A stretch of DNA of 60,489 nucleotides from an uncultured Pelagibacteraceae bacterium (GTDB taxonomy: Bacteria; Pseudomonadota; Alphaproteobacteria; Pelagibacterales; Pelagibacteraceae): positions 1 to 60,489 of the forward strand of contig CACBDD010000001.1 in NCBI GenBank assembly GCA_902537905.1. Direction: 5' to 3'. A program made the position numbers and the translations under genes. The stretch's first letter is position 1. Every line of letters starts with the position of its first letter. Below are positions 1-60,489 of this stretch, piece after piece. The notes under the pieces were generated by a model. That model was not told the DNA's origin, did no database searches, and saw only the letters and a list, made by a program, of their open reading frames with translations.

Positions 1-421
1 TTCTTTTATCTGTCTCGCTATCATCAATTTTAACAGTGTATTCATCAAATTTAATGTTTTCTAATGATTTAATCTCTACTTTAGGTAATTCAGTGACTGA
101 CAATACATATTCTAATTCTTTATCTTCCCCATACGTTTTTAGATCTAATTTTGGCTGGCCCGCTGGTTTAATTTTTTTTTCTTCTAATGCTTTTGTAGAT
201 GTATCTTTCAAAACTTTGTCTAATACTTCGCCAAATACAGCTTTGCCGAATTGTCTCTTTAAAATTTCTTTTGGTACTTTTCCTGGACGAAAACCTTTTA
301 AATTTACTGTTTCTTTAATCTCTTCATATTTTTCATCCATATAAGAGTCCATGGTCTCTTTATCGATAAAAATTTTTAGATCTTTGTTTAAGCCTTTTTT
401 ATTTTCTACAGTAACTTTCAT
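1..421 (-). CDS. tig: Trigger factor, N-terminal part (runs off window start)
   Basis: Manual minus-strand translation from ATG at 421: MKVTVENKKGLNKDLKIFID...LKGFRPGKVP, which contains the trigger factor ribosome-binding signature GFRxGxxP. Not in the ORF track because it is truncated. Confidence 0.95.
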   Translation of the reverse strand, partial: MKVTVENKKGLNKDLKIFIDKETMDSYMDEKYEEIKETVNLKGFRPGKVPKEILKRQFGKAVFGEVLDKVLKDTSTKALEEKKIKPAGQPKLDLKTYGEDKELEYVLSVTELPKVEIKSLENIKFDEYTVKIDDSETDKR

Positions 422-431
422 AATTTATTAA

Positions 432-516
432 TGGTAGGGCGAAAAGGACTCGAACCTTCACCGATTGCTCGACTGGTTCCTAAGACCAGCGCGTCTACCA
501 ATTCCGCCATCGCCCC
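432..516 (-). tRNA. tRNA-Leu(TAG)
   Basis: Reverse complement GGGGCGATGGCGGAATTGGTAGACGCGCTGGTCTTAGGAACCAG...GGTTCGAGTCC...CGCCCTACCA: D loop, TAG anticodon, long variable arm, TTCGA T loop and encoded CCA (85 nt). Confidence 0.96.
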
Positions 517-599
517 AGTTAAATTAGGTGCTTTATATATTATTGAACTCATTTGTCCAATCCGAATAATAGTGTAAAAGGATATAAAAATATAAAAAA

Positions 600-851
600 A
601 TGATTGTTTCGCCTTGTATTAGTATTTGTAAAACAGATCCTTCGACTGGCTATTGTTATGGTTGTGGAAGAAATAACGAGGAAAAAAGACTTTGGAAACT
701 TGAGGAAACGACAGATGATTGGAAAAAAGAAAATTTAAATGAAATTGAAAAAAGACTGACTGGTTGGCAACTTGAAAGTTTTAAAGAATCTTATTCTTAC
801 AAAATCAATAACGGTATATCTCTTTTCAAAAAAAACTTGATTAAAGAATAA
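600..851 (+). CDS. DUF1289-family small Cys-rich (putative Fe-S) protein
   Basis: SPCISIC...YCYGCGR...E...W pattern typical of DUF1289. Confidence 0.8.
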   Translation: MIVSPCISICKTDPSTGYCYGCGRNNEEKRLWKLEETTDDWKKENLNEIEKRLTGWQLESFKESYSYKINNGISLFKKNLIKE

Positions 852-857
852 AATAAT

Positions 858-1031
858 ATGAGCAAAGTTAAAATTGTAAGCATTGTTTATGCTATAGGTA
901 TAATTATTGGTGCTTTATTCTTTGATGTTTGGGGTGCAAACACCACTCCATTTAAAACATTGTCTGTATTTGCATGGACCGTAATATTTATTATAGCTTT
1001 ATTTTATGCAGATAAGAAAGAGAAAAAATAA
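858..1031 (+). CDS. Small membrane protein (57 aa)
   Basis: Manual ORF MSKVKIVSIVYAIGIIIGALFFDVWGANTTPFKTLSVFAWTVIFIIALFYADKKEKK: two hydrophobic helices, fills the gap, starts 6 bp after the previous stop. Confidence 0.65.
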   Translation: MSKVKIVSIVYAIGIIIGALFFDVWGANTTPFKTLSVFAWTVIFIIALFYADKKEKK

Positions 1032-1034
1032 GTA

Positions 1035-1178
1035 CTAAATATTTTTTTTTATAATTTTAGATTTTTTTTCCTGATTTAAATTTTTCTTTCTAAAATCAAA
1101 TCTTGAATTTGATATATTTGATCTATGCTTTGCAAAAGCCTGTTTTTGTGCTTGTCGCATGGCTCTTTTTGAAGACAT
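1035..1178 (-). CDS. Small highly basic protein (47 aa)
   Basis: Manual ORF MSSKRAMRQAQKQAFAKHRSNISNSRFDFRKKNLNQEKKSKIIKKNI with AGGA just upstream of the ATG; directly follows the 1189-1746 gene. Confidence 0.55.
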   Translation of the reverse strand: MSSKRAMRQAQKQAFAKHRSNISNSRFDFRKKNLNQEKKSKIIKKNI

Positions 1179-1188
1179 AATTCCTAAT

Positions 1189-1746
1189 TTAATATTCTAT
1201 TTCTAAAGTATCAATTACTTTTAAATTTTTATCTGAAATAACAATCTCGCCTGATGAAGGAGCATAATTTAAAAGCTCAGATATTACTACATAATGTGTA
1301 ACAAAAATTATATTTTGTTTTTGGTCCCACGTTTTTAAAAACTTGTTAAAATCAATAACTTGTTTCTTTCTATTTTTAGAAAATTTTGCACTAAAGAAAG
1401 AATTCAAAAAATTTTTTGTTTCAAATTTTTTGAAAGCTATTTCCGCAGTTTCTTTACACCTACACCACTCACTTGAATAAATTTTATTAATTGAAATATT
1501 GTTAGTTTTAAAGAAATTACCAATATTTTTAGATTGTACTCTTCCCTCATCGTTTAAATTTCTTTGTGTTTCACATATGTTAATATCAAAATTAGTAGGA
1601 TCTCCTCCTCCTGGTGCATAAGCATGACGAATAAATATTAACTTACCTCCTTTTTGAAGCTCATTAATCATAGCTTTACTAGAATCTGCTTTAATTGGAG
1701 AATTTAAAAATATAAATATAATTAAAAAATATTTAAAAATTTTCAT
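1189..1746 (-). CDS. Histidine phosphatase (phosphoglycerate mutase/SixA-like) family, exported
   Basis: N-terminal signal peptide; IRHA, SSxxxRCxETA and VTH motifs. Confidence 0.85.
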   Translation of the reverse strand: MKIFKYFLIIFIFLNSPIKADSSKAMINELQKGGKLIFIRHAYAPGGGDPTNFDINICETQRNLNDEGRVQSKNIGNFFKTNNISINKIYSSEWCRCKETAEIAFKKFETKNFLNSFFSAKFSKNRKKQVIDFNKFLKTWDQKQNIIFVTHYVVISELLNYAPSSGEIVISDKNLKVIDTLEIEY

Positions 1747-1748
1747 TG

Positions 1749-2429
1749 ATGAATATTAAATTAAAAAAACTTAATAAGAAAATTATTAAATGTAGAAAAT
1801 GTCCAAGATTAATTAATTTTATTAAAAAAATATCTAATGAAAAGAGAAAACAAAATATAAATGAAGTTTATTGGGCAAAACCAGTTCCTGGATTTGGTAA
1901 GATAAATTCGAAACTATTAATATTAGGTCTGGCACCAGCAGCTCACGGTGGAACTAGAACCGGGAGACCTTTTACTGGAGATAAATCAAGTGATTTCCTG
2001 TTTTCTTGTTTAAATAAAGCAAATATTTCTAATCTACCATATTCAGAAAGTTTAAATGATGGACTAGAATTAAAATCAACCTTTATTACCAATATACTAA
2101 AATGTGTTCCTCCTGGTGATAGACCAACAAATGAAGAGCTCACAAATTGTTCTGACCATTTTGAAAATGAGATTGAAACTTTAAATCAAATCCAAACAAT
2201 TGTTGCTTTAGGTAAAGTTGCCTTTGATAATTGTATTAAATATTACAAAAGAAAAAATAAATTAAATGGTAAATTTAATTTTAAGCATGGGAAGTATTAT
2301 AATTTATCAAATAAAATCAAATTGTACGCGTGTTATCATCCAAGCCCTAGAAATGTAAATACAAAATTAATATCTGAAAAAATGATAGTCAATTTTTTCA
2401 AAAAAATAAAAAGAGCAACAGCTATTTAG
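1749..2429 (+). CDS. Uracil-DNA glycosylase, family 5 (UdgB-like, Fe-S)
   Basis: CRKCPRL, GLAPAAHGGTRTGRPFTGD, KCVPP and YHPSPRN motifs. Confidence 0.9.
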   Translation: MNIKLKKLNKKIIKCRKCPRLINFIKKISNEKRKQNINEVYWAKPVPGFGKINSKLLILGLAPAAHGGTRTGRPFTGDKSSDFLFSCLNKANISNLPYSESLNDGLELKSTFITNILKCVPPGDRPTNEELTNCSDHFENEIETLNQIQTIVALGKVAFDNCIKYYKRKNKLNGKFNFKHGKYYNLSNKIKLYACYHPSPRNVNTKLISEKMIVNFFKKIKRATAI

Positions 2430-2838
2430 ATTTTAAAATATAAGGCTCAAAACTATTTAAAACAATCTCAGGAATTTTTGTAGGCTTTCCATTGGTATTT
2501 ATAAAAACTAAATGTATTTTTGCATCAACAATTAATAAATTATCTTTATAAATGGACTGATCCATTACAAAAGAGGTTTTTGAAAAAGAGGAAATAAAAG
2601 ATTTTATTGTTAAATTATCTTCTAAGTATGCTGATTTTTTATATTCGATGTTGCATGATTTTACAATTATTAAAGAATTAAATTCATTTTTAATTTTTAA
2701 ATTACTTAAACCAATAGTTAATAGAGCTTCTGTTCTTGCTCTTTCAAAGTATTTTAAATAATTTGCATAATAAACTACTCCTCCTGAGTCAGTATCCTCA
2801 TAGTAAATTTTAACATTATGTTTAAAAGTTTTATGCAT
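2422..2838 (-). CDS. ybgC: YbgC/FadM-family acyl-CoA thioesterase
   Basis: YYEDTDSGGVVYYANYLKYFERARTE signature. Confidence 0.9.
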   Translation of the reverse strand: MHKTFKHNVKIYYEDTDSGGVVYYANYLKYFERARTEALLTIGLSNLKIKNEFNSLIIVKSCNIEYKKSAYLEDNLTIKSFISSFSKTSFVMDQSIYKDNLLIVDAKIHLVFINTNGKPTKIPEIVLNSFEPYILKSK

Positions 2839-2896
2839 TGTTTATTAATATCAAAAAATAAGAAATATTTATATAAACTAAGATATAATAACTACT

Positions 2897-3037
2897 ATGA
2901 AAGTTTATATAATTTGGTTGATTGGAGTAATTTTATGGAACTATGGTGTTCCTGATGCCTCACCGACAGAGGACGTAATTGTTGCAATCATACTATCATT
3001 CCTGAGTATGGGGCTAAAAAAATATACTAAACTTTAA
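2897..3037 (+). CDS. Small membrane protein (46 aa)
   Basis: Manual ORF MKVYIIWLIGVILWNYGVPDASPTEDVIVAIILSFLSMGLKKYTKL: hairpin of two hydrophobic segments, ends flush with the next gene. Confidence 0.6.
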   Translation: MKVYIIWLIGVILWNYGVPDASPTEDVIVAIILSFLSMGLKKYTKL

Positions 3038-3688
3038 TTAATTTGCTGAAAAATAAATGTTCTGAAAATAGGCTACAGATTTCATTTTAGAGTTATCTGT
3101 ATCTGCCATAACTGCTAAGCCATCTAATTCATTTAAATCTAGATCGTGGAATTTCTTAAAGTCTTCTTTTACATTTGATTTGACAGTTACCCATTCATTT
3201 AGATTAGTTTTGGTTGTTGCCATTACATTATCTATAGATTTTTTTGTGTAAGGACTTGGCCAACTTTGTCCAACATCATTGTTGCTTGAAAAGACATAAT
3301 TTACGGCTCTATTGGATAAAGGAGTTGCTCCTGTTTTTTTAACAGCAAAAACTCTAGCGGCAAAATCATGACCTTTTTTGGTATCTTCCTTAATTCCTGA
3401 CAAATCTTGCTCAATTTTCCATGTAATATTAATAAAAGGTGTCTTGTTTAGATCGATTTTGACTTCTTTTCCAAGACCTGAAGCTGCATTATCAGCAACT
3501 GCTTTTAGGAAATTTCCATTTTCATTTTTACCAACAGTATAAATAGTCTTATTCTTTGCTCCTCTTACTTTTCTTACAGTTAATTCTGAAAGTTCTTCTT
3601 CAGTAAACTCAAATACTATAACTTCATTTGCAACAACTGAGCCGATTGAAATCAAAAAAATTGAAATAAGTTTAAAAAATATTTTCAT
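3038..3688 (-). CDS. DUF3047-family periplasmic protein
   Basis: Signal peptide; TPFINITWKIE, DFAARVF and GLAVMADTDN motifs resemble DUF3047. Confidence 0.8.
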   Translation of the reverse strand: MKIFFKLISIFLISIGSVVANEVIVFEFTEEELSELTVRKVRGAKNKTIYTVGKNENGNFLKAVADNAASGLGKEVKIDLNKTPFINITWKIEQDLSGIKEDTKKGHDFAARVFAVKKTGATPLSNRAVNYVFSSNNDVGQSWPSPYTKKSIDNVMATTKTNLNEWVTVKSNVKEDFKKFHDLDLNELDGLAVMADTDNSKMKSVAYFQNIYFSAN

Positions 3689-3763
3689 AATTTAAGTTCT
3701 TAATACATTATTTAGACAAGATTTAAACATGCAAAAATCAGAATTAATTTTTAAATAATTGAT

Positions 3764-3898
3764 ATGAAAACAATTTCAATTTTTTTACTTCTAATTTATT
3801 GGTCAATAATAATATCTGCACCAATTATGTCTAATGATCTCAAAATGGGTAGTTCTAGAGCTATTAAATTAAATTCTAATTCTAAGGTATCAATATAA
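3764..3898 (+). CDS. Possible small signal-peptide ORF or gene remnant (44 aa)
   Basis: Manual ORF MKTISIFLLLIYWSIIISAPIMSNDLKMGSSRAIKLNSNSKVSI; overlaps the 3' end of the opposite gene by 17 nt. Confidence 0.3.
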   Translation: MKTISIFLLLIYWSIIISAPIMSNDLKMGSSRAIKLNSNSKVSI

Positions 3899-4886
3899 TT
3901 TTAGGTGCAACACATGTACCATCATGAATTTGTTTAAAGGCATCACCACCATTTTTTAAATCTCTAAATTCAATCCAATCTAAAGAACCTATCTCTTTAT
4001 TAGCTAATATTGCTAACGTTTGCTCAAAATCTTTATTGGTATAACAATAAGTTCCTATAACAGTCACCTCTTGGATTGTCATTTTTCTAAAATTAAAAGT
4101 TCCAGCCGGCTGAGTTAAGCCTATATGAATAATTGATCCGCCCGGTTTAACCACTTCAATAGCCTGTTGTCTTGAAATCTCCAAACCCACTGTATCAAAT
4201 ACAATATCAAATTTATTACTTTCTATTTCACTATGATCTGGTGCAACATATTTTGCCTCTAAATATTTAGAGCACTCATTCAATCTCAATTTATTTGGAT
4301 CAGATAGAATTATATTTTTACTTTTTTTAATTTTCGATAAAATTAAACCACATAATAATCCAATTGCACCACCACCTTGAATCAAAATTTTACACTCAGA
4401 CAAAGGTTTTTTTAGAGATTGCTCACCAATTAATACTGCATGTAAAGAAACTGCCGTTGGTTCTGCTACTGGGGCTTCATTCTTATCTAATCCATCTGGG
4501 ATTTCATAAATGTTTTTATCAGGCGTAGATATCAATTCAGCAAAGGCACCTTGTCTTTCAATCGGCTTGTTCATTCCTAATAAGACTCTATGAGGACAAA
4601 GATGTTCTCTTCCACTTGTGCAGTATTCGCATTTGCCACAAGTTATTAGAGGATTTAAAACGACATTTTTACCCTTAAATTTTCCATTTTGTACTTCACC
4701 GCTAACTTCATGACCTAATATTAATGGTGGATTTCTTCTTTCATCATGTCCATGATACGCGTGCATATCTGAACCACATATTCCAGAAGCATGAATTTTT
4801 AAAATACTTTCTCCTGAAACTTCAATTGGATTTGGTTCTTCCCTATAAACTAGTTCTTGTGTTCCAGTATATACTAATGCTTTCAT
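3882..4886 (-). CDS. Zn-dependent medium-chain alcohol dehydrogenase (possibly HpsP-like DHPS dehydrogenase)
   Basis: GICGSD, GHE, CGKCEYC...C structural Zn site and GGGAIG. The HpsP suggestion rests on recalled similarity and sulfonate context only. Confidence 0.85.
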   Translation of the reverse strand: MKALVYTGTQELVYREEPNPIEVSGESILKIHASGICGSDMHAYHGHDERRNPPLILGHEVSGEVQNGKFKGKNVVLNPLITCGKCEYCTSGREHLCPHRVLLGMNKPIERQGAFAELISTPDKNIYEIPDGLDKNEAPVAEPTAVSLHAVLIGEQSLKKPLSECKILIQGGGAIGLLCGLILSKIKKSKNIILSDPNKLRLNECSKYLEAKYVAPDHSEIESNKFDIVFDTVGLEISRQQAIEVVKPGGSIIHIGLTQPAGTFNFRKMTIQEVTVIGTYCYTNKDFEQTLAILANKEIGSLDWIEFRDLKNGGDAFKQIHDGTCVAPKIILIP

Positions 4887-4887
4887 A

Positions 4888-6345
4888 TTATTTTTTTGCC
4901 AACAAGTAATACGTTATCCAGGCTACAAATGCACCAATTATCCACGCATAAGACTGTAAAAACATTAAATTTGTATTCCAAATTGTTGATGCTGAAAAAA
5001 TAAAACCTAAAAATAAAGAATAAACAGCCTTTAAATGCCAGCCTCCTGAATAAAAATATAACCCTTCACCATCAATAGAATAAATATCATTATTACTTAG
5101 TTCTTTATTTTTAATTAAATAATAATCTGCAATCATAACTCCAAATAAAGGTCCAAAAAATGCAGCAAAGGTATCAATAAAAGATAAAATGCCAATCTGA
5201 CTTATTATAGTAAGCCAAAATATTGACACCACAAATCCTAAAAATCCAATAATTAAACTAGATGATTTCAAATTTAATTTATTAGGAATAAAATTTATTA
5301 ATGAATATTGAGAAGGTATAAAATTTGAAACCAAATTAGTAGATAAAGAGGCAACAATAATAAAAAGCAAGGCAATTATTGTAATGGTTAAATTATCAAA
5401 TTTTCCAATAATATCATTTGGACTTGTTAAAATAGAATTTAGATCTAAAAACTTTAAATTAAGAAAAACATCAGATCCAATTACAATAAAAACTGAAAAA
5501 AAAGAAAAAACAATTAAATTTAAAACTAAAGATAAATTACCTTTTTTAAGTTCTTTTTCATTTTTAACATACCGAGAAAAATCACCAAAATTTACCAATA
5601 TAATTGAAAAATACGCAAATACAGTTCCAGCAATAGTGATCACAGGCCAAATATTATTTTTATCAATTAAATTCTTATAATTAAATATTTCAACAAATGC
5701 TTTTGAGGTACTTTTCACATCATTAAGCAATACAACAAAAAAAAAGAATACTATTCCAGAGTAAACTATAATTGCTGAGTAATTAATTATTTTTTTATTA
5801 AAATTTATACCAATGCTAAATAAAAAGCTTTGAAGTAAAATAGCAATAATTATTGAGGTCCAATCAATAACATTTAAACCTAGTGTAAAAATTAAAAAAA
5901 TATTATTTTCAAGAATTGAACTATCAAAAGTAAATAAAGAAATTCGAATTAAATAAGTAAATGCTTTTGATAAAAAATACGTTTGAACTCCAAACATAAA
6001 TATACCAACCAAACATCTCAAAAATCCAAAATACTGAGCACCTTTGAACCCTAAAGAAGTTCTTAAAAGAACAGCAAATGGTAGACCGTATTTTTGAGAA
6101 GGTTTTCCAATCAAATTTGCAAGAAAGTACACTAATAACGAACCAATTAGAGTTCCAAAAAAGACAACTAAAGTGTTTAAATTATAAACAATGTACAAAG
6201 AAGCTATTAATGAAAAAGCTATAACACTCTGAATATTTACTGCCCAGAAACTAAACAAATCTTTCCAATTCCAAACTTTATAATTAGGATTCACACTTAC
6301 AAGATCCCAATTTGATAGTGAGTATTTAACTTTTTTACGACTCAT
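4888..6345 (-). CDS. NCS1-family nucleobase:cation symporter
   Basis: About 12 TM segments; GxPFAVLLRTSLG, NFGDFSRY and MIADYYLIK motifs. Confidence 0.85.
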   Translation of the reverse strand: MSRKKVKYSLSNWDLVSVNPNYKVWNWKDLFSFWAVNIQSVIAFSLIASLYIVYNLNTLVVFFGTLIGSLLVYFLANLIGKPSQKYGLPFAVLLRTSLGFKGAQYFGFLRCLVGIFMFGVQTYFLSKAFTYLIRISLFTFDSSILENNIFLIFTLGLNVIDWTSIIIAILLQSFLFSIGINFNKKIINYSAIIVYSGIVFFFFVVLLNDVKSTSKAFVEIFNYKNLIDKNNIWPVITIAGTVFAYFSIILVNFGDFSRYVKNEKELKKGNLSLVLNLIVFSFFSVFIVIGSDVFLNLKFLDLNSILTSPNDIIGKFDNLTITIIALLFIIVASLSTNLVSNFIPSQYSLINFIPNKLNLKSSSLIIGFLGFVVSIFWLTIISQIGILSFIDTFAAFFGPLFGVMIADYYLIKNKELSNNDIYSIDGEGLYFYSGGWHLKAVYSLFLGFIFSASTIWNTNLMFLQSYAWIIGAFVAWITYYLLAKK

Positions 6346-6411
6346 AATTAAATAATAAACTAATTAAGTATGATACAATATCTTTTTTTAGATACTTAAA
6401 TTTAAATACTT

Positions 6412-7308
6412 ATGAAAAAATTTATCACGAATAACATTGGTTATTTTGCAATGTTGATGGCAGTTATTGGATTTGGTTCTGGTCCACCATTTGTGACTTT
6501 AGCATTAAAAGAATTTTTCATAATTGATTTACTGGCTGTACGATTTTTAATTGCTTTTTTATTGATGCTTTTTTTCTGCATTTTAATGAGGGTAGATCTT
6601 TCGATAAAAGTAGTTGGATTAAAACCTTTTTTAATGGGATTGTTAAATCCATTTCTGGTAACACTTTCATTTCACGTAGGTTTGCTGTTAACAAGTCCAG
6701 TTAATGGTGTAGCTATTATTAGTACACTTCCACTTATGCAACCATTTGTAGCAAAAATTTTTTTAAAAGAAAAAATAGAAATAAAAGTAATTATAGGTGT
6801 ATTTGTCACTTTAATAGGAACATATTTATTGCTTACAAGCCAATTTAAATTAGGTGTTGGTAATTATCTAGGTGACTTAATTATTTTTCTAGGAATGCTT
6901 TGTGCATCAACTAACGAGGTAATTGGAAGAAAATTTATGCAAACAAAAGTAAATCAGTTATCTGTAAATACTTTTCAATATTTTACTGGTTTTGCACTTT
7001 CTTTTTTAATTCTTTTTATTATTTGGCCAAATTCTAGTTTTGAATACACTTATCATTTAGAACTTACCCCATCAGTAATGGCTGCTCTAACTTTATCTTT
7101 TATAACTTTTGCGGCATATTTATTTTATAATTATGCTTTAAGAAGACTTCCTTTGGGACGTATAAGCTTAATGTATCCGCTTACTGGTCCAATTGGAGCA
7201 ACTTCTGCCTGGATAGTGATAGATGCTGAAATTAACTTTAAAATATTTTTATCTTTGGGAATAATTTTAATAGGAACAATAATTCCTTATGTTAATAAAA
7301 AATCTTAA
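6412..7308 (+). CDS. DMT/EamA-family transporter
   Basis: About 10 hydrophobic helices in two repeats, FLKEKI motif. Confidence 0.8.
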   Translation: MKKFITNNIGYFAMLMAVIGFGSGPPFVTLALKEFFIIDLLAVRFLIAFLLMLFFCILMRVDLSIKVVGLKPFLMGLLNPFLVTLSFHVGLLLTSPVNGVAIISTLPLMQPFVAKIFLKEKIEIKVIIGVFVTLIGTYLLLTSQFKLGVGNYLGDLIIFLGMLCASTNEVIGRKFMQTKVNQLSVNTFQYFTGFALSFLILFIIWPNSSFEYTYHLELTPSVMAALTLSFITFAAYLFYNYALRRLPLGRISLMYPLTGPIGATSAWIVIDAEINFKIFLSLGIILIGTIIPYVNKKS

Positions 7309-7309
7309 A

Positions 7310-8641
7310 TTAGGGAGATGGATACATTACTTCAGGTAACCAAAGTGCAATTTGAGGAAATATTATGATTAATATTAATCCAATTAATTGGATAACCATA
7401 AATTGCATCATTCCTAAATATATATCTTTTAAATCCCAATCAGGAACTACCCCTTTTAGAAAATAAGCAGATAATGCAACAGGTGGAGATAGCCATGCGG
7501 TTTGCAAATTGACTGCGACTAAAATTGCAAACCAAGTTAAATTAAATCCTAGTTCCTGCACTAAAGGTAAAAGAATTGGCAATACAATTAATACTATAGG
7601 TACCCACTCTAATGGCCATCCTAATAAGAAGATAACTGCCATCATTATTGCTAAAATCCAATATTTATTAATTTCTAAATTGAGTAAGTAATCAGTTAAA
7701 AGTGATGGAGTGCCTAACTTAGAAAAAACTGCTCCAAAAAAATTAGATGCAGCAACAAGAAACATAATCAAAGCTGTGATTTCTAAAGTTTTAATTAAAG
7801 CCTCTTTTAATCCTTTAAAAGTCATTTTTTTATAGGCCAAAGCTAAAACAATAGATCCAAAAGCTCCCATCCCAGCTCCTTCCGTTGGAGTTGCTAAACC
7901 AAACAAAATACTTCCTAACGCAAAAAATACTAAAGCTGCTGGTGGAACTAAGCCCATAAAAAATTCATACCAAACTTTACCCATATTAGTTGGTCTTTCA
8001 TTGGCTGGTAAAACTGGACCTAGTTTAGGATTTAAAAAACATCTTAAAGTAGTGTACCCTGCGTACAAGCATGCAAGCATTATTCCAGGAATTATTGCTG
8101 CAGCAAATAAATCTGTAACTGGAATTTCTAAAACAGGACCCATAACTACCAACATAATGCTAGGTGGAATTAAAATTCCAAGAGTTCCACCTGCACAAAT
8201 TAAACCGGCTGACAATCTTGTATCATAACCAGATCTAATCATCGTCTTACCTGCCATAATTCCTAAAATTGTAACTGAAGCTCCAACAATTCCAGTTGCT
8301 GCAGCAAATATTGTAGATACAAACATAACTGCATAAAATAATGCACCTCTAGTTTTAGAAAGCATTAGTTGGACAGAATTAAACAATCTTTCCATTAAAC
8401 CAGCTTGTTCCATTAGAATTCCCATAAAGATAAAGAGCGGGACTGCCGCGAGGGTATTCTCGGTCATTATCATATTGAATTGGAGTGTCATTAGGTAAAA
8501 AACTAATTTTCCAAAACCCCAATAACCAAATACAAGCCCTAAAAATATTAAAGTGAACGAAATTGGAAAACCAATAAAGATTGCAAATAACATGCAACCA
8601 ATCATTATTGCACCAATTATTTCAGGTGTAAAAAATTCCAT
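7310..8641 (-). CDS. dctM: TRAP transporter large permease
   Basis: AGGTLGILIPPSIML and NLQTAWLSPP motifs; likely ATG at 8641 overlapping the dctQ stop (TAATG). Confidence 0.93.
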   Translation of the reverse strand: MEFFTPEIIGAIMIGCMLFAIFIGFPISFTLIFLGLVFGYWGFGKLVFYLMTLQFNMIMTENTLAAVPLFIFMGILMEQAGLMERLFNSVQLMLSKTRGALFYAVMFVSTIFAAATGIVGASVTILGIMAGKTMIRSGYDTRLSAGLICAGGTLGILIPPSIMLVVMGPVLEIPVTDLFAAAIIPGIMLACLYAGYTTLRCFLNPKLGPVLPANERPTNMGKVWYEFFMGLVPPAALVFFALGSILFGLATPTEGAGMGAFGSIVLALAYKKMTFKGLKEALIKTLEITALIMFLVAASNFFGAVFSKLGTPSLLTDYLLNLEINKYWILAIMMAVIFLLGWPLEWVPIVLIVLPILLPLVQELGFNLTWFAILVAVNLQTAWLSPPVALSAYFLKGVVPDWDLKDIYLGMMQFMVIQLIGLILIIIFPQIALWLPEVMYPSP

Positions 8642-9297
8642 TATGGCCATCTTCCTTTTACAAAGGCATAGTAGCTCTTAAGAACCTCAGATACTCCTTG
8701 AACCAATAATAAAAAAGCTCCTATAGGCATACAACTTTTTAATGGCCACATTATTGGCATCCATGTAGTATCCATTGCCCTTTGAATTCTGACTTTGCCC
8801 CCCAAGCATTCCATAAGATCTGAACGTCCACAAATAGATGTGTAAGCGTAATCAAAGCTAACCCAGAAAAATACTAAGAAACCAGGGAAAAAAAATAATA
8901 AATATAAAAATAAATCTACTTTGGCTTGATTTTTTACTTTCCAGTTTCGATATAAAAAATCAGCTCTTATGTGTATTCCTTTTGATAAAGTATACGCTGC
9001 ACCTAACATAAATAATGCGCCAGCTAACATTCTACTAATATCAAATGACCAAAGTGTAGGTCGATTAAAGAAATGCCTTCCAATTACTTCATAAACCATT
9101 GCAAATATTAAAGGCACTGTTATCCAGCAAACAATTTTGCCAGTAACAAGCATATTTCTGTCAATAAATTCTATTGTTTTTGCCATCCAAGGATCCATGT
9201 CCTTTGGCATTTTTGTGCTAGTACGACGTTCAGCGATAAGCTCATCGGTTATGTCCAGATTTTCACTAACGTTCTCTTTAGACTTTTTATCAACCAT
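8641..9297 (-). CDS. dctQ: TRAP transporter small permease
   Basis: 4 TM helices, YEVIGRHFFNRPT and HIRAD motifs, located between dctP and dctM. Confidence 0.9.
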   Translation of the reverse strand: MVDKKSKENVSENLDITDELIAERRTSTKMPKDMDPWMAKTIEFIDRNMLVTGKIVCWITVPLIFAMVYEVIGRHFFNRPTLWSFDISRMLAGALFMLGAAYTLSKGIHIRADFLYRNWKVKNQAKVDLFLYLLFFFPGFLVFFWVSFDYAYTSICGRSDLMECLGGKVRIQRAMDTTWMPIMWPLKSCMPIGAFLLLVQGVSEVLKSYYAFVKGRWP

Positions 9298-9324
9298 TGA
9301 GCAATTTAATTAATTTTGATTATT

Positions 9325-9360
9325 AAAAAACGGGGATAAATTTAATTATCCCCGTTTTAA
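9325..9360. terminator. Hairpin after dctP (terminator or mRNA stabiliser)
   Basis: AAAACGGGGATAA...TTATCCCCGTTTT inverted repeat with a U-tract on the minus strand. Confidence 0.75.
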
Positions 9361-9368
9361 ATTAATTT

Positions 9369-10457
9369 TTATTGTTGTTTTGCAAATGCAGTACCAATAG
9401 ATGCATCAGATGTTTCCATCTGAGAAATAAATGGCACAACTATTTTCGCATGCGCTGTCATATGATCATACACTTCTTTAAAGAAAGCATTTTCTGCAGC
9501 GTTCTTTTTAAGAGTTGCTTGAGCAGCATTCATGTACTCAGTGAAATAATCAGCTGGTGTATCCCATAATTTTACACCATGATTTTCAGTAAGATCAATC
9601 AATGCTTTTCCATTTTCTACAGCTCTATTAGTGATGTTTCTAGTAATCATCGCTTCAGATGCAATTTCCATTGCATATTTTTGATGATCAGTTAGAGAAT
9701 TATATACATCACCATTGATGTAAATATCACCATTAACTACGTTTTGGTGTAAACCTTGTAGGTAGTAGTTTTTTAGAACTTTTTGGAAACCAAAAACTGA
9801 GTCTGGCTTTGGACAACACCATTCAGCAGCATCGATAGTTCCTTTTTCAAGTGCTGGTAAAATATCACCACCTGATAAAGACACAGATGCAATACCAATA
9901 TCTTTATAAGTTTGTCCTGGGATTCCTGGAGGAGTTCTGAATCTATACTTTCTGAAATCATCCATGCTTGTAATTGGCTCTTTAAACCAACCTAATGCCT
10001 CAGGTCCAGATGAAGCCATCACGAAACCTTTAACATTCATACCCATTTCATCCCAAAGTCTGTCGTACAACTGTTTTCCACCGTTATCAAAATACCATGC
10101 TAACCATGATTTAGTTGATAATCCGATACCTCCACCTGCAACAGGTGAACCGAACAACATAGCAGCTGGGTGGTAGTTAGACCAGTAGTGTGTCCAAGCA
10201 GCACCACCATCAACTAAACCTTTGTCAACAGCTTCTAGTGTTTCTTTCATACCAACAACTTCACCTTTTGATAAAAGTTCAAATACTAACTCTCCTCGAG
10301 TTAATTGAGTAACTCTATCAGTCCACATCTTTACGATTTGACCATCGTAAGAAGTTTTAGGAAAAGTAAGTTGGATTTTTAAAGTTTTAGCAGAAGCAGT
10401 ACTAATTAAAGATACCGCAAAAACTAAAGCTAAAATCATTGAAGTGATTTTTTTCAT
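9369..10457 (-). CDS. dctP: TRAP substrate-binding protein (TakP/keto-acid-like subfamily)
   Basis: Signal peptide; GWFKEPI, RFRTPPG and ALEKGTIDAAEW motifs; strong GAGAGGGA RBS. Confidence 0.9.
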   Translation of the reverse strand: MKKITSMILALVFAVSLISTASAKTLKIQLTFPKTSYDGQIVKMWTDRVTQLTRGELVFELLSKGEVVGMKETLEAVDKGLVDGGAAWTHYWSNYHPAAMLFGSPVAGGGIGLSTKSWLAWYFDNGGKQLYDRLWDEMGMNVKGFVMASSGPEALGWFKEPITSMDDFRKYRFRTPPGIPGQTYKDIGIASVSLSGGDILPALEKGTIDAAEWCCPKPDSVFGFQKVLKNYYLQGLHQNVVNGDIYINGDVYNSLTDHQKYAMEIASEAMITRNITNRAVENGKALIDLTENHGVKLWDTPADYFTEYMNAAQATLKKNAAENAFFKEVYDHMTAHAKIVVPFISQMETSDASIGTAFAKQQ

Positions 10458-10585
10458 TTATTTCCCTCTCTTTATTTATTTATTAAGACTTAATAATTTT
10501 CGTAGTAAACATTATTGAAATAAGAAAGTAAAGTGATTAAAATAATTATATATAAATTTTAAATATAATTCTTATTAATTCTAAA

Positions 10586-11512
10586 CTAATCTTCGCCCTT
10601 AGGGTCAAAAGGATAATCCCACGCATCACCACCAATTTTTTTTGAAATACCTGAGTAATCAGTATCCGCATCACCCTCCTCACAAAAATCTGAAAAAATT
10701 TTTAAAGCAGCTTTTCCTAAAGGTGTGCTTGCATTAACAGAAGTAGCTGCGTCATTTGCTAAATTTAAATCTTTTTTCATCATAGCTGCTGTAAAACCTG
10801 GTCTATATTTATTATTTGAAGGAACTCCGTCTGTTAAATCAGGTAAGGGAGTATAATTTGTGAGTGCCCAATTGTTACCTGATGCCTCTTTAATTATTTT
10901 ATGAACTTTTTTTATATCCATTTTTAATCTTTTTGCCAACATCAAAGCCTCAGATGCTGCTATCATCGAAATTCCAAGAGACATGTTGTTACAAATTTTT
11001 ACACCAACCCCACTTCCTTGATCTCCAGCATGTAGTATTTTTTGTCCCATTATCTCTAAAAGTGGTGAAGCTAATTTTACTGCATCATTACTACCACCAA
11101 CTAAAAAATTCAATTTTCCAACTCTAGCACCCATCACACCACCAGTAACTGGAGCGTCAATCATTTTTATTCCCAAAGACTTTGCTTCATCTCCTACCTT
11201 TAATGAAGTTTCAATATCTATTGTTGAACATTCAATAATTAAACAATCTTTAGAAATTTTTTTTAAAATTCCATTCTCACCAAGATATAATTCATAAACA
11301 TGTTTTCCTTCTGGTAACATTGATATTACAGTTGAAGCATTGGATAAAAGATCATCTAAAGAATTTACAACATTTAAACCTGTCTTTTTTGCAGTTTTAA
11401 TTGCGTGTTCTGAAACATCGAAAACTTTAACCTGTTTTCCAGCTTTTACTAATTGTTGTGCCATGGGATTTCCCATGTTTCCTACTCCAATAAATGAAAT
11501 ATGATTACTCAT
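10586..11512 (-). CDS. mmsB: 3-hydroxyisobutyrate dehydrogenase family
   Basis: FIGVGNMGNPMA, DAPVTGG, KICNN and GF...MxKDL motifs. Confidence 0.85.
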   Translation of the reverse strand: MSNHISFIGVGNMGNPMAQQLVKAGKQVKVFDVSEHAIKTAKKTGLNVVNSLDDLLSNASTVISMLPEGKHVYELYLGENGILKKISKDCLIIECSTIDIETSLKVGDEAKSLGIKMIDAPVTGGVMGARVGKLNFLVGGSNDAVKLASPLLEIMGQKILHAGDQGSGVGVKICNNMSLGISMIAASEALMLAKRLKMDIKKVHKIIKEASGNNWALTNYTPLPDLTDGVPSNNKYRPGFTAAMMKKDLNLANDAATSVNASTPLGKAALKIFSDFCEEGDADTDYSGISKKIGGDAWDYPFDPKGED

Positions 11513-13022
11513 CTATATTTGAACTCCCTCTATTAATTAATACTGTTTTACTTTGGGTGAAATGATTGATCATACTATCAAATGCATATTCTTTTCCAAG
11601 ACCACTCATTTTTAATCCACCATAAGAAACATTTGCTCTTGGAGCTACACATTGATTAACTTGAACAAAACCTGCATCTATTTCCTCAACAAATTGAAGT
11701 GCTCTTGATAGATTTTGTGTCCATAAAACTGCTGACAATCCAAAAGGAGTATCATTTGCACTCTCAATAACTTCGTCAAATGATTTAAATGGGATTGCAC
11801 AAGCAACTGGACCAAATATTTCTTCCTGACACACAGGCGACTTTACTGGAACCCCCGACAATAAAGTAGGTTCATAAAAAAAACCTTCTTTGTATTCACC
11901 ACCTTTTTTTTGATTACCTCCATGTAGAACTTTTGTTGATGAGTTTTCTTTTGCAATATTCATATAATGTAATGTTCTTTTCAATTGATCCTCTGAAATT
12001 ATTGCTCCTACATCTGAATTTTCATCTAAAGCATTTCCCATTTCAAGATTTTTTAATCTATCAACAACACCATCTAAAACTTTTTCATAAATTTTTTCTT
12101 GTATATAAACTCTTGAGCCAGCGGTACATGCTTGTCCTTGTCTGGTATATCTCATACCATCGATTACACCAGGTATAGCAATATCAAGATCTGCATCGCT
12201 CATGATTATATTAGGATTTTTTCCACCGAGTTCTAATGTTACCGGACAAAGTTTTGGAGCTGCTTTTTGAGCAATAATTTTACCAACATTAAATGAGCCA
12301 GTGAAAGTAATTTTTCTTACATCGGGATGAGACAAAAGTGGCTCTCCGCATTCTTCTCCGTATCCAGAAATAACATTTAAAACTCCTGGAGGAAGTTCTT
12401 GTTGAAAAATCTCTGCTAATAGTAATGCACAGAAAGGTGCTTGTTCAGCTGTCTTTAAAACAACAGTATTACCAGCTACAATTGCTGGAGCTATCTTTGC
12501 AACAGTTAAAAATAAAGGAGCATTCCAAGGAACGATAGCACAAACAACTCCAATTGGATCTCTTGTTGTGTAGTGTAAAGTATTTGCAATATTTGGAGGA
12601 TAATTCTCACCTTTAATCTCTCCAGATAAACCAGCAAACATCCTAGTTAATTCAATTGAGGCGGAAGTTTCTGGTTTAGCTTGTGTTCTTAAAGCGTTCC
12701 CTGTGTCCAGAGCTAGTAAAGTTTCAATCTCATCTCTTCTTTGCTCAAGTTTTCTAGCACCTAATTCTACCAATCTTCCTCTTTCTCTTGCTGGTACTTT
12801 CTTCCATTCTTTAAAAGCATTTAGAGAAGATTTTACTGCAAGATTAACTTCAACCTTATTGCATTGGGGAGCTTCACCTATATTTTCTCCTGTGCTTGGA
12901 TTTATTACATTAATTTTATTATTAGTTGATGATGAGATTAATTTACCGTCTATTAAAATTTTATTTGATAATCTTTTTGCATTTTTGTTTGCTTTTTCGA
13001 AATTACTTAAAAAATCACTCAT
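11505..13022 (-). CDS. NAD-dependent aldehyde dehydrogenase
   Basis: PWNAP, FTGS, LELGGKNP, GQACTAGSR and EEIFGPV motifs. Confidence 0.93.
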   Translation of the reverse strand: MSDFLSNFEKANKNAKRLSNKILIDGKLISSSTNNKINVINPSTGENIGEAPQCNKVEVNLAVKSSLNAFKEWKKVPARERGRLVELGARKLEQRRDEIETLLALDTGNALRTQAKPETSASIELTRMFAGLSGEIKGENYPPNIANTLHYTTRDPIGVVCAIVPWNAPLFLTVAKIAPAIVAGNTVVLKTAEQAPFCALLLAEIFQQELPPGVLNVISGYGEECGEPLLSHPDVRKITFTGSFNVGKIIAQKAAPKLCPVTLELGGKNPNIIMSDADLDIAIPGVIDGMRYTRQGQACTAGSRVYIQEKIYEKVLDGVVDRLKNLEMGNALDENSDVGAIISEDQLKRTLHYMNIAKENSSTKVLHGGNQKKGGEYKEGFFYEPTLLSGVPVKSPVCQEEIFGPVACAIPFKSFDEVIESANDTPFGLSAVLWTQNLSRALQFVEEIDAGFVQVNQCVAPRANVSYGGLKMSGLGKEYAFDSMINHFTQSKTVLINRGSSNIDE

Positions 13023-13024
13023 AA

Positions 13025-13795
13025 TTACAATTCACCTTCTCTTGTTTTAGCAGCTAACCAACCACCATCAATTTTAATCTCCGATCCATTAATAAAATCA
13101 GATTCATTAGAAGATAAAAAAATTGCTGCTCCAACTATATCAGATGGTAGTCCCCACCTACCAACAATTGTTTCTTTTCCCCATTGCTCACCATGAGTTG
13201 GGTCTTCTGCATATTTTTTATTAAATGGTGTAGATATTAGACCTGGACAAATTGTATTGACATTTATATTTGATCCTTTCAAATCTATAGCAAGAGCTCT
13301 GGTTAAACCCAGTATTCCACTTTTGGCTGCAACATATCCTACACGATCAGGTCTCCCCATAAAACTAGCGATCGAACCAAAATTTATAATTTTACCTTTA
13401 CCTATTTTTTTCATCTCAGGTATTACTGCCTGACAACAAATATATGGTCCAGTAAGATTAACAGAAATCATGTCATCCCAATCACTTAAGTCATGATTTT
13501 CAAGTTTTTTAACATGTCTTATCCCAGCGTTATTAATCAATATATCTATTTGATCAAATCTATTAATTGTTTCTGATATCAAATTTTTAACACTTGCTTC
13601 GTTTGAAACATCGGTTTCTACGTAAATTGCATCACCATTATTTTTTACGATTTCTTTAACAACATTAGAAGAGTTTTCTTTATCTAAATCTGCAACAACA
13701 ACTTTAGCTCCCTCTTTGGCAAGGCCTAAGGAAATTTCTTCTCCTATACCTTTTCCACCACCTGTAACAATTGCAACTTTATTTTTTAATTTCAT
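13025..13795 (-). CDS. SDR-family oxidoreductase
   Basis: TGGGKGIG, NNAG and YxxxK (YVAAK). Confidence 0.9.
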   Translation of the reverse strand: MKLKNKVAIVTGGGKGIGEEISLGLAKEGAKVVVADLDKENSSNVVKEIVKNNGDAIYVETDVSNEASVKNLISETINRFDQIDILINNAGIRHVKKLENHDLSDWDDMISVNLTGPYICCQAVIPEMKKIGKGKIINFGSIASFMGRPDRVGYVAAKSGILGLTRALAIDLKGSNINVNTICPGLISTPFNKKYAEDPTHGEQWGKETIVGRWGLPSDIVGAAIFLSSNESDFINGSEIKIDGGWLAAKTREGEL

Positions 13796-13865
13796 TTTTA
13801 TTACTAAATATTATTTCATGATTAAATACAAAAAAAAATTATTGTTTTTAAGCTCTAAAAAATAG

Positions 13866-13880
13866 GTATACTTTTGATAC
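13866..13880. promoter_or_regulatory. Putative HxlR/DUF24-family operator
   Basis: GTATA-CTTTT-GATAC, one mismatch from the palindrome GTATA-N5-TATAC, abutting the regulator ATG. Confidence 0.4.
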
Positions 13881-13881
13881 T

Positions 13882-14277
13882 ATGATTAAATTTGAGAGTA
13901 TTAACAACTTTTTAAAATTAATAGGAGGAAAATGGAAAATTAAAATTTTAGCTGAATTACATATAGGATCTAGAAGATTTTCTGAATTAAAGAACAATTT
14001 AGATGGAATTACTGCGAGAATGTTAATTAGAGAATTGAGAAATTTGGAAAATGACACTCTAATAAAAAAAAGGATTAACAATAAAATAAATGATTATATT
14101 TTAACTGATTTTGGTAAATCCAGTGCTTACATAATTGAAGCTATAAACGATTGGGGAAATAATAAGAAACGTAAAATTAATAAAGTGATTGAAAATGATT
14201 ATCGTGTAATTGATTTATTTCAGGAAGAAATACGTATCAAAAAGATACAGAGCCAAAGAATTAAAAATAAAAACTAA
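13882..14277 (+). CDS. HxlR/DUF24-family winged-helix regulator
   Basis: IGGKWKIKIL...RRFSEL...GITARML..ELRNLE; divergent from the SDR-ALDH-mmsB operon. Confidence 0.85.
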   Translation: MIKFESINNFLKLIGGKWKIKILAELHIGSRRFSELKNNLDGITARMLIRELRNLENDTLIKKRINNKINDYILTDFGKSSAYIIEAINDWGNNKKRKINKVIENDYRVIDLFQEEIRIKKIQSQRIKNKN

Positions 14278-15017
14278 TTATAACTTACAAGCGGTTTATT
14301 GCTTTTTATCCAAGATTGAATTCCTCCATCAAGAACATACACATTTGTAAAACCTAAATCTTCAGCAAATGCATTACCTAAAATTTCAGCAGTTTTTCCG
14401 TCATGACTTATAAAAATCAATTCAATTCCTTGAGACTCAGCACCTGCTAAAGCCCTAACTTTATCCATTAAATAAACATTGAATTTACCATTAATATCAA
14501 ATGCTGTTTCTTGAAATGAACCTTTAATTACACCTGTCTTTTTCCATTGATTATCAAGCCTAATATCTAATGCCACTGCATTTTCATTAATTAAATTTTC
14601 TAGTTTTTCACTATCAATTTTTTCATAATTAGGACTCAAAACATCTAGAATTTTAAATTCAAAGATCAAGTTTGAATTTGGTGGGATTAATTCGCCTGCA
14701 CCCTTTTCGCCATATGCAAGCATTGAAGGTATTTTAATTTTTCTTTTAGAACCTTTGTTTGCTCCCACTATTCCTTGCTCAAACCCTGGAATAACTTCTT
14801 TCATTCCTATTTGAAAAACTAATGGTTTGTCTTTACCAACATTAGTGTCAAAGACTGTTCCATCTTCAAAAGAACCTGTGTATTCAATTTTTACCCAAGA
14901 ATGATTTACAACTTTTAAACCATTTCCTTTAGTGTCATTAATGATTTCAATATTTTCTGCTAAAAGAAAGTTAATTTTAAAAAGTGTTAAAATAATTATT
15001 ACAAAAATTTTTTTCAT
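14274..15017 (-). CDS. Exported FKBP-type PPIase fused to a rhodanese-like domain
   Basis: Signal peptide; FKBP (YTGSFEDGTVFD...VIPGFEQG...LAYG...IPPNSNLIFE) followed by LDIR...W...G and GFTNVYVLDGGIQSW. Confidence 0.85.
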   Translation of the reverse strand: MKKIFVIIILTLFKINFLLAENIEIINDTKGNGLKVVNHSWVKIEYTGSFEDGTVFDTNVGKDKPLVFQIGMKEVIPGFEQGIVGANKGSKRKIKIPSMLAYGEKGAGELIPPNSNLIFEFKILDVLSPNYEKIDSEKLENLINENAVALDIRLDNQWKKTGVIKGSFQETAFDINGKFNVYLMDKVRALAGAESQGIELIFISHDGKTAEILGNAFAEDLGFTNVYVLDGGIQSWIKSNKPLVSYN

Positions 15018-16612
15018 TTATGAGATATATTAAAACCCTTATACATTTTTTTTTTAACTTTATTACAGATTTTTCTATACTGAGGCAATCCTGCTGGATA
15101 AGGTATAAAAGTTTTTGGTTTACCTGGAATATTATCACCCTTATACCAAGAATTTTTTGCTTTCATAAAAAGAGATTTATTGGCTAATGTATTTATTTTT
15201 TTAACCCAATTTTCAGCTTCTTTAGCTTCAGGTTCAACTGAAAGACTATTTGATTTTTCTAAATATTTAATAAATTCAGATATCCATTCTACATGCTGTT
15301 GAATTTGTGCAGGAACATTAGTTAATACTGAAGGACTACCAGGTCCAGATATGATAAAAAAATTTGGAAAATTTGGTATCATTAAGCCTAAATATGTTGT
15401 CGGACCATTTTTCCAATATTTGTTTAATTTAATATTTTTTCTACCAGTCAAATTTAAAGACAAAATAGGACCTGAAAGCGCATCATAGCCTGTTGCAAAA
15501 ATTATTTTATCAAATTTTAATTCCTCATTATTTGTCTTTATCCCATTTTTTGTAATCTTGACTATTGGATTTTCTTTTAAATCAATTAAACGAACATTTT
15601 TTCTATTAAATGTTTCAAAATAATCTGTATTTAAAGTTGGTCTTTTTGAAGTAAATGGATGACCAAAATCTGTAAGTTTTTTTGCAATTTCTTTGTCTTG
15701 AACAATATTTATTATTTTTTGCTTTATATAGTTTGAGGCTATTTTGTTGGCATTTAATTTTTTAGTTATATCGCTAAAACATGCCCTAAATGATAAACCT
15801 CCATTTAGCCATGCTTTTTCTAAAATTTTTAATCTTTTACTCTCATTAAAATCAAAAATAGATTTTTTCGAAAATTTAAATGCATGACCACCAGGTGTCT
15901 TTGTAAGTAGATTTTTAATTTGTTTGTAATTTTTTTTAGTATTTTTAATAAATGTTTTTGTAAGTTTTCTGTTTCTTGCTGGAACACTATAATTTGGTGT
16001 CCTTTGAAATATTGTGAGTGATTTTGCAGATTTTGCTACAACTGGGGCAATTTGTATTCCACTTGATCCTGTTCCAATTTGTGCAACTTTTTGATTTTTA
16101 AAACTTATTTTTTTATCTGGCCATCTTCCACTGTGATACCACTCTCCTTTAAAACTTTTAATGCCCTTAATATTTGGTACATTTGCTGCAGATAATGATC
16201 CAACTGCACTTATTAAATATTTGCAATAAAATACTTTTTTTTTATTTGTTTTTACTCTCCATAAATTTTTTTTATCTAAATAATCAGCTGAAATGACCTT
16301 ATTGTTAAAAATTATATTTTTTCTTAAGCTAAGCTTTTTCTCTACATATTTAAGATAACTGAGGATTTCTTTTTGATTAGGATATCTTTCTTTCCATTTC
16401 CAATTTTTGTAAATTTCTTCAGAAAAAGTATAGCAATAAATATGGCTCTCTGTATCACATCTCGATCCCGGATATTTATTCCAATACCAAGTCCCTCCTA
16501 TGTCCTTACCTTCTTCAATAACAAGAGTTTTTAAACCTAATTGATCTCTACATTTATGTAATTGATAAAGGCCAGAAAAACCTGCTCCTATAATTATTGC
16601 GTCTAAATACAA
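15014..16612 (-). CDS. Baeyer-Villiger monooxygenase (cyclohexanone monooxygenase family)
   Basis: GAGFSG, GGTWYWNKYPG, BVMO fingerprint FKGEWYHSGRWP, GTGSSG and ATGYD. Confidence 0.92.
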   Translation of the reverse strand: MYLDAIIIGAGFSGLYQLHKCRDQLGLKTLVIEEGKDIGGTWYWNKYPGSRCDTESHIYCYTFSEEIYKNWKWKERYPNQKEILSYLKYVEKKLSLRKNIIFNNKVISADYLDKKNLWRVKTNKKKVFYCKYLISAVGSLSAANVPNIKGIKSFKGEWYHSGRWPDKKISFKNQKVAQIGTGSSGIQIAPVVAKSAKSLTIFQRTPNYSVPARNRKLTKTFIKNTKKNYKQIKNLLTKTPGGHAFKFSKKSIFDFNESKRLKILEKAWLNGGLSFRACFSDITKKLNANKIASNYIKQKIINIVQDKEIAKKLTDFGHPFTSKRPTLNTDYFETFNRKNVRLIDLKENPIVKITKNGIKTNNEELKFDKIIFATGYDALSGPILSLNLTGRKNIKLNKYWKNGPTTYLGLMIPNFPNFFIISGPGSPSVLTNVPAQIQQHVEWISEFIKYLEKSNSLSVEPEAKEAENWVKKINTLANKSLFMKAKNSWYKGDNIPGKPKTFIPYPAGLPQYRKICNKVKKKMYKGFNISHK

Positions 16613-16620
16613 ATTTTTAA

Positions 16621-17382
16621 TTAAATTGTGTGGTTTTTAAAAATTTTACTTCCACCTTTATTTTTACCACTGAGTAAATGTAACTCTCTTTGAAGTGAAT
16701 AACCTACTTTGTCTTCTATGGTTTTTGCACCCACATGATCAAAAAAAGATGTAGCTGGCATATATCTATACGTAAGTCCCGCTCTTCTTTTTCCAGAATT
16801 ATTTGCTCTGGATCCATGAAATAAATAAACATCATGCATTGAGAACATTCCTGGCTTTAGATGAACTGATTTTGCTTGGTCTTTAATTTCATCAATATTT
16901 TTTAAAGTTTGATTCAAGGTAACATTCGTAGACTCTAGTGTATTGTGCTCAGCTAACTTTTTATCTAAATGTGAGCCTGGTATATATTGTAGTGGACCAT
17001 TTTCTTCTGTAACTTCATCAATTGATAACCAAACAGTTACTGACTCCAATGGTTTTATAGGCCAGTATTCACCATCTTGGTGCCAAGGTGTTTCTTTGCC
17101 ATTTTTTTCTTTTTTACAAAATAATGATGACCCCCAAAGAATTATATCTTCTCCGATTAATTGCTTAACCTCTTGTATAATTTCTGGATACATTGCAAAT
17201 TCCAAAAATTTACCGTCTCTCTCATACAAACCACTGACAAATTCATTATTTTCACCTTTATGATCTTCAAGATATTTATCTAAGGCTGAATTTAAATCTT
17301 TTATTTTATCAGAGGATAATTGAGTTGAGCTTTTTACTAAACCATCATTGTTGTATGTCTTAATTTGATCAACCGAAAGCAT
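16621..17382 (-). CDS. Phytanoyl-CoA dioxygenase (PhyH) family Fe(II)/2OG oxygenase
   Basis: WHQD, NGPLQYIPGSH and HGS..N.S..RR motifs. Confidence 0.88.
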   Translation of the reverse strand: MLSVDQIKTYNNDGLVKSSTQLSSDKIKDLNSALDKYLEDHKGENNEFVSGLYERDGKFLEFAMYPEIIQEVKQLIGEDIILWGSSLFCKKEKNGKETPWHQDGEYWPIKPLESVTVWLSIDEVTEENGPLQYIPGSHLDKKLAEHNTLESTNVTLNQTLKNIDEIKDQAKSVHLKPGMFSMHDVYLFHGSRANNSGKRRAGLTYRYMPATSFFDHVGAKTIEDKVGYSLQRELHLLSGKNKGGSKIFKNHTI

Positions 17383-17474
17383 AATAAAACATATTGAATA
17401 TTTGTTTTATTGTCAAATTTTAAGTTTAATAAATATATATAAAGTCTATATTTATTTTTTTCTAATAATTCAAA

Positions 17475-18293
17475 ATGAAAAATATTTATACTTGGTCAGC
17501 CAAACCTACACAAAGAAATCTCACAGTTGCTGATCTTAAATCTTTGAAAGGAAAAAAAAAATTTACTCAAGTTAGAGCAAATACATTTGATGAAGCCTTT
17601 GCAGCAGAAGAAGCTGGTATTGATATGATTGTTGCAAATGCAAAAAATATTATTGAAGTTAGAAAAGGTTCAAATAATTTATTCTTAACAGCGTCATTAT
17701 TTTGGGAGGAATTTGTTACTAAAGAAGAAATTTTAAAAGGTGCGTTTAAAGCATTAGAAAATGGAGCTGACGCAATTTTTACTCCGAGAAACACTGAAGT
17801 TATAGAAATGTTATCTAATGAAGATATTCCTGTAATGGGTCATCTTGGTTTAGTACCAAGAAAATCATCTTGGTTTGGTGGTTTAAGAGCTATCGGCAAA
17901 ACCCCAAAAGAAGCTCATGAACTTTTCCAAAAATTCAAAGATTTAGAAAATGCAGGAGCCTTCGCAGTAGAAGGTGAAGTTATACCAGAAAATGTAATGA
18001 AAGAAATTTCAGATAGAACAAGCATGATAACTGTGTCTATGGGTTCAGGTAAAAAAACTGATGTTATATATTTGTTTATGGAAGATATTTGTGGAGATAA
18101 TCTAATTCCCCCTAGACATGCAAAAGCATATGGAAATTTATTAAAACTCAAACAACAAGTAAATATTGAAAGATTAAAAGCATTAAAAGCTTTTAAAAAA
18201 AATGCATTAAGTGGAAAATTCCCTCAAAAAAAACAATCAGTAAGTATAAGCAACCAAGAATTTAAAAAATTTTTAAATTTATTGAATTCATAG
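17475..18293 (+). CDS. PanB (ketopantoate hydroxymethyltransferase)-like protein, atypical
   Basis: IPVMGHLGLVP, LENAGAFAVEGE, MGSG and PRHAKAY motifs; the canonical LVGDS and DMPF motifs are absent. Confidence 0.75.
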   Translation: MKNIYTWSAKPTQRNLTVADLKSLKGKKKFTQVRANTFDEAFAAEEAGIDMIVANAKNIIEVRKGSNNLFLTASLFWEEFVTKEEILKGAFKALENGADAIFTPRNTEVIEMLSNEDIPVMGHLGLVPRKSSWFGGLRAIGKTPKEAHELFQKFKDLENAGAFAVEGEVIPENVMKEISDRTSMITVSMGSGKKTDVIYLFMEDICGDNLIPPRHAKAYGNLLKLKQQVNIERLKALKAFKKNALSGKFPQKKQSVSISNQEFKKFLNLLNS

Positions 18294-18327
18294 ATTATTT
18301 AATTTTTTTACTTTATAAGCAATTGAA

Positions 18328-19938
18328 ATGGAAATCTTTGATTATATAATTCTTGGTGGGGGATCAGCTGGTTGTGTTCTGGCAAATAGACTGTCTGCAA
18401 ATCCTAAAAATAAAGTTTTACTTCTTGAAGCTGGTGGTAAAGATACTTATCCATGGATCCATATTCCAGTTGGTTACTTTAAAACAATGCATAATCCAAA
18501 AGTAGATTGGTGTTTTAAAACTGAACCTGATGAAAAAATGAATAATAGATCGATTAGATATCCAAGAGGTAAAACACTTGGAGGAAGTTCCTCTATCAAT
18601 GGCCTTTTGTGGATAAGAGGACAAAGTGAGGATTATAATATTTGGCGCCAGTTAGGTAATACAGGCTGGGGTTGGAATGATGTTCTGCCATATTTTTTAA
18701 AATCAGAAAATAATGAATTAGGTAAAGGTGAGTTTCACAATGACAGTGGTCCAATTACAGTAGCAAATAAAAAAATTAATTTAAAGCTACTTGATGAATT
18801 TCAAAATGCTGCTGAAGAATATGGAATACCAAAAACAAATGATTTTAATACTGGAGATAATACTGGTGTAGGTTTTTTTCAATTTACAACAAGTTTTAAT
18901 AAAACTGGTTTAAAGTTAAGATGTAGTGCTGCAAAAGGATATTTAAATCCAGTAAAAAAGAGGTCAAATCTAAAGATTGTTGTAAAAGCTCACGTACAAA
19001 AAATAAATTTTGAAGGAAAGAAAGCTATTGGCGCTAGCTATTATAAAGGTGATAAGCTTGTTGAAGTAAAAGCTAATAAAGAAATAATTTTATCTGCTGG
19101 CGCTATTGGTTCGCCCCATATTCTTCAAGTATCAGGCATAGGAAATAAAGAAAAACTAAAAAAACTTGGTATTAATATAGTGCATGAGTCTAATGGTGTA
19201 GGAATGAATTTGCAGGATCATTTAATGTTTAGGCCAGTTTACAAAGTTAAAAATTTAAAATCTTTAAATAGAAAAGTTGAAAGTTTATTTGGTAGGTTTA
19301 TGATGGGACTTGAGTATATTTTTAACCAAAGTGGGCCTGTTACTATGGGTGCAAGTCAGGTTTGTGGTTTTGTTAAAAGCGATCCATCTAGAGCAACTCC
19401 AAATTTACAGTTTCACGTTTCACCAGTAAGTACTGATATATTAGGAGTAACCCCTATGCATGATTTTGAGGGAATAACTCCTACTGTCGCAAATATTAGA
19501 CCCACAAGCCGAGGTGAAATAAATATAGTTAGCTCTGACAGTCGAGTTTATCCAAAAATTAAAATGAATTATTTATCAACTGACGATGACAGAAAAGTTG
19601 CAGCAACTGGTTTAAAAATAATTCGTAAAATTATGCTAGAGACAGAGACTTTTAAAAAATATGAACCAGAAGAATATAGACCAGGTGTTCATATAACTGA
19701 TGATGAGGAATTAGTAAAAGAAGGTTCAAATTTTACTCAGACAATATTTCACCCCGTTGGAACGTGTAAAATGGGTCAGGATGAAATGTCAGTTGTTGAT
19801 GAAAAACTAAAAGTAAGAGGTATTGATAATCTTAGGGTAATAGATGCCTCTATAATGCCCAATATAACCTCTGGAAACACTAATGCACCTACAATAATGA
19901 TTGCAGAAAAAGGTGCTGACATGATACTAGAGCATTAA
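18328..19938 (+). CDS. GMC-family FAD oxidoreductase (choline dehydrogenase-like; possibly IseJ-type isethionate dehydrogenase)
   Basis: GGGSAG, RGKTLGGSSSING, NLQDH, HPVGTCKMG and GNTNAP. Substrate is inferred from context only. Confidence 0.88.
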   Translation: MEIFDYIILGGGSAGCVLANRLSANPKNKVLLLEAGGKDTYPWIHIPVGYFKTMHNPKVDWCFKTEPDEKMNNRSIRYPRGKTLGGSSSINGLLWIRGQSEDYNIWRQLGNTGWGWNDVLPYFLKSENNELGKGEFHNDSGPITVANKKINLKLLDEFQNAAEEYGIPKTNDFNTGDNTGVGFFQFTTSFNKTGLKLRCSAAKGYLNPVKKRSNLKIVVKAHVQKINFEGKKAIGASYYKGDKLVEVKANKEIILSAGAIGSPHILQVSGIGNKEKLKKLGINIVHESNGVGMNLQDHLMFRPVYKVKNLKSLNRKVESLFGRFMMGLEYIFNQSGPVTMGASQVCGFVKSDPSRATPNLQFHVSPVSTDILGVTPMHDFEGITPTVANIRPTSRGEINIVSSDSRVYPKIKMNYLSTDDDRKVAATGLKIIRKIMLETETFKKYEPEEYRPGVHITDDEELVKEGSNFTQTIFHPVGTCKMGQDEMSVVDEKLKVRGIDNLRVIDASIMPNITSGNTNAPTIMIAEKGADMILEH

Positions 19939-20531
19939 TGTTTGCAGAATATTTTACACCAGAACAGATTGCTATTTTAACTCAAATTATTTTTATAGAT
20001 TTAGTTCTAGCTGGTGACAATGCCATTATAATTGGAATGGTAGCTTCAAAATTTCCAATAGAGCAAAGAAAGAAGGTTATATTTTGGGGTATTGGTGGTG
20101 CAGTAATATTAAGAATTATACTAACGTTACTAACAGCTTATTTGTTACAAATTACTGGACTAAGACTTATTGGCGGAATTTTACTTCTTTATATTGTTTA
20201 CAAACTGTATGTTGATGTAATTAAAGGATCAGATTCAGAAGAAGACATAAAAGTAGATAACTCGAGCTTTTTAAAAGCTATTTGGACTGTGTTACTTGCT
20301 GATTTTACTATGAGTTTAGATAATGTCTTAGGTGTGGCTGGTGCTGCGGGAGATCATTATGGACTACTTGTGTTTGGATTAGTTCTATCGATCGTTTTAA
20401 TGGCAACTGCTGCAACATTAATTTCTGGATGGATAAAAAAATACAAATGGATTGCGTGGGTTGGATTATTAGCAATATTAATAGTAGCTGTTGAGTTGAT
20501 TTATACAGATATTAAAATAATATTGTTTTAA
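19938..20531 (+). CDS. TerC/YjbE-family membrane protein
   Basis: IDLVLAGDNAIIIG and ADFTMSLDNVLGVAGAA motifs. Confidence 0.9.
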   Translation: MFAEYFTPEQIAILTQIIFIDLVLAGDNAIIIGMVASKFPIEQRKKVIFWGIGGAVILRIILTLLTAYLLQITGLRLIGGILLLYIVYKLYVDVIKGSDSEEDIKVDNSSFLKAIWTVLLADFTMSLDNVLGVAGAAGDHYGLLVFGLVLSIVLMATAATLISGWIKKYKWIAWVGLLAILIVAVELIYTDIKIILF

Positions 20532-21289
20532 TGTATCTTCAAAAAATTAATCTTAAAAATAAATACGCGCTAGTTACTGGTGCTGGCAAAGGACTTGGAA
20601 GAGCTTGTTCTATTGCACTGGCAGAAGCTGGTGCAATTGTTATAGCATTAAGCAGAACACCCTCTGATTTAATCAAATTAGAAAAAGATATTAAAAAGAT
20701 TAAAGGTAAAGTAATTAAAGTTCCTTGTGATGTAATGAATTATGAAGAGCTAAAAACAAAATTAGAAAAAATCAAAATTATTGATGTCTTAGTAAACAAT
20801 GCGGGAACTAATATCCCTGAGCCTTTTGAAAAAATTAAACAAACAAGCATGAACTATTTGGTAGATTTAAATCTAAAAGGTGCATTTAACGTTGCTCAAT
20901 TAGTTGTAAAAAAAATGCTTAAAAATAAAAAAAGACCTGGCTCTATTATTAATATGTCTTCCCAATTAGGTCATGTTGGTATGGGTGGGAGAAATGTTTA
21001 CAATATGACTAAATTTGGAATTGAAGGTTTAACAAAAGGTATGGGTGTAGAATTAGCAAAAAGAAATATAAGAGTTAATACCGTTGCTCCCACATTTGTT
21101 GAAACACCAATGGTCAAAAACTTCTTTAAAAATAAAAAATTCAAAAAACTAGCCCTTGGAAAAATTCCAATGGGAAAAGCAGCAACTGAAAGTGATGTAG
21201 CAACAACAGTTTGTTTCTTGGCCTCATCTGCTTCCTCAATGATAACTGGAACATCAATTATAATAGATGGTGGATGGACAGCTCAGTAA
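20531..21289 (+). CDS. SDR oxidoreductase, HpsO-like
   Basis: TGAGKGLG, NNAG and YNMTK. The segment SSQLGHVG...R.VY..TK..IEG.TK...IRVNTVAPTFVETP resembles recalled HpsO sequences (not verified). Confidence 0.8.
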   Translation: MYLQKINLKNKYALVTGAGKGLGRACSIALAEAGAIVIALSRTPSDLIKLEKDIKKIKGKVIKVPCDVMNYEELKTKLEKIKIIDVLVNNAGTNIPEPFEKIKQTSMNYLVDLNLKGAFNVAQLVVKKMLKNKKRPGSIINMSSQLGHVGMGGRNVYNMTKFGIEGLTKGMGVELAKRNIRVNTVAPTFVETPMVKNFFKNKKFKKLALGKIPMGKAATESDVATTVCFLASSASSMITGTSIIIDGGWTAQ

Positions 21290-22077
21290 TAAATAGATTT
21301 TTTCTAATATTTTTCTTTTTTTTTTCAACTGCAAACGCAATAGAATTTCAAGGTAAATTCTTACAAGGTCATTTTATTTTAGGAAAAACAAACCCTAATG
21401 CTAAAATAATTGTTGGAAAAAAACAAGTAAGGGTATCAAAGGATGGTTTTTTCGTTTTTGGTATTGATAGAGATCGAAAATATGATCTTACTTTTACAAA
21501 AATTTTTGGTGAAAAAAAAACCACAATAACAAAAAAAGTTTTAAAAAGAAAATACAACATTCAAAGAATAGATGGCCTGGAAGAAAGCAAAGTAACGCCA
21601 CCTGAGTCAGTATATAAAAGAATAAAAAAAGAAAATAATGCAATTGGTGAAGCAAGAGCAATTAATTCTGAATTACAGTTTTTTAAACAAAAATTTATAA
21701 TGCCTGTTGAAGGTATAATTAGCGGTGTTTATGGTAGTCAAAGAATTTTAAATGGTAAACCTAGATGGCCACATTATGGAATTGATATAGCAGCAAAACA
21801 AGGAACAATGATTAAATCATCTGGCTCAGGAAAAGTTACAATGGCTGAAGATGATTTATATTATACCGGCGGTACAGTAATTATGGATCACGGTCATGGT
21901 ATATCAACAATATATTCACATTTAGAAAATGTTTTAGTTTCTGTGGGAGATTTAATTAATCAAGGAGATATTATTGGAACAGTAGGATCGACTGGAAGAT
22001 CGACAGGACCTCATCTTGATTTTAGAATTAATTGGTTTCAAACTAGATTAGATCCAATGTCTGTTTTGGAAAATTAA
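21274..22077 (+). CDS. M23-family metallopeptidase
   Basis: HYGID (HxxxD) and GRSTGPHL motifs; signal peptide from ATG 21274. Confidence 0.88.
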   Translation: MDSSVINRFFLIFFFFFSTANAIEFQGKFLQGHFILGKTNPNAKIIVGKKQVRVSKDGFFVFGIDRDRKYDLTFTKIFGEKKTTITKKVLKRKYNIQRIDGLEESKVTPPESVYKRIKKENNAIGEARAINSELQFFKQKFIMPVEGIISGVYGSQRILNGKPRWPHYGIDIAAKQGTMIKSSGSGKVTMAEDDLYYTGGTVIMDHGHGISTIYSHLENVLVSVGDLINQGDIIGTVGSTGRSTGPHLDFRINWFQTRLDPMSVLEN

Positions 22078-22673
22078 TAAAAAAACATCCAAATACCAAC
22101 AAGGATTAATATAAATCCACCAATTTGATTTAAAATTTTTAAATATTTTGATGCTATGATTTCTCTAAACTTACCGAATACAAAAGCATATGAGCTATCA
22201 AATATTGTAGCTACAATTATAAAGACTATTCCAAAATAAATTATCTGATAGCTGACTGGTTCATCTATATTAATAAATTGAGGAATAAATGCACCGAGGA
22301 ATAAAAAGATTTTTGGATTAGTTAAAATCACTATTAATCCTTGGAGAAAATATTTTTTTTCAAATTTAGTTACTTGAGTTTTGTTTAAATCAATATCTGA
22401 CTTAATTGTAATTACTCCAAGTGAAATTAAATAAATCGCGCCTAAAATTCTTACATATTTAATTATCACTTCTAGAAAAGGAGAAACTATCTCAAATCCA
22501 AGTGCTAATAAAAGCAACAAAATTAAAACACCAACTTGTGTACCAAAAACATTTAATAACCCTGCTTTTAAACCAGATTTTAAAGAATTAGCAATTATCA
22601 GACTAACAGTAGGTCCTGGTACTATCACTATTAAAATACTTGCTATAACAAAATATAGTAATACAAAATCCAT
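22074..22673 (-). CDS. LysE/RhtB-family exporter
   Basis: PGP, GAIYLISLG and NPK..LF..AFIPQF motifs. Confidence 0.9.
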   Translation of the reverse strand: MDFVLLYFVIASILIVIVPGPTVSLIIANSLKSGLKAGLLNVFGTQVGVLILLLLLALGFEIVSPFLEVIIKYVRILGAIYLISLGVITIKSDIDLNKTQVTKFEKKYFLQGLIVILTNPKIFLFLGAFIPQFINIDEPVSYQIIYFGIVFIIVATIFDSSYAFVFGKFREIIASKYLKILNQIGGFILILVGIWMFFY

Positions 22674-22723
22674 ATCAGTCTGAATTAATCAATAACAACT
22701 TGAAAGAAAAATAAAATAAAAAA

Positions 22724-23584
22724 ATGAAATTTAAATCAAAAGAAACACTAGGAATTATTTTTGCAATAATTGCTTATTTTTCATTTTCAATTCTTGATGC
22801 AGTTCAAAAAACTGCAGTAATTCACTATTCTATATTTCAATTGTTATTTATTAAATATACTTTTGTACTTTTGCTAAGCATGATAGAGGCAAAAAGAGCT
22901 AACAATACTAATTTTTATAGATCTAATAATTTAAAACTTCAAATAACAAGAAGCCTGCTATCAATTTTAGAGTCTGGATTTTTTGTTTTATCTTTTAAAC
23001 ATTTGTCTTTAGCAAATGCGCATAGCATAGGTGCACTTGCACCAATAATTATAGTTGCTTTGTCTGTATTTATTTTAAATGAGAGAGTATCAATCAAAAC
23101 TTGGATAGCAATATTTATAGGTTTTATTGGAGTTTTGATTATTATTAGACCTGCATCTGATGTATTTAGTGTAAATTCTTTTATCCCTTTGTTAGCAGCT
23201 TTTTTTCTAGGTCTTTATCAAGTAGCAACAAAAAAAATAACTGAATATGATGCTCCTGAAGTATCCTTGTTCTACTCTTCTTTAGTTGGGATTATTATAA
23301 CTTCAATAATGGCATTTAATTTTTGGCAACCTATTGATTTAAATTCTTTATATTTCTTTGTGCCAATTGGTTTATTTTTTTCATTAGGTATATACTTTCA
23401 AATATTAGCACTCAAAAACGCAAGAGCTAGCATAATTCAACCCTTCCATTATACTTTAATATTTTGGGCAATAATTTTTGGATTTTTCTTTTATGATGAT
23501 GTTCCAGATTTATTTACTATTATAGGAGCAATAATAATTACAACTTCAGGAATATTTGTTATAAATCAAACTTCAAAAAAATAA
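22724..23584 (+). CDS. DMT/EamA-family transporter
   Basis: 10 TM helices; ILNERV, IIIRP and ASIIQPFHY. Confidence 0.85.
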   Translation: MKFKSKETLGIIFAIIAYFSFSILDAVQKTAVIHYSIFQLLFIKYTFVLLLSMIEAKRANNTNFYRSNNLKLQITRSLLSILESGFFVLSFKHLSLANAHSIGALAPIIIVALSVFILNERVSIKTWIAIFIGFIGVLIIIRPASDVFSVNSFIPLLAAFFLGLYQVATKKITEYDAPEVSLFYSSLVGIIITSIMAFNFWQPIDLNSLYFFVPIGLFFSLGIYFQILALKNARASIIQPFHYTLIFWAIIFGFFFYDDVPDLFTIIGAIIITTSGIFVINQTSKK

Positions 23585-23597
23585 TTTTAAAACTTAT

Positions 23598-24374
23598 ATG
23601 ACAAAAACACTTAAAGAAAAATTTTCAGATAAATTAGTAAATGCTTTTCTAAAAAACAAAATCATTTCTCCAATACCTAGTAAATTTACAAAAAAACTTA
23701 CTGAAGCAGACAAATTTAGAAAATTGTGTGAAAGCAAAATTAAAGATCCCATAATAGGTTTTAAAGCTGGTGGAACAGGTATTCCATTAATGAAAAAACT
23801 AAAAGAAAAAGAACCTTTTATTGCATCTGTTTTTAAAAAAAACTTAATAAAAAGCGGTAAGAAAGTAAAAATAAATAAATATACTTTAGGTATTGAGGTT
23901 GAAGTTTGTTATTTAATCAAAAAAAATTTTTTCTCCTCTAAAGGCAAGATAACCAAAAATAATGTATCTAAATATATATCGCACATGGCGCCTTGTATAG
24001 AAGTAGTTGGATATAGACAAAAAAGAATAGGTATTACTTCCTTTGGAGATTTAAGCAGTGACTTTGGAGGTAATATTAAATTTTTAATAGGTCAAAAGAA
24101 AAAATTTAAAAAAATTAATATAGGTAATTTAAAAACAAATATTGCAAATAAAAAAGCTAATCAAAGTGTAGACGGAAACACAAGTGCAGTTTATGTTAAC
24201 CCAATAAACTCTTTAAGATTTATTTTGAATAAAGTTAAGAAAGATAAAATTAATTTAGACAAAGATTTTTATGTTTTTACAGGATCTACAGTTGGGGTTG
24301 TGCCTATAGTTAAAAAAGGAATACATTCTGCTAAAATTGAAAAACTTGGATCTGTAAAAGCAAATATTATTTAA
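23598..24374 (+). CDS. Fumarylacetoacetate hydrolase/2-keto-4-pentenoate hydratase family
   Basis: GFKAG, IEVEV, CIEVV, SDFGGN and TGS motifs. Confidence 0.7.
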   Translation: MTKTLKEKFSDKLVNAFLKNKIISPIPSKFTKKLTEADKFRKLCESKIKDPIIGFKAGGTGIPLMKKLKEKEPFIASVFKKNLIKSGKKVKINKYTLGIEVEVCYLIKKNFFSSKGKITKNNVSKYISHMAPCIEVVGYRQKRIGITSFGDLSSDFGGNIKFLIGQKKKFKKINIGNLKTNIANKKANQSVDGNTSAVYVNPINSLRFILNKVKKDKINLDKDFYVFTGSTVGVVPIVKKGIHSAKIEKLGSVKANII

Positions 24375-25675
24375 ATTTCAGATCTTGCTCTTAAACGTTC
24401 GTAAATTAATCTTGTTTTTATTCCTAAATTTAAAAAAGGTTGAGGTGGTAACCAAGTAGGTTTGTTTCTTGCTTCAATTGTTTTTATTTCACTTGAATTT
24501 TCATTAATTGCTTTAAGTGCAATTTGTTCACCAAATAAAGTTCCTACGCCAATACCTGATCCGTTATAACAACCTACAGCAAAAATATTACTATCAATTT
24601 TTTCAAATATTTGAGAGCTATTCCTTGTTCTTGATACAATTCCAGACCAAGATGATTTAATTATATCATTGGGTAATTGAGGAAATCTTTTTTGTATTCC
24701 AATTTTCTGACTTATAGATCTTTTTTCAAGAATTTTTTTAGACATATTAAATGGACTGTGAACTTCGGCTGTATTTCTTATTAAAATTCTTCTATCTTTT
24801 GTCATTCTAATTGTGGCGCCCATTGGCCTTACAGGTAGTACTCCCCACTCTTTTGGTTCTCCGATAGATTTAAATTCTTCATCAGATAATCTTCTTGTCA
24901 TGCTGGCAGTTAAAGTAATAGGAAAATTATAATTTGATTTTATACCTAATGATTTCATAAAACCATTCGTAGCAAAAATAATGTTTTTTGTTTTAATTGT
25001 TCCGTTTTTGAAATTACAATAAATAAAATCTTTATTTTTAGACCAATTTAATAAACAAGAATTTTCATACAAATAAACATTGGAAGGTAACGCATCAACC
25101 ATTGCCCTAACTAATTTTCCTGGATGTAGTAAAATACCACCCTTTGTATAAAGTCCAATATTATAAAAATAAGTACCTAATCTTTCAGATAACTCCTTAT
25201 TTCCTAATATACTATGTTCAAATCCTAGTTTGGATAATGTGTTAGAAAAATTTTCTAAAATTTTTTTATCTTCAATTTTTGAGGAAGCAAAATATTTTCC
25301 ACTTTCATTCCAATCACAATCTACTTGGTGTTCTTTAATAAATTTTTTTACTACGTCTATTCCTAATGAATAAATATCAGCTTTCTTTTTATAATTTTCC
25401 AATTCTTTATTTGATGTAAAACCATCATTCAAAGTTGTATCAACCAAATAACCTGAATTTCTACCACTAGCGCCCTCACCTGCTAGTTGAGCATCTGCTA
25501 GTATAATTTTTAAATTTGAATTTATTTGAGCTAATTTTCTTGCAGCAGACAGACCTGTATAACCAGCTCCTATTATTAACCAATCACACTCATCGTTTGT
25601 TAAAAGGGAATTAATGTTTGTTCTTGGATTAAGGTCATTAATCCAACTACAGTTATTATCGTTAGTCACTTCCAT
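24371..25675 (-). CDS. FAD-dependent oxidoreductase, DAO/PuuB/OrdL family
   Basis: GAGYTGLSAA, GASGRNSG, HPGKL, WSG and CYNGSG motifs. Confidence 0.85.
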   Translation of the reverse strand: MEVTNDNNCSWINDLNPRTNINSLLTNDECDWLIIGAGYTGLSAARKLAQINSNLKIILADAQLAGEGASGRNSGYLVDTTLNDGFTSNKELENYKKKADIYSLGIDVVKKFIKEHQVDCDWNESGKYFASSKIEDKKILENFSNTLSKLGFEHSILGNKELSERLGTYFYNIGLYTKGGILLHPGKLVRAMVDALPSNVYLYENSCLLNWSKNKDFIYCNFKNGTIKTKNIIFATNGFMKSLGIKSNYNFPITLTASMTRRLSDEEFKSIGEPKEWGVLPVRPMGATIRMTKDRRILIRNTAEVHSPFNMSKKILEKRSISQKIGIQKRFPQLPNDIIKSSWSGIVSRTRNSSQIFEKIDSNIFAVGCYNGSGIGVGTLFGEQIALKAINENSSEIKTIEARNKPTWLPPQPFLNLGIKTRLIYERLRARSEI

Positions 25676-25714
25676 GAAGTGACTTTACGATAATTGATAA
25701 ATTTTTAAAAGATT

Positions 25715-27499
25715 TTAAGAGTTTAATGAAGGTTGTTTCTTCATATCTGCTTTGTTGATACCAGCAACTCTTACCGGTTTCTTCATCGCATCTCTTCTAA
25801 ATGGTTCTCCAAGCTCTTGGTTTAGAATTACTTCTATAAATGTTGTAATTCCTTTCTTTTGATCTTCACAAGATTGCTTGATTGCATTTGTTGTTTCTTC
25901 CATTGTTCTAACAGTTACACCTTTTAAGCCACATGCATCAGCAACTTTGGCATAACTTAATTCAGGGTCTAGCTCAGTTCCAACAAAATTATTATCAAAC
26001 CATAGAGTAGTATTTCTTTTCTCTGCTCCCCATTGATAGTTTCTGAAAATTACCATAGTAATTGCAGGCCATTCCTCCCTAGCACATGAACTCATTTCAT
26101 TCATGCTGATACCAAAAGCTCCGTCACCAGCAAAACCAATCACTGGAGTATCAGGACAACCAATTTTAGCACCTAGTATAGATGGAAACCCATAACCACA
26201 AGGTCCAAATAAACCTGGAGCTAAATATTTTCTTGGTTTTTCAAAAGTAGGATAAGCATTTCCTATTGCACAGTTATTTCCAATATCACTTGAAATAATT
26301 ACATCATCAGGCATACCAGATTGAATTGCTCTCCAAGCTTGTCTTGGTGACATTCTATCCGCATCTCTTTCTCTAGCTTCTTTATTCCAAACTGTTCCTT
26401 CATCATCATCTTCGTGATCTAAACTTGAAAGTTTTTGTAACCACGCTGATTTTGTTTGATGAATTAAATCTTTTCTAGCTTGTCTATCGGTATCTCCTGC
26501 GTTTGAAGATAGTTTTGCTAAAATTTGCTCAGCAACTAGTTTTGCATCACCACTTATTCCAACAGTTACTTTTTTAGTCAAACCAATTCTATCAGGATTA
26601 ATATCTACCTGAATAATGTTTGCATTCTTCGGCCAATAATCAATTCCATATCCTGGTAGAGTTGAAAATGGATTTAGTCTTGTACCTAGTGCTAAAACAA
26701 CATCTGCTTTTGAAATTAATTCCATTGCAGCTTTAGAACCATTATAACCTAAAGGTCCTACTGCTAGTGGGTGACTTCCTGGAAAACTATCGTTATGTTG
26801 ATAACCAGAACATACTGGTGCGTCTAATTTTTCAGCAAGATTTTTAGTAGCATCAATAGCTCCACCAATAACAACACCCGCACCTGAAAGTATTACTGGA
26901 AATTTTGCATTAGATAATAAATCAGCAGCTTTAGAAACAGCATCGTTACCTCCACCTTGTCTTTCTAATCTTACAATTGGTGGTAAATCAATATCAATAA
27001 CCTGGCACCAATAATCTCTAGGAACATTTATTTGTGCAGGAGCTGAACCTCTTATAGCTTTTTCAATTACTCGATTAAGAACTTCTGCCATTCTTGATGG
27101 ATCTCTAACTTCTTCTTGATAACAAACCATATCTTTAAAAAGGTTCATTTGTTCAACTTCTTGAAAACCACCTTGGCCCATAGTTTTATTTGCAGCTTGT
27201 GGTGTTACCAACAATAGAGGAGTATGGTTCCAATATGCAGTTTTAATAGGAGTTACTAGTCCTGTTATTCCTGGTCCATTTTGTGCAATGACCATGGACA
27301 TTTTACCAGTAGCCCTAGTGTAACCATCAGCAATTAAACCACCATTTGTTTCATGAGCAACATCCCAAAATGTAATTCCTGCATCAGGGAAAATATCTGA
27401 AATTGGCATAAACGCTGAACCAATAATTCCAAAAGCGTGCTCAATTCCATGCATTTGTAAAACTTTTACAAAAGCTTCTTCTGTTGTCATTTTTGTCAT
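25715..27499 (-). CDS. xsc: Sulfoacetaldehyde acetyltransferase (ThDP)
   Basis: MTTEEAFVKVLQMHGIEHAFGIIGSA, TAYWNHTP, GDGAFG...NYQWGAEKRN and EPFRRDAM are characteristic of Xsc. Confidence 0.95.
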   Translation of the reverse strand: MTKMTTEEAFVKVLQMHGIEHAFGIIGSAFMPISDIFPDAGITFWDVAHETNGGLIADGYTRATGKMSMVIAQNGPGITGLVTPIKTAYWNHTPLLLVTPQAANKTMGQGGFQEVEQMNLFKDMVCYQEEVRDPSRMAEVLNRVIEKAIRGSAPAQINVPRDYWCQVIDIDLPPIVRLERQGGGNDAVSKAADLLSNAKFPVILSGAGVVIGGAIDATKNLAEKLDAPVCSGYQHNDSFPGSHPLAVGPLGYNGSKAAMELISKADVVLALGTRLNPFSTLPGYGIDYWPKNANIIQVDINPDRIGLTKKVTVGISGDAKLVAEQILAKLSSNAGDTDRQARKDLIHQTKSAWLQKLSSLDHEDDDEGTVWNKEARERDADRMSPRQAWRAIQSGMPDDVIISSDIGNNCAIGNAYPTFEKPRKYLAPGLFGPCGYGFPSILGAKIGCPDTPVIGFAGDGAFGISMNEMSSCAREEWPAITMVIFRNYQWGAEKRNTTLWFDNNFVGTELDPELSYAKVADACGLKGVTVRTMEETTNAIKQSCEDQKKGITTFIEVILNQELGEPFRRDAMKKPVRVAGINKADMKKQPSLNS

Positions 27500-27612
27500 A
27501 AAACTAGAACCTCTCTAAAGTGTAAATTTATTAATTTTTTATAATTCGTTTGTTAATTTTTGCGATTAATATATAAGAATTTACAAATTTCAAACAAACA
27601 AATCGACACGAT

Positions 27613-27897
27613 ATGGCAACAGATATAATTATTCATGATAAAAAAGACAACGTTGGAGTAGTTGTTATTGAAAAAATCACTCCAAAACAAGACTGTGCAT
27701 GCTGGATAATGGAAGATGACAGTTCAACAAATATTCAATCATTAGATGAAATCCCATTAGGTCATAAAATAGCTATGGTTGACCTTAATGAAGGAGATAC
27801 AATTCTTAAATATGGTCACGATATTGGTAAAGTAGTTAAATCAATTAAAAAAGGTGAACATGTTCATGTTCACAATGTTAAAACAAAGAAATGGTAG
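27613..27897 (+). CDS. suyA: Sulfolactate sulfo-lyase alpha subunit (SAF domain, UxaA N-terminal)
   Basis: [25 protein letters not shown] and [14 protein letters not shown]. Confidence 0.85.
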
Positions 27898-27901
27898 TTT
27901 T

Positions 27902-29068
27902 ATGGAAATTCCAAAAAGTTTTTTAGGTTACAAAAGAGAAAACGGCAGAGCCGGAACAAGAAATCATGTAATAATTTTACCAGTAGATGATATTTCAAAC
28001 GCATGTGCTGAAGCTGTCGCAAACAATATTAAAGGAACTATAGCTCTACCTCATTCTTATGGAAGACTACAATTTGGAGCAGACTTAGAATTGCACTTCA
28101 GAACGATGATTGGAACTGGCTGTAACCCGAATGTTGCTGCTGTAATCGTCATTGGTATTGAGCCTAAATGGACAAAAAAAATTGTAGATGGTATTGCGAA
28201 AACTGGAAAACCTGTTGAGGGTTTCCACATTGAAAGAACTGGTGACATTGGTACTACAATGAAAGCATCAAAAAAAGCACAAGAATTTGTAATGTGGGCC
28301 TCAGAAAAACAAAGAGAAGAGTGTCCAATGAGTGACCTTTGGATTTCAGTAAAATGTGGTGAGTCTGATACGACATCTGGTTTAGCTGCAAACCCAACTG
28401 TTGGAAATTTAATGGATAAATTAGAACCATTAGGAGTTCACTTATGTTTTGGTGAAACATCTGAATTAACTGGTGCAGAACAAGTTTGTGCAACTAGAGG
28501 TGCAACAAAAGAAGCTTCTGAAAAGTTTATGAAAACTTGGAGTTCTTATAATGATTTTATATTAAAAGAGGCAACTGATGATCTTTCTGAAAGTCAGCCG
28601 ACAGCTGGAAATATAGCTGGGGGATTGACTACAATTGAAGAAAAAGCCTTTGGAAATTTTCAAAAAATTGGAAATTGCAAATTTATTGATGTACTTGAAC
28701 CAGCTGAAGAGCCCACTAAAGGAAAAGGTTTATATTTTATGGATACTTCTTCTGCGGCTGCAGAATGTGTAACACTTCAAGCAGCAGCAGGATTTAATAT
28801 ACATTTGTTTCCAACAGGCCAAGGAAATATTGTAGGAAATCCAATTGAACCAGTTGTTAAATTAACTGCAAACCCACTTACTGTTAAAGGCATGGGTGAA
28901 CATATTGACTGTGATGTTTCTAAAATTTTATCAAGAGAAATGAATTTATCACAAGCAGGTGATGAGCTAATTAAAACAACTTTAAGAGTTGCTAACGGAA
29001 GATTAACTTGTGCAGAAGCTTTAGGTCATAGAGAATTTGTAATGACTAAGCTTTATAGAAGTGCTTGA
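27902..29068 (+). CDS. suyB: Sulfolactate sulfo-lyase beta subunit (UxaA family)
   Basis: [32 protein letters not shown] and [13 protein letters not shown]; likely ATG at 27902; divergent from xsc. Confidence 0.87.
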
Positions 29069-29084
29069 TTAAAAAACACTAATT

Positions 29085-30158
29085 ATGGATAAAAATAAGT
29101 ACCTGGTACTTTTACCTGGTATTATACTTGCATTCGTTCTTTACACTCTATCGCAAGGTTTTAATAATATTATAGGTACCGAGTTATTAGGATATGAGAA
29201 AAGTCCTATATCCACTGCAATGATAGCAATCCTTTTAGGAATGTTCTTTGGAAATATTTTTAAAATTAGAGAAAGTTTTGTGAGAGGTTTAGATTTTACA
29301 CAAAAAAATATTTTAAAACTTGGAATAATTTGCCTAGGTATTCAATTAAAACCTTTTGAGTTTCTAGAATTTGGTTCAATTGCTATTCCTTTAATAGTGA
29401 TTTGTATAGTAAGTGTATTAGTAGTCATTAAACTTTTAATTAATAAATTAAAAATTCCTAGAAATATGGCCTATCTAATTTCTATAGGAAGTACAGTATG
29501 TGGAACAACAGCTATAATGGCAACTGCTCCCGTTATTGGTGCAAAAAAAAATGAGATATCTTATGCAATTGCAAACATCACTTTGTTTGGAATTCTTTCA
29601 ATGTTGATTTATCCATATTTTGCAAATTTTTATTTTGATGGTGAGCCACTTTTAATTGGTTTGTTTTTGGGTACTTCTATCCATGAAACTGCTCAAGTAG
29701 CAGCTTCTGGATTAATCTACGATCAGCAATTCAATAGCCCAGAAACATTAAATATTGCAACAGTTACTAAACTAATAAGAAATACCTTTTTGATTATTAT
29801 GATACCCTTGTTTGCGTATCTTTATAACAGAGGCCAATCTAAAGAAAAAAAATACTCAATTATTGATATTTTTCCCTATTTTGTACTAGGTTTTGTTGCA
29901 ATGATTATTGTTCGAAATGTTGGTGATCAACTGTTTATTTCAAACAATAGTGAACTTTGGCTTAGTACTGTTGATGGTATTAAATCTTTATCAAAAATAT
30001 TTCTCACAATGGCAATGGCAGCAATTGGTATGTCTACAAATTTAAGAGATATAAAAAATATGGGATACAAACCTTTTGTTGTTGGTTTTGTAGGTATGGC
30101 AACGGTAGGATTGGTTAGTATTACAACTATAGAATTATATTTAAATTTTTTTAATTAA
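29085..30158 (+). CDS. YeiH/PSE-family putative sulfate exporter (TauZ/SuyZ-like)
   Basis: GSTVCGTTAIMA, GTSIHETAQV and KLIRN motifs; follows suyAB. Confidence 0.85.
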   Translation: MDKNKYLVLLPGIILAFVLYTLSQGFNNIIGTELLGYEKSPISTAMIAILLGMFFGNIFKIRESFVRGLDFTQKNILKLGIICLGIQLKPFEFLEFGSIAIPLIVICIVSVLVVIKLLINKLKIPRNMAYLISIGSTVCGTTAIMATAPVIGAKKNEISYAIANITLFGILSMLIYPYFANFYFDGEPLLIGLFLGTSIHETAQVAASGLIYDQQFNSPETLNIATVTKLIRNTFLIIMIPLFAYLYNRGQSKEKKYSIIDIFPYFVLGFVAMIIVRNVGDQLFISNNSELWLSTVDGIKSLSKIFLTMAMAAIGMSTNLRDIKNMGYKPFVVGFVGMATVGLVSITTIELYLNFFN

Positions 30159-31234
30159 GATTTAACTAATATTTTTTTTCTAAAGTTTGAGATAAATCGT
30201 CTTATAAAAGCTGCTCCAACACCTAAAATAATTGCAAACATAATTGTAAATAGTCCATAAAAGAATGGCATCTCTTTAGAAAAATCAACTATAAATTGAG
30301 AAAAGAAATTTAAATCTGAACTAGTTGCTTTAGCTGCTCCATTTATAATTTTTTCTGCAAAGAAAGTATCGTATGCTATCGCTATACCCACTAACAGTAA
30401 TAAAATTGCTAATAAAGCTCTTAAACCAGAACTATCGATTCTTTCTCCTAATTTTTGCCCTACCTGAACTCCTATGATAGATCCTACAACTAACATAAGA
30501 ACTAGTAATAAATCTATAGATCCATAATTAAAAGAATGAAGAAAAGTAACAACTACACTTACAAATATTGTTACAAACAAAGATGTACCTGGAACTAATT
30601 TAGTGGGCATTTTAATTATATAAATCATTGCTGGAACTAAAATAAACGCACCTCCTATTCCCATGATGGCTGCGATAAAACCAACTAATAGACCAATTAT
30701 AATTGGAGTAAAAATACTCTCATATAATTTAGACTTTGGGAATCTCATTCTTAAAGGAAGGCCATGTATCCAATAATGAACATGTAATTTTTTTTTAACA
30801 GTAACGTTTCTTTTTGCTTTATCTATTTCACCCAAACTTTCGACAAGCATTAAAGTTCCAATTATTGCTAATATATACATATAAGCCAGAGAGATAACTG
30901 TATCAATTTTTCCAATACCTTTAAAATATGTAAATGTATAAATTCCTAAAGAAGTTCCAATCACACCTCCTATCACAATCATTGAACCCATTTTATAATC
31001 TAAAGTATTTTTTAAATAATGTGTCGTAGATCCAGAAACTGAAGTAGCTAAAATATTATTTGCTTCATTTGCAACTGCATATGCAGGAGGTATTCCTAAA
31101 AAAATTAGAAAAGGTGTCATTAAAAAACCACCACCAACACCAAATAAACCTGAAAGCACTCCAACAATAGCACTTAATAAAAGTATCTCGATAGGGTTAA
31201 CAAAAACTTGAGCTATCGGTAAAAATACTTCCAT
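30155..31234 (-). CDS. TauE/SafE-family sulfite exporter
   Basis: GLFGVGGGFLMTP and MGIGGAFILVP internal repeats. Confidence 0.87.
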   Translation of the reverse strand: MEVFLPIAQVFVNPIEILLLSAIVGVLSGLFGVGGGFLMTPFLIFLGIPPAYAVANEANNILATSVSGSTTHYLKNTLDYKMGSMIVIGGVIGTSLGIYTFTYFKGIGKIDTVISLAYMYILAIIGTLMLVESLGEIDKAKRNVTVKKKLHVHYWIHGLPLRMRFPKSKLYESIFTPIIIGLLVGFIAAIMGIGGAFILVPAMIYIIKMPTKLVPGTSLFVTIFVSVVVTFLHSFNYGSIDLLLVLMLVVGSIIGVQVGQKLGERIDSSGLRALLAILLLLVGIAIAYDTFFAEKIINGAAKATSSDLNFFSQFIVDFSKEMPFFYGLFTIMFAIILGVGAAFIRRFISNFRKKILVKS

Positions 31235-31263
31235 AAAAAATTTAAATGTTGTTAAAAAACAAC

Positions 31264-31410
31264 TTAGTTAAAAGTGATAAAAGTTCCAACTAAAATCACT
31301 CCCCAGTAAGCTGTTAAGCTAGCTATAATTCCTGCCTTAATAAATGTAGTTTTAAAATTTGAGAGTTTGTTTATAATTTTTACGTTAGAAAGTAACATTA
31401 AATCCGTCAT
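31264..31410 (-). CDS. Possible small membrane protein
   Basis: C-terminal hydrophobic helix FIKAGIIASLTAYWGVILVGTFITFN; start codon uncertain. Confidence 0.4.
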   Translation of the reverse strand: MTDLMLLSNVKIINKLSNFKTTFIKAGIIASLTAYWGVILVGTFITFN

Positions 31411-31466
31411 TACACCCACAACGAAATTTGTCAAACAATTATTTATTATCAAGCAATTTTTTTTAC

Positions 31467-31817
31467 CTAATAGATGGTAGCCCCAAAAACTTTAATTGTA
31501 TCGTCCTCAACTCCTAAAACCAATCTTCCAAGGAACTCTCCTGGGATCTCTTTATTTGTCTGTTTAATTAGAACGGTTATATGATCTCCTCTTCTAAGAC
31601 ATCCAAATGGTTCGAAAGTCTCTTTAAGATTAGTAATAAGCTTGTTATTGGCCCACTGCTTACCAAGCTCTACTTCATTAGCACCAAAAAGCATTTGAGT
31701 GGAAAAATCTTTAGTGAATCCACCATAATCTTTGAGATTAGATGATTTAACCAAATTATCCCAAATTGGTTTGGCTAATTCATATATTTCATCATCTGTT
31801 TTAGATAAAATATCCAT
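31467..31817 (-). CDS. Hypothetical protein, NTF2/SnoaL-like fold suspected
   Basis: Helix-then-beta pattern (IWDNL...DY..F..DFS...GEFLGRLVL); 21 bp downstream of aprA. Confidence 0.7.
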   Translation of the reverse strand: MDILSKTDDEIYELAKPIWDNLVKSSNLKDYGGFTKDFSTQMLFGANEVELGKQWANNKLITNLKETFEPFGCLRRGDHITVLIKQTNKEIPGEFLGRLVLGVEDDTIKVFGATIY

Positions 31818-31838
31818 GTGATTTAATTAAATTGTCTA

Positions 31839-33698
31839 CTAAGAAGCTTTTTTCTTCTCGTTCTCATCCACTATGTGGTAGACAGGAACTTTCTCCATAC
31901 TAAATTTGCCAGTTTTTGGATCTCTTCTAGAAACTGTTAAGCAATGCCAATTATCATCATCAAGTTTCATGTGATCACCTCTGTAATAGTATCCTGGCCA
32001 TCTAGTTTCTTCTCTAAACATTGTGTGCTCTGTTACACATTGAGAGGTTAGAGCTCTATGTTTAAGTTCCCATGCTCTCATAAGCTGGTGATAATCCTCA
32101 GCTCCAACATTTTCAAGATCTTCCTCAAGCCAAGCTAACAACTCTAATCCTCTTTTTAACATATTAGCATTAGTCATGTAATTTGTAGCTATTCCACCTA
32201 CATATTCATCCATTATTCTTTGTAAACGCTGTAAGCCTTGAATAGGTGAAATATAGCTTGGAGATACAGTTCCTCCAGTAATCTCATTTTGAGCAACTGT
32301 GTAGTTTTCTAAAGGTTTATAAACTTTAACTTTAAAATCTTCACATTGTTTGTCTGATACCTTTAAGCCCTCAGCCTTTTTGTCCTCAATGTATTTTACA
32401 GCTGCTTTTGCAGCTAATCTACCTTCAGTAAATGAGCCTGAAGAAAATTTGTGAGCGCTTCCACCTACAGTATCACCGGCTCCAAATAGTCCGTCAATTG
32501 TTAGCATTCTGTTATAGCCCCAGAAGTACTCTGGTGGAGACAAGTCCTCTGGTCCGCTTACCCAAGCTCCAGAGCAAGTAGCATGAGAACCCATTACGTA
32601 TGGTTCTGAAGTTGTTAATTCAGGATTTGTATATTTCGGGTCAATGTTTTGAGATGCCCAAACAACAGCTTGACCAACAGTCATTCCTAAGAAATTTTCC
32701 CAACCAACAGTTTCTAAATGTGGGTCTTGAAAAGCCTCAGTAGTAACCATATGAATTGGCCCACCACCCGCCATTGTTTCTTGAATAAAAGCATGATTTC
32801 TTAAACACGTAGGTGTTGGATGGTGATCTATATATTCACCTACTAATTCTTTAGTTTGGTCATACCATTTCTTCTCGTAGTTTTCACCGTTTGCATTTTG
32901 TGTATATGTTTTTAAATGTAAGAAGTAAGCTCCAACAGGTCCATATCCATCTTTAAATCTACATAATACAATTCTATTTTCCATTTGAGTCATTTTAGCA
33001 CCAGCTGCAATTGGTAATGCATATGCTGAACCATTGCTCCAAGGAGCATACCAAGTTCTTCCCATTCCTTCTCCAACAGCTCTAGGCTTAAATATGTGTG
33101 AAGCTCCTCCTGCTGCAACAATTACAGCCTTTGCTCTAAATACATGGAAATCGCCTGTTCTCATATTAAATCCAACAGCTCCACCAACTCTATTCTCTTG
33201 AGCCTCATCCATTAAAAGATGAGTGATCATAATTCTATTATAAATTTTGTCCGCAGATTTTTTTGCTGCTTCTGCAACAATTGGCTTATAACTTTCACCG
33301 TGGATCATTATCTGCCACTTACCTTCTCTTAAATATCTTCCGGTCTCTTCATTTTTCATCATAGGAAGACCCCATTCATCAAACATATGAACAGTTGAAT
33401 CTACATGACGAGCCATGTCATATCCTAAATCTTCTCTAACCATTCCCATCAAATCATTTCGTGCGTATCTGACGTGATCTTCAGGTTGATTTTCACCCCA
33501 CTGCATACCCATGTAACAGTTAATTGCGTAAAGACCTTGAGCCACTGCCCCACTTCTATCAATGTTTGCTTTTTCAACACAAACAATTTTCATATCTCTG
33601 CCCCAGTGCCTCGCTTCAAAAGTTGCACCAGTACCAGCCATACCTCCACCAACAACTAATACATCGCAGTCTTCGTAATGAGTTTTGTGCTTAGCCAT
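31839..33698 (-). CDS. aprA: Adenylylsulfate reductase alpha subunit
   Basis: RSGAVAQGL.AINCY, WQIMIHGESYK, HKFSSGS and REETRWPG.YYR.D. Confidence 0.97.
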   Translation of the reverse strand: MAKHKTHYEDCDVLVVGGGMAGTGATFEARHWGRDMKIVCVEKANIDRSGAVAQGLYAINCYMGMQWGENQPEDHVRYARNDLMGMVREDLGYDMARHVDSTVHMFDEWGLPMMKNEETGRYLREGKWQIMIHGESYKPIVAEAAKKSADKIYNRIMITHLLMDEAQENRVGGAVGFNMRTGDFHVFRAKAVIVAAGGASHIFKPRAVGEGMGRTWYAPWSNGSAYALPIAAGAKMTQMENRIVLCRFKDGYGPVGAYFLHLKTYTQNANGENYEKKWYDQTKELVGEYIDHHPTPTCLRNHAFIQETMAGGGPIHMVTTEAFQDPHLETVGWENFLGMTVGQAVVWASQNIDPKYTNPELTTSEPYVMGSHATCSGAWVSGPEDLSPPEYFWGYNRMLTIDGLFGAGDTVGGSAHKFSSGSFTEGRLAAKAAVKYIEDKKAEGLKVSDKQCEDFKVKVYKPLENYTVAQNEITGGTVSPSYISPIQGLQRLQRIMDEYVGGIATNYMTNANMLKRGLELLAWLEEDLENVGAEDYHQLMRAWELKHRALTSQCVTEHTMFREETRWPGYYYRGDHMKLDDDNWHCLTVSRRDPKTGKFSMEKVPVYHIVDENEKKKAS

Positions 33699-34168
33699 TA
33701 GTAATAAACTCCTTTTTTAAAGGACTCTTTTGGAACTGCAGGAAGTTCACCATCGATATTTAGTCCTTCAGGTTCAGTGTATAATCTTTGTGAATTTAAT
33801 TCTCCTTGTTTAATTTTTTCACCATCTGCAAGTTTAGGAATAAATTTTCCCCATGGTTTTGTTGTTATTGGCGAAACAAAGTCTTTTGTTGTTCCATTTC
33901 TAAATTTAATTTTCCAAGAAATAGTTCCTTTTTCTTCCTCACGTCTTACTCTAACGCTATGTCCCATTGGAGCAAAATCTGCATAACCTCTTACGTCAAT
34001 CGCATGATTTGGGCATGCTTTTACACATGAATAACATTCCCAACAAAAATTTGGTTCTATATTTTTTGCACGTCTAATATTTTCATCAATGTGCATTATA
34101 TCTGATGGACAAATATCTACGCAGTGACCGCATCCATCACATCTAGTCATATATACAAAAGTTGACAT
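33698..34168 (-). CDS. aprB: Adenylylsulfate reductase beta subunit
   Basis: CDGCGHCVDICPSDIM and CWECYSCVKACP ferredoxin motifs; RGYADF. Confidence 0.97.
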   Translation of the reverse strand: MSTFVYMTRCDGCGHCVDICPSDIMHIDENIRRAKNIEPNFCWECYSCVKACPNHAIDVRGYADFAPMGHSVRVRREEEKGTISWKIKFRNGTTKDFVSPITTKPWGKFIPKLADGEKIKQGELNSQRLYTEPEGLNIDGELPAVPKESFKKGVYY

Positions 34169-34199
34169 AATTTATTTTCTTTCCTTTTTTGTTATCATA

Positions 34200-34994
34200 T
34201 TAATAATGTTTTGGCTCTTCTCTTTTTATTCCTAGGCCAAATTGCTCAGGCGCATCCGCTGGAGGTGGTAAATTATCTCTAGAACCGTCTGCTTCAGCCA
34301 AATTTTTCTGTATTGCTGCTCCAGGCTTATAGAACATGTGAGCAAATTTCGACCAATAAACTCCACCAAATAAAACTAAATTAGAAACTACAAACAATGC
34401 AAAAAATAAGAATGATAAACCTACTTGACCATTAAATTGGGTATAAGACCAAGCTAGTCCAAAAGTTGAACATGCTAATAATGCTAGAACAAACAAATCA
34501 GCTTTAATAATTCTATACCAAGGGTGTGCTTCGGCAGAAACATCTACTCTTAAAAAAAACCAAAACCAAAATCCACCAACACATGTAAGTATTGCGCCTA
34601 CATGCCATAACATTGACCACAATGTAGAAGAAGTTTTATCTGCACCTGTATAACAAAACACTAACATTGCTGAAGCAATCCAAAAGATTATAGTTCCATA
34701 CATACCAAGAACATGCGCTAACCTTCTTTTTCCAAAACCTAATTCTGATGTTGTTCCAATGTCATAAACAGTAGTCTTAGCAATAATTTTTGCCTTCTCA
34801 GCAGCTCCAACCTCTCTTGTTGCCTGCAATTTTGCTTTTTTTGCATTGTTAAAGAAATAAGTTAAATTTTTGTGGTGTATCATCTGAATAATTGTTCCAA
34901 AAACAATTAAAAGAACCATTGCAATTATAAAACCTTGCATAACAACAGTAGGAACTACTTCTGATAATAACAAAAATGGATTTGTTTCAAGCAT
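34200..34994 (-). CDS. aprM: APS reductase membrane anchor
   Basis: Multi-TM protein with WSKFAHMFYKP, directly upstream of aprB. Confidence 0.9.
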   Translation of the reverse strand: MLETNPFLLLSEVVPTVVMQGFIIAMVLLIVFGTIIQMIHHKNLTYFFNNAKKAKLQATREVGAAEKAKIIAKTTVYDIGTTSELGFGKRRLAHVLGMYGTIIFWIASAMLVFCYTGADKTSSTLWSMLWHVGAILTCVGGFWFWFFLRVDVSAEAHPWYRIIKADLFVLALLACSTFGLAWSYTQFNGQVGLSFLFFALFVVSNLVLFGGVYWSKFAHMFYKPGAAIQKNLAEADGSRDNLPPPADAPEQFGLGIKREEPKHY

Positions 34995-35107
34995 TTTACC
35001 CTTATGTATAATTATTTTAAATAATTTTAAAGTTTTCTAATCTAGATAACCCATCATATCAACAAAAACTATTGATAAATTTGTCTTTAATAACAATTAA
35101 AAAATAT

Positions 35108-35503
35108 TTACTTTCTTTTGTAATGTTGTTTTTTTGGGATCACAGATCTAACTCCGCCTTGAGGATTCTCCACATCCCCTTCTCTTCTTGGGATTAAATG
35201 AATATGACAATGCATAATTGATTGGCCTGCAGATTTTCCTGCATTTGTGCCTATATTGAAACCTTTAACACTAGAATCTTGTTTTAAAATTTTTTCTTTA
35301 GTTTTTAAGATCAACTCGTTACATGCCTGAATTTCATCTTTAGTAAGCTCAAAATATGTCTCAATATGTCTTTTGGGAACGATAAGACTATGAAATTGTG
35401 AGACAGGGTAACTATCTGTGGATGAATAAGCCAATTGGTTTTCAAACTGAAGCTCCTCTTTCCTGATTTTACAAAATATACAAGGGTTGTTTGGATCTTT
35501 CAT
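35108..35503 (-). CDS. HIT-family nucleotide hydrolase/transferase
   Basis: CIFC, HSLIVPKRH and histidine triad HCHIHLIPR. Confidence 0.92.
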   Translation of the reverse strand: MKDPNNPCIFCKIRKEELQFENQLAYSSTDSYPVSQFHSLIVPKRHIETYFELTKDEIQACNELILKTKEKILKQDSSVKGFNIGTNAGKSAGQSIMHCHIHLIPRREGDVENPQGGVRSVIPKKQHYKRK

Positions 35504-35505
35504 AT

Positions 35506-36249
35506 TTAAACAAGAGAGTTATATATTTTATTTAACTTAGTGTAGCAAACAATCTTTCTTCTCTTCCATTTAAGATCGTTTATTTTTGATACTGATGTTA
35601 CACCTTTGCCAGATCCAATTAAAATTATTTCTTCGTAATCATTAATTGATTTTATTGAAATATCTTCGAAATTAATTTTAATTTTCTTGCTTATAAATTT
35701 AAGTGTGTTTCCAAAATAACAATTTTTTTTAGGTGAATAAATCTTTCCATTTTTCACAAAAACTAAATTTGAAGTACCAGTTTCCAAAATTCTTTCATCT
35801 GCTATTAAAGCAATATCAAATTTAGATGAGTCAACTTTGCTTAATTTTGCTAATATTTTTTTATAATAGAGATTTTTATAATTTGGTTCTACTCGTTTAT
35901 ATTTAAACAATAAAAGATTAAAATTACTTTTTGGTTTTGGTCTTTTTCTAATTGAGACTGATATCAGTTTTTTATTTAATGCTATACGAAATAAGTTATC
36001 AGGACCTTTGTATAGAGTATTTTTCTTAATTAAATTTTTAATAATGTTTTTTAAATCGTCTTTTCTTATTCCATATTTTTTTGTAGATTTTATTAAATTC
36101 TCTAAATGTTGTTTTAGCAGAATTAACTTAGGAGGTTTTCCAACCATTCGCATTGTGGTAAATACACCTCTGGAACCCCAAAGATCTTTGAAATTAACTT
36201 CTTTAAGATTACTAAGCTGATAAGATTTTTTTAATAAGAGTGTTGCCAT
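35506..36249 (-). CDS. pabC: Class IV aminotransferase-like protein, probably aminodeoxychorismate lyase
   Basis: GVFTTMR, H..NL, YKNL, ETGTSNL and GSGKGV; clustered with pabA and pabB. Confidence 0.7.
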   Translation of the reverse strand: MATLLLKKSYQLSNLKEVNFKDLWGSRGVFTTMRMVGKPPKLILLKQHLENLIKSTKKYGIRKDDLKNIIKNLIKKNTLYKGPDNLFRIALNKKLISVSIRKRPKPKSNFNLLLFKYKRVEPNYKNLYYKKILAKLSKVDSSKFDIALIADERILETGTSNLVFVKNGKIYSPKKNCYFGNTLKFISKKIKINFEDISIKSINDYEEIILIGSGKGVTSVSKINDLKWKRRKIVCYTKLNKIYNSLV

Positions 36250-36769
36250 TTTCTGTTAAAAAAGATTCTGGATGAAATTGAAATCCATATATTTTATTTT
36301 GGTTATCCTCAAGGCCCATAGGTATTTTTGTTTTACTGCATCGCATAGTTATTTTAATTGAATTCGATTTAAATGGCTCCATTAATTTTAATGAGTGATA
36401 TCTTCCTACTTTAAACTGTTGATTGTTTTTAAAAATTTTACTGTGATTATTTGTTTTTATTTTAGATTGAAAGCCATGATATATTTTTTTTTGCTGTATT
36501 ATTTTGCCTCCTTCATTATGCAAAATCATTTGATATCCAAGACAAATACCAATAATTTTTTTCTTTCCTTTGTATTTTTTATAAATTTTGGAAGTAGTGG
36601 GATAATCTTTTGGTGATCCAGGTCCTGGAGATAAAACAATCACATCACTTTTATCAAGTAATTTATAATTTACCTCATAATAGTTTGTGCAAATTACTTT
36701 ATTAAATTTTGCAAATTGATGAACAACATTCCAAGTGAAAGAATCTTGGTGATCAATTATGTAAATCAT
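36212..36769 (-). CDS. pabA: Glutamine amidotransferase, ADC/anthranilate synthase component II
   Basis: DSFTWN, SPGPGSP, GICLG, RYHS and QFHPES. Confidence 0.85.
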   Translation of the reverse strand: MIYIIDHQDSFTWNVVHQFAKFNKVICTNYYEVNYKLLDKSDVIVLSPGPGSPKDYPTTSKIYKKYKGKKKIIGICLGYQMILHNEGGKIIQQKKIYHGFQSKIKTNNHSKIFKNNQQFKVGRYHSLKLMEPFKSNSIKITMRCSKTKIPMGLEDNQNKIYGFQFHPESFLTENGNTLIKKILSA

Positions 36770-37980
36770 TTAAATAACTCCAATAAAGATTTTGCTTTAA
36801 TATAATTTTCGTTAAATTCCTTTTTTGGTGAACTATCTAATACTACACCAGATGCAGCTGAAATTTCTGATTGATTTTTATAATTTAATATAGATCTAAT
36901 TATAATATTAAACTTCATATCTTGATTAAACTTAATGAATCCAAAACTTCCTGTGAAAATATTTCTACTTTCTTTTTCTTGCTTGTTTAAAAGTTCTAGA
37001 GTTCTAATTTTAGGGCAGCCTATTACAGATCCTCCTGGCATCATTGCTTTAATGATATCAATTAATTTTGTGTTTTTATTTAATGTTCCACCAATTGAAG
37101 TCACATAATGGAAAAGATGCTTGTATTCCTCGACATATTTTTTTTTAAGTATTTTTACACTTCCCGGTTTACAAATTTTGGATAAATCACTTCTTTCCAT
37201 GTCAACTATCATATTGTGTTCTTTGGTTTCTTTCTCATTATTTTTAAAATATCTAAGAGCTATATTTTTATTTGATAATAATTTTTTCTTAAAAGTCCCA
37301 GCTATTGGTTTGGTAATTATTTTATTTTTTTTCTTATCTATTAATGTTTCTGGAGAACAGCTTACAATAGAGTAATCCTTATCTTTAATCATAAATGACT
37401 CTGGGGATGCATTAACGCGCATTAGTTTCCAAAAAAAATTAACAGGATTTATTAATGATTTATTCTTATATTTTGTACAAATTTTAATTTGATAGGTCTC
37501 ACCTTGTCTTATTTTTTTTGCAAATAATTCAAATATTTTTCTATATTTTGCATAAGAAATATTAATCTTAAAAGGACTTAGTATTTGAGTTTTATTGAAT
37601 TGATAATTGAAGGTGTGTCTTTTGATATTAGATATAACTTTAATATCTTTTCTAATTTTAATTATTGTCTCAGGTTTATAAAAAATTCCTTTATAAAAAT
37701 TTATTCTTTTTTTATTTTTTAAATTAATACCAATTAAATTACATAAAATTTCATAACCAAAAAAACCAAGATATAAATCTGTTTCTTTTTTATATTTTTT
37801 TTTCTCTACAGATTTAAGAAATTTATGTATGTTTTTTTTTGTTAAAATGATCTTTTTAGAAAAATCAGTATAAATATTGTATCCATCATCTGTCTTATAG
37901 ATTATTAAAGGCTTATCTGATTGATACAGATCCTCTAAATAAGGGTTGAACTTAAACTTATGCTGGCTGAGTTCTTTCAA
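36766..37980 (-). CDS. pabB: Chorismate-binding ADC synthase component I
   Basis: SPE, PIAGT, EHNMIVDMERSDL and PGGSVIGCPK. Confidence 0.82.
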   Translation of the reverse strand: MKELSQHKFKFNPYLEDLYQSDKPLIIYKTDDGYNIYTDFSKKIILTKKNIHKFLKSVEKKKYKKETDLYLGFFGYEILCNLIGINLKNKKRINFYKGIFYKPETIIKIRKDIKVISNIKRHTFNYQFNKTQILSPFKINISYAKYRKIFELFAKKIRQGETYQIKICTKYKNKSLINPVNFFWKLMRVNASPESFMIKDKDYSIVSCSPETLIDKKKNKIITKPIAGTFKKKLLSNKNIALRYFKNNEKETKEHNMIVDMERSDLSKICKPGSVKILKKKYVEEYKHLFHYVTSIGGTLNKNTKLIDIIKAMMPGGSVIGCPKIRTLELLNKQEKESRNIFTGSFGFIKFNQDMKFNIIIRSILNYKNQSEISAASGVVLDSSPKKEFNENYIKAKSLLELFK

Positions 37981-39178
37981 TTGCTTTCTCTACTATAGGT
38001 AAATGTATCAGACCTGCAAATAATGATAATGCGATAGATCCGTACCATGCATAGTCAAAATTTCCATTTAATTCATAAAATACACCACCTAGATATGCTC
38101 CTAGGAAAGAACCAATTTGATGGCTTACGAAAACTATCCCATATAAAAGTCCAACGTATTTTGTACCAAATATATGAGCAACAATTCCATTTGTTGGAGG
38201 AACTGTAGATAGCCATAAAAAACCAAAAGTAACACCAAAAACAACTGAATTAAATATACTTGGCGGTAAGAAAATAAAATAGATAATTGAAAATCCTCTT
38301 AAAAGGTAAATTGCACTTAATATTTTTTTCTTACTATACCTCGTTGCTAAATAACCACTTGTAATTGTGCCTGCCATATTAAATACACCGATTAAAGCTA
38401 GAACCATTGCAGGTGTCCAGTCAGGTAAACCTCTGTCTGCCATATATGTAGGAATATGTGTTGCTACTAAAGCAATATGCCAACCACAAACAAAAAAGCC
38501 TAAAGTAAGATAAATAAAACTTTTGTTTGCAAATGCCTCTTTTAAAGCTTCACTTGCAGTTTGACTATTATCTTGATTGACTCCTGCAGGTATTTTTGGA
38601 GTACTAATAAATAAAGATGCTATCAATCCAACTCCTAAGAGAAGGCTAAAATACAAAAGAGTATTTTCCCAACCTATTTCAACTAAAGAATATCTTACAA
38701 GTAAAGGTGAAACAAAATATCCAAAAGACCCTGCACAAGTAACTATACCTGTTGCAATAGTTCTGTTAGAGGCTGGAAAATGTTTTGCTACAACTGATAC
38801 TGGGACACCAATTGCTGTGGAACCTAACCCAATTCCGATCATTACTCCTATGGTTAGGGTAAAATAACCTCCAGTATTAAAACCAGAATAAAAAAATAAA
38901 ATCCCTACTAAATAAAAAACAAAGCCAACAAATATTGCAACTGCTCCTCCATACTTATCAGTGATTACACCAAATAATGGGCTGAATACTCCCCAAAGCA
39001 ATAACTGCAAACCCATAACAAATCCAAAGTGAGAAATAGAAATGTCTAAGTCAGTATTGAAATCAAAATAAAACAAACCAAAAGTCTGTCTTATACCTAA
39101 AGAAATTATTACTACTATAGACGCTGCTATTAAAGTAACTAATGCCTTTTTACTTATAATAAAATTTTCCGAACTCAT
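37958..39178 (-). CDS. MFS transporter
   Basis: 12 TM helices; DKYG, WLSTVPPT and SHQIGSFLG. Confidence 0.9.
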   Translation of the reverse strand: MSSENFIISKKALVTLIAASIVVIISLGIRQTFGLFYFDFNTDLDISISHFGFVMGLQLLLWGVFSPLFGVITDKYGGAVAIFVGFVFYLVGILFFYSGFNTGGYFTLTIGVMIGIGLGSTAIGVPVSVVAKHFPASNRTIATGIVTCAGSFGYFVSPLLVRYSLVEIGWENTLLYFSLLLGVGLIASLFISTPKIPAGVNQDNSQTASEALKEAFANKSFIYLTLGFFVCGWHIALVATHIPTYMADRGLPDWTPAMVLALIGVFNMAGTITSGYLATRYSKKKILSAIYLLRGFSIIYFIFLPPSIFNSVVFGVTFGFLWLSTVPPTNGIVAHIFGTKYVGLLYGIVFVSHQIGSFLGAYLGGVFYELNGNFDYAWYGSIALSLFAGLIHLPIVEKAIERTQPA

Positions 39179-40350
39179 TTAAGACCTTTAAGAGCTTGTT
39201 TTATATCAGCTATAAGATCTTTAGGATCTTCTAATCCAATATGTAATCTAACAATGTACTCATTTTTTGCTAATTTAAGATAATTTCTATTTCCTTGTTC
39301 TCTAACATTTTGATGTAAAGCTAAACTTTCAAAGCCTCCCCAGCTATAACCATGTCCAAATAATTTTAGATTATTTACAAAATTAACAACTTTTTTTTCG
39401 CTTTTAGCATTAATTCTTAATCCCATTAAACCTGAGGCACCTGAATAATATTTCTTCCACATTCTAAAATTGTAAGAATCTTTTTTATAAGGATATAATA
39501 ATTTTATATTTTTAAATTTAGATAAAAATTCTGCTACCTTTTTTGCATTTTCTCTGTGTCTATCTAATCTAACATCTAAAGTCCTTAATCCTCTTGTAAT
39601 TAAATAAGCATCATCAGGTCCTAATCTTAATCCCGTAACCCTTTCTGCTACTTTTACTTTTGGGAATACTTTTTTATTTACGGCTAAACTTCCACCCATT
39701 ACATCAGAATGACCTGAGTAATATTTTGTTGCTGAAACAATTGCCATATCAAAACCAAGTTTGATAGGTTTTAAAAAATATGGAGTTCCCCATGTATTAT
39801 CAATTGCAGTTAGAATTTTATATTTTTTTGCTATAGATATAATTTTACCTAAATCTTGAAAGTCAAATGTATTACTTCCTGGATTTTCAACAAAAATTAA
39901 TTTAGTTTTTTTTGTGATTGCTTTTTCTAATGTTTTAAGATCGTGTGGATCATAAAAAGTTGTTTTGATATTAAATTCTTTTAAAAAATCTTCTGTTAGC
40001 AACCTAGTCGGACTGTAAACTGGATCAGCAGCAATAATTTCATCACCAGGTCTTGTCACGCTAAAAATTGCAAGGAATACCGATCCAAACCCCGTAGGTG
40101 TTAAAAAAGTAAAGTAACTCTCCTCAAGTTTAGATAAAATTTGTTGTAGAATGTGAGTCGTTGAGGTTCCTTGTCTTCCATAATCAAAATGTCCACCTGT
40201 AGGATTTTTTTTAGCTTTCTCTTGGGTTATTCTAATATCTTGCATCGATTTGAAAATAATCGTTGATGCACGCACAATTGGTGGATTTACAGACTGATTA
40301 TGAAAATCTTTAGCAGTATGTTTTAAAAATGTTTTAAAAGAATTACTCAT
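39175..40350 (-). CDS. metC: Cystathionine beta-lyase
   Basis: VNPPIVRAST, YGR.GT.T, ENPGS, DNTW, ATKYYSGHSD and SWGGFESL. Confidence 0.9.
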   Translation of the reverse strand: MSNSFKTFLKHTAKDFHNQSVNPPIVRASTIIFKSMQDIRITQEKAKKNPTGGHFDYGRQGTSTTHILQQILSKLEESYFTFLTPTGFGSVFLAIFSVTRPGDEIIAADPVYSPTRLLTEDFLKEFNIKTTFYDPHDLKTLEKAITKKTKLIFVENPGSNTFDFQDLGKIISIAKKYKILTAIDNTWGTPYFLKPIKLGFDMAIVSATKYYSGHSDVMGGSLAVNKKVFPKVKVAERVTGLRLGPDDAYLITRGLRTLDVRLDRHRENAKKVAEFLSKFKNIKLLYPYKKDSYNFRMWKKYYSGASGLMGLRINAKSEKKVVNFVNNLKLFGHGYSWGGFESLALHQNVREQGNRNYLKLAKNEYIVRLHIGLEDPKDLIADIKQALKGLK

Positions 40351-40380
40351 AATAAAATTTGATATGTTTAAAAGACAATG

Positions 40381-40530
40381 CTATATCCCGTAAAAAACGT
40401 CAATAAATTTATAAATAGGACTAAATGAGTTATCCGAAAAAACATAGGGGTCGTAGAAAACAGGGCTCCAAAAAGAGAAGAGCAAAGAGAAAAAATAAGA
40501 AGAAATAATTCTTTTATTCTTTAATCCAAC
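40381..40530 (-). CDS. Possible small protein between mnmA and metC
   Basis: Open frame ...[27 protein letters not shown]...YGI fills an otherwise large gap; start uncertain (GTG overlapping the mnmA end). Confidence 0.25.
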
Positions 40531-41632
40531 CACCACCAAGAACTCTATGGCCATATTGGTCTTTGCTATAAAATACACATGCCTGTCCTGGAGATATTCC
40601 GTCCTCAGGATTTAATAGATTTACACGAGCAGTATTATTTTCTTTTAAATCTACTTTTGCCTCAAGAAGACTACCTGTTGATCTAACCTTTACAAATATA
40701 TTTTGCTCAAGATCTTTTTTATCAGTTAATAAATTTAAATCTTTTAAAGATATTTCTTTTTTTCCAAGGTTTTCTTTAGGTCCAACTATAATTTCATTTT
40801 TATCTGAATTAATTTTCAAAACATACAAAGCTTCTTTATCTGAAACCTTAATTCCTTTTCTTTGTCCAATTGTAAAATTAATTATACCATCATGAACACC
40901 AATTACGTTTCCATTTAAATTTTTTATATTACCTTTTTGAAAAGAGTCTGGTCTAAATTTTCTAATTACAGACGCATAATCTCCATTAGGTACAAAACAA
41001 ATATCTTGGCTATCTGGTTTATCAGCTACATTTAAATCTAACTCTTTGGCAATTTCTCTTGTTTTATCTTTTAACATTCCACCAAGTGGAAATCTCAAAT
41101 AATCTAGTTGCTCTCTTGTTGTATTAAATAAAAAATAACTCTGATCTCTATTTTCATCAATTGCTCTGTACATATTGTTCGTGTTGTTTAGGGTAATATT
41201 TTTTACATAATGTCCTGTAACCAGTGCATCTGCTTTAAGATCTTTTGATACCTCAAATAAATCTTTAAATTTTACTGTTTGATTACATTGAACACATGGA
41301 ATTGGAGTTTCACCTTTTAAATAACTATCAACAAAGTTATCTATAACTCCTTGCTTGAATTTATCCTGATAGTATAAAATTTTATGTTCAATAGCTAATT
41401 TATGAGCAACACGTTTTGCATCCATGATATCTTGTCCCGAACAACACTGTTTAGATTTAGCTACTTCTTTTCCATCGTCATAAAGTTTAAGTGTGATGCC
41501 TATAACTTTATAACCTTCATTTTTCATAATACCTGCTACAGTTGACGAGTCTACCCCACCAGACATTGCAACAACCACTGTTGTATCCTCAGGTTTTTTG
41601 TTAATTCCAATAGAGTTAAATTCTTTATTCAT
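40514..41632 (-). CDS. mnmA: tRNA 2-thiouridine synthase
   Basis: [35 protein letters not shown] and PGQACVFY. Confidence 0.97.
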
Positions 41633-41673
41633 TAGGTGGTATTTATACTTATTTACAATATAAGTTAAATTAA

Positions 41674-41844
41674 ATGATTTTAGATTATGAACCAGGTGAC
41701 AAAGTCACTAATCCAGAAAATAAAGACTGGGGCATTGGACAAGTGCAATCAATTATAAAAGATAAAGTCACTGTTAACTTTGAAAATGCAGGTAAAAAAG
41801 TAATAAATGCAAAAAATATAGAATTAAAAAAAATTGGCAAATAA
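41674..41844 (+). CDS. DUF3553-family small protein (56 aa)
   Basis: Manual [48 protein letters not shown]...; the PG..V.P...DWG.GQVQS....VTVNF..GK pattern matches DUF3553. Confidence 0.8.
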
Positions 41845-41847
41845 AGA

Positions 41848-42612
41848 ATGAACTTTCAAAAAATTATTGAAGATTTAGTTGATACCTTTTTGTCAGCAGG
41901 AGACTTGTCCCTTCAACTGAGAGAAAAAGGATTAAGTAAAGAAATTAAATCTGATAATACACCAGTGAGTAATGGTGATATTGAAGTTAATAATTTCATT
42001 TCTTCTCAAATATCAAAAGTAACACCTAACATTCCAATTATTTCTGAAGAATCTTCTGAAAATAAAGATAATTCTAAATTAAAAGATTTTTGGTTAATAG
42101 ATCCTATAGACGGGACTTATGATTACATAAACAATTTAGAGGAATTCACTATTAATGCAGGTTTAATTATCAATAACAAACCTGTTGCAGGTTTAATAAA
42201 TGCTCCTGCTAAAAAAAGAATGTTTTATTCTTATGGTAAAGGTAAATCTTTTGAACTTACTAATAACAAACCCATAAACCTTTCTGAGTTACCTTCTAAA
42301 AGAACAGAGCCACTTAATTTCATTTCTTACAGTAATAAAATTAAACCCGAAATTCAAAAAATTTATAGTGAATTAGATGTAAAGAAACACACTAAAATGA
42401 AAAGCTCTTTAAAATTTTGTGTTGTTGCTGCATGTGAATTTGATGGTTATGTTGCTGAACCTCGAGCTTATGAATGGGATATTGCTGCTGGACATGCAAT
42501 TTTAGAAAATGCAGGAGGATCTGTTAGAGACTTTGATGGTAATGAAATATTTTATGGTAAGAAAGACTTAAAAAATCCAAGTTTAATTTTAAAAAGTAAA
42601 AACATAATTTAA
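41848..42612 (+). CDS. cysQ: 3'(2'),5'-bisphosphate nucleotidase (inositol monophosphatase family)
   Basis: SEE, WLIDPIDGT, SSLKFC and EWDIAAGHAIL. Confidence 0.88.
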   Translation: MNFQKIIEDLVDTFLSAGDLSLQLREKGLSKEIKSDNTPVSNGDIEVNNFISSQISKVTPNIPIISEESSENKDNSKLKDFWLIDPIDGTYDYINNLEEFTINAGLIINNKPVAGLINAPAKKRMFYSYGKGKSFELTNNKPINLSELPSKRTEPLNFISYSNKIKPEIQKIYSELDVKKHTKMKSSLKFCVVAACEFDGYVAEPRAYEWDIAAGHAILENAGGSVRDFDGNEIFYGKKDLKNPSLILKSKNII

Positions 42613-42755
42613 TGGATGAACAATTAAGAATTATCTTAATAATAATAGTATCTGTCTCAATTTTTGGATTACTAGTTTTTGTTTTTGTAAAAAATTATAT
42701 TAAAAACAAAATAAATCATCTTGCTGATGAAGAGAAAAAAAGAAAATTAAAGTAA
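42612..42755 (+). CDS. Small single-TM protein (47 aa)
   Basis: Manual ORF MDEQLRIILIIIVSVSIFGLLVFVFVKNYIKNKINHLADEEKKRKLK, translationally coupled to cysQ (TAATG). Confidence 0.6.
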   Translation: MDEQLRIILIIIVSVSIFGLLVFVFVKNYIKNKINHLADEEKKRKLK

Positions 42756-43310
42756 TTTAATTATCTTTTCATATTCATTTTTATCAATGTCCATTACTTT
42801 TTTTGATGTTTCAAAATCAAATCCATTCCTTGCAAGTAAGGAAATATCTTTTTTATAAAATAAAGTTCTATTATCTTCTGCTCTTGATGGTCCTATTCTC
42901 TTCTTCTTACATAATTTTATAGCTGAAAAAAAATCCTGATCAGAATTTTCTTCTTTTATTTTATCAACTGTATCTTTAATAAAACCATCATCAATACCTT
43001 TGCCTATTAAGTAATTTCTAATTTTATTTATGGAATTTCCTCTTTGGATCATGCTCTTAGCTTTACTTTCTGAATAAAACTGGTCATTAATAAATTTATT
43101 TTTTTCTAGATCAGATAGAACAATATCGATTAATTTATTTACATCTTTTTTTCTAGAGTCTGTTGTGGAAAGTTTCATATATTTTTTTAATAAATATGTT
43201 TTAAGTTGTTGTTTTGAAGGTGAGTATTTTTCAACATAAGCAAACGCAAAATTCCTCATTTCGTCAACAGTAACCTGAAGTGTTTTTCTTTTATTTCTTA
43301 TAGGAATCAT
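42747..43310 (-). CDS. recX: RecX family regulator
   Basis: A.AY..KY..S...L...L.KK, IND..Y, RG.S...I...L..KGI and LARNGF pattern. Confidence 0.8.
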   Translation of the reverse strand: MIPIRNKRKTLQVTVDEMRNFAFAYVEKYSPSKQQLKTYLLKKYMKLSTTDSRKKDVNKLIDIVLSDLEKNKFINDQFYSESKAKSMIQRGNSINKIRNYLIGKGIDDGFIKDTVDKIKEENSDQDFFSAIKLCKKKRIGPSRAEDNRTLFYKKDISLLARNGFDFETSKKVMDIDKNEYEKIIKLL

Positions 43311-43334
43311 CGATAGATTTTATATAATATAATT

Positions 43335-43808
43335 ATGATCGAACAAATTTATAACTATTTCACAATTGATGTACTTTATATGTGGATCAATTTGGGAGTT
43401 ATACCTTTTTGGTTCATATTAATTGTATTTCCCCAATCTCACTTAAGTAGATATGTAGCAACTACTATATTTCCATTTTTGTTATTGAGTGGTGTTTATA
43501 TTTATATTTTATACAGATCTTTCATAGTAGGTTATGACTTCGATGCTAATTTTAGTTTGTATCTTGGTTTAGTAGAGTTATCTCGACTTTTTGAAGACAA
43601 TCTATACCTAACTCTTTTCTGGACTCATTTTGTAGCTATAAATTTATTTGTTGGTGGATGGATGGTTAAAGACTCTCAAAAATACTATGTAAATAAAGTA
43701 TTAATGTCAGTCCCTTTAATAATTACATACCTAATTGGACCTATTGGATTATTTATTTATTGGATAATTAGAATTTTTTACGCCAAAAAACTAAATCTAT
43801 ATGAGTGA
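43335..43808 (+). CDS. ABA4-like/DUF4281 membrane protein
   Basis: PFW.ILI..P, WTHFVAINLFVGGW and GPIGL motifs. Confidence 0.8.
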   Translation: MIEQIYNYFTIDVLYMWINLGVIPFWFILIVFPQSHLSRYVATTIFPFLLLSGVYIYILYRSFIVGYDFDANFSLYLGLVELSRLFEDNLYLTLFWTHFVAINLFVGGWMVKDSQKYYVNKVLMSVPLIITYLIGPIGLFIYWIIRIFYAKKLNLYE

Positions 43809-44379
43809 TCATATAGATTTTTACTTCGATATTATTAGCCCTTACGCTTACATCGCTTATAAAAAAATTTTAAAAATAAAAAATATTAATTTTAAATTAA
43901 AACCGGTATTTTTAGGTGGTCTTCACAACTTAGCAGGTATTGCCGCCCCTGCTTTTAATAAATATAAAATGAAAAACATGCAAAATGATTGTGAGCTTGT
44001 TGCAAAAAAAAATAACATTAATTTCAAATGGAATTCTAGATTTCCAATAAACTCTTTAAGTATAATGAGAGGTTATCTTTGCGTTGATATTAGTAAAAAA
44101 GAAGAATACTTAAATAGTTTTTTTGAAGCTTACTGGAAAGAAGATCTAGATTTATCTAATGAAGAAAAAATTAAACAACAATTAAAAAAATTGAAAATAG
44201 ATGAGAATGATTTTTTTAATTCTATTAGTAACCAAGATATTAAAGATAAATTAAAACGATTAACACAAGAAGCTTTTGAAAAAGAGGTATTTGGAGCCCC
44301 AACTTTTATAGTTAATAATAAAATTTTCTGGGGACAAGACCGTCTAGAATATGCTCTTGATGAAATTAATAATATTTAA
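43801..44379 (+). CDS. 2-hydroxychromene-2-carboxylate isomerase / DsbA-like (kappa GST) family
   Basis: FYFDIISPYAY, LGG, FPINS and FGAPTF...FWGQDR. Confidence 0.88.
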   Translation: MSDHIDFYFDIISPYAYIAYKKILKIKNINFKLKPVFLGGLHNLAGIAAPAFNKYKMKNMQNDCELVAKKNNINFKWNSRFPINSLSIMRGYLCVDISKKEEYLNSFFEAYWKEDLDLSNEEKIKQQLKKLKIDENDFFNSISNQDIKDKLKRLTQEAFEKEVFGAPTFIVNNKIFWGQDRLEYALDEINNI

Positions 44380-44720
44380 ACTATTTTAAAACTACTATTG
44401 CTGATAGATCCAAAACCACCTTCAATGTGAGAGATATTTTTGAAACCTTTCTCAGTTAAGGACTTTACTGACATTTCAGATCTAATTCCTCCAGCACAAA
44501 ATAAAACGACCTCTTTATCTTTATCAATTTTGCCATTTTTAAAAACATCGCTATTAGGATCAAGTAGAGTTTCTAAATTTCCCATAGGTATATGGCTAGC
44601 TCCTTCAACTTTTCCTGTAAGTTCTAATTCATTTAATTCTCTAATATCAATTAGATTACATTTGTTTTCTTGAACCATTTTATAAGCTTCATCAGCTTTT
44701 ATAATTTTAATTTCACTCAT
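44376..44720 (-). CDS. Single-domain rhodanese
   Basis: IDIRE..E, active-site CAGGIRS and EGG. Confidence 0.88.
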   Translation of the reverse strand: MSEIKIIKADEAYKMVQENKCNLIDIRELNELELTGKVEGASHIPMGNLETLLDPNSDVFKNGKIDKDKEVVLFCAGGIRSEMSVKSLTEKGFKNISHIEGGFGSISNSSFKIV

Positions 44721-44778
44721 AGCATCAATAATAAAAGTTTAAATTGATTTAACTGTTATTATTAATTATTTCTAGCTT

Positions 44779-45807
44779 ATGAAAGTTCAAAATAAAACAA
44801 TTAAATCAAATTTTTTAAAAAAATTGTTTATTAAAATTTGTAGAATTTTTGACTTTGAAATTATTGATCAAGGTAATTTAACACTTCCTGTTAGTAACAA
44901 AAAAGACATAAAAAACCTTTCAAATTTAGGTAAAGAGTCATTAATCCTTCCGATGGGTAGAGTTAAAATTAAACGACCAGTAAAATCCTTAGATATAATT
45001 TTAAGAACATGTGCATCAGTAAATATGCTTTCTCAATCAAAAAAAAGAATTTTTAAAAAAAATAAATCTGAATATTCTTTGAAAACATTAGTTTCAATTA
45101 TTAACTCAATTAATAATAATAAAAAAATATTTAAAAAGATTAAATTAAAATTGACAATTATTGATCACAATAGCGACAAAGCTATCATTAAAAAATTTGA
45201 AAAAATTTTAAATAATCAATTATTTGACAGTGAAATAATTCAATTGGATATAAACAAATATAAAAAGAATATTAAAAAAATAAATCAACAGGGAAAAATT
45301 GTCACTAACAACCAGATTTCAAACATGTCTAATATAAATCAATCTTTAAATTTGGGTAAAAATTGTGAGGATTTAGTTTATTTTGTAGAGGATGATTATA
45401 TTCACAAATCCGATGCTATTGAGGAAATGATATATGCATACGAGAAAATATCTACTCAACTAGAAACTGAACTTATAATGTGCCCAGCAGATTACCCTTA
45501 TTTATATAACAAGGTGGATAATTCAAATATTTTATTAGGAAACAAATATCATTGGCGTAAAATTAACGAAACTTTATGTACATTCCTTACTAGTAAAAAA
45601 ATAATTAACAAACATTTTAAAAAATTTGTAAGTGCATGCGAATTTGAACATTATCCTTTTGAAAAACCTTTTCATGATATATATAAAAAGGAACTTTGCA
45701 TTAGTCCTATGCCAGCAATAGCTGTACATTTTACTAATATTAATTCAATTTACGGTTTATCACCATTAATAGATTATAAAAAATTATGGGAAGAAAATAA
45801 ATTATGA
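44779..45807 (+). CDS. Glycosyltransferase family 2-like protein
   Basis: IIDHNS and YFVEDDYIH (DxD-like) motifs. Confidence 0.6.
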   Translation: MKVQNKTIKSNFLKKLFIKICRIFDFEIIDQGNLTLPVSNKKDIKNLSNLGKESLILPMGRVKIKRPVKSLDIILRTCASVNMLSQSKKRIFKKNKSEYSLKTLVSIINSINNNKKIFKKIKLKLTIIDHNSDKAIIKKFEKILNNQLFDSEIIQLDINKYKKNIKKINQQGKIVTNNQISNMSNINQSLNLGKNCEDLVYFVEDDYIHKSDAIEEMIYAYEKISTQLETELIMCPADYPYLYNKVDNSNILLGNKYHWRKINETLCTFLTSKKIINKHFKKFVSACEFEHYPFEKPFHDIYKKELCISPMPAIAVHFTNINSIYGLSPLIDYKKLWEENKL

Positions 45808-46277
45808 CATTAAAAATAAATTCAAAAGCTCCTACATTTGTAATTCCATCAACTTCAAAAGATAAATATTCTTTAAAAGACTCAATTGGAAAATATGTAA
45901 TTTTATATTTTTATCCAAAAGATGACACACCTGGATGCACAATTGAAACTAATGACTTTAATAAATTATTAGTTAAATTTAAAAAGTTAGACTGTGAAGT
46001 ATATGGGATTTCAAAAGATAGTTTAAAAAGTCACGATAAATTCAGAGATAAATATAAAATTAAATTTGATTTACTTGCAGATGAGGAGATCAAGGTATTA
46101 AAAAAATACAAAGTATGGGGTAAGAAAAAATTTATGGGCCGTGAATTTATGGGAATTAATAGAACAACTTTTTTAATTGATAAAAAAGGTAAAATTATAA
46201 ATATCTGGGAAAACGTTAAAGTTAAAGACCATGCCAAAGAAGTTCTTGAAACATTAAAAAATATTTCAAAAAAATAA
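45804..46277 (+). CDS. bcp: Peroxiredoxin Bcp
   Basis: YFYPKDDTPGCTIE, GISKD and RTTFLID. Confidence 0.93.
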   Translation: MTLKINSKAPTFVIPSTSKDKYSLKDSIGKYVILYFYPKDDTPGCTIETNDFNKLLVKFKKLDCEVYGISKDSLKSHDKFRDKYKIKFDLLADEEIKVLKKYKVWGKKKFMGREFMGINRTTFLIDKKGKIINIWENVKVKDHAKEVLETLKNISKK

Positions 46278-46307
46278 AAAAAGGCCCCTTATTTCTAAGG
46301 AGCCTTT
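46277..46307. terminator. Intrinsic terminator between convergent bcp and amtB
   Basis: Minus strand AAAGGCTCCTTAGAAATAAGGGGCCTTTTTT. Confidence 0.8.
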
Positions 46308-46331
46308 AATATTTATATTTAGAGAGATAGT

Positions 46332-47624
46332 TTAGTCTCTAATTGCATAGGCTTTAACACCAACTTCTGCAACATCAGTTCCCAGTTTTTCAGCTTGAGA
46401 ACTAATTCTAAGACCAATTGTTTGTTTTAGAACTTTGAATGTGATGTAGGAAAGTACGAAACTAAATACACATACTGCAATCACACCTGTCAACTGAGTT
46501 CCAAAATTTGTACCAGAGTTACTTAATGGAACAACTAAAGTTCCAAAGATACCAGCAAACATATGTACGGGAATAGCACCAACTACATCATCAATTTTTT
46601 TGCTTTCTAGAAATTTTGTACCAAAGTACATAATTAATGATCCAATAGCGCCTATTGCAATTGCAAGAACTGGACTTGGAGTTAAAGGTTCTGCAGTAAT
46701 TGCAACTAAACCTGCTAACGCGCCATTGAGCATCATTACGATATCTGTTTTACCACCTAGTAATCTTGTAACTACTGCAGCAGTAACTGTACCAGCAGCT
46801 CCTGCTAAGTGAGTGTTTACTGCAATTTTACTAATTGCATTAACATCATCAAAAGTTCCCATAGCAAGTTGACTAAAACCATTAAATCCAAACCAACCAA
46901 ACCATAATAAAAAAGTCCCTAATGTAACTAGTGGTATTGAAGATGCTGCAAAAGGTACCAAAGATTTTGTTTCACCTTTTTTATTAAATCTTCCTTCTCT
47001 TGCACCTAAAACTATTACACCTGCTAGTGCAGCTGCTCCACCACAAGCATGAACTAAAGTTGAACCAGCAAAATCAGAGAACCCTGAAGTTGCTAACCAG
47101 CCTCCACCCCACTGCCATCCCATTGAAATAGGATAAATGATACCAGCCATAATTGCTGCAAAAATAAAAAATGGCCAAATTTTAATTCTTTCTGCTACAG
47201 CACCCGATACAATTGATGCAGTTGCACATACAAACATTGTTTGGAAAAACCAATCAGAATAATCTGAATAACCAGTTGAAAGTTCTGAAGCATCACTCCA
47301 CATTGAGAATGATCCAATAAACCCACCTTCAGGAATTCCATATGCTAAATTATAACCACAGAAAAAAAATATTAATGAACAGATTGCAAACTTACCAATA
47401 TTTTTTGCTGCAATTGTTGAAACACTTTTAGTTGTTACCAATCCACTTTCAAGCATACAGAAACCTGCTGCCATAAATGCAACTAAAACACCACCAAGAT
47501 AAAATCCTAGGGAATTGAAAATATATTGACCTTCAGCTGACATTGTTGTTTCTGCTGAAGCAAAATTAGTAAAGCTTAAAGTTATTAATAAGCCAAATGA
47601 TATTTTTTTTAAATGATTAGTCAT
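46332..47624 (-). CDS. amtB: Ammonium transporter (paralogue 2)
   Basis: DFAGSTLVH, WFGWFGFNG and DDVVGAIPVH; likely ATG at 47624 behind AGGAGAGATA RBS. Confidence 0.95.
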   Translation of the reverse strand: MTNHLKKISFGLLITLSFTNFASAETTMSAEGQYIFNSLGFYLGGVLVAFMAAGFCMLESGLVTTKSVSTIAAKNIGKFAICSLIFFFCGYNLAYGIPEGGFIGSFSMWSDASELSTGYSDYSDWFFQTMFVCATASIVSGAVAERIKIWPFFIFAAIMAGIIYPISMGWQWGGGWLATSGFSDFAGSTLVHACGGAAALAGVIVLGAREGRFNKKGETKSLVPFAASSIPLVTLGTFLLWFGWFGFNGFSQLAMGTFDDVNAISKIAVNTHLAGAAGTVTAAVVTRLLGGKTDIVMMLNGALAGLVAITAEPLTPSPVLAIAIGAIGSLIMYFGTKFLESKKIDDVVGAIPVHMFAGIFGTLVVPLSNSGTNFGTQLTGVIAVCVFSFVLSYITFKVLKQTIGLRISSQAEKLGTDVAEVGVKAYAIRD

Positions 47625-47680
47625 TATCTCTCCTTTTTTTTGATTTGGATGTTGTAATAAACAATTAAATTTTAAGTATT

Positions 47681-47717
47681 GCTGATAGGTCAAAAGAGTT
47701 ATGATAAATAAGCATAT
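47681..47717 (-). promoter_or_regulatory. Upstream motif shared by both amtB genes (copy 2)
   Basis: Minus strand ATATGC-N8-CATA...TTTTGACCTATCAGC; contains a TATG-N9-CATA inverted repeat. Confidence 0.5.
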
Positions 47718-47721
47718 GTTT

Positions 47722-47750
47722 AAAAAAAAGGCCCCATTTCTGGGGCCTTT
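47722..47750 (-). terminator. Intrinsic terminator of amtB paralogue 1 / candidate sRNA
   Basis: AAAGGCCCCAGAAATGGGGCCTTTTTTTT. Confidence 0.85.
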
Positions 47751-47853
47751 GGTTATTAACTAACTAGAGAGAGAGATAAGTTAATTCTTTTTTTAAGAGG
47801 CTCTTCAATGAGATAACGACATGGAGATCGAAGAGCCTCTATATTGCATGCAA
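47722..47853 (-). ncRNA. Candidate 3'-UTR structured RNA with two CU-rich loops
   Basis: Stem AGAGGCTCTTC/GAAGAGCCTCT (47796-47840) with loop CUCCAUGUCGUUAUCUC; stem AAUUAACU/AGUUAGUU with loop UAUCUCUCUCUCU; then the terminator. Confidence 0.5.
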
Positions 47854-49155
47854 TTAGTCACGTATTGCGTATGCTATTACTCCTGTTTCTGTAACGTCAG
47901 TACCTTTGGTTTCAGCTTCTTTACTTAATCTAATTCCAAAAGTCGCTTTCATTATTGACCAGATTATATAGGACACAGCAAACACAAAAATGTTAATTGA
48001 AAGTACACCAATTAATTGTGCACTAAACGATGCATCAGCGTTTGTTAATGGCACTGCTAATGTTCCCCAAATACCAGCAAACATGTGAGCTGGAATTGCA
48101 CCAACAACATCGTCAAGTTTAAAGCTAAATAATAATTTAGTTCCAAACACTACGATCAATCCACCAACAGCTCCAATGAAAATAGCTGCTAATGGTGATG
48201 GTGCTAATGGTTCAGCCGTAACAGCTACAAGACCACCAATTGCTCCGTTTAACATTTGAATTACATCTGTTTTACCAAACATTAATCTTGTTATTATTGC
48301 AGCAGCCATAACACCACCACAAGCAGCAAGATTAGTATTAATAAATATACTTGATACAGCAACTGCATCATCAAATGTTCCAATAGCTAGTTGAGATCCA
48401 CCATTGAATCCGAACCAACCTAACCATAATATAAATACCCCAACAGTTACTAGTGGAATTGAAGAAGCAGCAAAAGGTTTAATTGCTTTTGCCTCACCTT
48501 TGCTATCAAATCTACCATATCTAGCACCTAACAACATGATACCTGCTAAAGCAGCTGCACCACCTGTTGAGTGTACCAATGTAGAACCAGCAAAATCAGA
48601 GAAGCCTAGTTCTGCTAACCAGCCTCCACCCCATTGCCAACCCATAACGATTGGATAAATTACACCAGCTAAAATAGCTGCAAATAAGAAAAACGGCCAT
48701 AGCTTAATTCTTTCAGCCATAGCTCCTGAACAAATTGAAACTGTTGTTGCACAGAATACCATTTGGAAGAACCAGTCTGAACCATCAGCATACCCTGTGT
48801 CAACCGCACTTGCATCTGACCAAGGTGTAAATGTTCCAATATATCCTCCTTCAGGAATTCCATATGCTAAGTTATAACCAAAAAGCCAAAACATAATTCC
48901 GGCGATTGAATATAGACCTATATTTTTAGCACAAATTACTGATACACTTTTTGAAGTTACCATACCAGATTCTAGCATCGCAAAACCCGCTGCCATGAAC
49001 ATTACAAGGAAACCACAAATTAAAAATAGAAGCGAATTAAATATCGCTTGAACTTCTCCAGAGACAGTTGTCTCTGCCATACCGGCACTACTCATATTTA
49101 ATAAAAATATTAAACTTAGAAGCGGTGCTGATATTTTTTTTATTATTTTAGTCAT
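47854..49155 (-). CDS. amtB: Ammonium transporter (paralogue 1)
   Basis: DFAGSTLVH, WLGWFGFNGGS and DDVVGAIPAH; GGAGG RBS. Confidence 0.96.
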   Translation of the reverse strand: MTKIIKKISAPLLSLIFLLNMSSAGMAETTVSGEVQAIFNSLLFLICGFLVMFMAAGFAMLESGMVTSKSVSVICAKNIGLYSIAGIMFWLFGYNLAYGIPEGGYIGTFTPWSDASAVDTGYADGSDWFFQMVFCATTVSICSGAMAERIKLWPFFLFAAILAGVIYPIVMGWQWGGGWLAELGFSDFAGSTLVHSTGGAAALAGIMLLGARYGRFDSKGEAKAIKPFAASSIPLVTVGVFILWLGWFGFNGGSQLAIGTFDDAVAVSSIFINTNLAACGGVMAAAIITRLMFGKTDVIQMLNGAIGGLVAVTAEPLAPSPLAAIFIGAVGGLIVVFGTKLLFSFKLDDVVGAIPAHMFAGIWGTLAVPLTNADASFSAQLIGVLSINIFVFAVSYIIWSIMKATFGIRLSKEAETKGTDVTETGVIAYAIRD

Positions 49156-49211
49156 TAGACCTCCACTTGTTTAAATGGTGTCTTATAGTTTTATTAATTT
49201 TTAAAACTAAC

Positions 49212-49248
49212 GCTGATTAGGAAAATTGGGTATGCAGTATTTGCATAT
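49212..49248 (-). promoter_or_regulatory. Upstream motif shared by both amtB genes (copy 1)
   Basis: Minus strand ATATGC-N8-CATA...TTTTCCTAATCAGC; TATGCA-N5-TGCATA palindrome at 49231-49247. Confidence 0.5.
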
Positions 49249-49251
49249 AGT

Positions 49252-49291
49252 AACAGCCCTAAACGTGTTTTCACAATCGTTTAGGGCTGTT
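49252..49291. terminator. Hairpin terminator after the HU gene
   Basis: AACAGCCCTAAACG...CGTTTAGGGCTGTT perfect 14-bp inverted repeat. Confidence 0.8.
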
Positions 49292-49300
49292 TAAAAAAAA

Positions 49301-49576
49301 TTATCTGTTAAATACTTCTTTTAAAGCTTTCGCTGGTAAGAATTTTACTTTCTGAGAAGCAGCAATTTGAATCTGCTCACCAGTTCTTGGGTTTCTTCCA
49401 ACTCTAGCTTTTCGCTTAGCTACTTTGTACGTACCAAACCCAGCAATTTTTACTGAATCATCACCTTTTAGAGCATCTAAAATAGTGTTGGTAATTGTAT
49501 CAAAAGTTCGCTCAGCATCTGCTTTACTCAAGTTTAATGAGCCAGAAAGCTTTGCTATTAGTTGTTTTTTGTTCAT
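49301..49576 (-). CDS. hup: HU DNA-binding protein
   Basis: MNKKQLI, GFGT, RKARVGRNPRTGE and KF.PAKALKE. Confidence 0.96.
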   Translation of the reverse strand: MNKKQLIAKLSGSLNLSKADAERTFDTITNTILDALKGDDSVKIAGFGTYKVAKRKARVGRNPRTGEQIQIAASQKVKFLPAKALKEVFNR

Positions 49577-49733
49577 TTTAGCTCCGGTTATGTTGGTTAA
49601 TAACTATAGTTGCCATAAACGTTGATAAATCAAGCTTTTTTTTAGTGTCTTTAATAAATTAACACACAATATCTTGTTAAAAATTAAATAATCGTTGGTT
49701 TTATTGATCTTTTTAACAATTTAGAAATTTAAA

Positions 49734-50846
49734 TTATCTAAATAAACCAAGGTCTTTTAAGTCATTAAAGGTAGTGAAAAACATCAATGATAGCAACAAA
49801 AACAATCCGATTCGAAAAAAACCTTCTTGTGTTTTTTGAGATAAAGGTCTTCCTAAAATTTTTTCAAATGCATAAAACATTAAGTGTCCACCATCTAACA
49901 TTGGTATAGGAAACAGGTTAATTAAGCCTAGACTTATTGAAATATAAGCCATCATACTAATGAAAGCTAACACTCCAAAAGTTGCTACTTGCCCTGATAT
50001 CTTTGCAATTCTAATAGGGCCACCAAGTTGGGAGGTGTCTGCTTTCCCCATGATCATTCCACCGATGTATTTTAAAGATGAAACACTTACAAAATAAACT
50101 TCGTTTGCTGCATGGTACAATGCTTGTGCTGGTCCTAATTTAACATGATTAATTTTATCATTATAAGCACTTAGTTTTATACCAACCATTCTTTTATTAA
50201 TTTTATTTCCTAAACCATCTTCACCTTCAACAATATTAGGTTTTACTTTTAAAATTAATTCTTCATATGAACGCTTAACTTTAAAATCTATAAAGTCTGC
50301 TGTTGACATTGTAATATACTTTGATACTTCCATGATGCTTTTAACTTTATTGCCATCAATTTCTAAAATAATATCTTGGTTTTTTAACCCCCCAACCATT
50401 GCAGGACTATCTTTTTGAACTTCGCTTATAACTGCCGGAGTAAAATCTTTTCCAACAAAAGTATAAATACAAAAAAAGATTGCTAAAGCTAATAGAAAAT
50501 TTGCTAAAGGACCACCAAATACAATTAAAACTCTTTGATACAAAGGTTTTAAAATAAATAATTTATCTCTCTCTTCTTCATTATATTTTTCTAAAATTTC
50601 TTCATGATCAGCTTGTGAATAAACATTACGATCTCCAAAAAACTTAACATATCCACCTAATGGAATTGCACATACTTTCCATCTAGTTCCATGTTTATCA
50701 TTCCAACCAAATAATTCTTTACCAAATCCAATAGAAAAATCAGTAACCCCTACTCCATATCTTCTAGCAAAATAATAGTGTCCATATTCGTGTATAAATA
50801 CGACAACTAAAATAAGAATTAAAAATGGTATTATATAGCTAAGCAT
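49734..50846 (-). CDS. rseP: RseP intramembrane Zn metalloprotease (M50, PDZ)
   Basis: HEYGH, FSIGFG, PLGGYVK and NLFPIPMLDGGH. Confidence 0.95.
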   Translation of the reverse strand: MLSYIIPFLILILVVVFIHEYGHYYFARRYGVGVTDFSIGFGKELFGWNDKHGTRWKVCAIPLGGYVKFFGDRNVYSQADHEEILEKYNEEERDKLFILKPLYQRVLIVFGGPLANFLLALAIFFCIYTFVGKDFTPAVISEVQKDSPAMVGGLKNQDIILEIDGNKVKSIMEVSKYITMSTADFIDFKVKRSYEELILKVKPNIVEGEDGLGNKINKRMVGIKLSAYNDKINHVKLGPAQALYHAANEVYFVSVSSLKYIGGMIMGKADTSQLGGPIRIAKISGQVATFGVLAFISMMAYISISLGLINLFPIPMLDGGHLMFYAFEKILGRPLSQKTQEGFFRIGLFLLLSLMFFTTFNDLKDLGLFR

Positions 50847-50921
50847 ATTTTTATATTTTAAATTAATATCATATTAATCACAACCCCTCATTACCAATGG
50901 CAAATCTTGGTTTTGAATTTA

Positions 50922-52961
50922 TTATCTATAACTTATTAAAACTTTATCAGGATCTCCTGCTAAAGATGGGTTTTGTTCTCTTCCAAGCTCTGCTGCTTTT
51001 TGTGAAACGTTTTCATTCATATAAGCTAACAATTCACCATTAGTGATTTTTTTATCTTTATTAGCATCTGCTTTGCCTTCTAAACCTTTCATGAGATAAT
51101 ATGAAAATATTCCATGTTTTGCCTCTTTTAAACCAGATGAAATTTGATCTAATTTTGAGGCACTAAATATTGTAAAATTGCTAGGTGTCTCTTCTTCATT
51201 ATTAGAGATTATTCTTACTGGTCTTGCTGATGCAAGGAGTGTTTTTTCATCTCTTGAAATACCGCTATAACAAGTATCAAAAAACATCGTAACGTTTTTT
51301 GGTTTTAGCTTAATAATGCTCTCAAATAGTTCATTTCTAGATAAAGCTGTTCTTTGAAGTAGATCAGGATCGCTATCCTGAGGTAATAAAAATAAATCCT
51401 CACCATTATTTGATGCAAGTCCGTGACCTGCAAAGAATATTATTAATTCTGTTTTATTTTTATTTATTTTTGCTGGTAACCATTTGTTTAAAACACCTAA
51501 AGATTGGATTAGATTTGCATCTTTATCAATTAGTAATTTGATATTTTCAGTTGGAACACCAAATCCTAAACTAACATATTCATAAAAATATCTGGCATCG
51601 TCATTGGCATAGGAAGCTGTCGGTGTTCTATCATATTTTTCTATACCAATAATTATTGCAACTTTATCACTTGAAAGATGATTGTAGACTTTACTACTAG
51701 GATTTAATTTTTCTATTTTTTTTTGTGCTGTTTTTAAATTTCTTTCAATTTTAATACTAACAATTTTCTCTTTAGATCTATTGCCCCATTGATCTATTGC
51801 AAAAATTTTAACCTGTTCATCCACAGGACTAAATCTTTCAAATACAAATTTCCCATTTTTTGCATCTTGAATTATACCATCTATTTCAACGTAAATATTT
51901 TTTGAACCTTCATCAACTACTTTACCTTCTAATTTGTAAGAGGAATTTTTGAATGTTAAATTATTTGCGATAATAATTTTTGGAGGAGTATTATCTTTAT
52001 TTGTTTTTTGAGTAACAATTTTTTGGGTGGGAGTATTATCTATTTTATCTAACGTTTGATCAAAGTACTTGTTTGCAATTTCAATAATCACACTCTTTTG
52101 TCTAGAAAAGAAAGCTGTTACAACATCCCCTTTGTCACTAAAGCCTTGTCCAATACCCGGGCTATATAAAGATTGTTGCTGCCAAGAACCATCAATTTTA
52201 TCCTCAGGACACTTTAAAATAAAAGAACCATTAAAAGGAGGATTAAATGTTTTTTGTTCAGATCTTACGTAGCAAATAATATTATCTGTTGAGTAAACTT
52301 TGCCAACTTGAACTGTGTTGGTTGCAGCTTTAGTTGAACCTGTATATTTTTTACCCTCTGAAGAATGCCCAAAAAAATAATAATCACTCGTATCAAGATT
52401 ATTTAATTCATTTATCAATCTTTCTTTTTCATTATTTTCAACTTTTTTGACTAATTTTTTCTCTGGTTTTTTATTTTCTTCTTTTTTTATTTCTTTAGTT
52501 GGATTTAATTTTTCATTTAATTTCATCAAACCAGCTATATATGCCTGGTTAAGTTCATTTCTATTTATATCAAAATCATTTAAATTTAACGTCTGCATTA
52601 TATATTTTCTGCTACCTTTGGATGTTAAAGAAAAAATTTCGGTAAATAATTCTATTGAATTAGAAGTAATAAATTCAAGGTTTCTTTCTGACAAAACTGT
52701 TAGAGTTTTATCAGAAGTAGTGTTTATATTGTGCTTATTTACACATAAATAAAATTTACTATCTAAATTTTTATTTTTTTTATTAATTAAGGCTAATTGA
52801 TATTTTTTTTCATTGAGGCTTTCTAACCACAGTAAATTTATTTTATTAAGTCCACCAAGTTGATTAACTAGATTTGCACAATCAATGCCAATTCTAATCG
52901 AAGCAAGAGAGTTATTTGAGATAACTAAAAATATAAAAATTAAAAAAATTTTCAGTCTCAT
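50922..52961 (-). CDS. Exported caspase-family (peptidase C14-like) protein
   Basis: Signal peptide; C-terminal VAIIIGIEKY...ANDDA...FFAGHG...FFDTCYSG...HGIFSYYLMKGL; Ig-like spacer beginning DNTPPKI. Confidence 0.85.
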   Translation of the reverse strand: MRLKIFLIFIFLVISNNSLASIRIGIDCANLVNQLGGLNKINLLWLESLNEKKYQLALINKKNKNLDSKFYLCVNKHNINTTSDKTLTVLSERNLEFITSNSIELFTEIFSLTSKGSRKYIMQTLNLNDFDINRNELNQAYIAGLMKLNEKLNPTKEIKKEENKKPEKKLVKKVENNEKERLINELNNLDTSDYYFFGHSSEGKKYTGSTKAATNTVQVGKVYSTDNIICYVRSEQKTFNPPFNGSFILKCPEDKIDGSWQQQSLYSPGIGQGFSDKGDVVTAFFSRQKSVIIEIANKYFDQTLDKIDNTPTQKIVTQKTNKDNTPPKIIIANNLTFKNSSYKLEGKVVDEGSKNIYVEIDGIIQDAKNGKFVFERFSPVDEQVKIFAIDQWGNRSKEKIVSIKIERNLKTAQKKIEKLNPSSKVYNHLSSDKVAIIIGIEKYDRTPTASYANDDARYFYEYVSLGFGVPTENIKLLIDKDANLIQSLGVLNKWLPAKINKNKTELIIFFAGHGLASNNGEDLFLLPQDSDPDLLQRTALSRNELFESIIKLKPKNVTMFFDTCYSGISRDEKTLLASARPVRIISNNEEETPSNFTIFSASKLDQISSGLKEAKHGIFSYYLMKGLEGKADANKDKKITNGELLAYMNENVSQKAAELGREQNPSLAGDPDKVLISYR

Positions 52962-52985
52962 ATTGAAAGAATATTATATACTTTT

Positions 52986-54371
52986 CTATTCTAATACAAA
53001 TTCACAACCTGCTCCACAAGCATCACTAGCATTTTTTAAGGCTTCTTCTACCGAGCCGCCTGCTAATAAAGTATCATAATATGCCTCAAAGCCTGCTGCA
53101 ACTGCTGCTTCCTCAATACCATCTTGTATGGCTCTTTCAATTTCGTTATCTATATGCTGAGCTAATTCGTCCTCTAAGGCTTGATCAATAGCCTCTCCTG
53201 TAGCTTGCTCGATTGCATCAACTATACTCTCTGACGTAGCCTCACCAATTGATTTTTCAATTGCTTCTTGGACACTCTGATTGATTGCTTTTTCCATTTC
53301 TTTTTCAACAGCGTCATCCACAGAGTCGTCAATTATTTCATTTAATTTCTTATCAATGATTTTCTGAATCTCATCTTCTGTTACATTATACTCTTCAGAT
53401 AATCTTGTTTTGGCTTTTCGTATTGCTGCATCAATTTTGATATTAAAAATTTCCATGTTAAGAGCTATTGCTGTTCTTCCACCCAATTTAATATAATAAT
53501 GAAAAGCTTCATTACGTGGAGTTAATACTTGATAAAAGAAAGCTTTATGTTTTGATACATATCTTCCTTCGAATGTAAGAATTTTTGCACCATCAATAAA
53601 TAATTGCAATTTATGAGCTTCAGGATCCCATTTTGCTTTTTCTTTCTTGCCAAATGGGTTGTTTAAGACTTTTTTTAAACTTTTAAATGATTTGCTTATA
53701 TCTTTTTTGGCTTTTTCGATATTTTTAGCCACATCTAGACCAGTATAGATATTATAAACTTTTTCTTTTGTTGTTATGTATTGCTCTCCTCCATTAAAAT
53801 ATTGATATTTAAAATTATCAACTATGTGAAATAATTTTTTATTGTCTGACAATCTAACAATTTTAATACCTCCTGGCCTATAAGGAAGTATTTTAAAGTT
53901 TTTATAAATTATTTCGGTTTTTTCCCAACTTTTTTTTCCTGGATCTTTTTGATACACAAAATCATATTCAAAAATTTTTCTTTTTTTGTAATCTTGAAGA
54001 TCAATATTTTCTCCTGAATTTTCTTTTTCTTGTAAAAAGGATTTTGATTTTTTAAATTCTTCTTCTGATATAACACCATCTTCAAAAAGCTTTGTTAAAA
54101 CCTCTATTTGTTTGTTTAAAGTGATAGAATTTTTGTCATCTCCTGATACTTCTGTGGTTTTCTGATTTTTGAGTTTATTTTTTTTTATTAATAATCTAGA
54201 TTTAATCTTATCATATTCCTCATTATCCATAGCTCCGGCTTTGAATAAATTATCTATAGACTCGATTTGCTTATCTATTTTATTTATCTCTTCGATGTTT
54301 GAATTTGAATTAACAATTGTTATTGTTAACAAAAGAAATATTAAAATAATTTTTTTAAAGATTAAAAACAT
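52986..54371 (-). CDS. Exported protein with two SHOCT domains and acidic helical repeats
   Basis: Likely ATG at 54371 (signal peptide MFLIFKKIILIFLLLTITIV); LFKAGAMDNEEYDKIKSRLL and LFEDGVISEEEFKKSKSFL SHOCT patterns. Confidence 0.75.
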   Translation of the reverse strand: MFLIFKKIILIFLLLTITIVNSNSNIEEINKIDKQIESIDNLFKAGAMDNEEYDKIKSRLLIKKNKLKNQKTTEVSGDDKNSITLNKQIEVLTKLFEDGVISEEEFKKSKSFLQEKENSGENIDLQDYKKRKIFEYDFVYQKDPGKKSWEKTEIIYKNFKILPYRPGGIKIVRLSDNKKLFHIVDNFKYQYFNGGEQYITTKEKVYNIYTGLDVAKNIEKAKKDISKSFKSLKKVLNNPFGKKEKAKWDPEAHKLQLFIDGAKILTFEGRYVSKHKAFFYQVLTPRNEAFHYYIKLGGRTAIALNMEIFNIKIDAAIRKAKTRLSEEYNVTEDEIQKIIDKKLNEIIDDSVDDAVEKEMEKAINQSVQEAIEKSIGEATSESIVDAIEQATGEAIDQALEDELAQHIDNEIERAIQDGIEEAAVAAGFEAYYDTLLAGGSVEEALKNASDACGAGCEFVLE

Positions 54372-54454
54372 ATTTAATAATAACAAATACTTACTTTCAT
54401 GAAATATTAAATATTGATGATTGTATTTATTCACTATTTTAAATAGAGTTAGAA

Positions 54455-55954
54455 ATGATTTTAAACAAATTTTTTTCATTTCTAGTAATAGTTGTTTTTT
54501 TCATCAACCTAAATAACGCATATTCAAAAAATTTTAATGACAACTTAAGAACAATAAGGGCAGAAATTAATAGGGATAACCTTCAAGAAGCAATAGAGAT
54601 AATAAAAAAAATTGAAATCTCAAGTGAAATTCAACAAGAAAAAATTGACTTACTCTTTGGAGATATCTACTTAAAGATAAATCAAATTGATAAGGCTGAG
54701 GAATATTATCAAAAGAACTTTTTTACCTCTAATGAAGAAATTGAAGCTCAAACCTTTATTGGTTTAGCAGAAGTAAGGCTTGTTCAAGGAAAATTAAAAG
54801 AGGCTATTAAATATGCTGAATTATCAACAAAAATTAATTCAGATAAAATAAGGCCAAAGATAATACTGGCAATTGCTAAAACTCGTTTAGGAGAAGTCGA
54901 TGAAGGTTTTGAAATATTAAACGAACTTTATTTAAATAGAAAAGATGCGGAAGTTGCTTTAGCAATTTCAAATTATTTTAGTTCATTTGATGAAACCAAA
55001 AAAGCAATAGATATTTTAGAAGAATTTATCAAAAGAGACCCCAATAACATTAAAGTTTTAAATCAACTAGCTAGTCTTTACTTATTTGATGGTAATAAAG
55101 AAAAAGCAATCGAATATAAAATGATTGTTTATAAATATTATGAATTTAATCGTAATAGAAAAAAACAAAAACAAACAAAATCATGGATATTATCTGTAGA
55201 TCCCAAACATTTTGATAAACCAATTAAAGTAAGAAAAAATCAAAAAAAGGAACAAGAAGAATATCAAGAAGAAGAAATTTCAAATTATGAAGAAAATAAA
55301 ATAACCCCAAACTATGAAGAATTTAATTTTGCCTGGAATGGCGCTGGGAGTGGTTTTATTGTGGCAAATGGTAAATATGCAATAACAAACCACCATGTCA
55401 TAGATGGTGCTAAAAAAATTGCTATTAGAAATGGTATTGGAAAGGTAACTGAAGCTACAATTGCAGCTATATCAGAAGAATATGATCTTGCAATATTAGA
55501 GCTAACATATCCTTATCCAAAAAAATACTCAATTGATGCTAAAAATTTTATTGAACCATTAGCAGGTGAGGATGTCATATCTATTGGTTTCCCTGGCATA
55601 GGTTTAACTAATGAATTGCCAACTATTACACAAGGTATAGTTAGCAAAGTTTTTGACGATAGCTGGGGAAGATTTTTAACAACGGTTAGAATAAATCCAG
55701 GTAATAGTGGTGGGCCAATTTTTAATCTTAAAGGTCAACTTATTGGAGTTAGTGTTGCTATGCTTGATAAAAATAATTGGAAAGAAGAATTTGGTGAAGA
55801 TATTACCGATATGGGTATTGGTATAAAAAGTAATATGATTGAGAAAGTTTTTAAATATGAAAAAAGTGTTCCTGTAAAATCTGTAAAGTATGATAAAGTA
55901 GCAATTTATGAAAAGATGTTACCAAGTATTGCTTTCGTAGTTGTTTCAAGATAA
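54455..55954 (+). CDS. Exported TPR-repeat plus trypsin-like (S1) serine protease
   Basis: Signal peptide, TPR-like helices, then GSGF, TNHHV, DLAIL and INPGNSGGP triad motifs. Confidence 0.88.
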   Translation: MILNKFFSFLVIVVFFINLNNAYSKNFNDNLRTIRAEINRDNLQEAIEIIKKIEISSEIQQEKIDLLFGDIYLKINQIDKAEEYYQKNFFTSNEEIEAQTFIGLAEVRLVQGKLKEAIKYAELSTKINSDKIRPKIILAIAKTRLGEVDEGFEILNELYLNRKDAEVALAISNYFSSFDETKKAIDILEEFIKRDPNNIKVLNQLASLYLFDGNKEKAIEYKMIVYKYYEFNRNRKKQKQTKSWILSVDPKHFDKPIKVRKNQKKEQEEYQEEEISNYEENKITPNYEEFNFAWNGAGSGFIVANGKYAITNHHVIDGAKKIAIRNGIGKVTEATIAAISEEYDLAILELTYPYPKKYSIDAKNFIEPLAGEDVISIGFPGIGLTNELPTITQGIVSKVFDDSWGRFLTTVRINPGNSGGPIFNLKGQLIGVSVAMLDKNNWKEEFGEDITDMGIGIKSNMIEKVFKYEKSVPVKSVKYDKVAIYEKMLPSIAFVVVSR

Positions 55955-55960
55955 GAATTG

Positions 55961-56743
55961 ATGAAAAAATTTATTCTTTTTTTTTTAATTTTCACATTAC
56001 CTTTAAATGCAGAGATAGTAACAGAAACAGGTAAACATAAACACCTAGGTAAAAATTATACAACAGAACAATCATGTAAAATTGCTCGAGAAAAAGCAGA
56101 AAAAAATGCTCTTATAAAATCATTAGGTCAAACTATTTCATCGGAAACAGTTTCTAATTGTTCTGAAGTTGACGGTGAATTTGAATGTGAAAGAAATCAA
56201 CTATCATTATTTAAACTTAACGGGGTAATAACTAGTTCAAAAGAAATAAATAGAAATGATGGCAAAGAATTAGGATCAGAAATTTATTTTTGTGAAATTA
56301 CAATTGAAGCTAATGTTGAACCAATTAAACGAAAATCTGATCCATCGTTTCATTTTGATGCTAAATTAAACAAAAAAGTTTTTAGATCTGGTGAAAACCT
56401 AGAAATAAATATTAATACATCAAAAAAAATGTATATGGCAATATTCCAATGGCTGCCTTATGGGGGTAAAAAATACAATATAATTACAAAAATATTTCCA
56501 AATGAAAAATTTAACAAAAACACTAAGGATCTTGTGGAAGGTAATCTTCAACTTAAATATGAAACTTATTTTCCAGATGAAATTAAATATAAAAAAGTGG
56601 ATGAATATTTAATTTTTGTTGCGTCTGAAAAAAAAATCCCTTGGCTAGAAGAATATGTTGATAGAACATCATTATCTAAACAGTTAAATAAGAAAAATTT
56701 ATTGATGGAAGTCCAAAGTAATAGTTATATAATAATCAGATAA
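55961..56743 (+). CDS. Exported protein: LPP20/FlgT-N-like domain plus DUF4384-like domain
   Basis: Signal peptide; A.E.A..NAL...G..ISSET helix and 4 Cys; C-terminal F.SGE.L.I.I..SK.MYM.IF...KIFPN pattern of DUF4384. Confidence 0.65.
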   Translation: MKKFILFFLIFTLPLNAEIVTETGKHKHLGKNYTTEQSCKIAREKAEKNALIKSLGQTISSETVSNCSEVDGEFECERNQLSLFKLNGVITSSKEINRNDGKELGSEIYFCEITIEANVEPIKRKSDPSFHFDAKLNKKVFRSGENLEININTSKKMYMAIFQWLPYGGKKYNIITKIFPNEKFNKNTKDLVEGNLQLKYETYFPDEIKYKKVDEYLIFVASEKKIPWLEEYVDRTSLSKQLNKKNLLMEVQSNSYIIIR

Positions 56744-57984
56744 TGTACAAAATTTTTATTACGTATTTATCAGCAGCCTTAATAAGTTTATCAACTATAT
56801 CATTTGCTGATGACCATACTCCTAAAAGAAATCTAATTAATAAACTTAAAGAAGAAATTACTGAACTTGGTGCTGAACCTGTAAAAAGAAAAGGAATTTT
56901 ATCTTCTCTTCAAAAATGGATTGATGAATTAGAGGCACAATTAGAAAAACTAAAAAAAATTGAAGCTTTAAAAGCTGAACTTAATAAAGAATTGGAAGAA
57001 CTGGGTGAAAAACCAGTATCAAAAGAAGCAAGTGAACTGGAAGCTGACGAGCAAATAATTGCTCTTAGAAAACAAATAGAAGATACCAAAGCTAAAAAGA
57101 AAGAAGCTGAAGAAAAGAAAAAAAGAGACGCCAAAATTGCTGTTGCTGTAGAAATGTTAAAAGATGAAATTGCAGCATTAGGCGAAGAACCAGAGATTGA
57201 TACAAGCGACATAGACTCTGATGAACAAGTAAAAGCTTTAAAAGAACAAATCAAAAAAATTAAAGAGAAAAAAAAGGCTAAAAAAGAAGAAGCTGAAAAA
57301 AAAGCTGCCAAAGAGAAAAAAGTTGAAGAAAAAAAACAAACTAGATTGAAGGCAATTGAAGGTGTCAAAAAAGAAATATTGTTTATGGGCGAAACCCCTA
57401 TGTCTGAATATGAATTTACATCTGAAGATGAATATATAGCAGCTTTGAGAAAACAAGTTGAGGAAATTAAAAAAATTAAAGAGGAAGAAGAATTTAAAAT
57501 CAATGCGGCAATACCAGATTGGTATGTTTCAATGCCTCCAAGTTCTGAGATTATTATGTATGCAAGAGGAAGTGCAATATCAGCTGATTTAGATAATTCT
57601 GAACAAAGAGCTGTGGAAAATGCATTAATAAAATTATCAACTCAAATGCAAAATAGAATTAGTAACAAAACTAATTTGGTTATTAAAGAAGCTGGAGTTG
57701 ATGCAGATCTAACATTAAAAACTGAAATGCAAAGAATTTCGAGTGTTGTTGTTAAAAATGCAACAATTAGAGGTTATAAAGTTTACAAAACTAAAATGGC
57801 AGCTCTATCAAATGGTAAATATAGAACATTTGTTGTAATCGAGTTTCCTGTAAGTTTAGCTTATAAAAACTTTATTGCAGAAATTGACAACAATGTCAGC
57901 GTCAAAGCTGAAGTAAACAAATTAAAAAATACTGACGCTTTTAAAGAGTTAGAACAATATGTTGCTGAATTTACTGGAGCTTAA
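56743..57984 (+). CDS. Exported coiled-coil repeat protein with C-terminal LPP20-like domain
   Basis: Signal peptide; four L.EI..LG..P repeats; IPDWY...YARGSAIS.D...SEQRA..NA...L LPP20-like C-terminus; coupled to the previous gene (TAATG). Confidence 0.7.
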   Translation: MYKIFITYLSAALISLSTISFADDHTPKRNLINKLKEEITELGAEPVKRKGILSSLQKWIDELEAQLEKLKKIEALKAELNKELEELGEKPVSKEASELEADEQIIALRKQIEDTKAKKKEAEEKKKRDAKIAVAVEMLKDEIAALGEEPEIDTSDIDSDEQVKALKEQIKKIKEKKKAKKEEAEKKAAKEKKVEEKKQTRLKAIEGVKKEILFMGETPMSEYEFTSEDEYIAALRKQVEEIKKIKEEEEFKINAAIPDWYVSMPPSSEIIMYARGSAISADLDNSEQRAVENALIKLSTQMQNRISNKTNLVIKEAGVDADLTLKTEMQRISSVVVKNATIRGYKVYKTKMAALSNGKYRTFVVIEFPVSLAYKNFIAEIDNNVSVKAEVNKLKNTDAFKELEQYVAEFTGA

Positions 57985-58322
57985 TCACAAGCTAAATTTT
58001 CTCTTGCGCCCATCAAAACACCAGCCCAAAATCCGGTAGCAGCACTTTGATTATTGTCTCTTCTTACAGCTTCGCACTCCAACATTTTTCTAGTTAATAT
58101 AGCTTGTTTCCGAGCCAAATCTAAATTCATCAAACAATCAGAAAAACTATCAGTGCCCTCTTTAAAGCCATAATACTTACAAGTATCAATGTCTTCAACT
58201 CGCTGTTTTTTTATAAGTTCTTTTTCCTTAATTAATTTCATCTTTTTTTGCTCAGATCTATAATCTGCACAAGAGGTAAGTAAAATAGAAAATAAAATAA
58301 AACACAATACTTTTTGAAACAT
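57981..58322 (-). CDS. Small lipoprotein
   Basis: Lipobox LTSC; C..YGF..GT..F..C motif plus two more Cys. Confidence 0.75.
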   Translation of the reverse strand: MFQKVLCFILFSILLTSCADYRSEQKKMKLIKEKELIKKQRVEDIDTCKYYGFKEGTDSFSDCLMNLDLARKQAILTRKMLECEAVRRDNNQSAATGFWAGVLMGARENLACD

Positions 58323-58361
58323 TCAAATAATTCTAATTAAATTTTAATTTATATAAAAGAA

Positions 58362-59312
58362 TTAATTTAATAATTTTTTCTTGGCTTTTTCAAATTCTTC
58401 TTTGGTAAGAACTCCAGCTTGAAGGAGTTCTTTTAATTCATTTAATCGTTTTACAAAATCATTATTAGAGTCACTTGACGCAACAACATTATCTTTCTCT
58501 ATATCGTCTAAAATCGCATCACTCAAATCAAGTTTGTGCTTTTTTCTTGCTTTCCATATAACTTCAAATTCTTTATGTCTCTTTGCTGATAAAGAAGTAA
58601 ACTCATCAATAAATTTTTTAAATTCAGGATGTTTATCTATATTATTTCTGTGATACTCACTCGTTTCTTCAGTGAAATATTTATTTTTCGGACCTCCATA
58701 GGCCTCAGGATTAATTAAAAAATAAACACCTGGACCATTTTCTGTTACAACGGGTGCATAGTATTCATGTATAGCTGACAATAATATTTTTGGTTTTATT
58801 ACATCATTTTCTTTATACCATCTTCGTAAAATTGGTCTTATACCTCCTACATCATCTGGATCATCTGGACGGTTCATTTCTTTATCATGATCAATATGTC
58901 TAACTCTAAGACAATTAGATGCAGTTCCTTTTATATATAAATTTGCATAATAATATTCAGGTCTTAATGTGCAGCTATCATATTCACCTCTTGTATAAAG
59001 TTTATTTAGCCAGGAACCTAAGTCAGCTGTGTATCTTCCTCCAGATCTAAATTCACACATAGACATTAAAGATTTAAATATTCTGCCTTCTTTAAGAATA
59101 AAATTTTTACATGAATAACCAAAACCTGCCCACCACCATGAACTTTGTCTGATATATTCCCACTTGCCTTCTGGCAAATTGACTTTCATTTTTTTCCACT
59201 TTAGTGTTCCCTCATAAAAATTACCCTTGACAAATTTAGTTTTTGCTTCTGAATTTTGAATTGGGATAATTAAACAAAATAGAACAAATAATATACTTAA
59301 GAATCTAAACAT
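58362..59312 (-). CDS. Exported protein with C-terminal SHOCT domain
   Basis: Signal peptide; four Cys in the mature part; C-terminal LNELKELLQAGVLTKEEFEKAKKKLLN. Confidence 0.8.
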   Translation of the reverse strand: MFRFLSILFVLFCLIIPIQNSEAKTKFVKGNFYEGTLKWKKMKVNLPEGKWEYIRQSSWWWAGFGYSCKNFILKEGRIFKSLMSMCEFRSGGRYTADLGSWLNKLYTRGEYDSCTLRPEYYYANLYIKGTASNCLRVRHIDHDKEMNRPDDPDDVGGIRPILRRWYKENDVIKPKILLSAIHEYYAPVVTENGPGVYFLINPEAYGGPKNKYFTEETSEYHRNNIDKHPEFKKFIDEFTSLSAKRHKEFEVIWKARKKHKLDLSDAILDDIEKDNVVASSDSNNDFVKRLNELKELLQAGVLTKEEFEKAKKKLLN

Positions 59313-59453
59313 AATTTAAACTATCACAAAATATTATAAATTATTATTTATTTTTTGAATTTATAATATAGGGAAAACAAAATAAGGCCTACAAAGACAA
59401 TTCCTAAAATATACTTAAATATTGATTAAAAAATATATCTACAAACTCAATAA

Positions 59454-60489
59454 TTAAATATTAAACTTATCCTTAATTCTATAAAACCACACTGCTAATT
59501 TAAAATAAAATACTCTTAATTGTGGGAAAATAAATTTTTTAGGTAAACCTTTGTAAATTAACGAGATGTCTAAGTTTTTACTATTTGATGAAAAAACTAA
59601 TTTAGACAACTGTTTTCCAGTCCAAGGAGCTGCACTAACTCCTACTCCACTGTAACCAAATCCATAATAAATTTCTTCATTATCTATTTTACCAATTGAA
59701 GGAGTAAGCTTTTGAGATAAAGCAATCAACCCTCTCCAATTATAATCAATTGTAACGTTGTTCCATTTAGGAAAAATATTTTTTAAAAATTGTTCCATGT
59801 CATTTGCTCTATTTTGATTTGATTGATCACTTCCTTCAAAATCTCCTCTAGTACCAAACAAAATTCGATTATCAGGTAACTTTCGATAATAATATAAAAG
59901 GTTTTTGGAATTAGCTATTGGCGCATAAGTATTAAAGTTATGTATGCTAAACTCTTCATTTGTAAGTGGTCTTGTTACAATAATATTTGAAATAACTGGT
60001 AATACTCTTCCATCCATTTCTGGAATTAATCCTTCTTGATAAAATCCATTTGTTGCTACAACTATTTTTTTTGTCTTTATCGATCCTTCATTGGTTCTTA
60101 AAAGATAAGAACCATTTTCTTTATCAATTTTTTCAACTTTTGTGTGTTCATATATTTTTAATTTTTTAGATAAAGCATATTTTGCAAGTCCATTTACAAA
60201 TTTCAGAGGATTGATTGCAAATCCAGGTTTATATGAAAAAGCTCCAAATTGTTCAGTTCCACCATGACCTACTTCATCAAATTCTTCTTTTGAATAAACT
60301 TTAGTCTCTATTCCAAATTCAGATTTATAGACTTTTGCTTGCTCTTTGATTTGATCAAACTTATTTTTGTGATGAGCTACAACAAAGTTATTTTCACCCG
60401 TTACATCACAATCAATATTATAATTATCAATTAATTCTTTAGTATAATTAGCTCCTTCAACAGAATTTTTAAAAAATTTTCTAGTTTCT
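59454..60489 (-). CDS. FAD-dependent oxidoreductase, DAO/PuuB/OrdL family (runs off window end)
   Basis: Frame continues upstream of the ORF-track Met (INPLKF...VVATNGF); YYRKLPDNRILFG, WRG and GYSGVGV. Confidence 0.85.
   Translation of the reverse strand, partial: ETRKFFKNSVEGANYTKELIDNYNIDCDVTGENNFVVAHHKNKFDQIKEQAKVYKSEFGIETKVYSKEEFDEVGHGGTEQFGAFSYKPGFAINPLKFVNGLAKYALSKKLKIYEHTKVEKIDKENGSYLLRTNEGSIKTKKIVVATNGFYQEGLIPEMDGRVLPVISNIIVTRPLTNEEFSIHNFNTYAPIANSKNLLYYYRKLPDNRILFGTRGDFEGSDQSNQNRANDMEQFLKNIFPKWNNVTIDYNWRGLIALSQKLTPSIGKIDNEEIYYGFGYSGVGVSAAPWTGKQLSKLVFSSNSKNLDISLIYKGLPKKFIFPQLRVFYFKLAVWFYRIKDKFNI

What the first reader, a model, noticed from the sequence alone, without database searches (positions are those of the whole stretch)
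50922..59312. Seven-gene cluster of exported proteins pairing a caspase-like protease with a TPR-trypsin protease, plus SHOCT, LPP20 and DUF4384 partners
Seen in sequence: between rseP and an OrdL-like gene lie seven ORFs, each starting with a signal peptide or lipobox. Two divergent units share an 83-bp spacer (54372-54454): leftward SHOCT2-repeat protein then caspase; rightward TPR-trypsin, DUF4384 protein, repeat-LPP20 protein. A convergent SHOCT protein and a lipoprotein close the block. Both proteases keep their catalytic residues (His-Cys dyad; His-Asp-Ser triad). Established: C14 caspase-like and S1 trypsin-like domains with TPR sensors recur in bacterial conflict and signalling systems, mostly cytoplasmic; SHOCT is an oligomerisation domain; DUF4384 is often fused to caspase domains. 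Inference: this is an envelope-localised proteolytic switch or cascade (TPR sensing, protease activation, cleavage of SHOCT-oligomerised substrates). It may act in phage or predator defence or in envelope remodelling. Spending 8.4 kb on it in a streamlined genome implies selection, and adjacency to the site-2 protease RseP hints at a relay inward.
Basis: partly seen in the sequence, partly recalled or inferred. Interest (0 to 1): 0.85.

Follow-up and report, generated by a model that had tools for sequence, protein, structure and literature searches.

The report
Exported bait-carrying caspase system in SAR11
A mobile block of genes in a few percent of SAR11 ocean bacteria joins a fixed three-gene core to caspase-like proteases, all predicted to be exported, and in many family members the protease's front end is a copied piece of the cell's own envelope proteins, which likely serves as bait that would switch the protease on when a virus or toxin attacks the envelope.

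Summary
There are seven ORFs, all with signal-peptide-like or lipobox starts, an 83-bp divergent spacer, and intact His513/Cys564 and His314/Asp344/Ser418.

The block is a conserved, mobile module. TPR-trypsin > g4 > LPP20 is a fixed operon (g4 follows in 71 of 71 metagenomic loci with room). All 13 of 400 genus genomes with g4 also carry the caspase. The module sits at 7 or more chromosomal sites and also occurs in another alphaproteobacterial family. The RseP link is not supported (0 of 80 loci).

New here: the caspases form a large polymorphic family (signal peptide, swappable modules, Ig domain, C14 protease). In 20 of 235 members the modules are copies of the host's own envelope proteins (TolA-C, CpoB, DolP, DacA, solute-binding proteins). 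TolA-C appears captured at least twice and diverges fast. Domains of g4, g5 and g7 also occur fused to caspases. g4 has the Lpp20/FlgP fold with the ring-forming hairpin.

Best reading (0.45): a periplasmic guard system with bait-bearing caspases on a predicted Lpp20 ring plus an HtrA-type protease. Trigger, substrate and binding are untested, and the window caspase's own modules match no host protein.

The parts
50922..52961 (-). g1: predicted exported caspase-like protease (679 aa): signal-like N-terminus, module A (~aa 22-153), module B (~179-302), Ig-like domain (~322-410), C14 domain (433-669) with H513/C564
   Evidence: Ig label from weak Glucodextran_B hits in paralogues
52986..54371 (-). 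g2: predicted exported protein (461 aa): two SHOCT helix pairs, beta-rich middle, long acidic helical tail ending in CGxxC; cognate partner of module-A caspases
   Evidence: 14 of 14 module-A caspases in metagenomic loci lie directly downstream of g2
54372..54454 (.). 83-bp divergent spacer between the g2-g1 unit and the g3-g4-g5 operon
   Evidence: promoter-like sites not above chance (42 vs 52 in shuffles)
54455..55954 (+). g3: TPR array + HtrA/DegS-type trypsin-like protease (499 aa), triad H314/D344/S418, no PDZ; core gene
55961..56743 (+). g4: Lpp20/FlgP/dodecin (SHS2)-fold domain with a long Cys-stapled beta-hairpin insert, plus a DUF4384-like Ig domain (260 aa); core gene
56743..57984 (+). 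g5: charged helical repeats + C-terminal LPP20 domain (413 aa); core gene; a lipoprotein in some homologues
57981..58322 (-). g6: small predicted lipoprotein (113 aa), accessory
   Evidence: 4 of 80 loci
58362..59312 (-). g7: predicted exported protein with C-terminal SHOCT (316 aa), accessory; its N-terminal domain occurs fused to a caspase (P0397)
50850..59450 (.). Approximate limits of the accessory island
   Evidence: DNA similarity to relatives ends at ~50,850-50,890; summed contig depth falls inside these limits

Best explanation
This is a mobile module of proteins predicted to be exported, with a fixed TPR-trypsin > g4 > LPP20 operon and one to several caspase-like proteases whose swappable N-terminal modules include copies of the host's own envelope proteins; these copies likely act as baits, so that binding by a phage protein or toxin would activate the caspase, likely on a ring predicted to be built from the two Lpp20-fold proteins and likely with help from the HtrA-type protease. 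SHOWN: gene content, linkage, mobility, intact catalytic residues, module swapping, capture of TolA-C, CpoB, DolP, DacA and solute-binding domains, fast divergence of captured TolA-C, fusion of g4, g5 and g7 domains to caspases, and g2/module-A pairing. PREDICTED: export, the g4 fold and its ring-type hairpin, Arg/Lys specificity. INFERRED: bait function, ring assembly, docking, the order of cleavage and the outcome (destruction of the invader's proteins or of the host envelope). For the window's own caspase, module A likely works with g2 as a guard-partner pair rather than as a copy of a host protein.
For: Linkage: all 13 of 400 genus genomes with g4 are among the 16 with a strong caspase match, and in 12 of 12 others g4 lies on the caspase's contig within ~12 kb. 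In metagenomic loci g4 follows g3 in 71 of 71, g5 in 32 of 32, and a caspase is present in 25 of 27 loci of 7 kb or more. The order caspase > TPR-trypsin > g4 > lipoprotein > LPP20 recurs in G789, another alphaproteobacterial family. Conflict-like genetics: carriers are interspersed with non-carriers, including sister pairs; the rarD-sdhE site is empty in 9 of 9 non-carriers; there are 1-5 caspases per genome, at least 2,319 clusters at 90% identity, and 73 N-terminal types among 118 members. Capture: 20 of 235 N-termini match G000's own genes and every match is an exported or envelope protein (TolA-C 13, CpoB 5, DolP 1, DacA 1, solute-binding 1, a 585-aa exported protein 1; two members carry both TolA-C and CpoB); SurA_N, three solute-binding classes, PDZ, MORN and DUF305 also occur. 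Captured TolA-C falls into two groups, one nested among native Pelagibacter TolA, with 55.5% mean pairwise identity against 88.9% for native copies. The captured DacA has lost the Ser of SxN and has KTG changed to KTS. G000's own paralogue at C5:9352-11622 carries TolA-C. Rosetta fusions: g4 domain in P0381, LPP20 in P0356, g7 domain in P0397. Ring: g4 model pLDDT 91, strand-helix-hairpin-strand-strand; dodecin Z 7.8, rmsd 2.5, 64 aligned; 9hmf_A of the Campylobacter motor scaffold E 1.4e-3; ring formation correlates with this hairpin insert (PMC12222027).
Against: No trigger, substrate or death effector was identified, and no pore-former, NTPase or membrane-spanning partner was seen in the Pelagibacter loci. 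Only 20 of 235 N-termini (19 of 147 outside the module A/B types) match a host gene, though the reference genome is 57% complete. The window caspase's modules A and B match nothing in G000. Fast divergence of captured domains can reflect relaxed constraint rather than an arms race; all dN/dS values computed for the window genes are below 1. Deep branch support in the TolA tree is weak (0.15-0.77), so two captures is likely, not proven. PADLOC gives only generic caspase and trypsin domain hits. G713 has g4 + LPP20 without either protease in the 20 kb read, and G592 has no caspase in the 16 kb read, so the scaffold can stand without caspases. The dodecin Z of 7.8 is within the range of common arrangements.
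Confidence: 0.45

Rival explanations
1. Address tags, not baits: the captured domains deliver a housekeeping or remodelling protease to the septum, the Tol-Pal machine, outer-membrane assembly sites or the cell wall, and the HtrA-type g3 does envelope quality control on an Lpp20 scaffold.
For: The captured proteins (TolA, CpoB, DolP, DacA, SurA_N) act at division and outer-membrane biogenesis (roles recalled). g3 is closest to DegS/DegP/DegQ. All domains tested are under purifying selection.
Against: A housekeeping role fits poorly with presence in 16 of 400 genomes, gain and loss between sister lineages, 73 N-terminal types in 118 proteins and strong divergence of captured TolA-C.
Confidence: 0.2
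2. Offensive polymorphic weapon: caspases are released (for example in vesicles) and use variable modules to dock on rival cells; tandem arrays of ~195-aa exported paralogues would be immunity proteins.
For: Constant signal peptide plus cassette-like modules joined by a recurrent 13-15-residue linker. The ~195-aa arrays often flank the module and occur in 7 of 16 carriers against 27 of 384 non-carriers.
Against: The enzyme is the constant part, unlike polymorphic toxins. No dedicated gene follows each caspase. The arrays occur in many genomes without caspases and were not found in G000 (57% complete). No secretion system is linked.
Confidence: 0.12
3. Nutrient sensing or scavenging: solute-binding modules gate a periplasmic protease cascade that frees peptides or signals to an ECF sigma factor.
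For: Three classes of solute-binding domain are fused to caspases. An ECF sigma and anti-sigma pair lies divergently beside the caspase in G789. DUF4384 also occurs in the cleaved Csx30 of Craspase, which binds RpoE (10.1101/2022.08.17.504292).
Against: Most modules are not solute-binding domains. No sigma, anti-sigma or transporter gene was recognised in the Pelagibacter loci, and rseP is unlinked.
Confidence: 0.13
4. Random pile-up of exported genes at an insertion hotspot.
For: g6, g7 and the ~195-aa arrays come and go; stand-alone caspases sit at other sites.
Against: Fixed order in 71 of 71 and 32 of 32 loci, nesting of 13 within 16 of 400 genomes, conservation in G789, cognate g2/module-A pairing (14 of 14) and three Rosetta fusions.
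Confidence: 0.03

Closest known systems
EACC1-caspase two-gene conflict system (Kaur et al. 2020, PMC7159879, section 33 read)
   Same: A constant caspase fused to a highly variable set of domains, which there includes housekeeping-like (EF-Tu) and periplasmic-binding domains; proposed sensor-triggered proteolysis.
   Different: Here the caspase is C-terminal behind an Ig domain and has a signal-like start; no EACC1 membrane protein is adjacent; NF047832 scores 57.7 against a cut-off of 140; partners are TPR-HtrA, Lpp20-fold and SHOCT proteins; the host is a unicellular streamlined bacterium.
Plant NLR receptors with integrated domains (PMC4759884, PMC9528084: search listing and abstract starts only)
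   Same: Copies of host proteins are fused to a constant signalling unit, with repeated capture, divergence and loss of catalytic residues in the copy. This is an analogy of logic.
   Different: No homology: no NB-ARC or LRR; the constant unit is a protease; the compartment is the bacterial envelope; bait function is untested here.
FlgP/FlgT/Lpp20 periplasmic rings (PMC12222027, passages read)
   Same: g4 has the SHS2/dodecin fold with the long hairpin between helix and second strand that correlates with ring formation; g5 is LPP20; G789 adds a GNA1162-like lipoprotein.
   Different: Not in a flagellar locus; no Flg_bb_rod match in G000 (57% complete); linked to proteases; ring formation not shown.
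HtrA/DegS-RseP envelope stress proteolysis
   Same: g3's protease domain is closest to DegS/DegP/DegQ.
   Different: TPR array instead of PDZ; the HtrA N-terminal helix-strand appears moved to the C-terminus (weak support); all scores far below family cut-offs; rseP adjacency is incidental.
Prokaryotic metacaspases with N-terminal signal or membrane helices (PMC3501461, passages read)
   Same: Exported caspase homologues with varied accessory domains are known in general.
   Different: The passages seen describe no such operon or capture of host envelope domains; SAR11 and Pelagibacter do not occur in that text.

Membership tests
Peptidase C14 (caspase-like) | Pfam C14 above gathering score and His-Cys dyad | tested here: met
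   58.3 vs 21.4 bits; H513/C564
Peptidase C14 (caspase-like) | Proteolytic activity and P1 specificity | not testable with these tools
   D455 and D562 are invariant in 97 of 97 aligned sequences; their link to Arg/Lys specificity is recalled
EACC1-caspase conflict system | Adjacent 5' gene for the single-TM EACC1 protein | tested here: not met
   The upstream gene is g2 (SHOCT, no internal hydrophobic peak); no EACC1 hit among the seven proteins
EACC1-caspase conflict system | N-terminal caspase with variable C-terminal domains; NF047832 cut-off 140 | tested here: not met
   The caspase is C-terminal; score 57.7, 57-63 in relatives
EACC1-caspase conflict system | Constant caspase with many alternative fused domains | tested here: met
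   73 N-terminal types in 118 members
HtrA/Do serine proteases | Trypsin-like domain with His-Asp-Ser triad | tested here: met
HtrA/Do serine proteases | C-terminal PDZ domain(s) and family cut-off | tested here: not met
   No PDZ hit; TIGR02037 94.1 vs 416.2
DegS-RseP-sigmaE relay | Conserved linkage to rseP and an anti-sigma substrate | tested here: not met
   rseP in 0 of 80 loci; module next to 0 of 16 other strong rseP matches; a sigma/anti-sigma pair only beside G789. Linkage was tested, a functional relay was not.
Lpp20/FlgP/FlgT (SHS2) ring proteins | SHS2 fold with hairpin insert after the helix | tested here: met
   g4 model; dodecin Z 7.8, rmsd 2.5, 64 aligned; 9hmf_A; g5 Pfam LPP20 27.4 vs 25.9
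Lpp20/FlgP/FlgT (SHS2) ring proteins | Assembly into rings | not tested
Polymorphic toxin systems | Variable C-terminal toxin domain followed by a cognate immunity gene | tested here: not met
   The C-terminal enzyme is constant (36-99% identity); the variable part is N-terminal; no fixed downstream gene
Catalogued anti-phage systems (PADLOC 2.0) | Full-length matches of the components to one system's models | tested here: inconclusive
   Only domain-level caspase, trypsin and TPR hits to unrelated systems; the library dates from 2023
Integrated-decoy immune receptors (by analogy) | Host-derived domain fused to a constant signalling unit | tested here: met
   20 of 235 family members, including G000's own C5 paralogue; not the window caspase itself
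Integrated-decoy immune receptors (by analogy) | The copied domain binds an attacker's protein and this triggers the response | not testable with these tools
   Needs binding and activation assays

The most novel reading that the evidence does not exclude
This is a bacterial immune-receptor repertoire of the integrated-decoy type that works outside the cytoplasm. Caspases repeatedly capture the envelope proteins that phages, toxins or predators engage (TolA-C, CpoB, DolP, DacA, SurA, solute-binding proteins), shuffle them through a conserved linker, and fire on a non-flagellar Lpp20 ring that acts as a periplasmic inflammasome-like platform with an HtrA amplifier. The captured domains would then be a direct list of the envelope targets attacked in the ocean's most abundant bacterium.
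Probability: 0.3. Interest if true: 0.93.

Novelty: new variant of a known kind. Interest (0 to 1): 0.78.

Why it matters
Almost all described caspase/trypsin conflict systems act in the cytoplasm or at the inner membrane of large-genome, often multicellular bacteria (recalled, and consistent with the passages read in PMC7159879 and PMC10907252). A wholly exported, polymorphic version in streamlined SAR11 would add a periplasmic layer of defence. If the captured domains are baits, they make an open question testable: which envelope proteins pelagiphages and other attackers use to enter SAR11. It would also show plant-style integrated decoys arising independently in bacteria, and give a non-flagellar role to Lpp20/FlgP-type rings and to DUF4384. 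Even if the bait reading fails, the conserved TPR-HtrA/g4/LPP20 operon (756 g4 clusters at 50% identity) is a module I did not find described in the ten searches run.

Tried and rejected
Complex prediction of g4 (17-260) with the g1 Ig-caspase part gave no answer (score 0.00); it is no evidence either way.

g2 model: pLDDT 68.6, pTM 0.48. Foldseek found nothing at E <= 0.001. VIA-align rows covered only residues 1-75 at Z <= 7.6. No pore-forming fold was seen, and none is excluded. The g4 Ig domain matches macroglobulin/complement MG domains only at generic Z 8-9.

The caspase profile found no PDB sequence; the g4 profile found nothing significant. No caspase relative was found in viral contigs. 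No g4 relative at E <= 1e-12 was found in 250 other genomes of the phylum sample; 3 of 400 class genomes had full-length matches. No Atlas result was obtained for g2 or for modules A and B, so their remote relatives remain open.

Promoter scan not above chance. RNA run X20 has contigs over parts of g1 and g5, but contigs cannot show transcription. The idea that g3's trypsin part varies more than its TPR part was rejected (68.4% vs 69.0% mean identity). Circular permutation of g3: the tail profile lands on the N-terminal helix-strand of all 13 SAR11-order HtrA proteins tested, but is not significant against the proteome (E >= 0.11), so it is a lead only.

The g4-g5 profile alignment is in register over 93 columns at only 6.6% probability. 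The ~195-aa arrays were rejected as an obligatory part. L037, filed under a Bacteroidota MAG, is ~99% identical to a Pelagibacter locus and was not counted as transfer between phyla. Three look-ups in earlier findings returned nothing. The PMC3417536 'Lpp20' hit was only a reference to Legionella Lpp2082.

Full report
OBSERVATION. The window is contig C1 of G000, a 57%-complete genome. Relatives of its caspase are named Candidatus Pelagibacter by their sources. DUF4384 in g4 is sub-threshold but passes in an orthologue. The dyad H513/C564 and the triad H314/D344/S418 (72 of 72 homologues) are intact. SignalP could not be run; a simple heuristic marks 7 of 7 ORFs as exported against 10.6% of the genome's ORFs. 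GC content is not distinctive.

IT IS ONE MODULE. Of 400 genus genomes, 21 match the Ig-caspase part, 16 of them strongly (E < 1e-50); the other 5 are 21-23% identity hits that I set aside. None of the 16 is among the 72 genomes that are at least 90% complete. g4 occurs in 13 of 400, all within those 16. In the fetched loci g4 is followed by LPP20 in 13 of 13 and preceded by TPR-trypsin in 12 of 13 (G217 lacks it), with caspases on either side. Among the best 80 of 254 metagenomic g3 loci, g4 follows in 71 of 71 with 400 bp or more of room, g5 in 32 of 32 with 2.6 kb or more, and a caspase is present in 25 of 27 loci of 7 kb or more. g2 is in 19 of 80, g6 in 4, g7 in 4 and rseP in 0. g2 is directly upstream of every module-A caspase (14 of 14 metagenomic loci; 5 further g2 loci end too soon; 5 of 5 genome loci). 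Outside SAR11, 3 of 400 class genomes hold full-length g4. G789 has caspase > TPR-trypsin > g4 > GNA1162-like lipoprotein > LPP20 > small protein, beside an ECF sigma/anti-sigma pair. G592 has TPR-trypsin (in two ORFs) > g4 > LPP20. G713 has only lipoprotein > g4 > LPP20.

IT IS MOBILE, AND RseP IS INCIDENTAL. The module lies at 7 or more different sites, most often between rarD and the small gene I label sdhE (labels recalled). G000 itself has two more caspases at that site. That site is empty in 9 of 9 non-carriers, and a five-protein tree of 19 genomes or loci intermixes carriers and non-carriers, for example G387 (+) with G023 (-), and G007 (-) inside a carrier clade (incomplete genomes can hide a copy). 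Sixteen other genomes with a strong rseP match have unrelated genes upstream of it. Summed contig depth in three DNA runs is 929-6,342 over rseP and 5-332 across the island bins. The right flank rises again in two runs but only weakly in X1; the tool warns that these sums are not cell fractions. dN is below dS in every domain pair where dS could be computed, though dS is near saturation.

THE CASPASES ARE POLYMORPHIC. The architecture is signal peptide, variable modules, Ig-like domain, C14 domain. The constant part is 36-99% identical between 37 copies, while N-termini are mosaics. The window's g1 combines module A and module B, which also occur separately. The family has at least 2,319 clusters at 90% identity; 118 members from a second search fall into 73 N-terminal types. 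Both catalytic motifs were found in 36 of 37 locus copies, 116 of 120 (two misses keep the Cys, one has Cys to Gly, one lacks the His motif) and 118 of 118. A linker of the type KTQIAKAEPSQTQ, conserved in DNA, separates modules in 16 of 157 and 44 of 118 members. It is absent from g1. It may be a recombination anchor or a self-cleavage site (inference).

CAPTURE OF HOST ENVELOPE DOMAINS. Searching 235 N-termini against G000, 20 match host genes, and all are exported or envelope proteins: TolA C-terminal domain (13), CpoB/YbgF TPR (5), DolP, DacA, a solute-binding protein and a 585-aa exported protein (identities; names). No match to a cytoplasmic protein appeared, which the need to fold after export could also explain. 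Pfam adds SurA_N, SBP_bac_8, OpuAC, Peripla_BP_6, PDZ, MORN, SHOCT and DUF305 (in one search I scanned 63 of 73 representatives). Captured TolA-C forms one group of 4 nested among native Pelagibacter TolA (74-85% to the nearest native) and an older group of 9 (46-60%). Mean pairwise identity is 55.5% among captured copies against 88.9% among 13 closely related native copies; deep support is weak. The captured DacA has SxN changed to NxN and KTG to KTS (one single-contig protein). G000's paralogue at C5:9352-11622 carries TolA-C. That TolA-C is the docking site of filamentous phage g3p and of group A colicins is recalled, not checked here. The window caspase's own modules match no G000 gene. 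Domains of g4 (lacking the hairpin), g5 and g7 are found fused into caspases, which ties the partner genes to the protease.

THE CORE. The g4 model (pLDDT 91) has strand 18-29, helix 35-55, hairpin 57-86 and strands 88-121, then an Ig sandwich; four Cys are nearly invariant in 96 sequences. The first domain matches dodecin (Z 7.8) and chain A of the Campylobacter motor scaffold. PMC12222027 (passages) states that FlgP, FlgT, Lpp20 and dodecin share this fold and that ring formation correlates with an insert at this position. g5 carries LPP20 behind a variable number of helical repeats and is a lipoprotein in some homologues. No flagellar rod match was found in G000. g3 is HtrA-like without PDZ. 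DUF4384 is described as often fused to proteases and as one form of the cleaved Csx30 tail (10.1101/2022.08.17.504292, passage; PMC7475262, passages).

MECHANISM. Most likely (0.45): the variable module holds the caspase off until a foreign protein engages it, or engages its partner (g2 for module A). Clustering on an Lpp20 ring and/or cleavage by g3 would then activate it, and it would cut the invader's proteins or the host envelope. Every step after gene content is inferred. Rivals are address tags for envelope remodelling (0.2), nutrient or sigma-factor signalling (0.13), an offensive weapon (0.12) and random pile-up (0.03).

COMPARISON AND NOVELTY. It works most like the EACC1-caspase system (PMC7159879, passages and section 33) but fails its membership tests. 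It resembles sensor-plus-peptidase conflict systems (PMC10907252, passages) without their NTPases or adaptors. It follows the logic of plant integrated decoys (listing and abstract starts only). Exported metacaspases as such are known (PMC3501461, passages). Ten literature searches listed no paper whose title or abstract start describes this operon or caspases in SAR11. The library lacks most subscription journals, and I did not read supplements, such as the neighbourhood tables of PMC7159879, which could list it. I file it as a new variant of caspase/trypsin conflict systems. It would be categorically new if the bait-on-ring reading is confirmed.

Noticed in passing
L007:9352-14343 (G000:C5): Two further tandem exported caspases of the same family between rarD and the small gene labelled sdhE; the downstream one carries a TolA C-terminal domain.
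   Followed up: yes
L018:458-7638, L017:4820-11531, L015:13048-16385: Tandem arrays of up to ~10 exported ~195-aa paralogues (26-42% identity to one member, no clear Pfam family), some spaced by ~115-bp gaps. Found in 34 of 400 genus genomes, enriched in carriers but also without caspases; may be a separate diversifying system.
   Followed up: partly
window 46332-49155: Two tandem ammonium-transporter-like genes; several close relatives have only one at this site.
   Followed up: no
window 49734-50846: rseP lies with HU and amt rather than in the usual dxr-bamA cluster (recalled), and 7 of 23 same-genus genomes searched had no strong rseP match, including two that are 92% complete.
   Followed up: partly
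L102:14711-16197 (G789): ECF sigma factor and anti-sigma-like gene divergent from the caspase operon in a distant alphaproteobacterium.
   Followed up: partly
L102:7247-7726 and L103:2112-2630: A small exported protein of no Pfam family ends the operon in both G789 and G592; no counterpart was noticed in the SAR11 loci.
   Followed up: no
P0198, P0215: Family members with two caspase domains; in P0198 the first lacks the catalytic Cys and follows a captured DacA domain.
   Followed up: partly
L012:157-4369 (G387), L138, L146: An integrase-like gene (by eye, cluster c61) lies beside the module in three loci, a possible route of mobility.
   Followed up: no
L028:3524-6027 (G342): A run of five type IV pilin-like genes two genes from a stand-alone caspase.
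   Followed up: no
L037: A contig filed under a Bacteroidota MAG is ~99% identical to a Pelagibacter locus; likely misbinned.
   Followed up: yes
window 31839-34994: aprA/aprB/aprM-like adenylylsulfate reductase genes (recognised by eye, not scanned).
   Followed up: no
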